Positions 1 through 64,000 of a DNA stretch of 64,000 bases are shown here, in pieces. A model generated the notes under the pieces. That model was not told the origin of the DNA. It saw only the letters and a list, made by a program, of their open reading frames with translations, and did not search any database. The translations under genes were made by a program, and so were the position numbers. This DNA comes from Mytilus trossulus. Lineage: Eukaryota. Positions within the stretch are counted from its first letter, which is position 1; each line of letters opens with the position of its first letter. The DNA is taken from contig NC_086380.1 in NCBI RefSeq assembly GCF_036588685.1, positions 46,128,001 to 46,192,000 of the forward strand. The letters run 5' to 3'.

Positions 1-132
1 TATTGGATACAAACTTTATTAAGTCAACTGCAGACACTTTGTATTCGAAGTGTTTCAACTGAGGTACTACACAGGCGTCATTATGGAGTAAAGGGGGTGG
101 CGTCAAAAAGCGTCATTATGGAGGAAAGGGAT

Positions 133-1300
133 AAAGTCAATTTTTAACCATTTTTTCGTAAATTTTATATATCTTTTACAAAAATCTTCTCCTCTGAAAC
201 TGCTGGGCTAAATTAATCCAAACTTGGCCACAATCATCTTTGGGGTATCTAGTTTAAAAAATGTATGGCGTGACCTGCCAAACCAACCAAGATGGCCACC
301 ATGGCTAAAAATAGAACATAGGGGTAAAACACAGTTTTTGGCTTGGCTTATAACTCAAAAATCAAAGCATTTAGAGCAAGTCCTATCTGCCCTGAAATTT
401 TCAGATGAATCAGAAAACCTGTTGTTGGTTTGCTGTCCCTGCATTGGTAATTTTAGGGAAATTTTGCTGTTTTTGGTTATTATCTTGAAAATTATTACAG
501 ATAAAGATAAACTGTAACAGCAATAATGTTCAGCAAAGTAAAATTTACAAATAAGTCAGCAGGACCAAAATGGTCAGTTGACCCCTTTAGAAGTTATTGC
601 CCTTTAAAGTCAATTTTTAACCATTTTTCGTAAATTTTATATATCTTTTACAAAAATCTTCTCCTCTGAAACTGCTGGGCTAAATTAATCCAAACTTGGC
701 CACAATCATCTTTGGGGTATCTAGTTAAAAAAATGTATGGCGTGACCTGCTAAACCAACCAAGATGGCCACCATGGCTATAAATAGAACATAGGGGTAAA
801 ACACAGTTTTTGGCTTATAACTCAAAAACCAAAGCATTTAGAGCAAGTCCTATCTGCCCTGAAATTTTCAGATGAATCAGAAAACCTGTTGTTGGTTTGC
901 TGTCCCTGCATTGGTAATTTTAGGGAAATTTTGCTGTTTTTGGTTATTATCTTGAATATTATTATAGATAAAGATAAACTGTAAACAGCAATAATGTTCA
1001 GCAAAGTAAGATTTACAAATAAGTCAACAGGACCAAAATGGTCAGTTGACCCCTTTAGAAGGAATTGTCCTTTATAGTCAATTTTTAACAATTTTCATAA
1101 AATTTGTAAATTTTTACTACCGGTTACATTTTCCACAGAAACTACTGGGCCAAGTAAGCAGCAAGAATGTTCAGTAAAGTAAGATGTACAAACATATCAC
1201 CATCACAAAAACACAATTTTGTCATGAATCCATCTGCTTCCTTTGTTTAATATTCACAAAGACCAAGGTGAGCGACACAGGCTATTTAGAGCCTCTAGTT
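133..1300. repeat. Non-autonomous Helitron/Helentron-like repeat with ~475-bp internal tandem units (intronic to RPLP2)
   Basis: 133-606 is repeated almost verbatim at ~607-1085; ends in GACCAAGGTGAGCGACACAGGCTATTTAGAGCCTCTAGTT (short 3' hairpin AGGCT..AGCCT, then CTAGTT). Confidence 0.65.
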
Positions 1301-1609
1301 TGTAAAAAAAAATGATTAAATGTATCAGCAAAAAATATATTTAAATTGCAGGTCAAATTGCAATCATATTTAGATTTCTTGTTTTCTGCTCGGGGATCTC
1401 AGTAAGGTGAGCAAGTCCCGGACAGAACTCCTGAAAATCTGTCTGGACTTGCCATTTTGGAAATGGGTGAGTCCAAAGATTAATCAAGATTGACTAATTT
1501 AGTATAACATATCAATTTTGTAGCAAAAGTTTGGAAAGTCATTTCTTCCAATATTTGTTTCTATAGTTCCTTGTATGTAAAGTCATTAGTAATATTTCTC
1601 TTTAAACAG

Positions 1610-1702
1610 GTCAAGAAAAGCTTGCCTCAGTACCTGCAGGAGGAGCTGCTGCACCTGCTGCACCTGCTGCCGCTGCTGCTGCTGAAGCACCTAAAGGAGG
1701 AG
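1610..1702 (+). CDS. RPLP2: 60S acidic ribosomal protein P2, penultimate coding exon (Ala-rich hinge)
   Basis: AG at 1608-1609 and GT at 1703-1704; 93 nt, phase 1-1; translates (G)QEKLASVPAGGAAAPAAPAAAAAAEAPKGG. KLASVP is typical of P2. Upstream exons lie before the window. Confidence 0.9.
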
Positions 1703-2742
1703 GTAATTACATTTATGATCTGTGGAAATGCTTTGTTCTTCAACATTCACATTTCTATGCAGTGTTTAAGTCTTGATTTGTTTTCCCACAACAGTAGTAG
1801 ATGCAAGACTTGGGGTTCATCATCTTCAACAACCTTTAATGGACTGCAAAAAAAATTGTGCACTGTAAAATGCTATCATGTCGTCTGCGTCGTCATCTGA
1901 AGACACATTTAGTTTCATGACAATAATTTAAGTGTTAGTGATTGGATTTTTATAAATTTTACCAGAAGGTTCATTACTACAAAAGAAAGGTTGGGATTGA
2001 TTTTTGGAGGTTATGGTCCCAATAGTTTAGAAATTAGGGGCCTAAAAGGGGAGAGTTTTCAAACCATAACTTTTGTTGAAGTGTATGAATCTCTCTGAAA
2101 TTATAACACAAGTAATCATTCCATGAAGGGATTGTAAGTATTGATATAAGGGGTTATGGTCCAAATAGTTTAGAATTACGGCTCAAAAAGGGGGCCCAAA
2201 ATAAGCATTTTTGTAGTTTCAAACAATAACTTGTGTTTAAGTGTATGAATCTCTCTGAAATTATACCACAAGTTTCCATACAATGAATGTATAGTTAGTA
2301 CTGACTTGGGGGGGGGGGGGGGGGGTATGGCTCAAATGTTTTTGGAATTAGTTTTTTTCTGGTCAATGGACAATTTAAGACCATATAAAAGTAGTGTAAC
2401 TGTGAGGGAGGTAATTCAAAAACATTTAACATACAATGTGGGTATGCTTGTATTTACCTCCTTTATATTACTTTAAAATAATGTATAAAGAAATGTCAGG
2501 TTTTGGACCATTTGTGTGGTAGTTTTCAAGTGTTGGCCAAAAATAAAGTGAGAAAAGTTGATAAATTGGGTAAGGCACTCATGAAAGATTTTTTTGGGGT
2601 TTAACAAATGTCAATCTTTGAGGACACAGAAATACATGCATGTGTTTACTTGAAATGAAGTTATTTGTAATGAAAGAAAGGTCAGACATCAAGTTAATTC
2701 AGTTTATTTGAAAATTAATCTCGACTTTTTTTGATATTTCAG

Positions 2743-2816
2743 CAAAGAAAGAAGAAAAGAAACCTGAGCCAGAATCAGGGTCTGATGATGACATGGGATT
2801 TGGACTCTTTGACTAA
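2743..2816 (+). CDS. RPLP2: 60S acidic ribosomal protein P2, last coding exon
   Basis: TTTCAG acceptor; in phase with the previous exon; AKKEEKKPEPESGSDDDMGFGLFD* is the conserved P-protein C-terminus; AATAAA at 2816-2821 and 2843-2848. Confidence 0.95.
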
Positions 2817-3776
2817 ATAAATGTCTTTTGCAATGCATCTATAATAAAGACATTTTACACCATTCTTGTAATTTTATCGACAAAAGAATGTATTTGTGAT
2901 TTTTATGAAAACAATTTTCTATGGGCATTATGTTTCAGTCTCTTTTCTTCTGTCCCCCTTCAGGTTCAATTTTTGGTCAAGGTAGTTTTTATACACCTGC
3001 TTACGGGACGTATGTTGAAATACTGTTGTCCGTCCCCACCCTCTTTTGGTATAATAAAGAACCACTAAAGCATGACTGGAGTTATATATATTTTCTTCAT
3101 TTCTAGACCAGGGGTAATATGGTAAGGGTTGGGGTCCAGGTGTATCTGTCGGGGATGGGGTCGATTACTTCGAAATGTAATCGATTAAATTACAATTACT
3201 TTGCTTATAAAATGTAATTGATTACATTACAATGAGAGACATTGGTGAAGATTATCCCCACTTAATTCCAGGTGGCGCTGTGGTAGATCAGGTCCAACAA
3301 CATCTGTTTGTATGATAAGTAAGCCAGCATGCATTCATTGCCACATATGATACACAAATATGTGTATGCTGATAGATCTTAATTAAAATAAATTCTTTTG
3401 TTTTATTTTTATTTCATATACTATTTAGTATATTAATGATAAATGTGTCAAATTTTGAATACATTCCCTTGGTGACTTTCTTTACTTTACTTAGTACTTA
3501 TAGAAAGTCCCGGATTGCCTGATCTAAAGAAACACTTCAGGAGTGCATGGGTATTATCATGCAGTGGAAGAAACATGAGAGAGGTTTTTTTTTAACATAC
3601 TTACAATTAAAGATATAAATTAAATGAATGTATTTCTTTATTAATTTAAAAAAAAAATTAATTTATTAATTTTAAAAAAAAATGGAATGTAAAAGAGTTG
3701 TTAGATACATGTATAAATTTATGAAAATTTATTAGTAATTTTCAAATTGTTAACACAAATATATACTATAGTAAGA

Positions 3777-5465
3777 TTTTTATACGACCGCAAATTTTGA
3801 AAAAATTTTCGTCGTATATTGCTATCACGTTGGCGTCGTCGTCGTCCGAATTCTTTTAGTTTTCGCACTCTAACTTTAGTAAAAGTGAATATAAATCTAT
3901 AAAATTTTATCACAAGGTTTATGACCACAAAAGGAAGGTTGGTATTGATTTTGGGAGTTTTGGTCCCAACATTTTAGGAATTAAGGGCCAAAAAGGGCCC
4001 AAATAAGCATTTTCTTGGTTTTCGCTCTATAACTTCAGTTTAAGTAAATAGAAATCTATGAAATTTTGACACAAGGTTTATGACCACAAAAGAAATGTTG
4101 GGATTGATTTTGGGAGTTTTGGTTTCAATAGTGTAGGAATTGGGGGCCAAAAAAGGGCTCAAATAAGCATTATTCTTGGTTTTCGCACAATAACTTTAGT
4201 TTAAGTAAATAGTAAATAATGAAATTTAAACACAATGTTTATGACCACAAAAGGAAGGTTGATATTGATTTTGGGAGTTTAGGTCCCAACAATTTAGGAA
4301 TTAAGGGCCAAAAAGGGACCCAAATAAGCATTTTTCTTGGTTTTCGCACCATAACTTTAGTATAAGTAAATAGAAATCTATGAAATTTAAACACAAGGTT
4401 TATGACCATAAAAGGAAGGCTGGTAATGATTTTGGGAGTTTTGGTCCCAACAGTTTAGGAATAAGAGGCCCAAAGGGTCCAAAATTAAACATTGTTTGAT
4501 TTCATCAAAAATTAAATAATTGGGGTTCTTTGATATGCCGAATCTAACTGTGTATGTAGATTCTTAACCTTTGGTCCCGTTTTCAAATTGGTCGACATTA
4601 AGGTCCAAAGGGTCCAAAATTAAACTTCGTTTGATTTTGACAAAAAATGAATCGGTTGGGTTCTTTGATGTGCTGAATCCAAACATGTACTTAGATTTTT
4701 GATTCTGGGCCCAGTTTTCAAGTTGGTCCAAATCAGGATCTAAAATTATTATATTAAGTTTTGTGCAATAGCAAGTCTTTTCAATTGCACAGTATTGCGC
4801 AATGGCAAGAAATATCTTATTGCAAAATATTGTGAAATAGCAATTTTGTTTTTAATTAGAGTTATCTTTCTTTGTCCAGAATAGTAAGCAAGAAATATCT
4901 AATTGTAAGAATTTTTTTATTTGGAGTTATCTTTCTTTGTCCAGAATCAACTTAAATCTTTGTTATATATACAATATACAATTTATATTCACTTTTTACT
5001 ACCAACTGATAAATTAAAATAATCTTTACCATTCAGTGATAACAAGCAGTTTTTTTACATCTTAATATTTTATGATGTATTTAAATGAGTAGTAATTGTT
5101 GCAAACTCCATTAGAAATTTTAATTGAGATTAGTTTTGGAATAAGGGAAAGGGGGATGTGAATTAAAAAAATTGGGTTCAATTTTCTCATTTGAAATTTC
5201 ATAAATAAAAAGAAAATTTCTTCAAACATTTTTTTGAGAGGAATAATATTCAACATCATAGTGAATTGCTCTAAGAGAAAACAAAAATTTTAATTTCATT
5301 AGAACACATTCATTCTGTGTCAGAAACCTATGCTGTGTCAACTATTTAATCACAATCCAAATTTAAAGCTGAATCCAGCTTGAATGTTGTGTCCATACTT
5401 GCCCCAACCGTTCAGGGTTTAACCTCTGCGGTCGTATAAAGCTACGCCCTGCGGAGCATCTGGTT
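3777..5465 (+). mobile_element. Non-autonomous Helentron-like (HINE-type) element with ~150-bp internal tandem repeats
   Basis: Subterminal inverted repeat TTTATACGACCGCA (3779-3792) / TGCGGTCGTATAAA (5427-5440); (GTC)n near the 5' end; about four ~150-bp tandem units at 3860-4480; 3' hairpin then TT. Confidence 0.75.
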
Positions 5466-7612
5466 TCATTTGTGTTATTCTTTAAATAAATTTCATTAAT
5501 TAAACTGGTAGAAATCTTTAAACTTGTAAGTTGTAAGTCGATCCTAACTAGATCATATTTTCTGTCCTAAGAATATCTTATAGCACTAATCTTAGGACAG
5601 TTTCGATAAACAGGCCACAGTTATCATAATGTTATTATGTAACAAGTGTATTTTAATTTAAAAATGAATAAATGTCTTTTATTTACTCGCATTTACATTT
5701 TAGGCATTAAGCTTAATGTCTGCACACATTTTTCAGGATTTAAGCTTAAATCCTAGGATTTAAGACTAATGCCTAACATCATTGAGGCAATATACTTACT
5801 GCTTAGGCGTTAGCTTATTGCCTAGGATTTAAGCTTAATGCCTAATTTCACTTATTGCCGCTAACATATACATTACAAATTAAAAACAAAACCTAGCTTC
5901 CAATTTCAAATTGAATGGGGTTTTTTCATTAATATTTAATTTAACTTTTTTTTTTTTTTTTAATGAGAATCAAATGACAGAAATCAGAATTTTAAATAGA
6001 AATGACTGCATATTTTTCATCAAAATCAATAAAAATATATCTGAAACAAATAGGGTTAAAAACAATTCAATACAACTCAGCAATTGAACAACAATAGATT
6101 TCTGAAGTACCTGCGACTGGGAACAAAAAGTCAAAGTAAAGTGTCATACCAAAATGAAAAGAGCAAGAAATCACCTACAAAATGTTACATAAATGAAGAT
6201 CTCATCATCTGTGTGACTGTGTTGCATGTTACTTATACTGGCCTAACAGCTCATTGTAAACATGTCTTTGTAGTTCACTTGGGCATGACAGTTTTCCTCT
6301 TTCAAGAGTTGAGTCGGTCAGAAGGCAAACAACATGAAATATGGATTATTTGTGGTGAGGCCACTTTTTTTCTTGCCTCTTTATCAGATGGATTAAAAGA
6401 AAACAATACAGTATTAGCACTCAAATGCCCATATACATCCTGAAATAAACTAATCACACTAGATCTGTTCCGTACTTGTCTGAAGTAATTTGGGAGGTAA
6501 TTAGTGTTTGGCCAACAATAATGATTATTACTTTTAAATTACTTTTTTTTTAAAATTTTAAAAAACTTTTATAATTCATTGCTGAAATCAACTTCTTTTT
6601 ATGAAAAATATTTCAAACCGATTTCTTGACAAATATATAATCTAAGATTGTTAATTTTTTTTTTTTTTTAATTACAATTTAATTTCATTGAAAACTAATT
6701 TTCACTAGTTTTCATTTGTCAAAACTTATAACTGATGTATGATGGCTCTGCAAAAAATAAATATCACAGCAAATTAAATTGTTTTTGCTAGCTATCCATT
6801 CATTTAGTTCTATAGTATATGAATTATCATTATATTTTCGTTATTAAACGTTTTGATGCTGATATTTTCCTCTTTTTTTTTTAATGTAAATTGATAGTAA
6901 AAATGAAAAATGATAAATAAGTAAAAAAAAAATCAATATTGAAAAAGAAAACAATTCCCCCAAGTCATATATCATACATGTTATAGGACTATCAATTCTA
7001 TGTGCTTTTTATATGTTTTTCCTTTTTGTTGCAAATGTCAATTTTTTATTTAAAAATGTTTAAAAACATATGTCCATCTCTATAAGACACATCCAGGTAC
7101 ACAACATCAGTTTAAAGATATTAAGTAAGAAAAAACTTCTTATTATAATTTTTAATACAAATATAAACTATGCAATTCTCAATAGGATATAGATAGAGAT
7201 ACTGTGTGTTGGAACTGATCTACTGCACTGCCACCTGTGTTATCATTAAAGGGAAATAATTGACCAATGTTCCTCATTACACCTTTAATATTTTCAATGT
7301 AATTGATTAGTTCACTTCAATATTTCCACTTACCTGACTCTTTAACTACTTGCAATTTCCCTCTACTTCCCCATATGTTCGTCGAGTTTTTTAATACAAA
7401 TTTGAATAAGAAAAAAGGTACTCCTGGCTAGTTGAGTGAAGGACAATATCATATATTCCTAACAAATCACAAAAACATATTACATGTGTAGTACATGTAA
7501 TATGTTTTTGTGTTGATCTAAATTAACTGTTTTTTTTTCTTCAATTTAATGCATTTTTTTGTTCGTAAAACGTTCTACCACGACTTTCTAGTATTAAATT
7601 AGAAATTACTGG

Positions 7613-8267
7613 ATCCTTTATCAAATGGTCCATATAACATAGTGCAAGGGACTCATAGCATGCTACTTTTGTTGTCACAATTTAAACATTTTTTTGTGGT
7701 GAACCCCGTTTTCGGACAAAAATTAAAAAAGCTTTTAGCTGTTTTCAGGAAACTTTGATGAACTTTGTAAATCTATTGCACGAGGTAAGCTCTCTTTAGA
7801 CTATTACAAATTTTAGATTTTACGTTTCAGGTTTTATTGATTAAAAAAAGGGTATGTTTGATATTGACTATCTACTTTGAAGTGCTATGCCGCCAGTGGA
7901 TTATGGAAGATATAATTGACGAATAAGTCATTGATACCTGAGAAATTCAGGAAAGAGCTTGACCTAAGAGGCTGCAAAAATGTGACGAAATTTTCGCATT
8001 ATCAAAACAACAAAGATACGCAACATGAGGAAGAGAATCATTGATAGTGGACACAATTTGTCAATTAAATTATAATGTGATTTTGAAATTGGTTATCAAA
8101 TGTTAGATAACATGTAATTTTGAAGTTGCTTCATTCTTTCACATTAGTTTGTACTTTTGAAACTTTTGCCTCTTTTAATTAAGAAATAATTGATGCAAGC
8201 TATACTTTATTGTAGTTTTAACATGGGTAGGCATTATATACGTGAATATTTTTGCACGAGCGATAGT
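7613..8267 (+). repeat. ~655-bp arm of a long palindromic repeat; inverted partner at 27343-28012
   Basis: Near-identical reverse complement of 27343-28012 (e.g. ATCCTTTATCAAATGGTCCATA vs TATGGACCATTTGATAAAGGAT). Confidence 0.85.
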
Positions 8268-8640
8268 AAGAATCCAAAAATAGTTAATTCCACTACGCGA
8301 TTGAATGATTTTGACGTTTGTGGTTCAACGTATATAGTAATTCATAATAGAAATATATCATAATGACATATAATAGACCAAAATAATACTGACGGGATCT
8401 TTTAAAGTACAGAGTCACGTAATAAGAACAAAAGAAATACAGAGTCGCATATACAAAACAAACAACAAAAAAAGGAAAGCCAATACACACACATTGATGA
8501 GATGTAGAAGTACCGAGCCACGTCAAACGGATATCACATAAAACCATTCAACAGTAAAAGTAATATTAATAATAGAACAAAAGACAATTGAAAGAACAGT
8601 AAAACATGTTAAGATGATAAACAACATCAGTACGCAGAAT

Positions 8641-9203
8641 CTATACATCAAGACCATCGTGTATTATTTGAGAAGTTGATACGGAATATTTATCAACAAG
8701 GTCTTGGTACCTTCTGATGAACTTTTTTAGAAAAAGGACGAGACGTTCTTTGACACACCCCTGGTTCATCAACTTTCTACTCCGACACTGACGACGTTTT
8801 ACAAAGTCTGAGTAGGAGCTGCAAGCTCTTGAAAATTAAATAAGTTGGGAAATATATATCCCATATGCAGGTGAAGTTGGTATGTTGCTACTAAGGTGGG
8901 GGAAATTTATAATATCAAAATTAAAATCTTCTCGTTTGTCATAGATTCTGGTACTGAGATGACTGTGTAAGTCAAATTCGAGATATAAGTCTAAAAATGA
9001 GGCAGAGGAAGCGGTGTCTGTTGTTTCTTTAATCTCTAGTTCTGGGGGATATATCAATGGAACCCAATCAGAAAAGTTCGGATTGTTTATGGAAAGAACA
9101 TCATCAATATATTTGAAAGTGAAATTAAATAATCTGGCTTCTTTGATCCGCCTGTTTTTTGACAAGTGTCTGGAGGAACTCCGATTCATATGAAAATAAG
9201 AGG
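8641..9203 (-). pseudogene. 5'-truncated Penelope-like retroelement reverse transcriptase (palm and thumb)
   Basis: LLFSYESEF..., FKYIDDVLSINN, FLDL and YDKREDFNFDIINFPHLSSNIPTSPAYGIYISQLI motifs; one frameshift and one in-frame stop. Confidence 0.8.
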
Positions 9204-9205
9204 CG

Positions 9206-10540
9206 CACAGTTTGTTCCCATAGGTGAAAACACACCTGACAACAGCACTTGTATGGTCGATATTTCGGCCATTGTACAAGAACAGGTACATTTACAAATA
9301 CAAAACGTATTAGCCTAGTTCTGTAACTCTGCCAAACCAAAGGCCACATTTTGACAAGCCCAAAAGCTATGACGATCAGATGTCTTTATTAAATGACAAA
9401 TGTTGATCAAGATCAAGTTTCTTATCTTGATCCAGAAAAAAAGATTGATAGTTTTGCATCCCCACGATCTAGTCAAATGTTTACATGCACCCCAGTGGAG
9501 GTGCCAGAAGGGGCACCTGGGGCTTCTGATCCAATTGAGTGGATTTCTTTTATCAATAAAATGGCAACTGTTCTAAATATAGAACCTTAACCTTCAGAGA
9601 CTCAGCAGGAACGTCCTTCTTTTGTTTCGGCAAGACTAAATCCTGACAAGAATGATAAAAAAATCAGCAATAAAATTACCTTTGGAAGGAACAATTATTG
9701 ACATGGTAAAATCTGTAGAAAAGGAAGCTATCTCTGGTCATTTGAAAAACAAAGCTGTTCGTGGCAGGGATGATAAGGCTTTCATGGTTAAGAAAGATGA
9801 TTTTAATGCTTTCTGTCGTCCTCCTAAGTTAGATGACAATATTGAGGAAGGGCTACCTATTGGTCATAAAGGCAATTCTTTTAAATCTGGAGTTAATATT
9901 CCACCTTTTCACAGATAATTAGATAATGATTTTCGTCGTATGGACAATTCTGCCAGAGCACTTTTTAGAGCAGTTTCATATGGCACTATGATTTCTGCCT
10001 TTTTGGACGAGGCAACTTGTGAAGATGATAGAATTGAAGGACGTAAAGCATTAATTAATTGCTTGAGAAGTATGGCCGATTTATCAGGCATAATCATGGT
10101 AAATTCAGTATTAAGTAAAAGAAAACTTTTTCTGAAAAATGTTAACTTCAATAGTAAGTCGACAGAAAAGAAGTTGTTAAAGTTGCCCGTTTTTGGCAGT
10201 CAACTTTTTAATGGAAAATACTTTGACACACTGCATACATCAGCAGAAAATTTACGGATGCTAGAGAAACCCAGAATGTTTATAATAATGCTGGTAGTTA
10301 TAGCAAGAACTTTAACAAGTCTAGAGATGATCGCACTCAGGTTAATGACTTTAACAGAAAGAGGAAAGGCGATTATTCTGATAATTCTGAGAGTGGAGCT
10401 AAAGTTGCCAGAACTAACACTTACTCCAACAAAGATAATTTTCGTCCAGGAAATTTTTCAAGGAAAGGATTTTTTTTTGGAAAGCAGCTGGGAGCCCAAA
10501 GGGTTTCCCAGCTCCAAGGAAATAAGGTCAAAGAACCTTG
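9206..10540 (+). pseudogene. Outer DIRS ORF1 (gag-like), 5' part lost, with stops and frameshifts
   Basis: Fragments EGAPGASDPIEW, KLPLEGT, RDDKAFMV, PPKLDDNIEEGL and GKYFDTLHTSAEN align with ORF1 of the inner element. Confidence 0.85.
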
Positions 10541-11122
10541 TACAAACTGTAAATATAAGTCCCCAGGTAGGGGCACGTTTGCTAATGTTTCACAGGAAGT
10601 GGACAAAGATCACAGGAGATCAATGGGTTTTAGAAACTTTACTGGAAGGACTAAAACTGGAGTTTATGAGTCATCCATGTTTAAACATAAAAGAGACAAG
10701 TGTTCCAAATACCATATCAAGATATGGTATTCACGAGTCGGTAATTTTAACAGAAATAAGTGTTTTATTAGAAAAAAACGTTATAGAGCATGTTCCTGTT
10801 GGGCAAGAAAACTTTGGTTATTACAGCACAGTTTTCGTAGTTCCAAAACGACAAGGAGGTCTGCGAACGATTCTCAATCTAAAACCTCTAAACCAAACAG
10901 TAGTGCCTCATCATTTCAATATGGAAACACTCCGTTCTATTATGCAGGCTTTAAAAAAGGGAGACTATGCAGTAACATTGGATTTAGCAGATGCATATTT
11001 TCATATCCCAATTCACACAGATTACAAAAAATTCCTGAGATTCCGATTTCTAGGTCACAGCTACCAATTTCGAGCAATGCCATTCGGGCTCAAATCTGCC
11101 CCAAGAGTGTTCACAAAGATCA

Positions 11123-11235
11123 AGGCTAAAGGAGAGGAATTTGTATAAGTGACTTGTCACTTGTTTTCCAATCCGTTGTATTGTATTTATGTTCGTATTT
11201 ATTTATCTGTTTCTGAATAAAATATTGTTTACACT
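11123..11235 (+). mobile_element. Short 3'-end fragment of a non-LTR retrotransposon inserted in the outer DIRS RT
   Basis: Flanked by the 8-bp direct repeat AAAGATCA (11115-11122, 11236-11243); begins RLKERNLY*, then a T-rich UTR with AATAAA; removing it restores FTKIMAVL. Confidence 0.6.
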
Positions 11236-11544
11236 AAAGATCATGGCTGTATTAGCAGCATACCTACGAAAGGTAGTGATTCATATATTCATGTGTCTAG
11301 ACGATCGGCTGATCAGCAATTCAGACAAAACAGCTCGTTTAAAGCAAACGCATTTTGTACTCCGTCTAGTTCAAGATGTGGGACTTATAGTAAATCAGAA
11401 AAAGTCAAACTTAATACCAACCCAACATATAGAATACTTGGGAGCCCTTTTCAATCTAGAGAAAGGGATAGTAACACCAACAGAGACAAGATTTCAAAGT
11501 TTTTTTGGAAATAATACATGTATTACTAAACAGTCAACAGATTC

Positions 11545-12635
11545 GGTTCATTCTGGCTATTCCTACATTTTGAAATTTATAGGTAAAATACTAAAATTTT
11601 ATGTAGGAGTTCCCAGAATTTTTGTGTAAACAATGGGATTATGTAGGGTTATGTTGTAACAACATTAAACTAATGAGGTCTAATGAATCAAGGTAAATGC
11701 AGGTACTTCTTGTAGAAAATAAAGAAAAAGAATAATTTATATCGCAATCTTATATTTCATTTAATAATTTAAACGGCACAATTTATGTAAATAATATTCA
11801 AATGCACAATATGAATTCAGAGCTATAATCATGATAATTGCAATTATTTACAATAATATATACAAGTAAATAATATCATTTGAAATATCATTGTTAAATC
11901 ATGCTTTACTCAAAGCAATAAATGTTGAATCACACTAGACAGAGCACCAAAAGTATACTAAATTTAGTAGTCTCAGATTTTAATTTAAATTTAAATTTAT
12001 TTATAGCACTCACATAGTAATACAACATATAAGAGAATACAAAGTCTTAATCAAAGTGCAGGAGATGAGAAGCAGCATCTCCATACTCGACTGGAGTAAA
12101 TTCATCATTATGTAACCTTATTTTCAACTTTACAACTATAATAGGTCACCATACGGCCTTCAACAATGATCAAAGCCCATACCGCATAGTCAGCTACAAA
12201 AGGCCCCTATATGACAATGTAAAACAATTCAAACGAGAAATCAACGGTCTTATTTATATATATAGAAAATGAACGAAAGACAAATATGTTACACATAAAC
12301 AAACAACAACCACTAAATTTCAGGCTCCTAACTTGGGACAGCCACAAAGAATTTATTAGTTTCATTATTCTAACAAATTATGATTCTTAAAAATGAATAT
12401 GATATCTAAAACTTAACTTTTATTGATAATAATAGAAAATAAGGTCTCATTTTTTATATATAATTAATGATTTTTATCTAATTTCCACAGTTAAATTTAC
12501 CTTTGACCAAATTAGACACTAATGACTAAACCAACATATTTTGCAATAACAACATGTATTGTTCTTCCACTAATCCCCAATGTAGGAATAGCCAGAATAG
12601 GAAAATACAAAATGTAGGAATAGCCAGAAGACACC
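11545..12635. mobile_element. MULE/Mutator-like non-autonomous TIR element inserted in the outer DIRS pol
   Basis: TIR core TTCTGGCTATTCCTACATTTTG / CAAAATGTAGGAATAGCCAGAA; 9-bp TSD AACAGATTC (11536-11544, 12636-12644); contains a SINE-like fragment at ~12135-12340. Confidence 0.8.
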
Positions 12636-13895
12636 AACAGATTCAAGCAGTAGTAATTTTGAAATTACTAGGTCTAATGGCTTCATGCATTTACTTAATA
12701 CCCATGGGAAGATTACATATGAGGCCAATCCAACTTTATTTGTTAGCACTATGGCGGCCAAACATCCAACCATTGAATCAGTTCATTCTTGTACGAATGA
12801 GCTTGACAGTACATTTAAGATGGTGGACAAATCGGACAAATATTTTCAAAGGAATGCCTTTACAGGAGCCGACAATTCAGTTGACATTGATCACAGATGC
12901 CTCAGAACTAGGATTGGGAGCTCATCTAGGAACTTGGCAGACTTCAGGAATTTGGCCAAAGTCTTATCAACTAAAACATATAAATTGGTTGGAATTGAAG
13001 GCTGTACACCTAGCTCTTCAACAAGCTGTACAGATCGTGAAAGACAAGAATATTTTGATAAGGTCGGACAATACAACAGTGATAAGTTATATCAACAAAC
13101 AGGGCGGAACCCATTCGCCAGAACTGTTTTACCTAACTTGGGACCTTTATCAATGGTGTATTCAGAACAAAGTAACTATCCGTGCAGTTCACATTCCGGG
13201 AAAGATAAATCTACTAGCAGATGCTCTTTCGAGGGGGGAAAATCTTTTCAAGATGACAGAATGGACACTCAACAATATGATAGTAAATATGATATTTCAG
13301 AGACTGGGAACTCCAAGTATAGATCTGTTTGCAACAGCTCAGAACAAAAAGTTAGCAGTTTATTGCTCTCCGGTTCCAGACATAGCAGCATTTCAAGTAG
13401 ATGCTCTAACTTTAAATTGGAGCGGCATCTATTTATATGCATTTCCTCCTCCAATCCTTGTTCCTCGGATATTACAAAAGATTCGAGAAGAAAAGACAGT
13501 TGTTCTTCTAATAGCACCAATGTGGCCAAGACAATCTTGGTATCCTCAGATGTTGGATCTAATGATAGATATTCCAATAAAACTACCACTTCTGCTTTCA
13601 CAAATTCACAATCGAATACAAATATTTCATCAGAGTCCAGAAACATTGAATCTTGTGGCATGGAAATTATCAGTTTATATCAAAATCTGTACTTACCTGT
13701 CTGAAAAACATTTGCAATTACCCCTTGGTAACCCCTTGCAATCGCTAACTTTTAAATTATCTCCCTTTCACGATCTCCCGAATAGAAGATCACTTTACCT
13801 TCAGCGAAAATGGCTACAGCCTGATCGCATTTGGTTTGAAAAGCAATCGTTAATATTATATAAGAAAGGAATAGACATCGAGTGATTTGGATACA

Positions 13896-15621
13896 ATGGA
13901 AGACAAGTATAAGAGCTGTGGAAAGTGCAGCGCACGTACAAAAATGTATGAACGTGTTAGACACGCACGATGAATGCTACCGACATCGGATTTGTCAGAA
14001 GGCCTTTCCCTGCAATACTTGTTGGGAATGGGATGATGAGAAACGGTCACTCGTGGATAAAACGCTGGAGAAAGCCAGGTCAAAGCTTTCTTTTTCATCA
14101 AGTGCCGTTAACCCTTCTGTGCAGGAGGCAGGCAAGAAACTTGAAACGGCAAAGCTGAGTGAATTGGCGTCGCCGGCAAAGCATGAAAAACTATCGAAAG
14201 TTCGAACTGATCATAGTGCAGATGATCGTGAACCTCAAAGTACGGGAGTACATTTTGAAGCAGTTGAATTTAACAAATTTATAGCAGATCAAGTGCAAAT
14301 GCAATTGAAAAAGTTGTTACCACAGGAACAGACACAAGGCCTTATTGCAAGTGATGCAATGCATTCTTCCATTGACTCGAAATGTGAGATTTCGGAGAGT
14401 CAATTTTTGTCTAGGCCAAGGGCCCACTATAGTAAATTTGTGCCATCCGATGATCAGATTTCTGTTGTTTCCCATGAAATCGAGGATGAAATAAGTATGG
14501 GTGGTTCAGCTATTTCTGATGAAAATAATAATGATGCCCACTCTCAGTCACATTCTCATGAAAAAGACTTTTCTCTGTTTAGTGAAGGAGCACCAGGATC
14601 TACTGATCCAATTCAATGGAATAATTTTCTCCATAAATTGACAACTAAATTAAAAATAGATTGTTCAGAGGAAACTGAAACAGAAACAGTCAGAACTTCC
14701 TATTTGCCTTCAAGACTGAACTCTGGCAATTCAAATAAATCAGCTCATTTGAAATTACCTCTAGAGGGTACCACAGTTGAAGTTTTTAAGAATTTGGAAA
14801 AGGAAGCCATGTCTGGAAGACTCAAAAATAGGTCCGTTCGTCTTAGAGATGATAAGGCCTTTATGGTGTCGAAAACAGATTTCACAGAATTTTGTTCTCC
14901 TCCAAGGCTTGATGATAACATAGAGGAGGGTTTGTCATCTACTATGGGAAATAAAAGAAAAGGTTTTGTAGACCGTAAAAAGTTTTCACACTCTTTACCT
15001 TCCTTTCATAAGGAAATGGATGCTGAATTTAAGAAGGTTGACAACTCAGCTAGAACATTGTTAAGAAGTGTTTCATATGGCTCTTTGATAGCAAGCTATA
15101 TTGATGTTGCTGATTCAGAGGAAGACAGGGTAGAAGCATGTTCAGCTTTAGTAGCATGTTTCAAATCTATGGCAGATATGACTTCACGTATAGTTGCTAA
15201 CTCTGTTATAAACAGAGGGAACATTTTCTTAAAAAATGTTGATTTCACTAGCAAAGCCACATCAGCAAAATTGTTGAATTTACCTTTGAATGGCGCACAA
15301 TTTTTTGGTGGTAAATATTTTGATACTTTGCATTCCTCAGCTGAAAATATAAGAGATGCTAAAGAAACACAAAACGTTTATCGTTCTTCATTTGTTCCAG
15401 GAGGGCAACAATTTGATGACGGATCTAGGAAAAGAAAATCTCAAGAAACTTCTAATGTATCCTACAACAAACCTGCAAAAACATCAAGATATGATAAGCA
15501 GGATTTTAATGACCGTCGTGGCACTGACACTTCGTCTAATTTTCGTGCCTTGCCAGCAAAACAAGGAGGAAAAGGATTTTTTTTATGGAAAAATTCCTCC
15601 CAGAAAAATTTCAAGAAATAA
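13896..15621 (+). CDS. Inner DIRS ORF1 (gag-like) with N-terminal Cys/His zinc finger; probable frameshift near the 5' end
   Basis: ATG at 13896 gives MEDKYKSCGKCSARTKM; after a frame change it continues DTHDECYRHRICQKAFPCNTCWEW in the 579-aa ORF. Confidence 0.8.
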
Positions 15622-17687
15622 ACAATTATATGTCTGCGGTAAGTCTCCAGGTAGGAGCACGGTTGTTACATTACCACAGTCAGTGGCTTCAAATAACTAC
15701 AGACAAGTTAGTACTTCAGATAGTGAAGAACGGATTAATTTTAGATTTCATAAGTCTTCCAGCTTTTACAGGAGTAAAAGAGACAGTTGTACCCAGAGTA
15801 GGTACAAAAAGATCTTCTATATTAGAAGAGGTAAATTCTTTGTTAGAAAAACATGCTATAGAGCCTGTCCCGACAAGTGCAGAAAATCAGGGTTATTACA
15901 GTACAATATTCATGGGACCAAAAAGACAAGGAGGTCTCAGACCAATTCTAAATTTAAAACCACTAAACCAGTTTGTCATACCTCATCACTTCAAAATGGA
16001 AACCCTCCGATCGATTCTAAAAAGTCTGAAAATTGGGGACTGGGCAGTAAAACTGGATTTGCAAGATGCTTATTTCCATATACCCATTCACAAACATTAC
16101 AGAAAATTTCTACGCTTCAGCATTTTGGGAAAAAAGTATCAATACCGAGCTCTACCATTCGGTCTACGATCGGCTCCAAGAATTTTCACAAAAGTGATGG
16201 CAGTAGTAGGTGCGTTTCTGCGAAAACAAATGATTCACATATTTATGTACCTGGACGATTGGATGTTAAAAAACAGCAGCAAAGTAAAGCTGACAAAACA
16301 ATTACAGTACACTCAAGAATTGTTAAAAAATCTGGGTTTGATAATCAATGTGAAAAAATCTTGTTTAGTTCCGACTCAAACAATAGAGTATCTGGGAGCA
16401 GTGATTCACTTAAAAGAAGGTCTTGTGTTTCCGTCTCTAGAGAGATTCAAAAATATAAGTCAGATGATTCATATATTCCTAAATTCACAAACAGTAGAGG
16501 CACGTGTAATGTTGAGACTACTTGGTCTAATGGCTTCATGCATAGATTTAGTTCCATGGGCCCGACTGCACATGAGACCACTTCAGCTTTATCTTCTAGC
16601 TTGGTGGAGACCAGCTCTACACAGTTTAAATCATTTGATTCCACTGTATCAACCTCTCCAGGAACATCTATTCTGGTGGCTAAACCGAAGAAATTTTTTC
16701 AAGGGAGTGCTATTAGAACAAGAATCTGCTCAAGTGACTCTAGTGACAGATGCGTCACAGTCGGGATGGGGAGCTCATATAAACAATTATCAGATAGCAG
16801 ATGTTTGGTCGCCTCAGTACAAAGTAAAACACATCAATTGGCTAGAACTCAAAGCTGTGCAGTTAGCACTGCAAACATTTCTGATAAAAGTACAATTCAA
16901 AAGTGTGCTAGTGAGAACAGACAATGCAACTGTCGTCAGTTATCTGAACAAACAGGGAGGTACACGATCCCCAGACCTTTGTTACTTGGCATGGGATCTT
17001 TTGAAATGGTGTATAAATCACAATGTCAAAATCCAAGCTGTTCATATTCCGGGAAAACAGAATATTATAGCAGATGCCCTGTCAAGGGGGAAAATGACCA
17101 TTCGTTTGACAGAATGGGCATTAAATACGACAATAGTGAATTTGCTGTTCCTTCAGCTAGGAACACCAGTAATAGATCTGTTTGCGACTTCAATGAACAA
17201 GAAGCTGCCAGTGTTTTGCTCTCCTTGGCCGGAAGAAACAGCAGTGTCAATAGATGCACTGTCAATGATATGGACAAATCTATTTGCTTATGCATTCCCG
17301 CCACCGATCATTCTAAACAGAATATTACAAAAAATACAGAAAGAGGACTGTGTAATTTTACTGATAGCGCCAATGTGGCCGAGACAGTCGTGGTACAGTC
17401 AACTTCTCAACCTGTTAATAGACTTTCCAATACAACTGCCTGTCCAACAAAATCTATTAAGTCAAAATGGAATTTTTCATCCAAATCCAAGTGTTCTAAA
17501 TCTTGTAGCTTGGAAAGTGTCAAAAGATCTTACACTGCAAAAGGATTTTCACCAAAAATTGCTTCAATTATTTCCAATGCACGAAAACAATCAACACAGA
17601 CAGTTTATAATGCAAGAATCAAGATATTTGACAGCTGGTGTCAAGAACGGAGTATCAATCCCAGTACGGCAACTGTGCCAGAAATAG
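15585..17687 (+). CDS. Inner DIRS pol: reverse transcriptase, RNase H and DNA adenine-methyltransferase-like domain
   Basis: Uninterrupted 700-aa ORF with LDLQDAYFHI, LPFGLRSAPRIFTK, YLDD, TDASQSGWG, HINWLEL, RTDN, ADALSR and DLFAT...YAFPP. Confidence 0.95.
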   Translation: MEKFLPEKFQEINNYMSAVSLQVGARLLHYHSQWLQITTDKLVLQIVKNGLILDFISLPAFTGVKETVVPRVGTKRSSILEEVNSLLEKHAIEPVPTSAENQGYYSTIFMGPKRQGGLRPILNLKPLNQFVIPHHFKMETLRSILKSLKIGDWAVKLDLQDAYFHIPIHKHYRKFLRFSILGKKYQYRALPFGLRSAPRIFTKVMAVVGAFLRKQMIHIFMYLDDWMLKNSSKVKLTKQLQYTQELLKNLGLIINVKKSCLVPTQTIEYLGAVIHLKEGLVFPSLERFKNISQMIHIFLNSQTVEARVMLRLLGLMASCIDLVPWARLHMRPLQLYLLAWWRPALHSLNHLIPLYQPLQEHLFWWLNRRNFFKGVLLEQESAQVTLVTDASQSGWGAHINNYQIADVWSPQYKVKHINWLELKAVQLALQTFLIKVQFKSVLVRTDNATVVSYLNKQGGTRSPDLCYLAWDLLKWCINHNVKIQAVHIPGKQNIIADALSRGKMTIRLTEWALNTTIVNLLFLQLGTPVIDLFATSMNKKLPVFCSPWPEETAVSIDALSMIWTNLFAYAFPPPIILNRILQKIQKEDCVILLIAPMWPRQSWYSQLLNLLIDFPIQLPVQQNLLSQNGIFHPNPSVLNLVAWKVSKDLTLQKDFHQKLLQLFPMHENNQHRQFIMQESRYLTAGVKNGVSIPVRQLCQK

Positions 17688-18557
17688 CTGAATTTCTTAT
17701 GTTTTAACATACTGTAAAGAATTGTAAGCCAAGCACTTTAGCTGGCTACAAGTCAGCAATAGCTTTAATACATTCATCTAAAGATAGAATTTCTATTAAC
17801 ATGGATTTGCGTAACTTAATTAAAGGATTGTACAACATTAATCCACCAATAAGGCAGTTGGCGCCAAATTGGGATTTGCCGTTGGTTTTGCAAGTGTTAA
17901 CAAAGACACCTTTTGAACCACTAGAAGAAGCAGAATTGAAATATTTAACCTTAAAGACAGTTTTTTTTATGGCATTAGCTTCTGCTGCAAGAGTCAGTGA
18001 AATACACAGTTTCACTATTAATGACAAACATTTCAGGAAAGAGCAAAGAGGTATACGGTTGTTGCCAAATATGCAATTTCTTGCTAAAACTCAAACTTTG
18101 AATAAACCATGGGAACCAGTATTCATTCCCAAATTTGAAAACTATGCTACAGATCCAAAGGATTTACTGCTGTGCCATTGTAGAGCACTACTAGCTTATA
18201 TTAAAAGAACTGAAGTTTTGCGCAAATCACAAAGACTCTTTGTAACATATCAAAAGAATCATCATGTAGAGGCTTCTAAGAATTCCATTGCACGATGGAT
18301 TGTGAACACGGTTAAATATGCATATGAACATGCAGATACAGACACACCAGTTTGTGAGAGCTCATGATACAAGAAAGCTCTCAACTTCTTGGGCTTTATT
18401 CAATGGACTTTCCTCTCAAGAAATTTTAAGAGCAGCTCATTGGTCAAATGAGACAACATTCACCTCATATTACTTGAAAGATGTACCAGATTTGGAATCT
18501 CGCTTTGCAAAAGCTGCAATTTTGCATACAGCTAACAGAAGACAGAAGAAGTATTAA
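17500..18557 (+). pseudogene. Inner DIRS tyrosine recombinase (one premature stop at 17705-17707, one frameshift near 18345)
   Basis: ARKQSTQTVY...W; catalytic set AARVSE (R), HDTR (HxxR), HW and SYYL (Y); its frame is open upstream to 15356, overlapping the whole RT ORF. Confidence 0.9.
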
Positions 18558-18948
18558 GGTAGATATTTTTTATTTACTAGTTACTTTCTTCCTCTTACCC
18601 GCCACCTTAGGGTTTATGCTGCAAATTCTTTGCAAATGTTTTTCAGACAGGTAAGTAGAGATTTTGATATAAACTATGGTTTTTTTAAAAGTAAAAACCT
18701 TGTTTATGATAAATCTGTACTTACCTGTCTGATCCTACCCACCTCCCCACCTGAGGAAGTTAAGTTTTATATAATGTATATAGTTATTTTCGCCTCAGGT
18801 AAAGTGATCTTCTATTCGGGAGATCGTGAAAGGGAGATAATTTAAAAGTTAGTGATTGCAAGGGGTTGCCAAGGGGTAATTGCAAATGTTTTTCAGACAG
18901 GTAAGTACAGATTTATCATAAACAAGGTTTTTACTTTAAAAAACCATA

Positions 18949-19983
18949 AATTGCGCCATAAGTCAAAAGGATTTTCCGAAAAAAACTGCAGAAATTATGG
19001 CAAATGCCAGAAAAATATCTACTCAAACAGTGTATGATGCAAGACTCAGAATATATGACAGTTGGTGTAAAGAACAAAATATCAATTTCACTTCTTCAAC
19101 TATACCAGAAGTAGCAGAATTTTTCTTATATCTTTCTACTGTAAGAAAATACAAACCACAGACTATTACGGGTTACAAGTCAGCCATAGCTTTGATTCAT
19201 AATAATGGATTAGAAATTTCAAACAGTTCTGAGTTATCATCATTAATTAAAGGATTATTTAATATGAATCCACCAATTCGTCAATTGACTCCAAATTGGA
19301 ATTTACCTTTAGTTTTATTGATGCTTACAAAACATCCTTTTGAACCTTTAGATTCAATTGAATTAAAGTTTTTAACATTCAAAACAGCTTTTCTAGTGGC
19401 TATCGCATCAGCCAGTAGAGTTAGTGAAATTCGTAGCTTATCATTAGATGATGGACATTTTAGATTTGAAAAAAATGGAATTAAACTATTACCAAATATG
19501 CAGTTTCTTGCAAAAACACAGACCTTGAACAGGCCTTGGGAGCCATTATTCATTCCTTCATTTAATTCTTATGCAACTGATTCTGAGGATTTGAAACTAT
19601 GCCCTTGTCGTGCATTAAGGATTTACATAAATAGAACAAAATCTATAAGGATATCAAACAGACTGTTTGTTACTTATAAAAAAACCCATCATAAAGAAGC
19701 TTCAAAGGATTCTATTGCAAGATGGATTGTTAATACAGTGCGATATGCATAAGAAAATGCAGATAAAGACACTTACAAAACAGTAAGAGCACATGATACA
19801 AGAAGACTCTCTACTTCATGGGCTTTATTTTGTGGTCTATCAGCTTAAGAAATTTTAAAAGCAGCTCACTGGACATCTGAAACTACTTTCACTTCATTCT
19901 ATTTGAAGGATGTTCTAGACCACCAGCCCATTTTTGCCAAGTCAGCAAGTTTGTATTCTTTCAAGAGAGGAAGACAGAAATAG
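18949..19983 (+). pseudogene. Outer DIRS tyrosine recombinase with in-frame stops
   Basis: ARKISTQTVY, ASRVSE, CPCRAL, VRAHDTRRLSTSW and HWTSETTFTSFYL; stop at 19750-19752 and another near 19846. Confidence 0.9.
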
Positions 19984-22900
19984 GTGAATATAATTTTTTA
20001 ATTCCTTATTTAATTCCTTTCCCACCTCCTTTAGTAGGGCTGCAAATTCTTTTGCAATTAGTTAAGGAGGCAGCTGCAGGTAAGTGGAAATATTGAAGTG
20101 AACTAAGATTTTTGTGGGTAAAATCCTTGTTCATGAAATATTTACACTTACCTGCCTCACCCACTCTCCCCTCTCGAGGAATTACTTAATACTGAAGACT
20201 GAAGAGCTACGTAAGGGAGATAACTGGAGGTGTTACCGTATTTATATTAAAAAAATCGACGAACGTATGGGAAAGTAGAGGGAGATTGCAATTAGCTAAG
20301 GAGGCAGGTAAGTGTAAATATTTCATGAACAAGGACTTTTCATTAAAGTAATCATGATAACTTGTGATTACTTATGATTACATCATGTACATTGCAAATT
20401 GCAATATTAAAGATTTTTTTAATAACTTTTTATCCTCGCAAAAAGCTGATTTTGATGATTTTTATAAATCCTTAATTTTCTAATCATATTTAAAAGAAAT
20501 AAGACAAGTACAGTGTAACATGTGCAATTTGATAACATTGCTATATACAAGTGTCCTTTTTCTATGCAAAAGATATAACTGTTTTTTCTACAAAGGATGA
20601 GGTCCAGTAAGACCCCTTTTCGGTCCCAAAATATAGCAGTTTTACAAAATTGTTATAAATGTAAACGTTTAGATGTTTATTGGACAACAGAATGCTTCTG
20701 CTACATAAATATGGGCCGTTTTTGACAATACAATGCACATATATCGAGTACTAGCACCATCAACAAAAGTCACGGCTTGACACAAGGATAGAACGGCAGC
20801 CAAATAATTCCATTTAGGTTTCCAACTGTCATTTATTTTTTCATTCATCCAACCACAGTGTTCATGCGCATGATGAACTGTCAAATGCAGAAATCAGGTG
20901 TAGCCCAAACATGTCCTCCTTGATATGCTTCTCTTTTGATATGCTCCGGTAGAGAACCTCTGGTGGGCGGAATAGCACCATAAGGCCGCTGCTCCCTAGC
21001 AAACGATTCAAATCGTGCCTTGCTAATAGCAAATGTTTATGTTGCCATACCTGATGCAAACAAATGCTTCTATGATTTCCATGTGTGTGTATTCATACTA
21101 AAGCGGGCAAAAACGTCCATTCCATCTGGAAATACTTCCCATGTTTGCCAAGCTTACCTCTCAGCTTTCCCACGAAATGCCGACACAGTGGCACATCCAC
21201 TGAATGCAAAGATGAAAGAAAGAGCAGCAACACGAGGACCAATCAAAAGTATTTGATATGTCATGTACAGGAAGCCATTGAAAGTCTTTATTCCTTCAAA
21301 AACCTATCCACAATTTGTCAACACATACTCTTGCGAGTGCTGCAATACCTAATACTACTAAATCTGTGTTAATAATAATTAACATTACTTTTTACAACCA
21401 TTTTCAGCAGCATGCTTATCATGGACAAACATTCGTGTATCTGCTTCTTCATGGTTACAAGGGGATAGCTGGGAAGTATCTGTATTGAAATTGCATAGCA
21501 TATATTCACCTTGAGTAACATAAGCATTTTTAATAGTCTCTAAAGAAGCTATTCTGTCGGCAAGAAACTTGAAAAATTCTGTTTTGTTGTCATCTTCACA
21601 GAGAAAACTACTCCAAACCCGTGGCGTTCTACAAGAACCAACAAATTTCCGTCTAGCACCAGTACAATTGCCTTTTTCTCGTCAAAGCCTTTGAATTATT
21701 AATCTATACATCGAATACAATATCTACTCTTGAATACCTATCAATGCAAAATTTTATGTAAGGCAGTAAGACATCATTTGCATAATCAGCAAATATTTTT
21801 GCTCCACGTGGTGTCTTGGAATTAACCATTGCTGCATCACCAACGCTAAAGAAATTGGATCAGTTGATGGCAAATCGCAGAATGTTTCTAGTATACCCAT
21901 TTGCTTAGATTTAATACCACTGTTTAAGGTGACATCATGAGACAAAGATGGAGGAGCAGTTTGGTTACATGGCTAGATAAATCTTCAAAGTCAAACTGTC
22001 TACTTTGAGAAGAAATAAAGTCTAGAAAAGAGATCGCGATCACTTTTCATGTCCTCCTGCTTAATTTATCACAAAGACGTCTCCAGTTTCATTGTACGGC
22101 TGTAATAGGAAATTGATCTTTTTTTTATGCCATGGCGTTGTCAGTTTGTTGTAGATTAATGAGTTTGACTGTCCCTTTGGTATCTTTTGTCCCTCTTTTA
22201 TATGGTTATTAAAAGCAGATTCCTCCTTCATTTTGCATATGCTTCAAAAGACCTTCGCATGGTTTGGACCCAATATCTTAGGATTTATATATATATCTTA
22301 TCTGCTTCCGAATCAACAATTTCCTTAAAAAGAGTCAATTTTGTACAAATATTACGATTGTTCTAAAAATGGATTTCCAAACTAGTTTATCACTTTAAGC
22401 TAGCCTTTGAAACTTTTCAAAGAAATCCTTTTGTGTTTTCGTAGAGTCTTCATGATACCGACTCAACCCACTAGATCTTTCAAATTTATCTACAAGTCTA
22501 CTGACTTCCGGTCCTGCTACCATTGAACGTCTCAAAGGGATCTTCGGTTAAACCTATAGCATCAACATCGTCCTTCACATTTGCATTATTCTGGTATTGT
22601 GCCAGATCAATTGTGATATTAGAAAAAAACTTGCTGGACTTATATACAGTGAAATTAATATTTGCAAATACCATTGTGGGTGATGTTTGTAAAGGGAGTC
22701 CATATCTCGGGGTCGGATTGGTAACCATCGAGCATAATTTACATGATCACTGAGACCAAACAAGAACGGTATCATGCTTGATATCTGACTCATAAAATGA
22801 GCGCACTACCGAAAGCACAAGAAGTTTTTAATTCATAACTGAACACCAGAAACTGTGGTCGAGATGACTCTCTTTCCTTACACCAGTTTATCAAATTATC

Positions 22901-23012
22901 GAACGTCACACTCGGAGTCATGAGATATATTTTCTGCGTTAACGCTTTCATAAACCGAAATTAATGAATCAAGAAAACACATGCAGTTATCTGATGCGCG
23001 TGTCTAGTCTTA

Positions 23013-26000
23013 CAGAGGCGGATCCAGGGGGTGGTCACCCGGTGCCAGTGACCACCCCCTGGGTTTGCAAAAATGGTGCACCATGTACCAAAAAATTACT
23101 TACCTTAACGCTAACCGGTTAACCGGACTTTTTTCATTTCGATAGATTAGTTGAAAATCAAATCATGAAAGAGTTTTGTTTTATTTAAAAATTGTCGTCG
23201 TGGTAATTATTTTGACAGATCAATTGTCCAGTATAGTGATTGCTATTGTTAATTCTAAAAACATAAAATTAATTAGAGTTCGGGACAGGATCTTTAAGAA
23301 ACATAATTAGTAAACATGTTTTTTTAACAGTAACTTTAAATCAGTAATGAGATTTAATTTTACTAATTACTTCATTATTTCGTTTGTGGTCTAATATTGT
23401 GTAAACCTACATGTAAATGTGCAACCTCCGTAGTGCAAGGGTTAGTCTGACTTTAAATTCAAAAATTGTAAAATGCAAACTAATGTGAATGTACTCAATG
23501 TATACATGAAAGTATGAGTAACATCCTTCAAGAAAAAAGCAAACACAGTGAAGAAACAGGTCGTACAGCTTGCACAATGACCTATAGTTGTTCATGTCTG
23601 TGTCATTTTTGTCTCTTGTGAAGAATTGTATCATTGGCAATCATACCACATCTTCTTTTTTATAATAAATCATTTCAAATTGAAACACATCCCATTATTT
23701 TCGGAGACAACAAGAGAAAAGGAAAGAATAAAATGTTTTCAGACATATGACATATTCAATTCTACGAGATTAAGATTTTTTTTAATTTTTTAATCTGAAG
23801 TTGGTACAAACGCTTTAGTTGATACGGTGTATTTGATTATTAAAAGTCAAACTTCGCCAGGAATCCTCACCGACAAGCCGTATAATGCTACAGGAAAAAC
23901 TTCAATTCTAAAAGCGTATTTATGACTTAGATGAAAGGTTGTCAAATAGACACTCATACCACATCTTATATCTATGTGTAGGGCTCTATTTATAAGGCTT
24001 TCAAACACCAACTTAAATTACCGGTTAACCGGTTAATCGGTCGAACGTTCATCCGAGTAACCGGTTAGGGAAAGGTGTAAGATTTGACAACACTACTAAA
24101 TACATGTACAACCCCCGACTTGCATACAAGTACAAACGACATTGGTTTTGTAAAACAATCAACACTTAAATTAACAAACGAAGAGAAATTTAATTTGATA
24201 AGAAATCATTTCCAATCTTGAATAAACTTTAACTTTCCTTTAAAATAAATATGCAGGAAAGAACAGACTGGTTCAGCCGAATTGGCTAAATCGCTATGAT
24301 GGGCTAGTGTTCTCACCTTCATAAGAAGGAGCTTACTGCATATACTGTGCTCTGTTTGGGGTTGATAGTTTGGGAACATCATGCAAACCACTAACAGATA
24401 TGGCACATGCAAGTACAAGACTTAACGATCATTTCGGTCGTGATGAGAAATCATATTAAAAAGTCATACTGAAGCTAGTACGGGGCGCCGAATGGGACTC
24501 TTGTGGTTTTGTACAAAATTCAATTCTGTCATAACAAAATCATTTTTGTCTTACAAAACTATGTGCTACAGACTTGTTTTGTGAGAACTTCAATTTTGTG
24601 ATGACAAAATTCATTTGTGTAGACAAAATTCATTTTTGTCATGACAAAATTCATTTTTGAAGACAAAATTCGTATTTGTCTTGACAAAAGTCATTTTTGT
24701 CTAAAAGGTATGCAAATATAAACATATTTGCATACAAAATTGACTTTTGTTACCTGATATGGAAATCAAATCACAAAAGTCAATTGTGTGAGGTAAGATT
24801 CCATTTTGTGAGACAAAATTAACTTTTGTGAGACAAAATTGACTTTTGTGAGACAAAAATCAATTTTGTGAGACAAAATTCAATTTTGTCAATTTTGTTG
24901 AGACAAAAGTCAATTTTGTTAATTTTGTTGAGACAAAAGTCAATTTTGTCAATTTTGTTGAGACAAAAGTCAATTTTGTGACGACAAAATTCATTTTTGT
25001 GACGACAAAATTCAATTTTGTAACAACAAAATTGGCTTTTATGAGACAAAATTGACTTTCGTGAGACAAAAATCAATTTTGTTGAGACAAAATTCAATTT
25101 TGTCAATTTTGTTGAGACAAAAGTCAATTTTGTCAATTTTGTTGAGACAAAAGTCAATTTTGTCTCACAAAAGTTAATTTTGTCAATTTTGTCTCACAAA
25201 AGTCAATTTTGTATAACAAAAGGCAATTTTGTATAACAAAAGTCGATTTTGTATGCAAATTAGTTCACAGAAACCAAACTAAACTAATTTGAATACAAAA
25301 TTGACTTTTGTCACCCAATTTTCAAAATAGGTAACAAAAGTCAAGTCTGTGTAACAAAAATGAATTTTGTCATGACAAAAGTGACTTTTGTCCGCTGATA
25401 GAAAATTTTGTATGACAAAATTTTAAATTTGTAGTATGATACAAATTTTGTTAAACTGAACTCATTTTTGTTGAACAAAAGTCACTTTTGTCCGTACAAA
25501 ATTGAATTTTGTGTACAAAACTACAAGAGTCCCATTCGGCGCCCCGTAGCTAGAGCAAAAGCTCAACCTTTTCTTGACAACATTGAGCAAAGGACTACTG
25601 ATATTCAAACATTTATTGATAAAGCAATGAATGAACGTATAAATGCAAACATACCTGTTTTGAAATCTATATGCAAGTGTGTTTTGCTTTGTGGCAAACA
25701 GAATCTTCCTATAAGGGGCCATATAGGGATGATGCAAAACATATTTCGGACAGAAGTTTCAATTCCTGGAATTTTTATCACTCTACATTGCTAACGTCAG
25801 CTGCTGAAACCATTAAAAAATGCAACAAACTTGATTATCCCAATTTGAATATATATGCAATTCTCAAAATTGTTTGCACAATGAATGTAACAAGTTGTGA
25901 ATGTGAGCGTTCGAATAGTGAGCTCGGGTTACCGAAAACATTTGAACGTACAACAATGGGCCAGGACCGACTAAATGGACTTGCACTGATGCACGTGCAT

Positions 26001-26210
26001 TACAATTTAGAGTTAGAACTTGATGTTATAGTTGACATGTTTGCACGCAGGCATCCAAGGAAAATGAAATTGAAATCAATTTTATAAATAATGTGAAACT
26101 TTTGTCTTCCATAGTTGTAACTATTTTCATGATACCAATAAAAAAATTGAATTTTTATTTAAGATTTCAAAAGGTGACCACCCCCTGATAAATTCCAGGA
26201 TCCGCCCCTG
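23013..26210 (+). mobile_element. Internally deleted hAT transposon (PRKRIR/ZMYM1-like transposase remnants) with 5-bp TSD
   Basis: TIR CAGAGGCGGATCC / GGATCCGCCCCTG; TSD TCTTA; remnants GAYCIYCALFG (TTF-type finger), LCGKQNLPIRGH-RDD and the hATC dimerisation motif SCECERSNS...RTTMGQDRLNGLALMHVH...FARRHPRKM. Confidence 0.85.
24479..25548. mobile_element. MITE with TAC...GTA termini and arrays of TTTTGT-NNN-ACAAAA palindromes
   Basis: TIR TACGGGGCGCCGAATGGGACTCTTGT / ACAAGAGTCCCATTCGGCGCCCCGTA; 5-bp TSD GCTAG; removing it restores the hAT frame KSHTEARAKAQPF. Confidence 0.9.
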
Positions 26211-27204
26211 TCTTAGACCTGTACATTTGAACATACATGAAAATAATCTACCGTTCTATGTTACAATAACGGCCTCAGTGAGGGCACATGTCCTTCCACT
26301 ATCACGTAATATATCACACAGATTATAAAATTTACGTCAGTGTGCCCTGGTAGTTCGTGCAAATCCGCGCACTTTATATCTATAAATAGTTTGCGCATGC
26401 GCAAAAATGTTAAATGCATGTGCATCAAAACCTTAAATAAATGTTATTGAACCAATTCATAATAGCATTACAAATCCAAAAGCACTTAGTATATAGCAAA
26501 TAAATCAAAGTTTTTTTTTGAATATTGTACTATTTTCGCGCATGCGCAAAACCTGAAGAGCCACATAGGTATTTCTAGTATATACGTCATATGTAAGGAA
26601 TCTAGCCATCAAACCTGGTAATATTTTATACAAACGAAAGGTAAAAGAAAACGTTTTCCAGAAAGAAAAAAAAATTTAGAACATGAAAAATAGCCATTTA
26701 AAGAAAAAGACCGTGGCCATCTTGATTTTTTTTTATGGCCAGCAGTTTTTTTCTTAAATAGTAAATACTATTGATACTTCATGCTAATGTTCATGCTTGT
26801 ATCATCATTTGCACAATTCTCTCGATTTTGCTTGCTAATATCTTCCACTACTATGCAATATATACGGAGTTATTTCTTAAAATATGTCATATAACATATA
26901 CGTGATAATACAGACAGACAAATTTTATTTTACCCTGATACTTGATAAGTGTTGGACTAATGCGTTGTCGGAATATCGGGTTGTCGGACTAATGGGCTTC
27001 CGGAACAAAGGGCTGTCGGAATAATGGCGTGTAACCGATACGACAACCGTGCATGCTGGCTGTTCAAAAACCTCTCCCTCCGAAAAATCACAGTGCCAGC
27101 TGTTTGCTTCTTTACAAACAAAAAAGGGATGTTCATGAAAGAACCTACACAATCGCTTTACCCTTATACACATCGGACATATAAATTACCTTCATTGTCC
27201 TAAT

Positions 27205-28012
27205 TGAAGTTGCTTCATTCTTTCACATTAGTTTGTACTTTTGAAACTTTTGCCTCTTTTAATTTCAAAATAATCGATGCAAGCTATATTTTATTGAAAT
27301 TTTAACATGGGTAGGTATTATATTCGTGTTATTTTAGCCCTCACTATCGCTCGTGCAAAAATAATCACGAATATTATAATGCTTACCAATGTTAAAACTA
27401 CAATAAAGTATAGCTTGCATCAATTATTTCTTAATTTAAAGAGGCAAAACTTTCAAAAGTACAAACTAATGTGAAAGAATGAAGCAACTTCAAAATTACC
27501 TGCTATATAACATTTGATAACCAATTTCAAAATCACATTATAATTTAATTGACAAATTGTGTCCACATAGCAATGATTTATTGCTGATTCTCATCCTCAT
27601 GTCGTCTATCTTTGTTGTTTTGATAATGCGAAAATTTCGTTACACTTTTGCAGCCTCTTAGGTCAAGCTCTTTCCTGAATTTCTCAGGTATCAATGGCTT
27701 ATTCATCAATTATATCTTCCATAATCCACTGGCGGCATAGCACTTCAAAGTAGATAGTCAATATCAAACATACCCTTTTTTTAATCAATAAAACCCGAAA
27801 ACGTAAAATCTAAAATTTATAATAGTCTAAAGAGAGCTTACCTCATGCAAAAGATTTACAAAGTTCATCAAAGTTTCTTGAAAACAGCTGAAAGCTTTTT
27901 TAATTATTGTCCGAAAACGGGGTCCACCACAAAAAAATGTTTAAATTGTGACAACAAAGTAGCATGCTATGAGTCCCTTGCACTATGTTCTATGGACCAT
28001 TTGATAAAGGAT
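27205..28012 (-). repeat. Palindromic repeat: short left arm, centre (~27340) and long right arm homologous to 7613-8267
   Basis: 27205-27340 folds onto ~27345-27492; the right arm continues as the reverse complement of 7613-8267. Confidence 0.8.
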
Positions 28013-28569
28013 TAGTCCGGCCGATTGGTGCAGATATAGAGCAGAATTGCTCACTTGATGAGGAAAGCATGAAACTTTGCATAGTAGTTCTTGGTTATAT
28101 ACCCTTTGATTTCAGCTATGGACCCACTCTGAAAAATCCAATATAGCTGCCATTTTCAAGAGGGCGGAAAAACGGTATAAAATTCAAGATTGTCCTAATG
28201 GTATTCTATACAATTTCGGAAATTAAAGTAATGATTCATTAAAAATGGACTTCATGTTCTTGAATTGGTTATTAATTAGTTTTTAAGTATAAAACAAATA
28301 ATTTTAGTATTCCTATAACACATAAGTTGCAAATAGGTTTGCATATACAACAACAAATAATGAAATTCAAAATGTTAATCAATATGTTTACATGTTATTG
28401 TAATTATTCTTTAAACGCTTTCAGTTTTAATGGTTGAGGTTTTGAATGTCAAGTGTAGCGTCAAATGACAGCTTATTTAACGCTAATTCCATAAATGTAT
28501 TATTTCTATGGAAAAAGATATGGAATGCAATGGGTTGAAACGAGTCGATTGACGTTAATATAGGTCGGT

Positions 28570-31520
28570 TAAATGTGATGGAAAAGTAGGTAACTCATCT
28601 GAACTTTGAGGTAGTGGCTCTTCAACGCCACGTATTGCGTTTTCATCTGCCGTACCAACTACATCGTCAAATTATTCTATGTAATCAATAGGTGTACCTT
28701 TCTTTTTTAAACGATTGCCATCACTTAAACTGTTAAGGGGCAACTATTTCCTTTTCCAACTACGTGCGTAACAAATTTACAACTAAGCAGCGAGCATGTT
28801 TCTAAAATGCACTCCTGGTCAGCACTTTTAGTAGTTTTAATGGTAACAGTCATGTTTGAATTTGGCGGAACTGCGATGGTTCGTTTTATGCAAACTAGCT
28901 GAGTTAAAATCTCGTTTACACTATTAACAAATGGCACATTTATCACTTTATTGTTGATGGTAATTGTTGGAGTACTAAGGTTGATCCCTGCGCTCAGTGT
29001 GTCCAAAGTTACTAGCCTAAGTATGACATCGTCTGTTAATGGCTCTTTGCACACATCTCATTGTATATTTACTCTATAATGTCGTTCGTTATATTCTTCC
29101 AACCAAACCACGTAGCGTTACGTTCTCAAAATCTCCATTTTCTGCCGGAATTAATTTTTCATTTACTAATGTTATCATTACAGCAGTGTCCACAATCATG
29201 CTCACATTCTGGTCATGTATAGTACCTCGTGCTACTAAGCTCGTAAGGTTTGTCTGTTGACAATATTGGACAAGGCAGTGGGCTTCTGTTCGATTTTGTG
29301 ATGAGGTAATGTTTCATGGCCAATAGTCTTTGGAATCTGAGTTGTCCTACTGACGCGACCCTTTGCTCCATTGTTGGGGTTACACTTTGATATGATCCGT
29401 ATCCTGGTGAAGGTGGCTGTTGTCTGAAAAATTTGGGATTTCTTGAGTTTGTCCGTAGAGATGCTAACCGTTGTCTTTAGGGACTATTTGATCTCTAGCT
29501 TAGTGGGGAGGATGCAAATCGATAGGCATTAAGCTTGGGTGTACCTCTATCTGCCGATTTACCGCGATAGTATTGCTCAAGAGATCTTCCTCGTGTATAT
29601 TGATCAGGTGATCTTCCATTGAACTGGTCATCTTCCATGATTTTTTTATCAGAAGAACCGAGATTTTATTGATCGGCCTATCTAAATTTATGCTGATTAG
29701 TTGAAAGCATAACATCAGCTAGTTTTCTGAAAATTTATGTGAGGTTATGCAGCTCATAATCCAAAGGACTGCTCATATTTTCTTAATCGGTCGGTGATAC
29801 TGTGCCATCCGCAAAGTAGACTTGTTGAAGGTTATAATTGGCATTTTTTTTTATCCATATATCGCCGTCTGGTTTGCTTTTGAGGTTTTCAATTGTTTTA
29901 ATGCCTTGTTTCTGGGTCTTTATTACATGCCTAGAAGAATCTTTGTCTTTACATCCTCGACGGAATGCATTGGTTCGAATCTGTCTTGATCGTCTTTCTT
30001 GCTAAAGCGCTGCTCCAATGGTTTATTTTTTGGGGCCTTGGAGTCATCATCTGTGTTTACCTTGCGAGCGTTCTCATAATTCAACACCGGCCTGGCATAA
30101 TGGGGCCTACACTCATTATTCCTGATTTCCCATTGTCATCTACCGGCAGTAAGTTCAAATTGGTCAATAAACGCCATCCAAGTGATGGATCCTCTCCAAT
30201 TTCTTCATTTTTGGCAGCTGTGGGCCTTGGCTCCTGTCCCTTGCACTCAAGATTGTCTTGCCATCGGGTATGTTCTCTCTCCAGTGAGGAGTCTGAAGAA
30301 GAGGTGTTGCCACACTTGTTTTGTTTCCTCTGCACCTTCCTGGATCGGTCAATGGAGTCAGCTTGCTGATATGGCAAGCATGTTAGAGCTCCAGAAGCGG
30401 ACGAGGTTATCATCAATGGAGTAATAAATGTGGGATTTGTCATTGACTCGACGGGGATGATACCATAAGTACTTGATAGAATCCAATTGCAGCCAGTTGT
30501 TTCTGTAATGGTGTGCTGATCTGAACCAAATATTATTGACTCGTGGTAGATGGTTAGTGTGCGTAAGAAAACTCATAAGCCTTTTGATGGTATCATTGAT
30601 TAGTACTAGAGGTCTATATAAAAAAGAGGATGTGGTATGATTGCCAATGAGACAACTATCCACAAAAGACCAAAATGACACAAACCTGTTCTTTAATGGA
30701 GATTGTTGTTGAATAATTTAAACTGTCTCATGCAGGGCAAAGGGCCTTGACATAGGACTTTTGACTTTAGGTGAAGACACCTTCAACAGAGTTGGCGCGG
30801 TTGATGGTTCATGCGAACTACAATGGGGAAAGACCCACGGCATGTATTTTGTTGTGTACTTTTGGTAATCTTGCGTTGTACAGGCAAATTTACTCATAGA
30901 TGATGTGTTCATTGCATAATCATTAACTTTTTTTATGTCGATTGTCTACTAATTCATTTACAACAGATGCCAGTTGTTGGAAGTTATCCTGCTGTTTAAA
31001 TGCAAATTTGAATTGCAATGTGTCTCCTTCCTCAATTGTTGTCAGCTTGTCCATTCGTCTCACCACAACATTGAATATCTTATTGGTCTGACATTCAATT
31101 CCGCAAAGCAATTAATACTAGCCTTGTGCTCTATCCTGTCTTCAGACTGCTGAAGTTGCTGAGATATTGCTTTCATTTGTTTGTTATTAATATTCATTGC
31201 CTCTTTCTGTTCAGCTTGAAACGTAATGAGACCAAGAAATATTTCATAAATTCGCGCTTCGCTCTGTTTTATATTGCAGTAAACTTCACCTGTTCTTTGA
31301 GCATTTGATTTTCGATCTGCTAAATATTCTTGGTACAATTGTTTTATAGTCATTTCTGAGCTGTCCTCTGTTAAAGTGTCTTCAGCTATGGGTTTCTCCA
31401 TATCCCCAAGCGATCCAGTTTTTGCCATTTCAATGTTCTTGTCCTTCTTGTCCTTTATTCCTGCCATTTCACAAATATGTTCATCGTCAGCACTTTTTAT
31501 GCTGACATGAATTATCATAG
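28570..31520 (-). pseudogene. Highly decayed Gypsy-like gag-protease
   Basis: Minus-strand WMAFIDQFELTAGR*QW (gag-like, ~30140-30190), coiled-coil fragments at 30923-31518 and aspartic-protease motif VSMIVDTAVMIT (~29170-29205). Confidence 0.55.
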
Positions 31521-31702
31521 ATTATCTTAGCTGTATTTGGCATACCTTTTAGGAATTTTGGCCCTTAATGCTCTTCAACTTCGTACTTTATTTGGCCTTT
31601 TTAAATTTTTTGATTCGAGCATCACTGATAAGTCCTTTGTAGACGAAACGCGCGTCTTGCGTATATACAAAATGTAGTCCTGGTATCTGTGATTTGTTTA
31701 TT
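31518..31702 (+). ncRNA. Retrozyme-type repeat with a type I hammerhead ribozyme motif (degenerate)
   Basis: CTGATAA-GTC(ctttgta)GAC-GAAA-CGCGCG-TC at 31625-31656; the core reads CTGATAA instead of CTGATGA. Confidence 0.7.
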
Positions 31703-33057
31703 TTAGTGATTCTCAATTCACAGTTTTATGTCTCAAATTGCAAAATATTGCTACCCTTAGCGATAAAAGAGGGACGAAAAATACCAAAGAGACAGTCAAA
31801 CTCATAAATCTAAAATAAACTGACAACGTCATGGCTAATGAAAAATAAAAATGAAAACAGACAAACAATAGTACACACGACACAACATGAATTCCACCTA
31901 AAACTATGGTACTGGATAATATCTTAAGGCAGATAAATCCCAAATCAAAGCTTTTATGTTTGACCCAAGACAACTAATAGTGCAGCTTTTAATGAAAGCT
32001 ACTACTGCAGCTTTTTATGAAAGCTACTACTTTGTGTATAAAATGACAAGCAAGGCAAAATCAGAATGGACAGAACTGGGATAGATACCAAATGACACTA
32101 TGCATCAATAAAATGCTTATATGCAGGTCAATTCTCAATAATGAATATTTGCATATTTTTCAAGGCGGTCATTTTTTTAAAAGCCGCCATTTTGTTTTTC
32201 AAAAAAGATCAAAACAAAATCTTTCTAAGTACACCTTGTCATTCAAATATGTTGATTTTTGTGCACCCAGCATCAAATCCACTGTGGTTTGTGAAAAATT
32301 TGATTTTTTTGGAACGTACGGCAGCCATCTTGAAATAAGCCGCCATTTTGAATTTTGAGGTTGGGTCCATAGCTAATATTGCTCAGTACACAAAAATGTA
32401 CTATCATGCAAAAATTGGCGCTTTCCTCATAATTTGAGCAATTTTTTCACCGATCGGCCGGACTAAATGCTTACGTAAAGACATAAGGCCCTTTAATAAT
32501 CGTTGAACAACTGGCAGTTGTTCTAGCACGGACATTTGGCATATAAAAGACGCGTAAATTACTTCTGTGTCAAACAAATACATCGATAGGATGAAATCAC
32601 TATGTGCGTTATATATCAGAGCGAAATTGACGTTTGTTTTTAGTTGTCATTGATAATAACGGCTTAAAACGGTCAAGTTCAATTCGTAACTTTAATTGAA
32701 TATAAAACTTTATGAACTCCATTCATTTTAAGGCAGTGAAGTTTTAAGTACACAAATAAGTGTTTATTACTATAAGTGACATACACATTATGGCCAATAT
32801 GGTCAATTTTACCTGAAAGGTTATCAACGAAAAAATCGTTATATTAATCATGTTAAGGATGCTTCCTCCTCTTGTTTTAGAATTTTCGAAATTTCTCTTG
32901 CTTTAGATATTCGGAATCCTCTGGTTTATCCATATATCACCATTGCCCGCTACCCCCCTACTTTTCTTATCCTTATTTAATTAAATGTTTTTGACATATA
33001 ACATTTGTCAATGCTAAATGTACGGAAGCCCTGGAGTGCCATGCAAAAAAAAAAATT

Positions 33058-33400
33058 CAACTTGTGCGCACAAGTTACCAACTTGCGCGCACAAGTTACA
33101 AACTTGCGCGCACAAGTTACTATCTTGTGCGCACAAGTTACACAACTTGTGCGCACGAGTTACACAACTTGTGCGCACGAGTTACTATCTTGTGCGCACA
33201 AGTTACACAACTTGCGCGCACAAGTTACTATCTTGTGCGCACAAGTTACACAACTTGTGCGCACGAGTTACACAACTTGTGCGCACGAGTTACTATCTTG
33301 TGCGCACAAGTTACACAACTTGCGCGCACAAGTTACTATCTTGTGCGCACAAGTTACTATCTTGTGCGCACAAGTTACTATCTTGTGCACACGAGTTATT
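33058..33400 (+). repeat. Left subterminal array of 21-22-bp units with palindromic core AACTTGTGCGCACAAGTT
   Basis: About 16 units; explains the spurious repetitive ORFs at 33005-33446. Confidence 0.92.
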
Positions 33401-34999
33401 TAATATGTGCGCACGATTATTTGAGCCCTTATTGACATGCGCGTGATTTGTACATTGCGGATTTCTTGCTTGGATGAAGTTTATGAAGAAAGGTTAGTTT
33501 AATGATATTTAATCAATGTGACATAATGCATGGATGTTAAATGTCTGCATTTGTGAACACAATCTATGTAGCCACCGTTAGGAGCCGCGGTCTGAGACTT
33601 ATACTTTTCAACAACCATACTAATTCATGCTTTTTTCGTTATTGGAGATAAAAATGTTTTAAGAACGGTCAAATCATAAACCACAACCTTATTAACCCGA
33701 ATAATCCAGTCGTTATATTACGATCACTACGACCACTCCATTACCTCTGAGCACAATGATCATAAGGGTGCGTTGTTATTATTCAAGTTACAACCTTATT
33801 ACAAATTCAACAATTATGGGCTTAAGCTGACAAAATAACATTTTCCAAGTATTTGGTCCAATCGCATTCTTGTCGATTTCACATTGACAAAAAAAAAACT
33901 AATGCATTAGAGAAATAATGACCCGGGAAAAGTGAGCATAAACTGAATGTCCGAAACGTATTTGGTATGTATAATACTTCTAAAATCATTTCAGGTTATG
34001 AGAGTTTACCTCTTACTCTAACCTCAAAAATCATATTTAATCTATGTTTAAACTGTTAAAACGGGTACATATAAAATAAGAGTGGAAATCGAAACCAAAA
34101 CAAACAAAACGCAACGAAACAAAAAGAAAGGGAAAATGAAGAAACGAAATACAACCGAAATCAAAACTATAGATTAAAATTTTAACCCAATAGCACTTTA
34201 AGAATCCAACCCTTTAGTTTTATGCAATCATTCAATTGTGTGGTGTCCTTGATAGTTTTCATTGTTACAACTACGTTAAAACAGTAGGCTGTATATTTAA
34301 GGAAATATCCCTATTATCTCTTATTTGATGGTCTCTAAATTGATGATTGCAAATGCATTTACACTTTTCTACAAAACTGTGTGGATGTGCAGTACGTGTA
34401 ACGTACAATATAACATTTGATATTCAAGAATACTTTTTACGGACTTTGTCTTTGATCCTATCGGCTATCCTTATATGGGTAAATTTGAAGCGTGAGAAAA
34501 AAGTTCATGTCTTTGAAGTTTTCTAAAATGTATTCAGCACCAGGTGTTGCACGAGCCTCAGCCGGGTATACATGTATATAAAAGAGATATTATTGTTCAA
34601 ATGTTATAACTCAAAATAGAGCCAACTGAGAAGGAAAAGGTAATGTACGTACATTTTAGAATTATTTGACGGTGTTTTACACATTTTGATGTTGCGTTAT
34701 TTCCAGTTTCAGTAGCAAACAAGCTGATATTTGAATGGCTAAATAAATAGAAGATTTTAGTAGTCCGGGTCAATATATATAAATTAACCTAGAATACTTT
34801 ATAAGTATATTGTTCAAGAAAAGTATGATAAAATCATAATTCATAAATATCGACAAATAATAACAGTGCAAAACTTTACCTTTATATACCTTATATACTT
34901 ATTTTATAAATGCATTTAATTTAAAACCGATTATCCCAATTTTAACCAACTTGACTCTAACTCTTAACTTAAAACAATTATAGATCCCAAGTATAAATT

Positions 35000-35298
35000 T
35001 TTTTATGTCCCATTTATGGACATTATGTTTTCTTGTCTCTGCGCCCGTCTGTTCGTTCATCTGTCTGTCCGTTCGTCCGTCTGTCCCGCTTCAGGTTAAA
35101 GTTTTTGGTCGAGGTAGTTTTTGATGAAGTTGAAGTCCAATCAACTTGAAACTTAGTAAACATGTTCCCTATGATACGATCTTAATAATTTTAATTTCAA
35201 TGCCAAATTAGAGATTTCCCCCCATTTTCAGGGTCCACTGAACAAAGAAAATGATAGTGCGGATGGGACATCCGTGTACTGGGGACACATTCTTGTTT
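35000..35298 (+). mobile_element. Short Helentron-like (HINE) element
   Basis: 5' hairpin ATGTCC..GGACAT, (GTCC/GTCT)n microsatellite, 3' GTGT..ACAC hairpin followed by TTCTTGTT. Confidence 0.6.
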
Positions 35299-36534
35299 TC
35301 TATATAAAGAAAAATAATGGAATTGCGAACATAAGGTCCACATTGGTCAATTATCTATTGTCTATATAATTATATCTTGGGGAATACCCCGTTATTCTGA
35401 TACCCCAGTAGTCCGACACCCCAATAGTTAGACACCTTATTGGCCCGACACCCCACAAGTCCGAAACCCCTTTATCACGAATGTGACCTACCGATTTCGA
35501 CTATTTACCCCTATTTGTAGCATTTTTACTTTTGTGTCTGTTTGTTTTGTTTACGCCTCATTATCAATATTATAATATTTGACTATTGATTATGTACCTA
35601 GCCTAGCTGCTTAATAGATCTAGGTAGCAGCTAGGCTAGATACACGTTCATCAGTCAAAAATCTACGTAGCCCTATGTAGCTGTTACGATATTGCACGGC
35701 ACGCAACCCCGTTAAAAACATGCGGCAGTTTAAAAGGTGTTTCGTTCGAACTAGTTAGTGTCTAGAATCGATAACGAAACAATAAGCGACGACGAGCTTG
35801 AACACGGTTGTCGTCCCTTAATTTTCGTTATCCTCGAAAATATTTTCCTTGGTGTGGACAGTGTTACTTACCAATTTATTTCATACCCTTTCACAATTCA
35901 TTTCTTCACCCCTTCAACATACAATTGTCCATATTGTGAGTTAGATCTGATGAGGTTTTGGATAATTTTGATATAATTTGTCTAAATTTTCTAATTGTCT
36001 AAAAGAAATGCACCACGGAATAACTTCTGTTCTCGGGCCATATATAAGGTAGACCCTCTTGCAAAATGGATTACTGTTTTAAAATGGTTCTTTAATATTC
36101 TCTGCAAATGTGCAGGTTGATTTCGATTTAATATGCATTTCTTATGTTTCAAAATTGGTATCCGAAATATTTATTTTAAAATATTTATGAACAAAGAATG
36201 TACTTGCGTAGAAATTCGATATCAATAAGATTCCCCACCATTTAAGATGAGGGGCAGCTGTTTTAGGTCCGTGATTTTGTTAAATTTTTCGAACCATTTG
36301 TTATTATTGAAATTAAAAGAACGGTGAGTAATTTGGATCAAGATTTAGATTTAAAAAAAAACAGTTCTATGGAAACTGGTTAGTAAATTACTAATTGATT
36401 ATCGTTAGCTTTCACTTCTATAAAATTGGGTAAAACAGACTTCTTTGAGTTTCCTTTCCGAAGTAGGGAGCTTCATTGCTGACAGGTGAACAACAATACT
36501 TCAATTATAAATTTATTTTTTTATGTTATTTCAG

Positions 36535-36615
36535 ATGTCTGAACCTGACCTTTATGACTTCATGAGAAGTCGCAATATTAAAGATGATATTATAAGAACA
36601 TTGATAGAGGAAAAG
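36535..36615 (+). CDS. Transposon-borne SAM-HECT protein, coding exon 1 (N-terminal half of a SAM-like domain)
   Basis: TTTCAG|ATG; MSEPDLYDFMRSRNIKDDIIRTLIEEK|GTAAAC, phase 0; joins in frame to the acceptor before 39624. Confidence 0.75.
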
Positions 36616-37587
36616 GTAAACTTATTCATCAAAATGATTTTTTATTTAGTCCTTACATTTTATGCCTGATGGAGAGTTGTCTCATTGGAAATCATACAAC
36701 ATTTGCATCAATAGAGGGCATAACATCCTGATTTTATGTTTGTTTAATCTTAATTTTAGAGACATTTCGCTTTTGTTATACATCGACATATCTCTTTTTT
36801 AGTTCAGTTTTAAAAGTCCATCAACGACAAACATATTTGGGATACCTTTGATTGTCTATGTCAATTTCTAACACAAGACGATTTTTGTCTCGCTTGTGTT
36901 GAAAGTCTATTATTCGAGACACCAGGACTACTAAACAGTGATGGTGTAAACTATTTTTATAAATCTTTTTTTTCCCCATGGTGCCTCACATTGTAGGATG
37001 GTGAGATCGAATTACCGTCTGCTATATGTCCATTCACGGTCTTTGATTTAATTTCATTGTTCATAGTTAAATGCTAAGTTTTTTTGTGTTTTGGTCTGTT
37101 TATCATTTACTTAATCTTTAAGCTAGCAATAGGTGAGCTATACTTTTGATATATGGGATTATTGAATGATGTACCTGTTTGTCTGGAAGGTATCATATCT
37201 TCCTCATTTTTATGGTTCATTGTTCAATGTTAAGTTTATGTGTTATGGTTTGTTTTTTCAGTACTTTAAGGAGAAGTTCAACTATGAACATATCTGTCTG
37301 GCAGATATCAACCTTGGCCTCATTTTCATGGTTCATTGGTCAATGTTAAATTATTGGTTTCGGTTTGTTTTTCAGTTACCAATTAAAGTAATAGGTGGGC
37401 TATATTTGGTGTATGGAATAGTTGTAGGGTGTACACTTGGCCTCATTGTCATGGATCTTTACAAATTACAAACGTAACGGTTAATGTAATACTTATTTAA
37501 GAAATTTGCACGAGAACTGTATGTTTTAATGCAGTGTCTGTGCGTACCAGCATGCAGGTACTAATAGTCAGATTGCCGTTCGTAGGC

Positions 37588-38115
37588 TAAACTGGACCCC
37601 TGTTGTGTTCACTTATCGCTACACTGACAACAGGTATGGCCTAAATCCCGTGGTCACAATTCTGACCACGGGATTTGATAATTCGACGAGACTAGTGCAT
37701 CATGTGCTATGTTTATTATGTGTTATATAGTCTGGGGTCCTGGCTAATCTTGTCAGTATACGACGCGCAGCTAGATTGGGCCGGATCCCAGGCAAGAAAC
37801 AAGAAATTATCACATTTATAACCCTACTGAGATGTTAAGGGAATAAAAGATACCGGTTCAGTTTTTCAAGAACATGTTAACATGCTTGTTGGTCATTTAT
37901 CTGCACCACCACCATGGGGATACCAGATACTTATTTATTTTGCGGCATCACAGTAATAACATTTCACGGAGGTCAATTTCCTATCATTATAATTGGTCAA
38001 TTTTATTAGCGAATCGATGAATTTTTAAAACTCGTCCAATTAATGCCAATGTGACAATGGCACACCAACCTGTTCCTTCGGTGCAAAGCTATAGATGGAA
38101 CGGCGGACCAGTTTA
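37588..38115. mobile_element. MITE nested in the left TIR of the 37530-39554 element
   Basis: TIR TAAACTGG / CCAGTTTA; 9-bp TSD TTCGTAGGC (37579-37587, 38116-38124). Confidence 0.75.
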
Positions 38116-38238
38116 TTCGTAGGCTACGCGTACCCACATCCGGTTATAAAATAAAAATGCTATCGGATCGGAAATAAAACGTGAAATATGATTAAATTTA
38201 TACGGAATTTGTCGTAATTAGAGAATAGATTACAACTA

Positions 38239-38241
<3 letters not shown>

Positions 38242-38273
<32 letters not shown>

Positions 38274-38677
38274 CTCGTCTAAACATCAACCCAACAATGT
38301 TAGATCTGTAAATTTGCTTTCGCAAATTTTTGGTTCTTCCCTCGTCGGGATTCGAACCCATGCTACTGTGATATCGTGACACCAAATCGCCTGCACTGCA
38401 GCCGTCCCGCTAGACCACACGACCACCTGGGCTCTCAAAAAAAAAGAGCTTTCGGTGGGCATGTGTTACCTTTCCACGTCAGTTTTAATCTAGCGGCGTA
38501 CTACAGTACATGATATATAAGGCATGAAGATGTTATTGTTACAGATCAGCTAAATTATCTATAGTAGAGGATCCTACAAATTAATGTAAGATACAATCAC
38601 AGAAAATAATTATATTCATAAGTACGTCTGAGTCAGTGACAACCCTACAACAGATGTATCCATCGGATATATATATA
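38242..38677 (-). mobile_element. Retroposon with an internal tRNA-like module, embedded in (TA)n
   Basis: Minus strand has A-box-like GTGGTCGTGTGGTCTAG and B-box GGTTCGAATCC (~38340-38435); (TA)n on both sides. Confidence 0.65.
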
Positions 38678-39623
38678 GGTACGTGAACAGTTTTTTCTCA
38701 GTTAATAAAAATTCTTTAAATGGAAGAGTGTGATATACATGTGGGGAAGACATTTCGTAGTTAGTTTTGAACAAAAACTATCAGTCGATTAATTTTATAC
38801 AATTATATATAAAAAAAAAACCTCGGGAGTCAATTGCAGTTGCAGAGAAGAGAAGAACGGGAAAATAAATAAATAAAAAGGATTTAAAGTTTAACAGATT
38901 TAAATTGTAATGTGTATCAAATGTCAGAAAACCTCAGTTCACGATAAGGACTCTTTGTCCTGTGATTGTTGTTAGGACTGGCAACACTTGAAATGTGCAG
39001 GGTTCGGAAAAATGTGCCAAAACAATCCTATTGGATATGATGGTAAAATTTGTTCCAAATCTTAATTAGTTACATGAATCTTTTAAAATTGGTTTATTTT
39101 GACACTATTACTTGCTTCTTTAATTCTTATATAGACATCCAAGCTTTAATTTTAGTAGTATAAGATATTTCAAAATTTCAGTTTCTGTTTTACATTTTAC
39201 TAAAATCTCATATGGGTATTTTTAAAATTCAGATATATATAATTCTTTAAATTCTTTTCATTTACAGGGACTGTACAGTTTCATTTACCATCAGTGTGCA
39301 TTTAATTTGCAATGTATTATTACCTGATAAATACAATTTGAATTATATTTTTCATACTCTTCACTCGTTCTACACGAAATCGATAATCGAAATCCACATA
39401 TCATCGATAATTTCCGTTTATATTTCACGTTTCATTCCCGATCCGATAGCATTTTATTATAAAAACGGATGTTGGTACGCGTAGCCTACGATCGACTTTT
39501 TGACTATTCGAAAAAACCGACCGTACCCGCATGCGGATACGCGCAGACACTGCCATGTTTTAAACTTGATTATAAACCATCAATTTTGCATACCAATATT
39601 TTTATGCTCTTTGTCCATTTCAG

Positions 39624-41552
39624 ATAGATTCCCAAACTATCATTCACATGTCAGAAGAGGAATTGACAAAGTTTGTGCCGCTGTATGGGGATCGCAAAGC
39701 AATAATAGCGTTTAGCAGGGACAGAAAAGACACGTCTTGTGAAAAGAAAAAGAAGACAAAGACGTCGTTAATGAAAAAACTTCGGGCAAAAGTGAATGCA
39801 ATAAAGGGAGGGGCCTCTTATAGTAGTGGAGATGAGGATGAGGATGAAAAAGAGGTACGTAGTTCTTTGAGTAAGAAACTGAAAGGCAACAAGAACGCAG
39901 AAAAAAAGAAACGTCTTGTGGATCTAAGCTGTTTCCATAATGACGGTGATGCATATCATCAGATACGAGGAAACAAGGGCGGTGGCCCTAAGTCGTTTGA
40001 CATGGAAAAATTTGATACGATGGGACAAGTATTAGACCTTGCCAAACAGCTGTATTTTCCAAATGGACACAACGCAGTGAGAGGTAAAATCACGGAATAT
40101 GAGATAAAATTAACTGACACATATTTTCAAAACATCGACTTACAGTCTACCGTGGAGTCCTGTTATAATCGTTTAAAGATGAGACAATTGAGGTTCAACT
40201 TCTGCACAGAAGGCACTACTAGTACAATTGAGAGTGACGAGTTGCCACCTTTATCAATTCCAAAGAATAGGAATGCAACTGCTCAGAGTGGAGTTATTGA
40301 AGTAATGGAAATTATTGACTTGCCTCCAACCTGTTTAAGCAAACCTGAAAAATCAAATGACATTTTTGTCACTAATGATTTTTATAATGCAGAACTTCCG
40401 GATATCCAAACAAACTTTGATATTGCTGATTTTTCGTTCGACGGTGATATTGCATTTGGTCCTAATGTACGGGCAAGCAATGTAAGCTTAGACTCGACAT
40501 TACCATTAGAGAGTGGAAGTGGTGATACTTTGGACAGACCATTAGAATTTGGAAATGCTGGTACAGTGGAGAGAAAAATTATTCGTATACATAGGGCTTC
40601 AGCTTTAATGGATATGATAATTCATTTTAAAGATCCAAACATCATGACTGTAGACATTGATGCCATCATGGTATTAGACAATGGTAAGGAAGAAGCCGGA
40701 GAAGGAGATGGTGTTTTCAGAGATTGTATAACCCAGTTTTGGGATGAATTCTATGAACAATGCACAGAGGGTCGTATTTTCAAGGTACCTGTACTTAGGC
40801 ATGATTTCCAAAAGGAGGAATGGAAAGCTGTTAGTAGAATAATAAGAAAGGGGTTTGAAGTCAGTGGTTACTGGCCCATTTCAATTATGCCTGCTATATT
40901 CGAAGAGTGCATTCATGGAAGCATTGAATCAAGTCTGATTGAATTGTTTTCAGATTACTTACCTGAAATGGAAAGTCAGATTGTTAAAAAAGCTATTTCC
41001 AATTTCAATGATGTGGATCAAGATGACTTCCTTGAATTCCTTGATAGTCATTCTTGTAGAAAATTGGTGAATTCTGAAAATGTCCTGCCAATTATTGGAG
41101 AGTTGGCACATAAAGAGTTGATTCAACAACCACGCTACGTGATCGAATGTTTCCGTTCAGAATTACGACAGTTACAAGTCACTCCAGGCAAACTACAACA
41201 AATTTATCAAGAAATGAAACCAACATCTAAGGAAATTTTGAAATCCTTGAGTGTACCGGAAAACATGAAAGAAGCGGAAAGGCTATGTGCAGGCTTTTTA
41301 AAAAGATATATCAAAGATCTAGATGGAGAAAAACAAAAGGCTTTCTTGAGGTTCTGCACAGGTTCAGATGTCCTGCTGGGAATGAAAATAACGATTGAGT
41401 TTTTTGAATCTAAAGGGTTCACACGGTCACCAATAGCTCATACATGTGGGCGAGTATTACAAATTCCATCAACTTATGACACATATCCTTCTTTTAGGTC
41501 TGAGTTCAATTATCTGTTGAACAGTAAGGTTTGGGTAATGGACACAGTTTAG
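39624..41552 (+). CDS. Transposon-borne SAM-HECT E3 ubiquitin ligase (G2E3-like HECT), coding exon 2
   Basis: TTTCAG acceptor 24 nt upstream of the 634-aa ORF and in frame; HECT motifs EAGEGDGVFRD..FW..F, FLRFCTGS and catalytic PIAHTCG..L.IP; spliced product 669 aa. Confidence 0.88.
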   Translation: MDSQTIIHMSEEELTKFVPLYGDRKAIIAFSRDRKDTSCEKKKKTKTSLMKKLRAKVNAIKGGASYSSGDEDEDEKEVRSSLSKKLKGNKNAEKKKRLVDLSCFHNDGDAYHQIRGNKGGGPKSFDMEKFDTMGQVLDLAKQLYFPNGHNAVRGKITEYEIKLTDTYFQNIDLQSTVESCYNRLKMRQLRFNFCTEGTTSTIESDELPPLSIPKNRNATAQSGVIEVMEIIDLPPTCLSKPEKSNDIFVTNDFYNAELPDIQTNFDIADFSFDGDIAFGPNVRASNVSLDSTLPLESGSGDTLDRPLEFGNAGTVERKIIRIHRASALMDMIIHFKDPNIMTVDIDAIMVLDNGKEEAGEGDGVFRDCITQFWDEFYEQCTEGRIFKVPVLRHDFQKEEWKAVSRIIRKGFEVSGYWPISIMPAIFEECIHGSIESSLIELFSDYLPEMESQIVKKAISNFNDVDQDDFLEFLDSHSCRKLVNSENVLPIIGELAHKELIQQPRYVIECFRSELRQLQVTPGKLQQIYQEMKPTSKEILKSLSVPENMKEAERLCAGFLKRYIKDLDGEKQKAFLRFCTGSDVLLGMKITIEFFESKGFTRSPIAHTCGRVLQIPSTYDTYPSFRSEFNYLLNSKVWVMDTV

Positions 41553-42504
41553 AGTTCATATAGTGTAATAGTGCTGGCATTCCAGGATGTTCCGATGAAA
41601 ATGGACATTAACTCAATGTATGAGTACAGTTCTAAATGATTCAAGTATTCTTTGTTTAATAATTCATGTTTAAAGGAGGTTGTGTAATGATTTTGTGTAA
41701 TGATTTTATGTCGTGAGTTCGGCAGAGGGAGTTTTTTTCAAGTTTTTTTTTTTAAGTGTTCACAGTGTTGAACAGAAAAGCATTTCAGATTTATGTGAAC
41801 AATTTGTTCTGTGTTTGTTTATGTCCATTACCCAAACCTTACTGTTCAACAGTTTTGAGAGAAACACAAGCTGCATTAAAGTTTTGCCATAAAGGCAAGC
41901 CACTTGATTTTATTGTATTATTGTCAATATTGTTATGTTAAAATGATTTCAGTCAAATAGCAGTAGGTATTACTTTTTATTTACCTTGTCATTAACTATT
42001 TTGTTGTTTTATTTCAATTACAAGTTTCAGTGAATCTATTTCATTTAATTGTTAATTCCTCTTGCCATTAACGATTTTTTTCTCACTTTCTTCGGTCTTT
42101 GTTTCCCATTATTTTGATTCATGCGTAATCCTAAACATTTTTGAAGATCTTTTCTTACGCTTTAAGATTGATTTGGATCAAACTTGTAAATAATTATCCT
42201 CAGTTTATAATAGAAGAAAAGTATAATATACATAGTTATATCACAATATTGTATTGTTATCAGGCAAAAAATAGATAAATTTTCATCGATAAAATGATTT
42301 CCTTCTTATGCCTTTTCAGACCTGATTGGCGACCATTACTGAAATAAAATGTTCATCAGAATACACCATGTATCGTAAAAATTGATAGGAGCTATTTAAT
42401 TCAGGTCTTCGATTGAAATTTTGCTTAGATCAAATGTTTTAAAAGATGTTATTCGATAGTGGACATGACTTTGATACTTTATTGAAAAACATAGAATATA
42501 AAAA

Positions 42505-42676
42505 AGAAGATGGGGTATGATTGCCAATGAGACAACTATCCACAAAAGACCAAAATGACACAAACATTAACAACTTCAGGTCACCATACGGCCTTCAACA
42601 ATGAGCAAAGCCCATACCGCATAGTCAGCTATAAAAGGCCCCGATAAGACCATGTAAAACAATTCAAACGAGAAAG
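42505..42676 (-). repeat. Abundant SINE-like repeat (related copies ~12135-12340, 23580-23660, 30620-30685, 49968-50160, 56980-57280)
   Basis: Shared GGTATGATTGCCAATGAGACAACT and CATACCGCATAGTCAGCTATAAAAGGCCC segments. Confidence 0.7.
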
Positions 42677-43313
42677 ACTAAAGTTAGTGTTCATTTAGTG
42701 TATTTAAGAGCTTCCAAATGAGATAAAAATAAATCTCTCCTTAATTAAGAAGAATTCCTAGCGTAAAGCTTCCTAGCTTAAAACGTATAGTGATATACCT
42801 GTATCAACTTGATGAAGTTGCAAAGTTGTGATGCACAATTAACTGGTTACTATCAGAAGATTGGAAGTTATACAAACCCTATCGCTTTTTTATGTTGGTT
42901 TAGACAAAGCTTCTTTATGTTGGTTTAGACAGAGATTGTCATTGTTTACATGTATGGTAGAATAAATATATGTCTCTCGTTTAGGGGTACGAAGGGGGAC
43001 CTTCTTCTGTCATAGGTTTCCTCCTCCTTCTTTCCAATAATTGACCTTTTACAATTAACACTGGTTAGAGGCAACCTAAATTCGACCCATTTCTTCTTTT
43101 TATTTTAAGCTTATTTGCGTAGTGCTGTCCTTTGTTTGGTGTCTTGCTTTATTGTTACCAGTTGTGTTTTTGTTCCCGGTTTACTTTTGACACTTTGGTT
43201 TTCGCGTACTTCTTTACAATATCTGTTACAAGAAAATCTTTGGTATCGAGCCTTTCAATTTATCAGACAACAAAGACGCATTGCTTCATTTTTAGAAACG
43301 ACATCAACTGGTA

Positions 43314-43479
43314 CAGTGAAACCTGGTTAAACCGAATCCTGTATAACCGAAAACCTGTATTAACCAAACATGCTCTTAAGCTCTATCGTATCAAATTGTA
43401 TGCGTTAAGAACCTGACATCAACCAAAACCGAACCACATATTAAGTCCCGAAGAGGTTCTTTTTAAACAGGTTTCACTG
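43314..43479. mobile_element. Tc1/mariner(pogo)-like MITE
   Basis: TIR CAGTGAAACCTG / CAGGTTTCACTG; TA on the left flank, TT on the right. Confidence 0.65.
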
Positions 43480-45883
43480 TTCTAAGAATTATGTATTTAC
43501 AGCACAACACAGAAAGGGTTAAACAGATTACCCCTTTGGAAAGGGCACCTGGCCTAAAAGGTCCAGAGAGCTTTGCTATCACTTCAGTATGTGTCGTCGT
43601 CCGTTGTTACCGTTTCTGAGATATCTGCAAGTTTAATAGGTACTTCTAGTAATGTGGCATTGCTGTGTACTAAAAGTTGCATTACTTCTAGTTTGAAGAC
43701 TATGTTGAGGCCCTGCTCCTAGGGCATGATCCAGCGACTTTGAATGAACTACATTTTGCAAGTTACTTTTTCTGCTAACAGTAAAGGTAAAGGTAATATG
43801 TTTGGCTAGCTGAACCGTGAAGTCATTATGTTAGATATATCATCCTTCTTTCTGAGTAGTCTAGTCCTACAGACGGATAAATTGGTTTTTTGTCGGACTA
43901 GTCGTTTAAGTAAACTTAACTTAATGATGACTTAACGGTTCAGCTAGCAATCAAGCTAACCAAATACAAGTATATAACTTACACACTCGAATGTTTTGCT
44001 GTTAGTTAGTTTGATAGAAACTACTAAGATTTGCTATCAAGTTACAACATCACGGTTTGTACATCTCAATTTTTTTAACAGTTTGAGGCTCGAGATTATA
44101 GTCTAGTGACTTTGAATTAATAAGCAATAATCCTGTTCATCAGATTGGTGTTTTTTTTTCGAAACATATATCAGTGTCAACAATTTACATTTAACGTCGA
44201 GATTGAGCTGATGACCAAATATACAATAATTCCAGGCAGAAGTTTAACGGAAGGAGAAGGTGAATGTAATATAGCCACATATTGAGGAAAAAACTACAAA
44301 ATTACGTTTAATGGTCTGTCAATTAATGATTAATCCTCAAAATCAATCACAACCTTCGGTTTCTTTTTAATATGGAACCTTGTATAATATCATAAAAATG
44401 CATAGACTAATACAAAAGTTATTGCCCGGATACCAGAAATTCCTTTTTGTTGACCCCTATTACCTAAACTGTTTGGACCATAACCCCCGAATACAGTCCC
44501 ATCTGGTTAGTATTGCCGAACTGATGGTACAAATTAATACAAATCCATACACTTATATATACTCAAGTTTGACTACATTACATTCGCCTTCTCCGTCCGC
44601 TGCCCCGCAAATATTACCGTTACACTTTTCCATGAAACTTCTGTATGAAATTACTATAGGTCATGGGGATTTTCACATTCAACCTTTTATAGTAATATTC
44701 TTTACAAAGCACAAAAATGTCGGCATTAACCTTAAAAGCTATCAAAACCTGTAAACAAGACTTTTTCTATTTTTCTATAGTACAGTTACGATACTGTTGT
44801 CGGGTAATTATGGATGGTATATTTTGGCTTTGCTATTCTTTCACTTATAGGGTCTTTGCATTGGAAATAAACAGTTATGTTCTTAAGCCAGCTTTTGACC
44901 TGCTACGGGTTGTGTTCTTCTTAAATATTTTATGATGGTATGATACTAAACAAAAAAAAGGGAAGAATTGAGCTTGATATTCATTTGGTGAAAACATAAT
45001 CTTTCAATCATTTTAATTGAGGTCTAGAGCTGGCATGTCAGTAACTGCTAGTAGTCATTTATGTATAATTGTTATTTTGTTTTCTGCTCTTTGGCCAGGT
45101 TATTGTCTCTTTGTCAGATTCCCCATTTCCATTCTCAGTTTTATCAAGATATAGCCTGGGAATCCAAATGAATTCGGACGACTATGACGACATGGTCGTT
45201 ACATTAAGTCAATTAATGACTTAAATTGTAAATTCATCCCTTATTGGAGTAATTGTCATTAACAGATGCTGTTTACCGAATGTTGCGGTTTTTTGGGGGC
45301 AAAAACTGTGATGATTGTAATCATAAAACGGCATGTCGCATAGTAAGAGTATTACTAGTAATTCTATTCTTTAATACTTTGAGCAAATGATGCTCATCAG
45401 TACAATGTGCTTTAGGTATCATATATCACAGCATCACTGATGAAAGATATACACACCTAAAATTACGGGTCTTATCTTAATAAAAAAAATACTATTCCGG
45501 CTTCTTGTAATTTCAATTGACAAATATCACGAAGATGTCTAAACAATACTTAATTCAGGAAATGAGAAAAAAAATCGAAAGCTTGTAGTCAATTTCATAT
45601 TATAATACTGTTGATTTTGGAATTTGGTAAAACTTTAATACATTCTTTTCGGTGTCGGGTACGTCATGTGATGTGGTATATAATCTTAATCCGTGTCACC
45701 AGATGACCCCATTTTTTTTCATGTTCTATGCTATTGCATGGAACGTTGCCTCATTGACGCATGCCAAATAATCCGATTGTCTGTTCATGCTAAAACATTT
45801 TTCAAGTTGTATATGTTTAATGTAGAGAGATTTATTTTAGTAAATTTATAAATAAATATAATATTAATAAAACCAATATTGAA

Positions 45884-46204
45884 TTATAAATTTTGTTTTA
45901 TTATATCCCTCATTTGTAAATAAAGTGTGGCTCTGTCATAGGGATCTCTTGTTTTTGTCCAGCTGTTTTCCTCCATTAATATGTCAGCCAGGTCCAAAAT
46001 GTCATTGTCACAGTCTGAATCGTCGAAGTCACACTCCTCGGCACAAGCATTTAGTTCGACATTGTCCAAAGGTAGTGAATAATCCTCGGTGCCTTTCAAG
46101 AAAGGTGCCTGGTATAAGACCATTGGACGCCCGTTTATGTCGCAATGCTTCGATTTGCGAATTCGGTGTGCATTCCATGTTTCAACGACATTTTCAAGCT
46201 CTTT
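45884..46204 (-). CDS. IS3EU transposase, exon 2
   Basis: TTTCAG acceptor; KELENVVETWNAHRIR...GRPMVLY... to stop; phase 0 with exon 1. Confidence 0.85.
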   Translation of the reverse strand, partial: KELENVVETWNAHRIRKSKHCDINGRPMVLYQAPFLKGTEDYSLPLDNVELNACAEECDFDDSDCDNDILDLADILMEENSWTKTRDPYDRATLYLQMRDIIKQNL

Positions 46205-47209
46205 CTGAAATAGAAATAACTTGATAAAAGTGGTGTTAAAATGCATTCTCTTCGATTAAAATCTAATTTGTTTAATGAAGACACGTGCAGTTAATAGAGA
46301 CACATCTGGATGTAACTTGATGAAAAAGAAATAAATTACAGAAATAGCAATTGCGGATTTTATGATCGCCAAAAAATGTGTGGTCGTTTTGGTAGTACTT
46401 TGAGGCGTTTTTTTCTACATGGCACCGTGAAGTAACTGTATTTCTTCTTCACGGACCTACCTGAAATTATATCAGAATGCATTTATTTTGTTTGTATGAC
46501 GATTTTGGGATTAATGAAATTAGTGGGATTATTTTCTAATAAGTAGATGTGTATGTTGTTATGACGCGTCATGCGCTTCTTGAAAAATTCCAATGTCATC
46601 TAAGATTACAATCATTGAGTTCCTTAACTTGTTTGCACACAAGTTACCCACAGTCAGACGCCAAAGACTGTCTTATAGATAGGTGTTTTTTTCTGGCATG
46701 GAACCTTTTTTTCATGAAATTTACGTTTGCCTTTTTTTCTATTCATTTCACAATAACTTTTAAGCAAGTAGATTTAAGCTCGCGCTATATCTTTTTTTGC
46801 GAGATAAAAAGGGGATTGGGGTAAATTAGAACAATGCTGTTTATAATTTGAGAACTTATAGTTAAAGTCAGATTTAGATGGGATTATTTTTTGCGATAAG
46901 AATCCTTATGAAATTCCTGTTTAAATTTCATTTAACCGTTCTAACATAGCTTTTTTTTGTTTGTTTCAGAGATAAAAGGGTCAAAAGATAATTACAAGGG
47001 CCAGTGGTTGCAAATTTTTGGAAGAAAACATTGCCAGTTTAAGTCTTTATGTCTTTACGACTTTTTTTTATATAAAATGTCTCTTTCAAGTACGTTTTTA
47101 TACTGAAACATATAACATGTTAAACGTTTATCAAATTAAGCGTTTGGAATAGTTCTTCGTTGTTTCGTTTTGATTTAAGATGATATTTATATATCATATT
47201 CTATCTTAC

Positions 47210-48040
47210 TCTGATAATATCCATGAAAAAATATTGTATCAGACTTTTATCGATGAAGTCGCCTGTGAAGTAGCCGTCTTGCTTCATCTGTTCAAAGAAT
47301 TCCATCCAAAATTGTACACATTCTTTTCTAAGTATTCCCCACCAGCTCTCTATACGTTGATTGTGTTGACTTGTTCCATAGAGAAAAGCTGTTCTGCTTC
47401 CGGGACCATTCCTCCTTAAGAATGACTGCATTTCAGCAATATAACTGTTTTCGGTTCCCATGTCTGATCGTATTGAATGTGGTACCCTTTCTAAAGAAGT
47501 CAAAGCTTCTACATAAAATCCCGCTACAATTCGTGGGTTATTATTGCTTCTACCAACACGTAACCAAATTATAAACCTTGAAAACCCATCTATACATCCG
47601 TTGACACAAATTCCATACGGTTTTAACTTATCATATGAGTCAAGGTGCCATATGTAGTTGGGACCCTTGGATCTATAGTGCCTTCTTTTTAGTTTGCGCT
47701 TAACTCTCGCAGCAACGCCAGAAGGATCCAATATGCCTAATAGGATTCTTACCATCTCCTTTTGGACAATAAAACCATTCTGTAAGCATCTCGAATGCAT
47801 CCAACGGTATCCATGGAGACAACCAGATGACTTTAGTTGTTCGAAGATAAACATAGCAACTTGGAAAATATCCGAAAAATTCTTTCGTCTGTACAATCCA
47901 TACGAAGCTAAGCGTCTTTTCAAAGTTCTCATAGATAAAATAACATTATGTCTTTGAGCCAACAAACCAATAATTTCTTCATATTGCAAACCTAGGCTAA
48001 AGTAGGTTGAAATAATGATAGCTAAATCATTTGTGGTCAT
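47210..48040 (-). CDS. IS3EU DDE transposase, exon 1 (helical N-terminus and integrase core)
   Basis: ATG at 48040; GPNYIWHLDSYDKLKPYG..GCIDGFSR, RSDMGTEN and HNQRIESWW give the D-D-E triad; donor AGA|GTAAGA; spliced product 383 aa with no stops. Confidence 0.9.
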
Positions 48041-48894
48041 GATTATTTGATCTGACACCTGTAATAAAGTAAGCTGTTTAAAATGTGACTACTTCAATTC
48101 AAAGATTTGTAAACTAGTATTACTATCGAGCATCGTGGGTCGAATGTTAATCCTAAATGAGTATAATTGATCACAGTGACTAATGACTGGCGATAAGTAT
48201 CGCTAAAGAAACGAAACTTTGATGTGTCGTCATAGTAATAATCTATTTGTTACGGGTGTGGACCCCCCTTTTTAAAATGTCTGAATCCGCCCCTAGGATA
48301 AAATTTGGTATCAATGCCAGACGGCCGTTTCGTCTAAATTGTGGCTAGTTTATACAGCCATAACTAACATGACTAAGGCCATAAACATAGTATTGACTAG
48401 TTTTGGTACTCGATGAACATCGTTTCAATATCCTCTCAGTGACGTCGATGGTAATAAGATATACCGCCTATCTAATACACCAAAATGTTAAATGTTTATA
48501 TGTATCAAGTTAAGCAGCAAATAAGGAACGGTGTAATATGATACCCGTAGCCCATTCACGACACAATAATTTACACGACAGAAATAACATAACTTGAGTG
48601 TCAGTGCATTAAAACAAACTAAGTGTACCCCGGGGGGCCCTCTTACGAACAAATAACCCGTTTACATTGGAATTCATAAAAAAGGAATAAGAATTATAAG
48701 TTTCTTATTGAATAGTAACTTCGTTTTACACACTGTTCCTAATTACTTTTCTCTGAATTAATACAGTCAGTAAAATTCTACCTATGTTAAAAATTACCTT
48801 AATTTATAGAATGTTTGTCCGGCAGGATCGCCTTCCATAAAGCATAGTGTGCCCATGCTATAAACACGTGTAACTATTGATTACAATATACTAA

Positions 48895-49180
48895 CTACGA
48901 GTTACTAACTTGTGCGCGCAAGTTACTATCTTGTGCGCACAAGTTGGTAACTCGTGCGCACAAGTTGTGTAACTCGTGCGCACAAGTTGTGTAACTTGTG
49001 CGCACAAGATAGTAACTTGCGCGCACAAGTTAGTAACTCGTGCGCGCAAGTTTGTAACTCGTGCGCGCAAGTTATGTAACTTGTGCGCACAAGATAGTAA
49101 CTCGTGCGCGCAAGTTGTGTAACTCGTGCGCACAAGATAGTAACTTGTGCGCGCAAGTTGGTAACTTGTGCGCACAAGTT
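48895..49180 (-). repeat. Right subterminal palindrome array of the IS3EU element
   Basis: Reverse-complement counterpart of 33058-33400 with different unit order and number. Confidence 0.92.
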
Positions 49181-49292
49181 GAATTTTTTTTTTTGCATGG
49201 CACTCCAGGGCTTCCGTATTAATGTATGGAAAACTCTAGAGATAATCATTTCCCGCCAAATTTTCAATTGCTTATATCTTTTAAACAAACAC

Positions 49293-49326
<34 letters not shown>

Positions 49327-49620
49327 GTTCCCTTATTTTCTGACTTCCAATTTTTAAATCAGTCTTTTAAAAAGCTTGTTATTTTGAATCAGAGTAGCGA
49401 ACATCCTTACTACCGAAGGTCTGGCTACAGATAATACAATTGGAGTTACAGTCTACTGGCTAGAAGAAGTTTTGTATATATTCATCCTCGGTACTACGGG
49501 AAAATTATTTTAAAAATGCCTTACGAGGAATAAGTGTGACCGTGAGCATCAAACATTTAAAATGATTTCTTTAGGAAGTATTATATTTAACGACTTGTTT
49601 CGTTTATTTGACATTTATAG

Positions 49621-52600
49621 ATGAAGGATGCACCACAAATGCATACTATGGTTGCAGAAGAAAGGGGTCTGCTTCACATCCAATAAATCCAATTAGATCT
49701 GCTCGTTTGAAGAGCAAACATGGATTTACAATGAAATATGGAAGAGTTGAAGTTGAGGCCTTAATGCCAAAAGGAGATTGGATATTTGCTGGTGGGTAAC
49801 CAGATGTGATACTTCCTTTTTTTTCAAAATGGAAATTCAATTACAAAATATCTTTAATAAATATTCAAGTATTGATTACACAGAATTGCCACAATTGAAA
49901 AAAAAGTTATTTTTTTGGAAAACGGTCAAAATTAATCACAGCCAATAATCTTGCAATAAATATTAAAAGATGTGGTATGAGCGCCAATGAAACAAGTCTT
50001 CATCCAAGTCACAATTTGTTAGAGTAAAAAAAAAATCATTATAGGTAAAAGAACGGTCTTCAACACGGAGCCTTGGTTACAGGAAGCTATAAAGGACCCC
50101 AAATGAATAGTGTAGAGTCATTCAAACAGGAAAACCAACGGTCTAATCTGTATAGAAAAAAATGTATGGAAAACTCTAGAGAGAATCATTTCCCGCCAAA
50201 TTGCTTATACTATAAAACTAATACACAAACTCTTGGTTTATTTTTTTGATAGTTTTCATTATAAAACTGATGTACATATATTATTTTTTCTGAAAATAAT
50301 TCTTTGATTTGTTCATGTTTAGAAGAAGTTTACTTTATTTTAATTGCTTCCTTCCCCGACATATTTTCCGTATGCAAAGTGACCTCAGTGTGACCCATCG
50401 CGTAAAAATCCATTGATCACAATACGCATGGATGTTCTTAAAATAAACAATTATCTGATTGTACATGTTAAACACGTGCTCAATATCCATGCTTTTTTGT
50501 TGTTTGTTGACAAATAGGTGACAACGTCGGCTTCAAAACACGAACTTTAATTACCTGCCATATTTTCACAACAACACTGACCGAAAGAAAAATAATTGAC
50601 GATTATACGAAATTTATGCAAAAAAAATTGATAAAATCGTGTACAGAAGACTAAGTTTATGATGTTTGTATGCATTGGTTCAAGAATTTGAATAACATTA
50701 TTTTTCACCGGTCTCTCGTTTATTATGACTTTAACAAAGACGAAGTTACAACCACAGGCGATCACACTTAATTTATAAAGCATTCCACACGATAGTTGCA
50801 CATGTATATCATCAGATAAATGTTAGTTTTAGACAGGAAACATTATTTTAGAATATTTCCAATTAATGAAAACTGTAGGGTTTGAACAAATTAATTAAAA
50901 AATTATAAAAAGTAGAAATTTCTTAATTTATTCAATGTTAAGGTTTCTATTTGCCATATACATATATGTGTTCTTCCTTTTGCTCATTAATATTATTTCA
51001 TGTCATCTCTAAATAGGTATTAAATTGTTACCTGTGTCGAATACTTATGGAGATTGGCCAACGTCGGGAGAAATTGATATTGTTGAAACAAGAGGTAAGA
51101 ATTGGGCCAAATTTCAATGTTACCAAAAAAAAAATAGTATCATGCAAAATGTGTACTCAAACACGAACTAGAGGTTAACATTATCATAATTTAATTTGAT
51201 AATTCTTTGTAGATTGGTTACCCGCGATTTTCGATTACATTCGGCTTGTTAACCGTTTTTTTTTAATATAAATACTGTCAAAGCATTTTCGTCAGATGTT
51301 CTTTTCAAGAAATGTCATGAAAATACATTTCATTTAATTATGAAAAAAGTAAAATAAAAAAATAATCCTAGGAAAATTCAAAACAGAAAGTCCCTTATCA
51401 AATGGTAAAATCAAAAACGGAAACACATCAATCGAATGGATAGCAACTGTCATATTCCTGACTTAGTACAGACATTTTCTTACATAGAAAATGATGGATA
51501 AAACCTGGTTTTCTAGCTAGCTTGCTAAACCTCTCACTTGTATGAGTATCTTTACAAGAAAGCTCATTTACACTTATTTTATTGTAAAAGAGGGACGAAA
51601 GATACCAAAGGGACAGTCAAACTCATAAATCTAAAACAAACTGACAACGCCATGGCTAAAAATGAAAAAGACAAACAGAAAAACAATAGTACACATGAAA
51701 CATCACCCGTTGAGATGCTAAGTTATATCCAGGAAGAATAGTTTGAAAGGAATGATGATAAGTTATAGAAATTAAGGTTGAGACAGAACAACGAATGACT
51801 ATTATATTTTTATATATGTATAAAAAATATCAGTGTCGAAATTTTAGTGAGGCAATTGCCTCACTTGCCTCAAGGGTAGTTACGGCCAGTCAGTAAAAAC
51901 GGATTTTTTATAAGAATTTCATCTCTGGCTAATTGATAATTGATCGCTGTGACATTGTTTTGACAAGCAACATGTGATTCGGTAATTTAAGGTATCCCTA
52001 CATGAAAAAAACCAAGTGCAATCATGCCTTTATACAAAACGCATTAACAGAGTTGGCAATCCTTTAGTTTGTGCTAAAAATTGCAATTATATTATTGCAT
52101 GAATTATTTCTCATTTTTTATCTTTTCCATTGAATTCACACAACAACAAAAAAGAAAGCTTAAAATACTTGTAATAATATTTATCTTATTTTTTGGGGAA
52201 AAATAATGGTACTAGTATTTGATTTGTAGATTTTTAACATCAGAAACATTTGCTGACAGATTTCATAAATTTGCAGTGGAGTGGAACGAGCAAGAAATCA
52301 GGTATCAGAACGCTATAACTATATCTTGAGCAAAGAAATACACAGATGTATTATCAAATAACACACTTACGAGTTTAAAAGATCAACTCTAGAGAGTCTA
52401 TTAAAATTTAGTTGTATGTTGATTTAAAGCAAATGTTGACATTCTCTAAAGCATTTAAATTGGATCTAGCATTCTCTAAATGGTTTGGGTTTCTTATTTT
52501 ATTTGTATTTTTTAACATTAAATGCTCTGTTATTTTGGTAACCAAACTTCCACATGGTATACCGAAACGAAATTGATAGTTACGATTCCTTTACACGGTG

Positions 52601-55600
52601 TTGTTTGTGGATGCAATATGACATTTAATTCTATAGTTTTAGCGCGTCATATGTCTACACAGATAATACGTCCAAATCATCTAGTTAAATTTGTTATACC
52701 AAAACGAAATTGATATCCCAGGGGTTTGTTTTTCATACTTTTCTATGGATTTCGAATTGTGTTAAAGCATTAATTGGTGTGTAATGCAATAAATTCCAAG
52801 GTCTGACAGCATTCAATGTTTTCCTTCATTTTATACAATTAGACTCAACACAAATGGTATTAAAATGTATTCGAGAAACTAGAAATATGTTTCATTGTCA
52901 ATCATGCCATATCTTCTTTTGCTTAGATCCACTTCAATTTGATAGTTGTCTCATATGCAGTCATACCATATCTACCTATTTTAAAGATGACAATGAAGGC
53001 TGAAATTACTTTGTCGACTTGATTAGCGACACATTGACAAATGTGCAATTGTAAAGCTAAATGCCCATAACAATGTGATTTGCTATAATGTTTTAGGTTT
53101 GAAGTAGATGGTAAAGAGATTTTAAAAGTCCATCCAAATGAAAGAGGTTTTTGGAAAATTGGAGAATTCAACAAAACATACGGATTGACAAATCCATGGC
53201 AACAAACTTGTGGTGGCTCGAAAATGGCACCGTTGGACCAAGAGGTACAATTATAAATATTCATCGTTACCATGGTTGTGTTAAAAGTATAAGTATAAGT
53301 ACAGATCTACATCATATGTAACAAAGAAACACAAAAGGATATGTAGACAAAGCGCATTAGCAAAAATGAAAGACAAGTATATACAATTTTACTATAGCAC
53401 AATAACACAATGACTGGATGTATAAGAACAGAGGCACGTCATATGCAACAATACATTGTAGTCAATTGAATCGATTAGTTAGTTTTTGTCGAGCCTTCGA
53501 CTTTAGTCGAAAAAGCGAGACTAAGCGATCCTACATTCCGTCGTCGTCGTCGGCGGCGGCGTCCACAAATATTCACTCTGTGGTTAAAGTTTTTGAAATT
53601 TTAATAACTTTCTTAAACTATACTGGATTTCTACAAAACTTGGACAGAAGCTTGTTTATGATCATAAGATAGTATCAAGAAGTAAATTTTGTAAAAATAG
53701 AATTCCATTTTTTCCGTATTTTACTTATAAATGGACTTAGTTTTTTTCTGCAGGGAAACATAACATTCACTCTGTGGTTAAAGTTTTTAAAATTTCAATA
53801 ACTTTCTTAAACTATCCTGTGTCTGTACCAAACTTTGACAGAAGCTTATTGATTATCATAAGATAGTATCCAAAAGTAAATTTATAAAACGATAACTCCA
53901 TTTTTCTGTATTTTACTTTAAAATGGATTTTCTTCCAGTTAATATTACATACAGTCTGCAGTTAAAGTTTTCAAAACATTTATTAGATTCATTAACTATT
54001 CTAGATTTTTATCAAACTTGGAAAGAAGCTTCTGACAATCATAAGATAGCATCCAGAAGGATATTTTTATTGATTTTTTCCTCATTTTTGTTGAGCCTGC
54101 GATTTACAGCAAAAGTAGGCGAGACACTGGGTTCCGCGGAACCCTTACAAATTTTTTAAGAACATGTGTACCTTTCATTTTGGAAATTACTATGCAAATA
54201 TATTCTGACGTCAGGAGAATGTAGGGTTAAAGAACAAATGGTAATACAATCGCATATAGACGAAAAGCGCTTTTTGTATAAGCCAGTTATCTATAGTGAG
54301 TTTTAAAAAAAAGATATAACTGAATAATTACCTACATGTATATTATTTTCCCTGAATCAAGCGTTCAATCTTAGGAAAAAATATACTTTTGGCAGCAGTC
54401 ATGTTAGTCAAGAAAATGTGAAAGATGAAAAATAAATTTCGTAATCAGAGTAAACATTTATTGAAAAATGCCAAGTCCGGAATGTGACATTTGTTATCTC
54501 TTCGTTTGATGTTTGAGCTTTTGATTATGCCATTTGATCAATTTTCCACGGAGTTCAGTATCTTTGAGATTTTACTTTGCCTTGGACACTACGAAATACT
54601 ATCACTTAAAACACGTAGAATAGGTTGGACAACTGTTAACTTAAAAAATGTCTGGGACTCTGATAATAAATATTTATGGTTGGCCAATGTATCTTCAATT
54701 CTCATGCTCAGATAACCCAAAAAAAACCAAATTACTGGCTTTACTTTTCGCTTTGTAAAAGGAGCTGAACAGGTTTTGTCAATTGTTATTCATTGCACCT
54801 GTTTATATTGACATTAAAAGCAATGTGACAATAGCATCAATATTTGAATCGTTACCTTAAACCTTGATCCTGAGCTTAGAATAAGATTAAACGTTACATA
54901 TTTTAGAACCCAAAATACGCGTTTTGACAATCATGGATCTTCATTGATGCTCAGTTCCAAAATACTTTTAAACCCAAAACGTGATTACAAACGTTAAAAA
55001 GCTGATATAACCGAATAAGACAAAAGTATAGACAAAAAGTTAGAGCAATTCAGTTCTTTGTCTTATAATTGTAAATTTCCCAAAAAAAAGAAACAATATA
55101 CGTTTTCTGACATTTTTTTCAGTCTAGCTTATAAAATGATTAATTTTTAAACAATATTTTTTTACTAGGTATTATGTTTTTATACTTTAGATCGAAATTT
55201 GTATACTATTCATCTGACATAATAAACGGTTTTGTTGTTCCCGATTTCAAATTCACTGCTGAATACTTTATTTTCTGTATGACATGTATTTTTTTTTTCG
55301 TAATTGTTTCTTGTCAAGGCTGTAAAAATTGGCAAACACAAAAGATTTTACTGCTTTTTTTCCATTTAGTTTTATTTAGTGTTAGACGTAGGTGTGGGTG
55401 GATATCCACATTTTAAGGACGAATGGTTGAACTATCCGTATCCAAAACCTTGGCAGGATAGGTCAGACTACGCGACAAGAGATTTCTGGAGTGCAAAAGA
55501 TGTTTGGTATCCAACGTGGAATCAGAATCGAGATTTTGATGGTGATGAAGAGACAGCCATGAAAATTAACTATGTTAAAGTTTGGAAGATGAAACCTCAA

Positions 55601-55666
55601 CATGCAAACATTTATTTGAATGTATCTTCTATGACAACACTTTATAGATTACTCTTTATAAAATAA
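49621..55666 (+). CDS. GH16 beta-1,3-glucanase / beta-1,3-glucan-binding protein, partial; exons 49621-49791, 51017-51094, 52230-52301, 53097-53244, 55370-55666
   Basis: INPIRSARL, KYGRVEVEA.MPKGDW, YGDWPTSGEIDIVE (catalytic ExDxxE), FHKFAVEW, GFW, NPW...MAPLDQEFYLVLDVGVGG, KPW and INYVKVW; all exons AG/GT bounded. N-terminal exons and one internal exon were not found. Confidence 0.85.
53482..54156 (+). mobile_element. Helentron-like non-autonomous repeat in a GH16 intron
   Basis: TTTTTGTCGAGCC start repeated near the 3' end, (GTC)n(GGC)n tract, ~190-bp tandem units, 3' hairpin GGGTTCCGCGGAACCC. Confidence 0.65.
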
Positions 55667-56286
55667 TAATTATAAATATAGGGACTTTCAACTTCATTAG
55701 TAAATATAAAATGAAACTTTCATGTAAATATGATGTAAATGCATTGCATGTAGTCTTACTCAAATAACTTTTATATACTGATTTTCCTTCTGTCATGAGT
55801 ACTTAAAAGTGTCGCGTGCCTCGTTAGTTTAGAAAATTTGAAAACGTTTTACGCACGTTGGGCAATGTAGATGTATATAACTTTGTGTGTACTATATATA
55901 AAGGTTATAGAAATATTTGATTGTTTTTTTTGTTTACTGTGTATCCAAATCATTTGTTTAACTGTTCACACGGGAAACTGTATGAAAAAGTATTTGTAAC
56001 AAATGGACGAGTTTTTCAAGTGTAAATTTTTATACCTTGGACGGTGAATTTGTTTTGAGCATTTTAATTGTGTGAAAATATAACATTGTTTCAATGAAAA
56101 TAATGACACATTGTTCGTTAAGGTATATCTATATTTTTCACTTTTAACTTTTCTAGCTAATCAGAGACATATAAAACATATAAGAATACACATGATACGC
56201 AATATATACTAAACTACACATGAACATACTCATTTGTATTGGGGATAATTAAGATATTTGTATGATATCGGAATATGCCAATTCTG

Positions 56287-56571
56287 TCAATGAATATCAT
56301 TAATTTTATCATCAGGCTGGTCATCATCTGTGTGTTCATCATTCTTATGATGTTTATGATGTTTATCATGCTTATGGTGGTCTCTTTTACACACAAGAAC
56401 TGGAACAGGAGAATGATGTACACAATAGTCACTAACACTTCCAAGGAATGTACGTTTCACTTTGCCTAGACCACGTGTCCCTACCACAATCATATCAGCG
56501 TTTTCTTCAATGGCAGCTTCTATAATTGCCTCTCCTGGCTTTCCGCTCATCTGCTTCATCTTGCCAGTCAA
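56287..56571 (-). CDS. Universal stress protein (UspA-like), last exon, with His/Asp-rich tail
   Basis: CTTTAG acceptor; GKPGEAII...ADMIVVGTRGLGKVKRTFLGSVSDYCVHHSPVPVLV is the USP ATP-binding signature. Upstream exons were not seen in the window. Confidence 0.9.
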   Translation of the reverse strand: MTGKMKQMSGKPGEAIIEAAIEENADMIVVGTRGLGKVKRTFLGSVSDYCVHHSPVPVLVCKRDHHKHDKHHKHHKNDEHTDDDQPDDKINDIH

Positions 56572-58295
56572 CTAAAGAATTAACAGATATCAAAGTTTGA
56601 AAGCAAATAGATAAATAAGACATTGTGTTTTAATACAATATAATACCAGAAGTCATGTTAAACTTCAAATGTAAGTCTTTTAAATTAAACTACGGATAAA
56701 ACTTCCTAAAAAATATTTTGCTGTGCATATACTGAATTTTTGTATCAAGGATTGATACTCCTTAGTTCGTGTGTCTTTTCTATTCTATAATACTTTACTC
56801 AGTTAAATGCAATCCTCCCTGTAGTATCTGCCTTCTGTTGGTATTAATCATGGGAGTGGAATATGTATATTTCTTGCATGCAGGGGTAAATTTACCAATA
56901 AGACGTTCACTTTGCCTAGACCAAGTTTTGTAGATATGATTTCAATTTTAGCTGCATACATCACTGAATAATCATAAAAAAAATGTGGTTTGATTGCAAA
57001 TGGACACAACTCTCCAAAAGAGACCAAATGGCACAGAAATAACAATCATACCGCATAGTCAGCTTTAAAAGGCTCCGAAACGGCAAATGTAAAACTAGAA
57101 AACTAACGACCTAATCTATTAACAAAAATGAGCGAAACACAAATATGTAACGTATCAACAAACGACAAATACTAAATTACAGGCTCCTGACTTGGAACAG
57201 GCACATACATACAGAATGTGTCGGAGTTAAACATGTTAGCGGTATCTCAACCCTCCCATAACCTGGAACAGTGGTGTAACCGTGTAATCACTTTGTTTTA
57301 CATTAATCATGCTCCTCTGTCATGTCTGTCTGTCACTGTAACGGGAAATGTGGGTATTACACACAGTAGACATTCTGTTAAGTATAACAAGTAAATACGG
57401 ATCTTCTCAAGCGTTATGAAGATGGACATTTGCGTGCAGCACTTTCTTTACAAAATCGATCGCTTTTAACGTACTGACCAGATATGACCTAATATTCTTA
57501 CAAATGAGTGACTGCCGGGATTTTCAAGTCCAGGTTGACTATAGGCATTTACCTATTCAACCCTTAGGTTACATCACCTTTTTAAAACATCGACATACGG
57601 AATTTCTTACACTCGTGGAATTTTGAATAATTATTTTAACATACAAATCATTCATTCTGTATGCGTATCCTTAAATATTTAATATTGAGTAGTAGAGTCA
57701 AGAAGAAAATGTTATCCGATGTTGGAAAATAACATATTGCTGTAAAATATGTCTCGAACGCCATTCGGCATTCATTTCAGAGTAAAACGAGGTTCAAAGA
57801 ATGTTAACGACAGCAAAGCGAGTTTACATTACATATACGTCAAGGAATAACCGTAATGTACATTATTCTATAGAAGATTAAAGCTTGTATTGATCAGCTC
57901 GATAGATTACCTAAGGATAAACAACATGTAAAAATTCGGCTGTCGTTCCAAACTCTTAAGACTTTGTTGATTTATAACAACATTAGATTATATCAAATGA
58001 AGTAGCTTCTATTTTTGATAACCAACAGTAATGAACTTATGTTTTTTTGTTATTGATGTTTATATCTTTTACCTCAGATTGAAATCAAGTTTTATTGTTA
58101 ATCAAACATTATAGGTATACCATATGCTTAACTTCTGTAACTTCTGTTACTATAATAGTTCAAACAGATACATCATATTAAGATCCCGTGATAGAACGTA
58201 GTGTTTGATCATTTCACCCTGATCTTTTATTTATGAAAGTGGCGCTACTTCAGACGATGTAACTGAACATTAACATCCAGGGAATATTGTTTTAA

Positions 58296-58472
58296 TACCT
58301 TAGCTGTATTTGGCAAAACTTTTAGGGATTTTTGTTCCTCAATGCTCTTCGTACGTCATTTGGCCTATAAAATTGTTTTCTTCGATCGTTGCTGATGAGT
58401 CTTTTGTACAGACGAAACGCGAGTTTGGTGCAAATATAAAATTGCAATCCTGGTATCTATAATGAGTTTATT
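58296..58472 (+). ncRNA. Second retrozyme-type repeat with hammerhead core
   Basis: CTGATGA-GTCT(tttgtac)AGAC-GAAA-CGCGAG-TT at 58392-58425; same flanks as 31518-31702. Confidence 0.7.
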
Positions 58473-61400
58473 TGTAATGGCCTGACCACTAAGTATAACC
58501 GACGATTGGGCTCAAGCAGAAAAGACTATCAGGTGCTGATACTTTAATCAAGAGTCAATCTAACAAATGGTAAAAAGCTGAAAAACAAATAAAATACAAT
58601 TTTACAATGTGTTCAATTAATGTTATTATAACGAAATGTCAAAGGTAATTGATAGCACAGTCCGTTGAATGCAAGAAAATGTTGTACTTCAAGAACGGTT
58701 ACATTTCAAGTATTTCACGGAGAAAAGGTTCAAATATGTAGAGAGCAATTTGAACGGTTCAAATACAATGTTGTAGAATTTACTCACTCTGTTGTTAGCC
58801 ACGAATTGTGTCCAAGATGACGTCTCAACGAAATGTTCCTGGTGATCGTAATGACCTTGCAGTTTTCCTGTAACGGATACGTGAGAGTGAGGGAAAGGTA
58901 GCGACGGTATGATGTTTTAACGTTAAAGATGAGTAATCCTCCTAGACTGGAACACATAAACAGATTAAGAATATAATCAAACGAACTATATAAATTACGG
59001 AACGGTGTAACAGAATACTCCCCGTCTGATGTCTATCTGATATCACTATTCTATAAACTATTTGCGAATGAGAATAAGATCTAGATAAATGAATAAATCC
59101 CAATATAAATTGAATATATACAGATGAAATAACCACTATAGGTCGTGTGAGAAATATCACGTCTCAACTTACGACATTTCACTATAAAGTTTGCAGAATA
59201 GATTAATTCCACGGAAAACTGGGTTCGGCGCAGTTTCTTGTTCTTTGAAGAAGGATCTCTCTAATGCGGTTGCTGTGATTCGCAAAATGTTCCATAGTTG
59301 CTGTTGAGATAGTAGGAACTGTTTTCTCCAACGTTGTTAGACGGCGACGACGGTTGAAGGTGGTCCTCCGATGGGTATGACGAGAGCTAATACTTGATCC
59401 TATTCCAGTTTGGCGAAATGTCACATCTCTTTGAGTATCCAACGAAATTAAGCGTTTCGTTCTAACGTTCCATCTTGCTGATCCAGTTGTTCTATCTATG
59501 AAGTGGGGTCCTCTATGTTTGATTGTGTTGTAGTAATGTCCAAGAAAAGGTGTTACTTTCTGATGATGTCCAGATAAGACTACTGGTTCCTTTTCACTAA
59601 AATTCAAGTCAGATTTGGCAATTCTGCTTCCTCCTCGGAGTAGAGGTTGCTTGCTCAAAGGCATATTGATATTGGCAATAGGTTCTTCTATCGGAATATA
59701 TTTTTGAATGCTACTGATTTCCTCACCATGAACTTCAGGTCCTGTTGATTTCGGAATGAAGTTTTCTTTATCTATAGATTTTTCTATCGAGGTCAAAGAT
59801 TTTGCTTTTACTGACGCGAGTAATGTCCCTTTAGATGAATTAGTGCGTTTACCAGGCTTGGTACTAGGTCTTGTACATTCAAGGTATTGTATTGAATGCG
59901 ATTTTGCGACCTTGGCATTCGTTTGAAAGTTTTTGTCCTTAGACTGAACAACAATTGGATTATTGTCCTTGACGGCTATTTCCGGTCTTGAAGCAAGACG
60001 TTGTTTTGATTCCGTGATTGAAACGTTGGTTATCTTTGTGTTGACTTCAATAGGAACAGTTTGCTTGTCAATGTATGTATTTCCAATTATGACCCAACCA
60101 AGTCTCAACTTTTGGGCAAATGGAGTTCGGGATGGTCCTAGGCGTTGTTCAAGGACGTGGTGTGCCTCTATAAGGTCCCTTCCAATTAGGAGTAGAATTT
60201 GACAACGTTCCTCTAGTGGTGTAATGCTTCCTCTGAGTTCTGTCAGATGAGGATGATGCATTGCAACTTCAGGAGTAGGAATTTCGTCTCGATTATTGGG
60301 AATATTATTACATTCAATTAATGTAGGCAGATCAAACTGTACGTCACTATGTACAGATTTTATGACGAAATCTTTTCCTCTTTTCCCGGAAGTAGCTACT
60401 CTGCCGGAACATGTTGTAAGAGAGTAGTTTACAGGTTTCTCCCGAACGTTGAACAGACTGAAGAATTCAGGCGAGGCAAGAGACCGGTTGCTTTGGTCGT
60501 CAATAATGGCGTACATCCTGATAATTTTGTCTGTCTTGTCCTTGTGGTACACGTCGACAGGTAATATCTTAGCATACGACTTCTCGCTCTTATGATCTTT
60601 GTAGATCTCTGTGCAGATCGAACTCACAGAGGTTAACTTTGTTTCAGCTGACTCTGTCTGCTCCCCGCCGTAGACTTGTGTTAGCTCCCCGCCGTAGGCT
60701 TGTCTGGGTGAGCTAAACTGGGATTTTTCAGATTGTTGTGGTCTAGTGATGTGAAGTGCTGTGGTATGTCGTTCACTACCACACTCATTACAACTGATAC
60801 TTGCGTTGCAGTCCCGACTTCTGTGTGTGGTTGACTCACAACACTTGTAGCACACATTGTTTTGTCTTAACAGTTCCTTGCGTTCCTCGATTGGTTTGCC
60901 TCGGAATGCTCGGCATTCATTCAAGGTATGCTTTGTCTTGTGTAGGATACACAGATCTTGTTGTTGACTGCTGTCTTCAGTTTGCTGTTCAACAGCCGTC
61001 TTATGGACGTTGACTTTGGAGGACGTCTGAGGTGTGAACCTTGGCGTAGCGTCTTTTATATTTGATGTTGCTTTTGACCCAAAGATGAACCCAGGATCGT
61101 TCTTAATTTTGCTAATTTCCCTGATAAAGGCAGAGAATTCTGTGAAAGGTGGAAAGGCAACTTCATATTTAGACTTGAATCTTGAAGCCCTTGTAATCCA
61201 CTTTTCTTGGAGTCCGTATGGCAGTTTTTCCACAATAGGATTTATCCCGGACGAAGAGTCGAAATAAGCAAGCAAACATCCCAGCTTGGGATTTTCCTTG
61301 TGATATTCGATTTCCGATAGAATATCAGACAGTTCGTAGAGACGTGCGTTGTCCTTATTTGTTAAGGTAGGGAATTTTTCAAGTTTACTCTTGAGAGAGG

Positions 61401-63905
61401 CTTCCAACATTTCTAGAGCACCATACCGCTCGTCAAGCCTCTTCCATAATCTCTGTATACCTATGGTAGGATTATTAGCGTTCGACGCTCTTATGCTAAT
61501 GGCGTGTTTAGCAGACTCTGGACCGAGCCACTTGATCAGTAAATCGATCTGTTCTGAGTCGGAGACTTGTAACTCATCAGTCACGTTCTTGAAGCTTGCT
61601 TTCCAAGTATGAAATGACTCTGCCCGATCGTTAAAGCTTGTTAATCGGGAGAAAAGCAAGTCCTTGCGTAAAAGGAATCTAGTTATCTCTGATGTAAAGT
61701 TGATTTGTTGCTGGTGTGCAACAGGGATCTCTTCTACTATGCCTTGTTTTTGGTGTGAAACAGGGATCTCTTCTATAAAGTCTTGTTTTATGCGTAAGAC
61801 AGGGATCGCTTCTTTAACACCCTGTTTTTGATGTTCAGTAGGGCTCTCATCTGAAAGGCCTAATTTTTGTATGCCGGTTACTAATCCCAGATCTGGGATA
61901 AAGGTAACTTCCGGTGACTTATTATTGGAAGGCAAGACAGCAGATGTCTGTGACAGCAACTTCGGTGCCACGGATGGCACGAACGCTGGTGCGTCGTGAC
62001 TCAGCTCGATCTTAACAGGAATTTGTTTTTTCCTTTGAGGTTCTGTTACTTCCTTTACAACAGTTGATACAGGAAGTTTATTGACGAAATCTTGCACGCG
62101 CTGGAGCGGGTCTTCCTTTTCGTCAGGTAGTTCGCTAAACGCTTGGCTGTCATCGTATTCCAGGATACGAGCCTCGGCTTCTGCGGCTGCAGCTTCTCTC
62201 TGTGCTTCAAGAAGGTTAAATCTGGCTTTCAGCTCGGCTTTTTCACGGCTTACCCGTACGGCTTCTTGTTGCATTTGAGCCTTCCTGCGCATAGCCTCTT
62301 GTTCTAATTGCACTTTTCTGTGAGCAGCCTCCTGTTCTAGTTGCACTTTTCTGTGAGCAGCCTCCTGTTCTAGTTGAACTTTACGTTGAGCGACTTCTTG
62401 CTCCATTTCTGCCTTTTTACGTGTGGCTTCCTGTTCCATTTCAATTTGTCTGAACAGGGCTTGTTCCTCTAACATTGCTTCCTGTTGTAGGATAATGGCA
62501 TGTTTCTCTACAAAGGCTATTTTAGACTTGGCAGCCTCTGCCTTGGCACGCTTTCTCCGTGCTAGGCTTGACATGTCTGACACGTTAGAGCTACCGCTGC
62601 GTGAGGTTTTCTTACCTTTTGAGGTCTTTGTTTTAGTGGATTTGGCCTTTGTTAGGGCGAGGCGATGCTCGTGTAGTTTTTTCATTACAAGTTCCACTTT
62701 GGATAGACGTAAATCCAAAGAGAGTTTACATGCATCAATTTCTTTTTGACTCTCCAATGTTCTGGTCCTTTTCAGAAAGTCAAGGTACTCATCTGTGAGC
62801 CTACGATAGTTATTACAGGCTTTAACTAGTTTGTCCTGAGCTGTGAGGAGTTGCTGGAGCTCGTTAGGAGGCGTTGTTACTTCCAATAACTGGGATTCAA
62901 TGCCGGCCCAGAGAGCCTCCAGCTCCTGACAGAACTTGTCACGTTTTTCAGTGAAAGCTCCTTGTCCTTTTTCTGTGAGGTCACGTACTCGCCTAGCCTC
63001 GGGAGTTTCATCTGACTGTGATGTATTAGACGGATTTTCTAATAGTTCAGGGACATCTCCTTCTTGGGGCTGTATCTCTTCTTGTTGTTCCTCATGACTG
63101 GGATCCATGTTGACTCAACGTTGTTAGGTTGCTGTCGAGTATACACAAGCTATGTAGTCCACTGACAGTGTAAAGGTATGTACGTTGCTACGTTGTCGTT
63201 CCTTGTCTAGATATGTAAAGACAGGTTGTCGTCAATTTACTGTACGTCAAGGTATGACGCGTTAATGCAGGGTTCAACAGGTAGGTTGTTCTGTAGCTGT
63301 AGAACTAATGTGGAGTGGCGTTATCTGTGAGACACAACAGGCAAGTTGTAGACTTTTTACTGTAATGGCCTGACCACTAAGTATAACCGACGATTGGGCT
63401 CAAGCAGAAAAGACTATCAGGTGCTGATACTTTAATCAAGAGTCAATCTAACAAATGGTAAAAAGCTGAAAAACAAATAAAATACAATTTTACAATGTGT
63501 TCAATTAATGTTATTATAACGAAATGTCAAAGGTAATTGATAGCACAGTCCGTTGAATGCAAGAAAATGTTGTACTTCAAGAACGGTTACATTTCAAGTA
63601 TTTCACGGAGAAAAGGTTCAAATATGTAGAGAGCAATTTGAACGGTTCAAATACAATGTTGTAGAATTTACTCACTCTGTTGTTAGCCACGAATTGTGTC
63701 CAAGATGACGTCTCAACGAAATGTTCCTGGTGATCGTAATGACCTTGCAGTTTTCCTGTAACGGATACGTGAGAGTGAGGGAAAGGTAGCGACGGTATGA
63801 TGTTTTAACGTTAAAGATGAGTAATCCTCCTAGACTGGAACACATAAACTGATTAAGAATATAATCAAACGAACTAAATAAATTACGGAACGGTGTAACA
63901 GAATA
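58473..63905 (-). mobile_element. BEL/Pao LTR retrotransposon, non-autonomous (gag-protease only), with 545-bp near-identical LTRs
   Basis: LTRs 58473-59017 and 63361-63905 (two mismatches seen); purine tract AGACGGGGAG abuts the 3' LTR on the minus strand; internal region starts GTAAAAAG; no clear TSD. Confidence 0.92.
59203..63108 (-). CDS. BEL/Pao Gag-aspartic protease polyprotein (1301 aa) lacking RT, RNase H and integrase core
   Basis: Coiled coil; Pao gag core (FNDRAESFHTWKASF, W.RL..RYG); three Cys/His knuckles; protease YAIIDDQSNRSL; no YVDD; only a degraded GGSRI..S.L...EK.P relic. Confidence 0.9.
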   Translation of the reverse strand: MDPSHEEQQEEIQPQEGDVPELLENPSNTSQSDETPEARRVRDLTEKGQGAFTEKRDKFCQELEALWAGIESQLLEVTTPPNELQQLLTAQDKLVKACNNYRRLTDEYLDFLKRTRTLESQKEIDACKLSLDLRLSKVELVMKKLHEHRLALTKAKSTKTKTSKGKKTSRSGSSNVSDMSSLARRKRAKAEAAKSKIAFVEKHAIILQQEAMLEEQALFRQIEMEQEATRKKAEMEQEVAQRKVQLEQEAAHRKVQLEQEAAHRKVQLEQEAMRRKAQMQQEAVRVSREKAELKARFNLLEAQREAAAAEAEARILEYDDSQAFSELPDEKEDPLQRVQDFVNKLPVSTVVKEVTEPQRKKQIPVKIELSHDAPAFVPSVAPKLLSQTSAVLPSNNKSPEVTFIPDLGLVTGIQKLGLSDESPTEHQKQGVKEAIPVLRIKQDFIEEIPVSHQKQGIVEEIPVAHQQQINFTSEITRFLLRKDLLFSRLTSFNDRAESFHTWKASFKNVTDELQVSDSEQIDLLIKWLGPESAKHAISIRASNANNPTIGIQRLWKRLDERYGALEMLEASLKSKLEKFPTLTNKDNARLYELSDILSEIEYHKENPKLGCLLAYFDSSSGINPIVEKLPYGLQEKWITRASRFKSKYEVAFPPFTEFSAFIREISKIKNDPGFIFGSKATSNIKDATPRFTPQTSSKVNVHKTAVEQQTEDSSQQQDLCILHKTKHTLNECRAFRGKPIEERKELLRQNNVCYKCCESTTHRSRDCNASISCNECGSERHTTALHITRPQQSEKSQFSSPRQAYGGELTQVYGGEQTESAETKLTSVSSICTEIYKDHKSEKSYAKILPVDVYHKDKTDKIIRMYAIIDDQSNRSLASPEFFSLFNVREKPVNYSLTTCSGRVATSGKRGKDFVIKSVHSDVQFDLPTLIECNNIPNNRDEIPTPEVAMHHPHLTELRGSITPLEERCQILLLIGRDLIEAHHVLEQRLGPSRTPFAQKLRLGWVIIGNTYIDKQTVPIEVNTKITNVSITESKQRLASRPEIAVKDNNPIVVQSKDKNFQTNAKVAKSHSIQYLECTRPSTKPGKRTNSSKGTLLASVKAKSLTSIEKSIDKENFIPKSTGPEVHGEEISSIQKYIPIEEPIANINMPLSKQPLLRGGSRIAKSDLNFSEKEPVVLSGHHQKVTPFLGHYYNTIKHRGPHFIDRTTGSARWNVRTKRLISLDTQRDVTFRQTGIGSSISSRHTHRRTTFNRRRRLTTLEKTVPTISTATMEHFANHSNRIREILLQRTRNCAEPSFPWN

Positions 63906-64000
63906 ATGATAAACAATATCGTCTTTATAATCTGAAAGTCAAGGAGTAAGATAAACTCAATTGGCATCTTTACCATCAGTTGGCGATATCCTTTAACTCT

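Follow-up and report, generated by a model that had tools for sequence, protein, structure and literature searches.

The closest described relatives of the element reported here are the IS3EU and GingerRoot transposons. Fungal IS3EU elements are printed with TAYGG..CCRTA ends (Kojima 2025, PMC12730594), TA..TA termini of IS3EU are also printed elsewhere (Kojima 2023, PMC10045372), and terminal inverted repeats (TIRs), which exceed 30 bp in this group, span 100-150 bp in GingerRoot (2019, PMC6839031). Fungal IS3EU elements carry additional enzymes: a TET/JBP dioxygenase, read by the authors as an escape from silencing, and an alpha-kinase whose gene is opposite in orientation to the transposase; an accessory gene of these elements crosses transposon superfamilies (PMC12730594). 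The mussel element shares with IS3EU/GingerRoot an integrase-like DDE transposase (PF24764/rve), a 6-bp target site duplication (TSD), TA..TA termini, long TIRs and a wide occurrence in aquatic animals. The searched portions of these papers (PMC6839031, PMC10045372, PMC12730594) mention neither a HECT gene nor ubiquitin, and the descriptions searched there include neither long 21-bp subterminal arrays nor a 16-kb size such as we see in the mussel. We found no prior description of an IS3EU transposase paired with a HECT ligase in any searchable paper, Repbase lying outside that search.

The window we analyzed, a 64,000-nucleotide stretch of the Mytilus trossulus genome (contig NC_086380.1, positions 46,128,001 to 46,192,000), contains at 33021-49218 one very young, autonomous-looking DNA transposon of the IS3EU/GingerRoot kind, 16.2 kb long and with two genes (Table 1). 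Taken together, the assignment of the element and the HECT fold of its ligase are conclusions that we hold with very high confidence. The DDE transposase, the 6-bp TSDs and the end motif support the IS3EU class, and the long TIRs fit GingerRoot. The TIRs (33021-33120 and 49119-49218) are 96% identical over 100 nt and end in TACGG...CCGTA, and the TSD of this copy (TAAATG/TTAATG) agrees at five of six positions. A sequence-only reading of the stretch had described TIRs with TAC...GTA ends, a near-perfect 6-bp TSD, membership in IS3EU, and two convergent genes of two exons and one phase-0 intron each, encoding a 383-aa transposase on the minus strand and a 669-aa HECT protein on the plus strand. 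All of these claims hold.

Table 1. Features of the mussel element, in positions of the window
Feature	Position	Strand	Remarks
Left TSD, TAAATG	33015..33020	.	5/6 match to TTAATG at 49219-49224
Left terminus, unique part of TIR, starts TACGGAAGCC	33021..33057	+	
Left subterminal array, 16 x 21-bp unit, palindromic core ACTTGTGCGCACAAGT	33058..33398	+	TRF
HECT exon 1, 27 aa, first half of SAM-like helical bundle	36535..36615	+	
HECT intron, 3008 nt, GT..AG, phase 0, nested high-copy repeats	36616..39623	+	
HECT exon 2, 642 aa and stop	39624..41552	+	
Predicted ubiquitin-like (beta-grasp) domain of HECT protein	39903..40220	+	Model and fold search
HECT domain, N lobe and C lobe	40563..41534	+	Pfam, Foldseek, VIA-align
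Codon of predicted catalytic Cys635 (669-aa protein), in PIAHTC	41445..41447	+	
Transposase exon 2, 106 aa and stop	45884..46204	-	
Transposase intron, 1005 nt, GT..AG, phase 0	46205..47209	-	
Transposase exon 1, 277 aa from first ATG, integrase-like DDE core	47210..48040	-	
Right subterminal array, 13.2 copies of 21-bp unit	48900..49180	-	
Right terminus, closes with GGCTTCCGTA	49182..49218	-	
Right TSD, TTAATG	49219..49224	.	

Ten loci carry this 16.2-kb unit, bounded by the same ends and by a separate 6-bp TSD at each locus. The TSD is perfect in eight of the 10 copies in which both ends were read and matches at five of six positions in the other two, the window copy and the C7 copy; this count omits an eleventh copy, on C10, which is about 0.9 kb longer and whose HECT-side end was not read. 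The outermost 28 nt show no mismatch among all termini found in the loci scanned. Both genes are intact in 10 genomic copies, where the 634-aa HECT frame and exon 1 of the transposase are open and amino acid identity is 99-100%, and the DNA of the young copies is 99.06-100% identical to the window over 3.0-4.9 kb. Internal-deletion derivatives of 0.4-4.6 kb are also present. The imperfect TSD of the window copy, and the fact that we looked for an empty-site allele of this insertion and found none, would fit a reading in which the two TIR arrays are separate insertions that enclose the genes by chance. We give that reading virtually no credence and reject it: the 10 loci share these ends over the whole unit, yet each has a TSD of its own, eight of them perfect.

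The subterminal repeat arrays measure 341 bp on the left and 281 bp on the right, and TRF resolves the left one into 16.0 copies with a period of 21 and 87% matches. The 21-bp repeats are likely, though putative, binding sites of the transposase. Judging from the family, the transposase would presumably bind them together with the terminal sequence, excise the element and insert it through a 6-bp staggered cut, the length of the TSDs observed. The HECT intron does contain high-copy repeats (read-depth table; from about 36667, 37143-37341 and 38138-38734), as the sequence-only reading had it, but its view of them as insertions secondary to this copy does not stand, as the repeat at 38138-38734 lies inside a 4.9-kb stretch common to nine other young copies (99.06-99.90%). 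The HECT-to-transposase spacing is 5655 bp in most copies of the mussel family. Because they are shared by other young copies, we regard at least this repeat and the spacing as the family's own sequence.

The transposase matches PF24764 at E 1.1e-27 and, under Pfam's cut-off, PF00665 (rve) at E 2.6e-4. Its DDE residues (D134 at 47639-47641, D193 at 47462-47464 and E231 at 47348-47350) lie in motifs conserved in homologues, and the relatives we found are named 'integrase core domain' only. Exon 2 is open and 100% identical in 12 copies, and it aligns colinearly with residues 198-263 of the NCBI model P0036 and 299-402 of P0035. The intron is absent from relatives such as L074, L084 and L111, where the match to exon 1 runs directly up to that of exon 2. 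The predicted transposase junction draws its sole support from these colinear gene models and intronless relatives.

The HECT gene is transcribed and spliced; the sole sign of this is a set of spliced, transcript-like contigs from two of four sequencing runs, X1 and X2, which are presumed to be RNA and come from two studies with two organism codes. Contigs of 2173 letters (X1) and 937 letters (X2) skip 3008 letters to join 36613 to 39622, a joint that becomes GT..AG if the cut is moved 2 nt on; this is the junction 36615/39624 at which the earlier reading had proposed to look. The X1 contig covers 36535-36613, is joined to 39622 and continues to 41698, which gives the HECT gene a 3' UTR of at least 146 nt. 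Run X19, which is DNA-like, shows no splicing at either border of the intron.

From its N terminus, the HECT protein has a bundle of helices, then a ubiquitin-like domain preceded by a basic linker and followed by a disordered one, and finally a complete HECT domain; it looks nuclear. Its Pfam HECT match (E 1.8e-7, 31.6 bits against a cut-off of 23.9) covers the C lobe only, and the firefly relative P0019 matches positions 35-284 of the 306 in the profile (E 4.5e-13). The model of the HECT part (residues 345-668, pLDDT about 94) shows the two-lobed HECT fold in VIA-align, with UBR5 at Z 22.0 (317 aligned, rmsd 4.5), Rsp5 at Z 20.1, HECTD3 at Z 18.7 and E6AP at Z 17.1. Foldseek matches the HUWE1 HECT domain (6xz1_A) at E 5.3e-12, with 104 matches at E<=0.001. 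Identity to solved HECT domains is 12-16% and the best sequence-profile E is 2e-5; because this similarity is weak, the case for catalytic competence is built on structure and on the conservation of the cysteine motif. The PIAHTC cysteine singled out by the earlier reading is indeed kept: T638 and C639 (the predicted catalytic cysteine, Cys635 of the 669-aa protein) are invariant in all 23 aligned relatives, and P634, A636 and H637 are invariant or almost so. Profile searches align the motif onto the TC of UBE3C and Tom1, which we take to contain the catalytic cysteine, and find the N-lobe start motif E.G.D.GGV.RD retained. These conserved residues make it very improbable that the HECT fold, ubiquitin-like domain and bundle only bind host factors or the proteasome, as they would in a scaffold or adaptor lacking catalysis, a role that the weak similarity to active HECT ligases and a C-terminal tail (VWVMDTV) unlike canonical HECT tails would otherwise suit.

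Residues 10-68 of the N-terminal model form five helices (pLDDT about 90). The label SAM that had been attached to this region is at most putative: no Pfam SAM family matches at E<=1 in any of four full-length relatives, and a profile of the four N-termini against the PDB hits SAM chains below threshold only (E 0.078, 0.11 and 0.37; three of 11 matches), counting 2dkz_A and 3k1r_B, which we take to be SAM chains although the molecule name omits SAM. The ubiquitin-like domain between the bundle and the HECT domain had been missed by the sequence-only reading. The model of this region (39882-40235) has a pLDDT of 90.2, and VIA-align matches the domain to a polycomb ULD (Z 9.6, rmsd 2.3, 80 aligned) and to Ring1B RAWUL, Atg12, USP11 UBL, SUMO and ISG15 (Z 7.7-9.2). 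Ubiquitin-like domains are most of the 50 VIA-align matches listed, at Z close to the level that the tool deems common, and the Foldseek matches listed are also mostly ubiquitin-like (best E 4.9e-4); the predicted beta-grasp assignment is one of fold class only. Pfam and fold searches recognize no substrate-specific domain beside the bundle and the ubiquitin-like domain.

Across molluscs, fish, insects, echinoderms and cnidarians, the HECT gene has travelled with an IS3EU-type transposase. In the mussel family it lies near the transposase on the same contig in 17 of 18 copies (16 convergent within 6.5 kb, one about 27 kb off), the kind of co-occurrence that the earlier reading had proposed to look for, and a diverged subfamily in the same genome, with transposases 55-57% identical, has it at five of six loci. 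Matches at E<=0.001 comprise 2428 representative clusters, of which 367 reach E<=1e-30. Both genes are found on 31 of 80 metagenome contigs, with the transposase downstream on the opposite strand in all 31; where at least 2 kb lies 3' of the HECT gene, the transposase is present, always convergent, on 26 of 29 contigs. The pairing is seen in 21 distinct metagenome lineages, and L071 is a complete related element of 7.7 kb with TACGA..TCGTA ends and the TSD ATATTG/ATATTG.

Substitution rates indicate that the HECT gene is under purifying selection, with dN far below dS. The pair L083/L119 gives a dN/dS of 0.205 for HECT, the ratio that the earlier reading had thought worth obtaining, and 0.089 for the transposase; in the remaining pairs dN is 0.24-0.64 and dS is saturated. 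Gene fragments are reported in GingerRoot elements (PMC6839031), and the HECT gene might likewise be a passenger, a captured host gene of no use to the element. We consider this highly improbable in view of the selection, the pairing in the diverged subfamily and the 21 lineages, an intron position that the gene has in common with the distant relatives L070 and L149, and the lack of any canonical cellular HECT ligase among the listed relatives that bear a source name. Because it is under purifying selection and travels with the transposase, we conclude that the HECT gene serves the element. The idea of a selected accessory gene, put forward from the sequence, thus gains from the pairing in the diverged subfamily and on the 26 of 29 metagenome contigs, the low dN, the invariant cysteine and the spliced mRNA.

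Three supported conflicts (p-AU 0.008, 0.0004 and 0.0007) separate the HECT tree from that of the transposase, and therefore partners have been exchanged between lineages; this exchange is observed among IS3EU-type transposases only. With near-duplicates removed, HECT and transposase distances are not significantly correlated (r 0.146, 603 of 5000 permutations as high). The pairing is retained even where the transposases have diverged deeply, and one clade that keeps it sits on a branch 1.63 changes per column long. IS3EU elements without HECT occur in the same genome, and by their transposases they nest within the HECT-bearing part of the tree; the ligase is therefore not required for IS3EU chemistry as such.

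We infer that the ligase is enzymatically active, whatever its substrate. Our tentative preference is for a host-directed mechanism, in which it would act as an E3 that ubiquitinates host nuclear proteins, such as silencing, chromatin or repair factors, and so would let the element transpose or stay expressed. Such a role finds indirect support in the partner exchange, as would be expected of a portable accessory module, in the HECT-less elements of the same genome and, by analogy, in the other enzymes described for fungal IS3EU (PMC12730594). The sequence contains no pointer to any particular host target. The sequence-only reading had envisaged a counter-defence module that could degrade host silencing factors or regulate the transposase, both of which are hypothetical functions.

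Action on the transposase is compatible with the same data. The ligase might ubiquitinate the element's own transposase, either as self-restraint that limits the transposase level or so that p97 and the proteasome dismantle a very stable post-integration complex and let the 6-bp gaps be repaired; the ligase would then be the element's own counterpart to ClpX in phage Mu. The genes are always convergent and close, on all 31 contigs and at 5655 bp in most mussel copies, and this fixed arrangement might just as well reflect two components of a single machine that are tightly co-regulated. The survival of the pairing across deep transposase divergence and a protein whose recognizable modules are protein-binding ones (the bundle and the ubiquitin-like domain) fit as well. 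Nevertheless, we consider this self-directed role rather unlikely: three supported tree conflicts are unexpected for tightly co-adapted partners, and since HECT-less IS3EU elements are nested among HECT-bearing ones and the searched text of the plant GingerRoot and fungal IS3EU papers is silent on HECT, such transposases would need no ligase in general.

The host-directed role that we prefer has a working model in the E3 ligases that parasites turn against host defences, the herpesvirus protein ICP0 and the bacterial HECT-like effectors SopA and NleL. Their substrates are known, and their carriers are viruses or secreted effectors, whereas the mussel ligase is carried by a DNA transposon. PIF/Harbinger transposons are likewise two-gene cut-and-paste elements, with a transposase and a Myb-like protein, and have kept their second gene over long evolution; their Myb-like protein is a DNA binder that recruits the transposase to the ends, whereas the second protein of the mussel element is a predicted ubiquitin-system enzyme. 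With cellular HECT E3s (UBR5, HUWE1, Rsp5/NEDD4, E6AP and HECTD3) the element ligase shares the two-lobed fold (Z 17-22), the cysteine motif and the N-lobe start motif. It differs from them in its 12-16% identity, in the helical bundle and ubiquitin-like domain of its N-terminal architecture, and in a gene that is multi-copy, lies between transposon ends and is patchy over phyla. The fungal IS3EU elements with TET/JBP and alpha-kinase genes, as far as the text searched describes them, resemble the mussel element in superfamily, end motif, an enzyme gene on the opposite strand and a mobile accessory gene. They differ in carrying a dioxygenase or a kinase, in fungi, rather than a HECT ligase in animals, and in exchanging accessory genes across superfamilies, whereas the HECT exchanges observed are among IS3EU-type transposases only.

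The element at window 33021-49218 belongs to a family that is a real cut-and-paste transposon of the IS3EU/GingerRoot type and that has been active very recently in Mytilus trossulus. The inverted termini that the sequence-only reading placed at its borders hold up: 33021-33120 and 49119-49218 match as inverted repeats, 100 nt long and 96% identical. The element begins and ends with TACGGAAGCC...GGCTTCCGTA, has a subterminal array at each side, and is flanked by TAAATG on the left and TTAATG on the right. Each of the 10 genomic copies whose two ends were both read has a separate 6-bp target-site duplication (TSD), perfect in eight (GTTTCC, AATTCA, TTATCC, GTTTTA, TCTTTT, TGAAAT, GCATTT, AGAAAG) and matching at five of six positions in two, and the 28-nt termini are identical in all of these copies. 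These TSDs and shared termini, together with the near-identity of the copies and the presence of short derivatives, indicate recent activity. Nine loci are 99.06-99.90% identical to the window across 4.7-4.9 kb of the HECT region, and eleven are 99.41-100% identical across 3.0-3.5 kb of the transposase region. An older set of loci (L013, L014, L016-L018, L041, L042) is 96.2-98.2% identical, with HECT frames that have stops or are truncated or split. The terminal 100 nt recur as at least about 43 whole termini in the genome (40 of 165 candidates scored), and pairs of termini 0.4, 0.5, 2.5, 3.1 and 4.6 kb apart mark short derivatives. One internal-deletion derivative of 3165 bp, at C5:17.03 Mb (L015; C-numbers are contigs of the assembly), has no HECT gene; the copy on C10 is about 0.9 kb longer than the others.

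Coordinates of features of the element and of its HECT protein (P0001, the full-length NCBI model)
Feature	Position	Strand	Description
Left subterminal array	33058-33398		16 copies, 21-bp unit, palindromic core
HECT exon 1	36535-36615	+	total protein 669 aa
HECT exon 2	39624-41552	+	total protein 669 aa
Transposase intron	47210/GTAAGA ... TTTCAG/46204	-	phase 0; predicted from sequence
Right subterminal array	48900-49180		13.2 copies, 21-bp unit, palindromic core
P0001, first part	residues 10-68		five helices (AlphaFold)
P0001, middle domain	residues 125-230		beta-rich domain (AlphaFold)
P0001, disordered part	residues 231-343		disordered (AlphaFold)
P0001, HECT part	residues 345-668		pLDDT about 94 (AlphaFold)

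Both genes are intact in 10 copies, including that of the window. Transposase exon 1 was found at 98-100% amino acid identity in at least 18 places (six-frame search, 136 matches scored), and exon 2 is open and 100% identical in 12 copies. The HECT gene has an open 634-aa frame at 99-100% identity in 10 places and is broken or partial in about eight more. Of the 18 transposase places, 16 have a HECT match on the opposite strand, 5.6-6.4 kb off, and the distance is exactly 5655 bp in most young copies; at C2:56.18 Mb the HECT match is about 27 kb from the transposase. A chance juxtaposition of arrays and genes is ruled out by the 10 copies that share these ends, each with its own 6-bp TSD. A genome search with the left flank (window 32600-33020) recovered no paralogous empty site, because all matches end before the insertion point; the flank resembles repeats at only 68-79% across most of its length, and one internal 46-nt segment gave short matches at 85-94%. 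No third gene emerged when five non-coding parts of the element were compared with 17 related loci by tblastx and blastn, and none of the ORFs of at least 80 aa in these parts has a relative.

Some copies lie close together. At C14:15879627-15912168 (L011, L012, L065, L066) two full copies in tail-to-tail orientation are separated by about 130-145 bp, and each is flanked by a perfect TSD of its own (TCTTTT and TGAAAT). At 49.77-49.80 Mb of C14 a young copy adjoins an older one, and extra termini at C3 20378609-20378810 lie 1.7 kb from a full copy. Such clustering suggests local hopping, or a preference for sites beside a resident copy.

The HECT frame is 100% identical to NCBI LOC134710525 of Mytilus trossulus, and its gene occurs in 19 public sequencing runs from 8 studies and 4 organism codes. 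The predicted junction 36615/39624 is found spliced in contigs of two of the four runs examined: a single 2173-letter contig of run X1 spans 36535-36613 and 39622-41698, and a 937-letter contig of run X2 has an identical joint. The joint omits 3008 letters and has GT..AG ends if the cut is set 2 nt further on. That X1 and X2 are RNA is a guess, and it is the spliced contigs that provide the evidence for transcription. Contigs of run X4 contain no splice joint, and those of run X19, which is DNA-like, continue unspliced through both intron borders. The position of this intron is common to all relatives. The X1 contig stops precisely at the ATG at 36535, and this ATG is preceded by the acceptor-like TTATTTCAG; the NCBI model starts at an ATG four codons upstream (36523). 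The gene may begin with an additional 5' exon, which might lie close to the left end of the element. In all four runs, intron segments 36667-36744, 37143-37341 and 38138-38734 are covered by hundreds to about 30,000 contigs, whereas the exons have a depth of 6-22; these deep segments are nested high-copy repeats. The repeat at 38138-38734 lies inside a 4.9-kb stretch common to nine other young copies (99.06-99.90%).

The transposase is of the expected kind and, as read from the sequence alone, is 383 aa long, within the range of its relatives (380-422 aa). Exon 1 matches PF24764 (E 1.1e-27) and, under the Pfam cut-off, rve (E 2.6e-4). The D, D and E of the DDE core lie in WHLDSY, IRSDMG and QRIESW with spacings of 59 and 38 residues, and these motifs are preserved in the relatives compared. 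An NCBI mussel transposase model (P0036) and a clam protein (P0035) are colinear across the predicted junction, and several relatives are intronless, the matches to both exons abutting. Its relatives number more than 1152 and come from clams, oysters, gastropods, fireflies and other beetles, crinoids, sea cucumbers and fish.

We searched the HECT exons separately and modelled the structure from P0001. The AlphaFold model (mean pLDDT 77.4) has three folded parts, the last of which is, as modelled, a complete HECT domain. Foldseek matches this part to HUWE1 (E 5.3e-12; 104 matches at E<=0.001), and VIA-align to UBR5 (Z 22.0, 317 aligned, rmsd 4.5), Rsp5 (Z 20.1), HECTD3 (Z 18.7) and E6AP (Z 17.1). 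In the AHTC motif, T638 and the cysteine C639 are invariant in 23/23 relatives and line up with the TC of UBE3C and Tom1; the motif at the start of the N-lobe aligns too. Modelled alone (pLDDT 90.2), the middle domain resembles polycomb ULD (VIA-align Z 9.6) and Ring1B, Atg12, USP11 UBL, SUMO and ISG15 (Z 7.7-9.2), with a best Foldseek E of 4.9e-4. The model thus supports a ubiquitin-like assignment, at the level of fold class only. In the ESM Atlas the only match of this domain is an unnamed mollusc cluster (score 0.79). The SAM domain claimed for the ligase stays putative: Pfam SAM is absent at E<=1 in 4/4 proteins, and SAM chains are 3 of 11 matches in the profile search (E 0.078-0.37). The linker of the ligase is lysine- and arginine-rich.

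The convergent pairing is a property of the lineage, as a co-occurrence test in a mussel subfamily and in metagenome contigs made clear. In a subfamily of the same genome (six loci, transposase 55-57% identical), a HECT relative stands beside 5/6 transposases; these relatives are 32-50% identical and mostly broken, with arrangement and intron position as in the window family. Searching metagenome contigs with the HECT alignment yielded 80 loci, and 31 of them also encode the transposase, which in every case lies 3' of the HECT gene on the other strand. Where a contig extends at least 2 kb 3' of the HECT match, the transposase is present in 26 of 29 cases (absent from L125, L135 and L136); among the 25 contigs that reach 2 kb or more upstream, none has a transposase on that side. 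One metagenome contig, L071, contains a whole element of 7.7 kb with TACGAAAGCC...GGCTTTCGTA ends and a perfect TSD (ATATTG); it has arrays like the window family, but of a different repeat unit. Arrays on both sides are also seen in L070 and L112. An exhaustive search gave 2428 representative clusters of HECT relatives at E<=0.001, 1269 at E<=1e-10 and 367 at E<=1e-30. By the names of the protein sources, relatives of the HECT protein occur in bivalves, gastropods, teleosts, beetles, a sea cucumber and a coral, whereas linkage was read from the mussel genome and metagenome contigs; no canonical cellular HECT ligase is among the named relatives listed. The gene sets of fish, molluscs, insects, echinoderms and corals include hundreds of entries named "HECT domain-containing" or "uncharacterized" that are probably transposon genes, a warning for annotation.

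Four open HECT-only frames of 353-374 aa in the mussel genome (C15:1569245-1570243, C6:15066839-15067837, C6:26105111-26106127 and C5:26499420-26500412) are 25-28% identical to the window ligase, with no transposase nearby among the 136 of 239 transposase candidates that were scored. These may be other IS3EU lineages, ligases that have left the transposon, or an effect of search scope.

Because the mussel copies differ too little from one another, and any decay that follows insertion is neutral, dN/dS was taken from pairs that go beyond the mussel family. Purifying selection on the HECT gene was apparent in the sole unsaturated pair, L083/L119 (dN/dS 0.205 for HECT, 0.089 for the transposase), and seven of nine HECT pairs were saturated. 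L070/L073 gave dN 0.319 and dS 3.5; in the other seven, dN was 0.26-0.64 and dS beyond measure. Recent capture of a host gene is rejected, given this selection and a pairing that spans the diverged subfamily and the metagenome lineages.

The proposed comparison of the two gene trees gave agreement in part. Both trees separate the long SAM-like-plus-UBL proteins from the short HECT-only ones at a deep node, and four tip pairs agree; three clades with support in the transposase tree are rejected by the HECT data (p-AU 0.008, 0.0004 and 0.0007). Distances across all 32 loci correlate (r 0.68; 0/5000 permutations as high), but thinning to 21 loci leaves r 0.146 (603/5000) and Spearman 0.018 (2021/5000). 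We claim no overall co-phylogeny, since near-duplicates produced the higher value. We read the conflicts as partner exchange between co-resident IS3EU lineages; chimeric metagenome contigs are a possible alternative. One locus, L105, has a HECT gene that groups with those of L106 and L146 (99/98 support) and a transposase that groups with those of L083, L119, L074 and L075 (100/97), which probably reflects a swap of partners. A clade made up of the L082, L106 and L146 transposases is a far outlier (branch 1.63).

Three mussel IS3EU transposases with no nearby HECT match nest within the HECT-bearing clade (97/92 support), so that the ligase was lost, or never needed, in some lineages. One of them, in an IS3EU-type element at C7:49001130-49004948 (L024), is an intronless 401-aa transposase, and the 8.2 kb on its ligase side (C7:48993000-49001200, L158) contain no large ORF, only low-complexity frames.

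Elsewhere in the window, overlapping ORFs of 443, 579 and 783 aa at 12554-17707 (+) and 9940-11148 (+), with no Pfam match at E<=1e-5, lie just downstream of a reverse-transcriptase ORF (RVT_1, E 5e-11) and are probably a retroelement with unrecognised proteins. The G+C-richest region of the window (0.42-0.43 vs about 0.35) contains a 1301-aa ORF at 59203-63108 (-), which likewise has no Pfam match at E<=1e-5.

In their accessible text, published sources describe IS3EU as having TA..TA ends and 6-bp TSDs (PMC10045372), GingerRoot as having 100-150-bp TIRs and being widespread in aquatic animals (PMC6839031), and the structure and function of IS3EU as largely unexplored (PMC11934779). Fungal IS3EU have TAYGG..CCRTA ends; they carry a TET/JBP gene, and an alpha-kinase gene stands opposite their transposase (PMC12730594). 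The accessible portions of these four papers and of bioRxiv 2021.09.26.461848 contain no mention of HECT or ubiquitin. In the searchable literature, which excludes Repbase, Dfam and supplements, we found no description of IS3EU with HECT, or of a transposon-encoded HECT ubiquitin ligase. The supplementary tables list IS3EU and GingerRoot families, possibly with coding content, and the pairing may be catalogued in them or in Repbase or Dfam.

Helpers already known from transposons include DNA-binding proteins and, in fungi, a demethylase. In the mussel element, the transposase would bind the terminal sequence and the 21-bp repeats. The ligase would be an active E3 and, to judge from its K/R-rich linker, nuclear, and the targets of ubiquitination would be host factors. 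We regard such a host-directed role as a serious possibility, somewhat short of an even chance. That the ligase acts on the transposase itself seems somewhat less probable, although the data fit either role; we favor the host-directed role because the ligase is dispensable for IS3EU transposition in general and behaves as an exchangeable module. A broader proposal, which we offer tentatively and think less likely than not, is that IS3EU of animals encode a ubiquitin ligase that functions for the parasite, destroying host proteins that silence or restrict it or clearing transposase from the integration site, and that the slot opposite the transposase is a general home for a protein-modifying enzyme (alpha-kinase in rust fungi, HECT in animals). 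If true, it would make this the first ubiquitin ligase system encoded by a transposon. The mussel family is a practical system in which to test it, being young, with an expressed HECT gene, 10 intact copies that are 99-100% identical, and natural deletion derivatives.

The ligase resembles the fungal TET gene in that both are exchangeable modules. If it is host-directed, animal cut-and-paste transposons would share a tactic of viruses and bacterial pathogens, in which protein degradation by the host is turned on its own defences. If it is instead directed at the transposase, it would be a eukaryotic answer to the removal of integrase-type complexes after integration.
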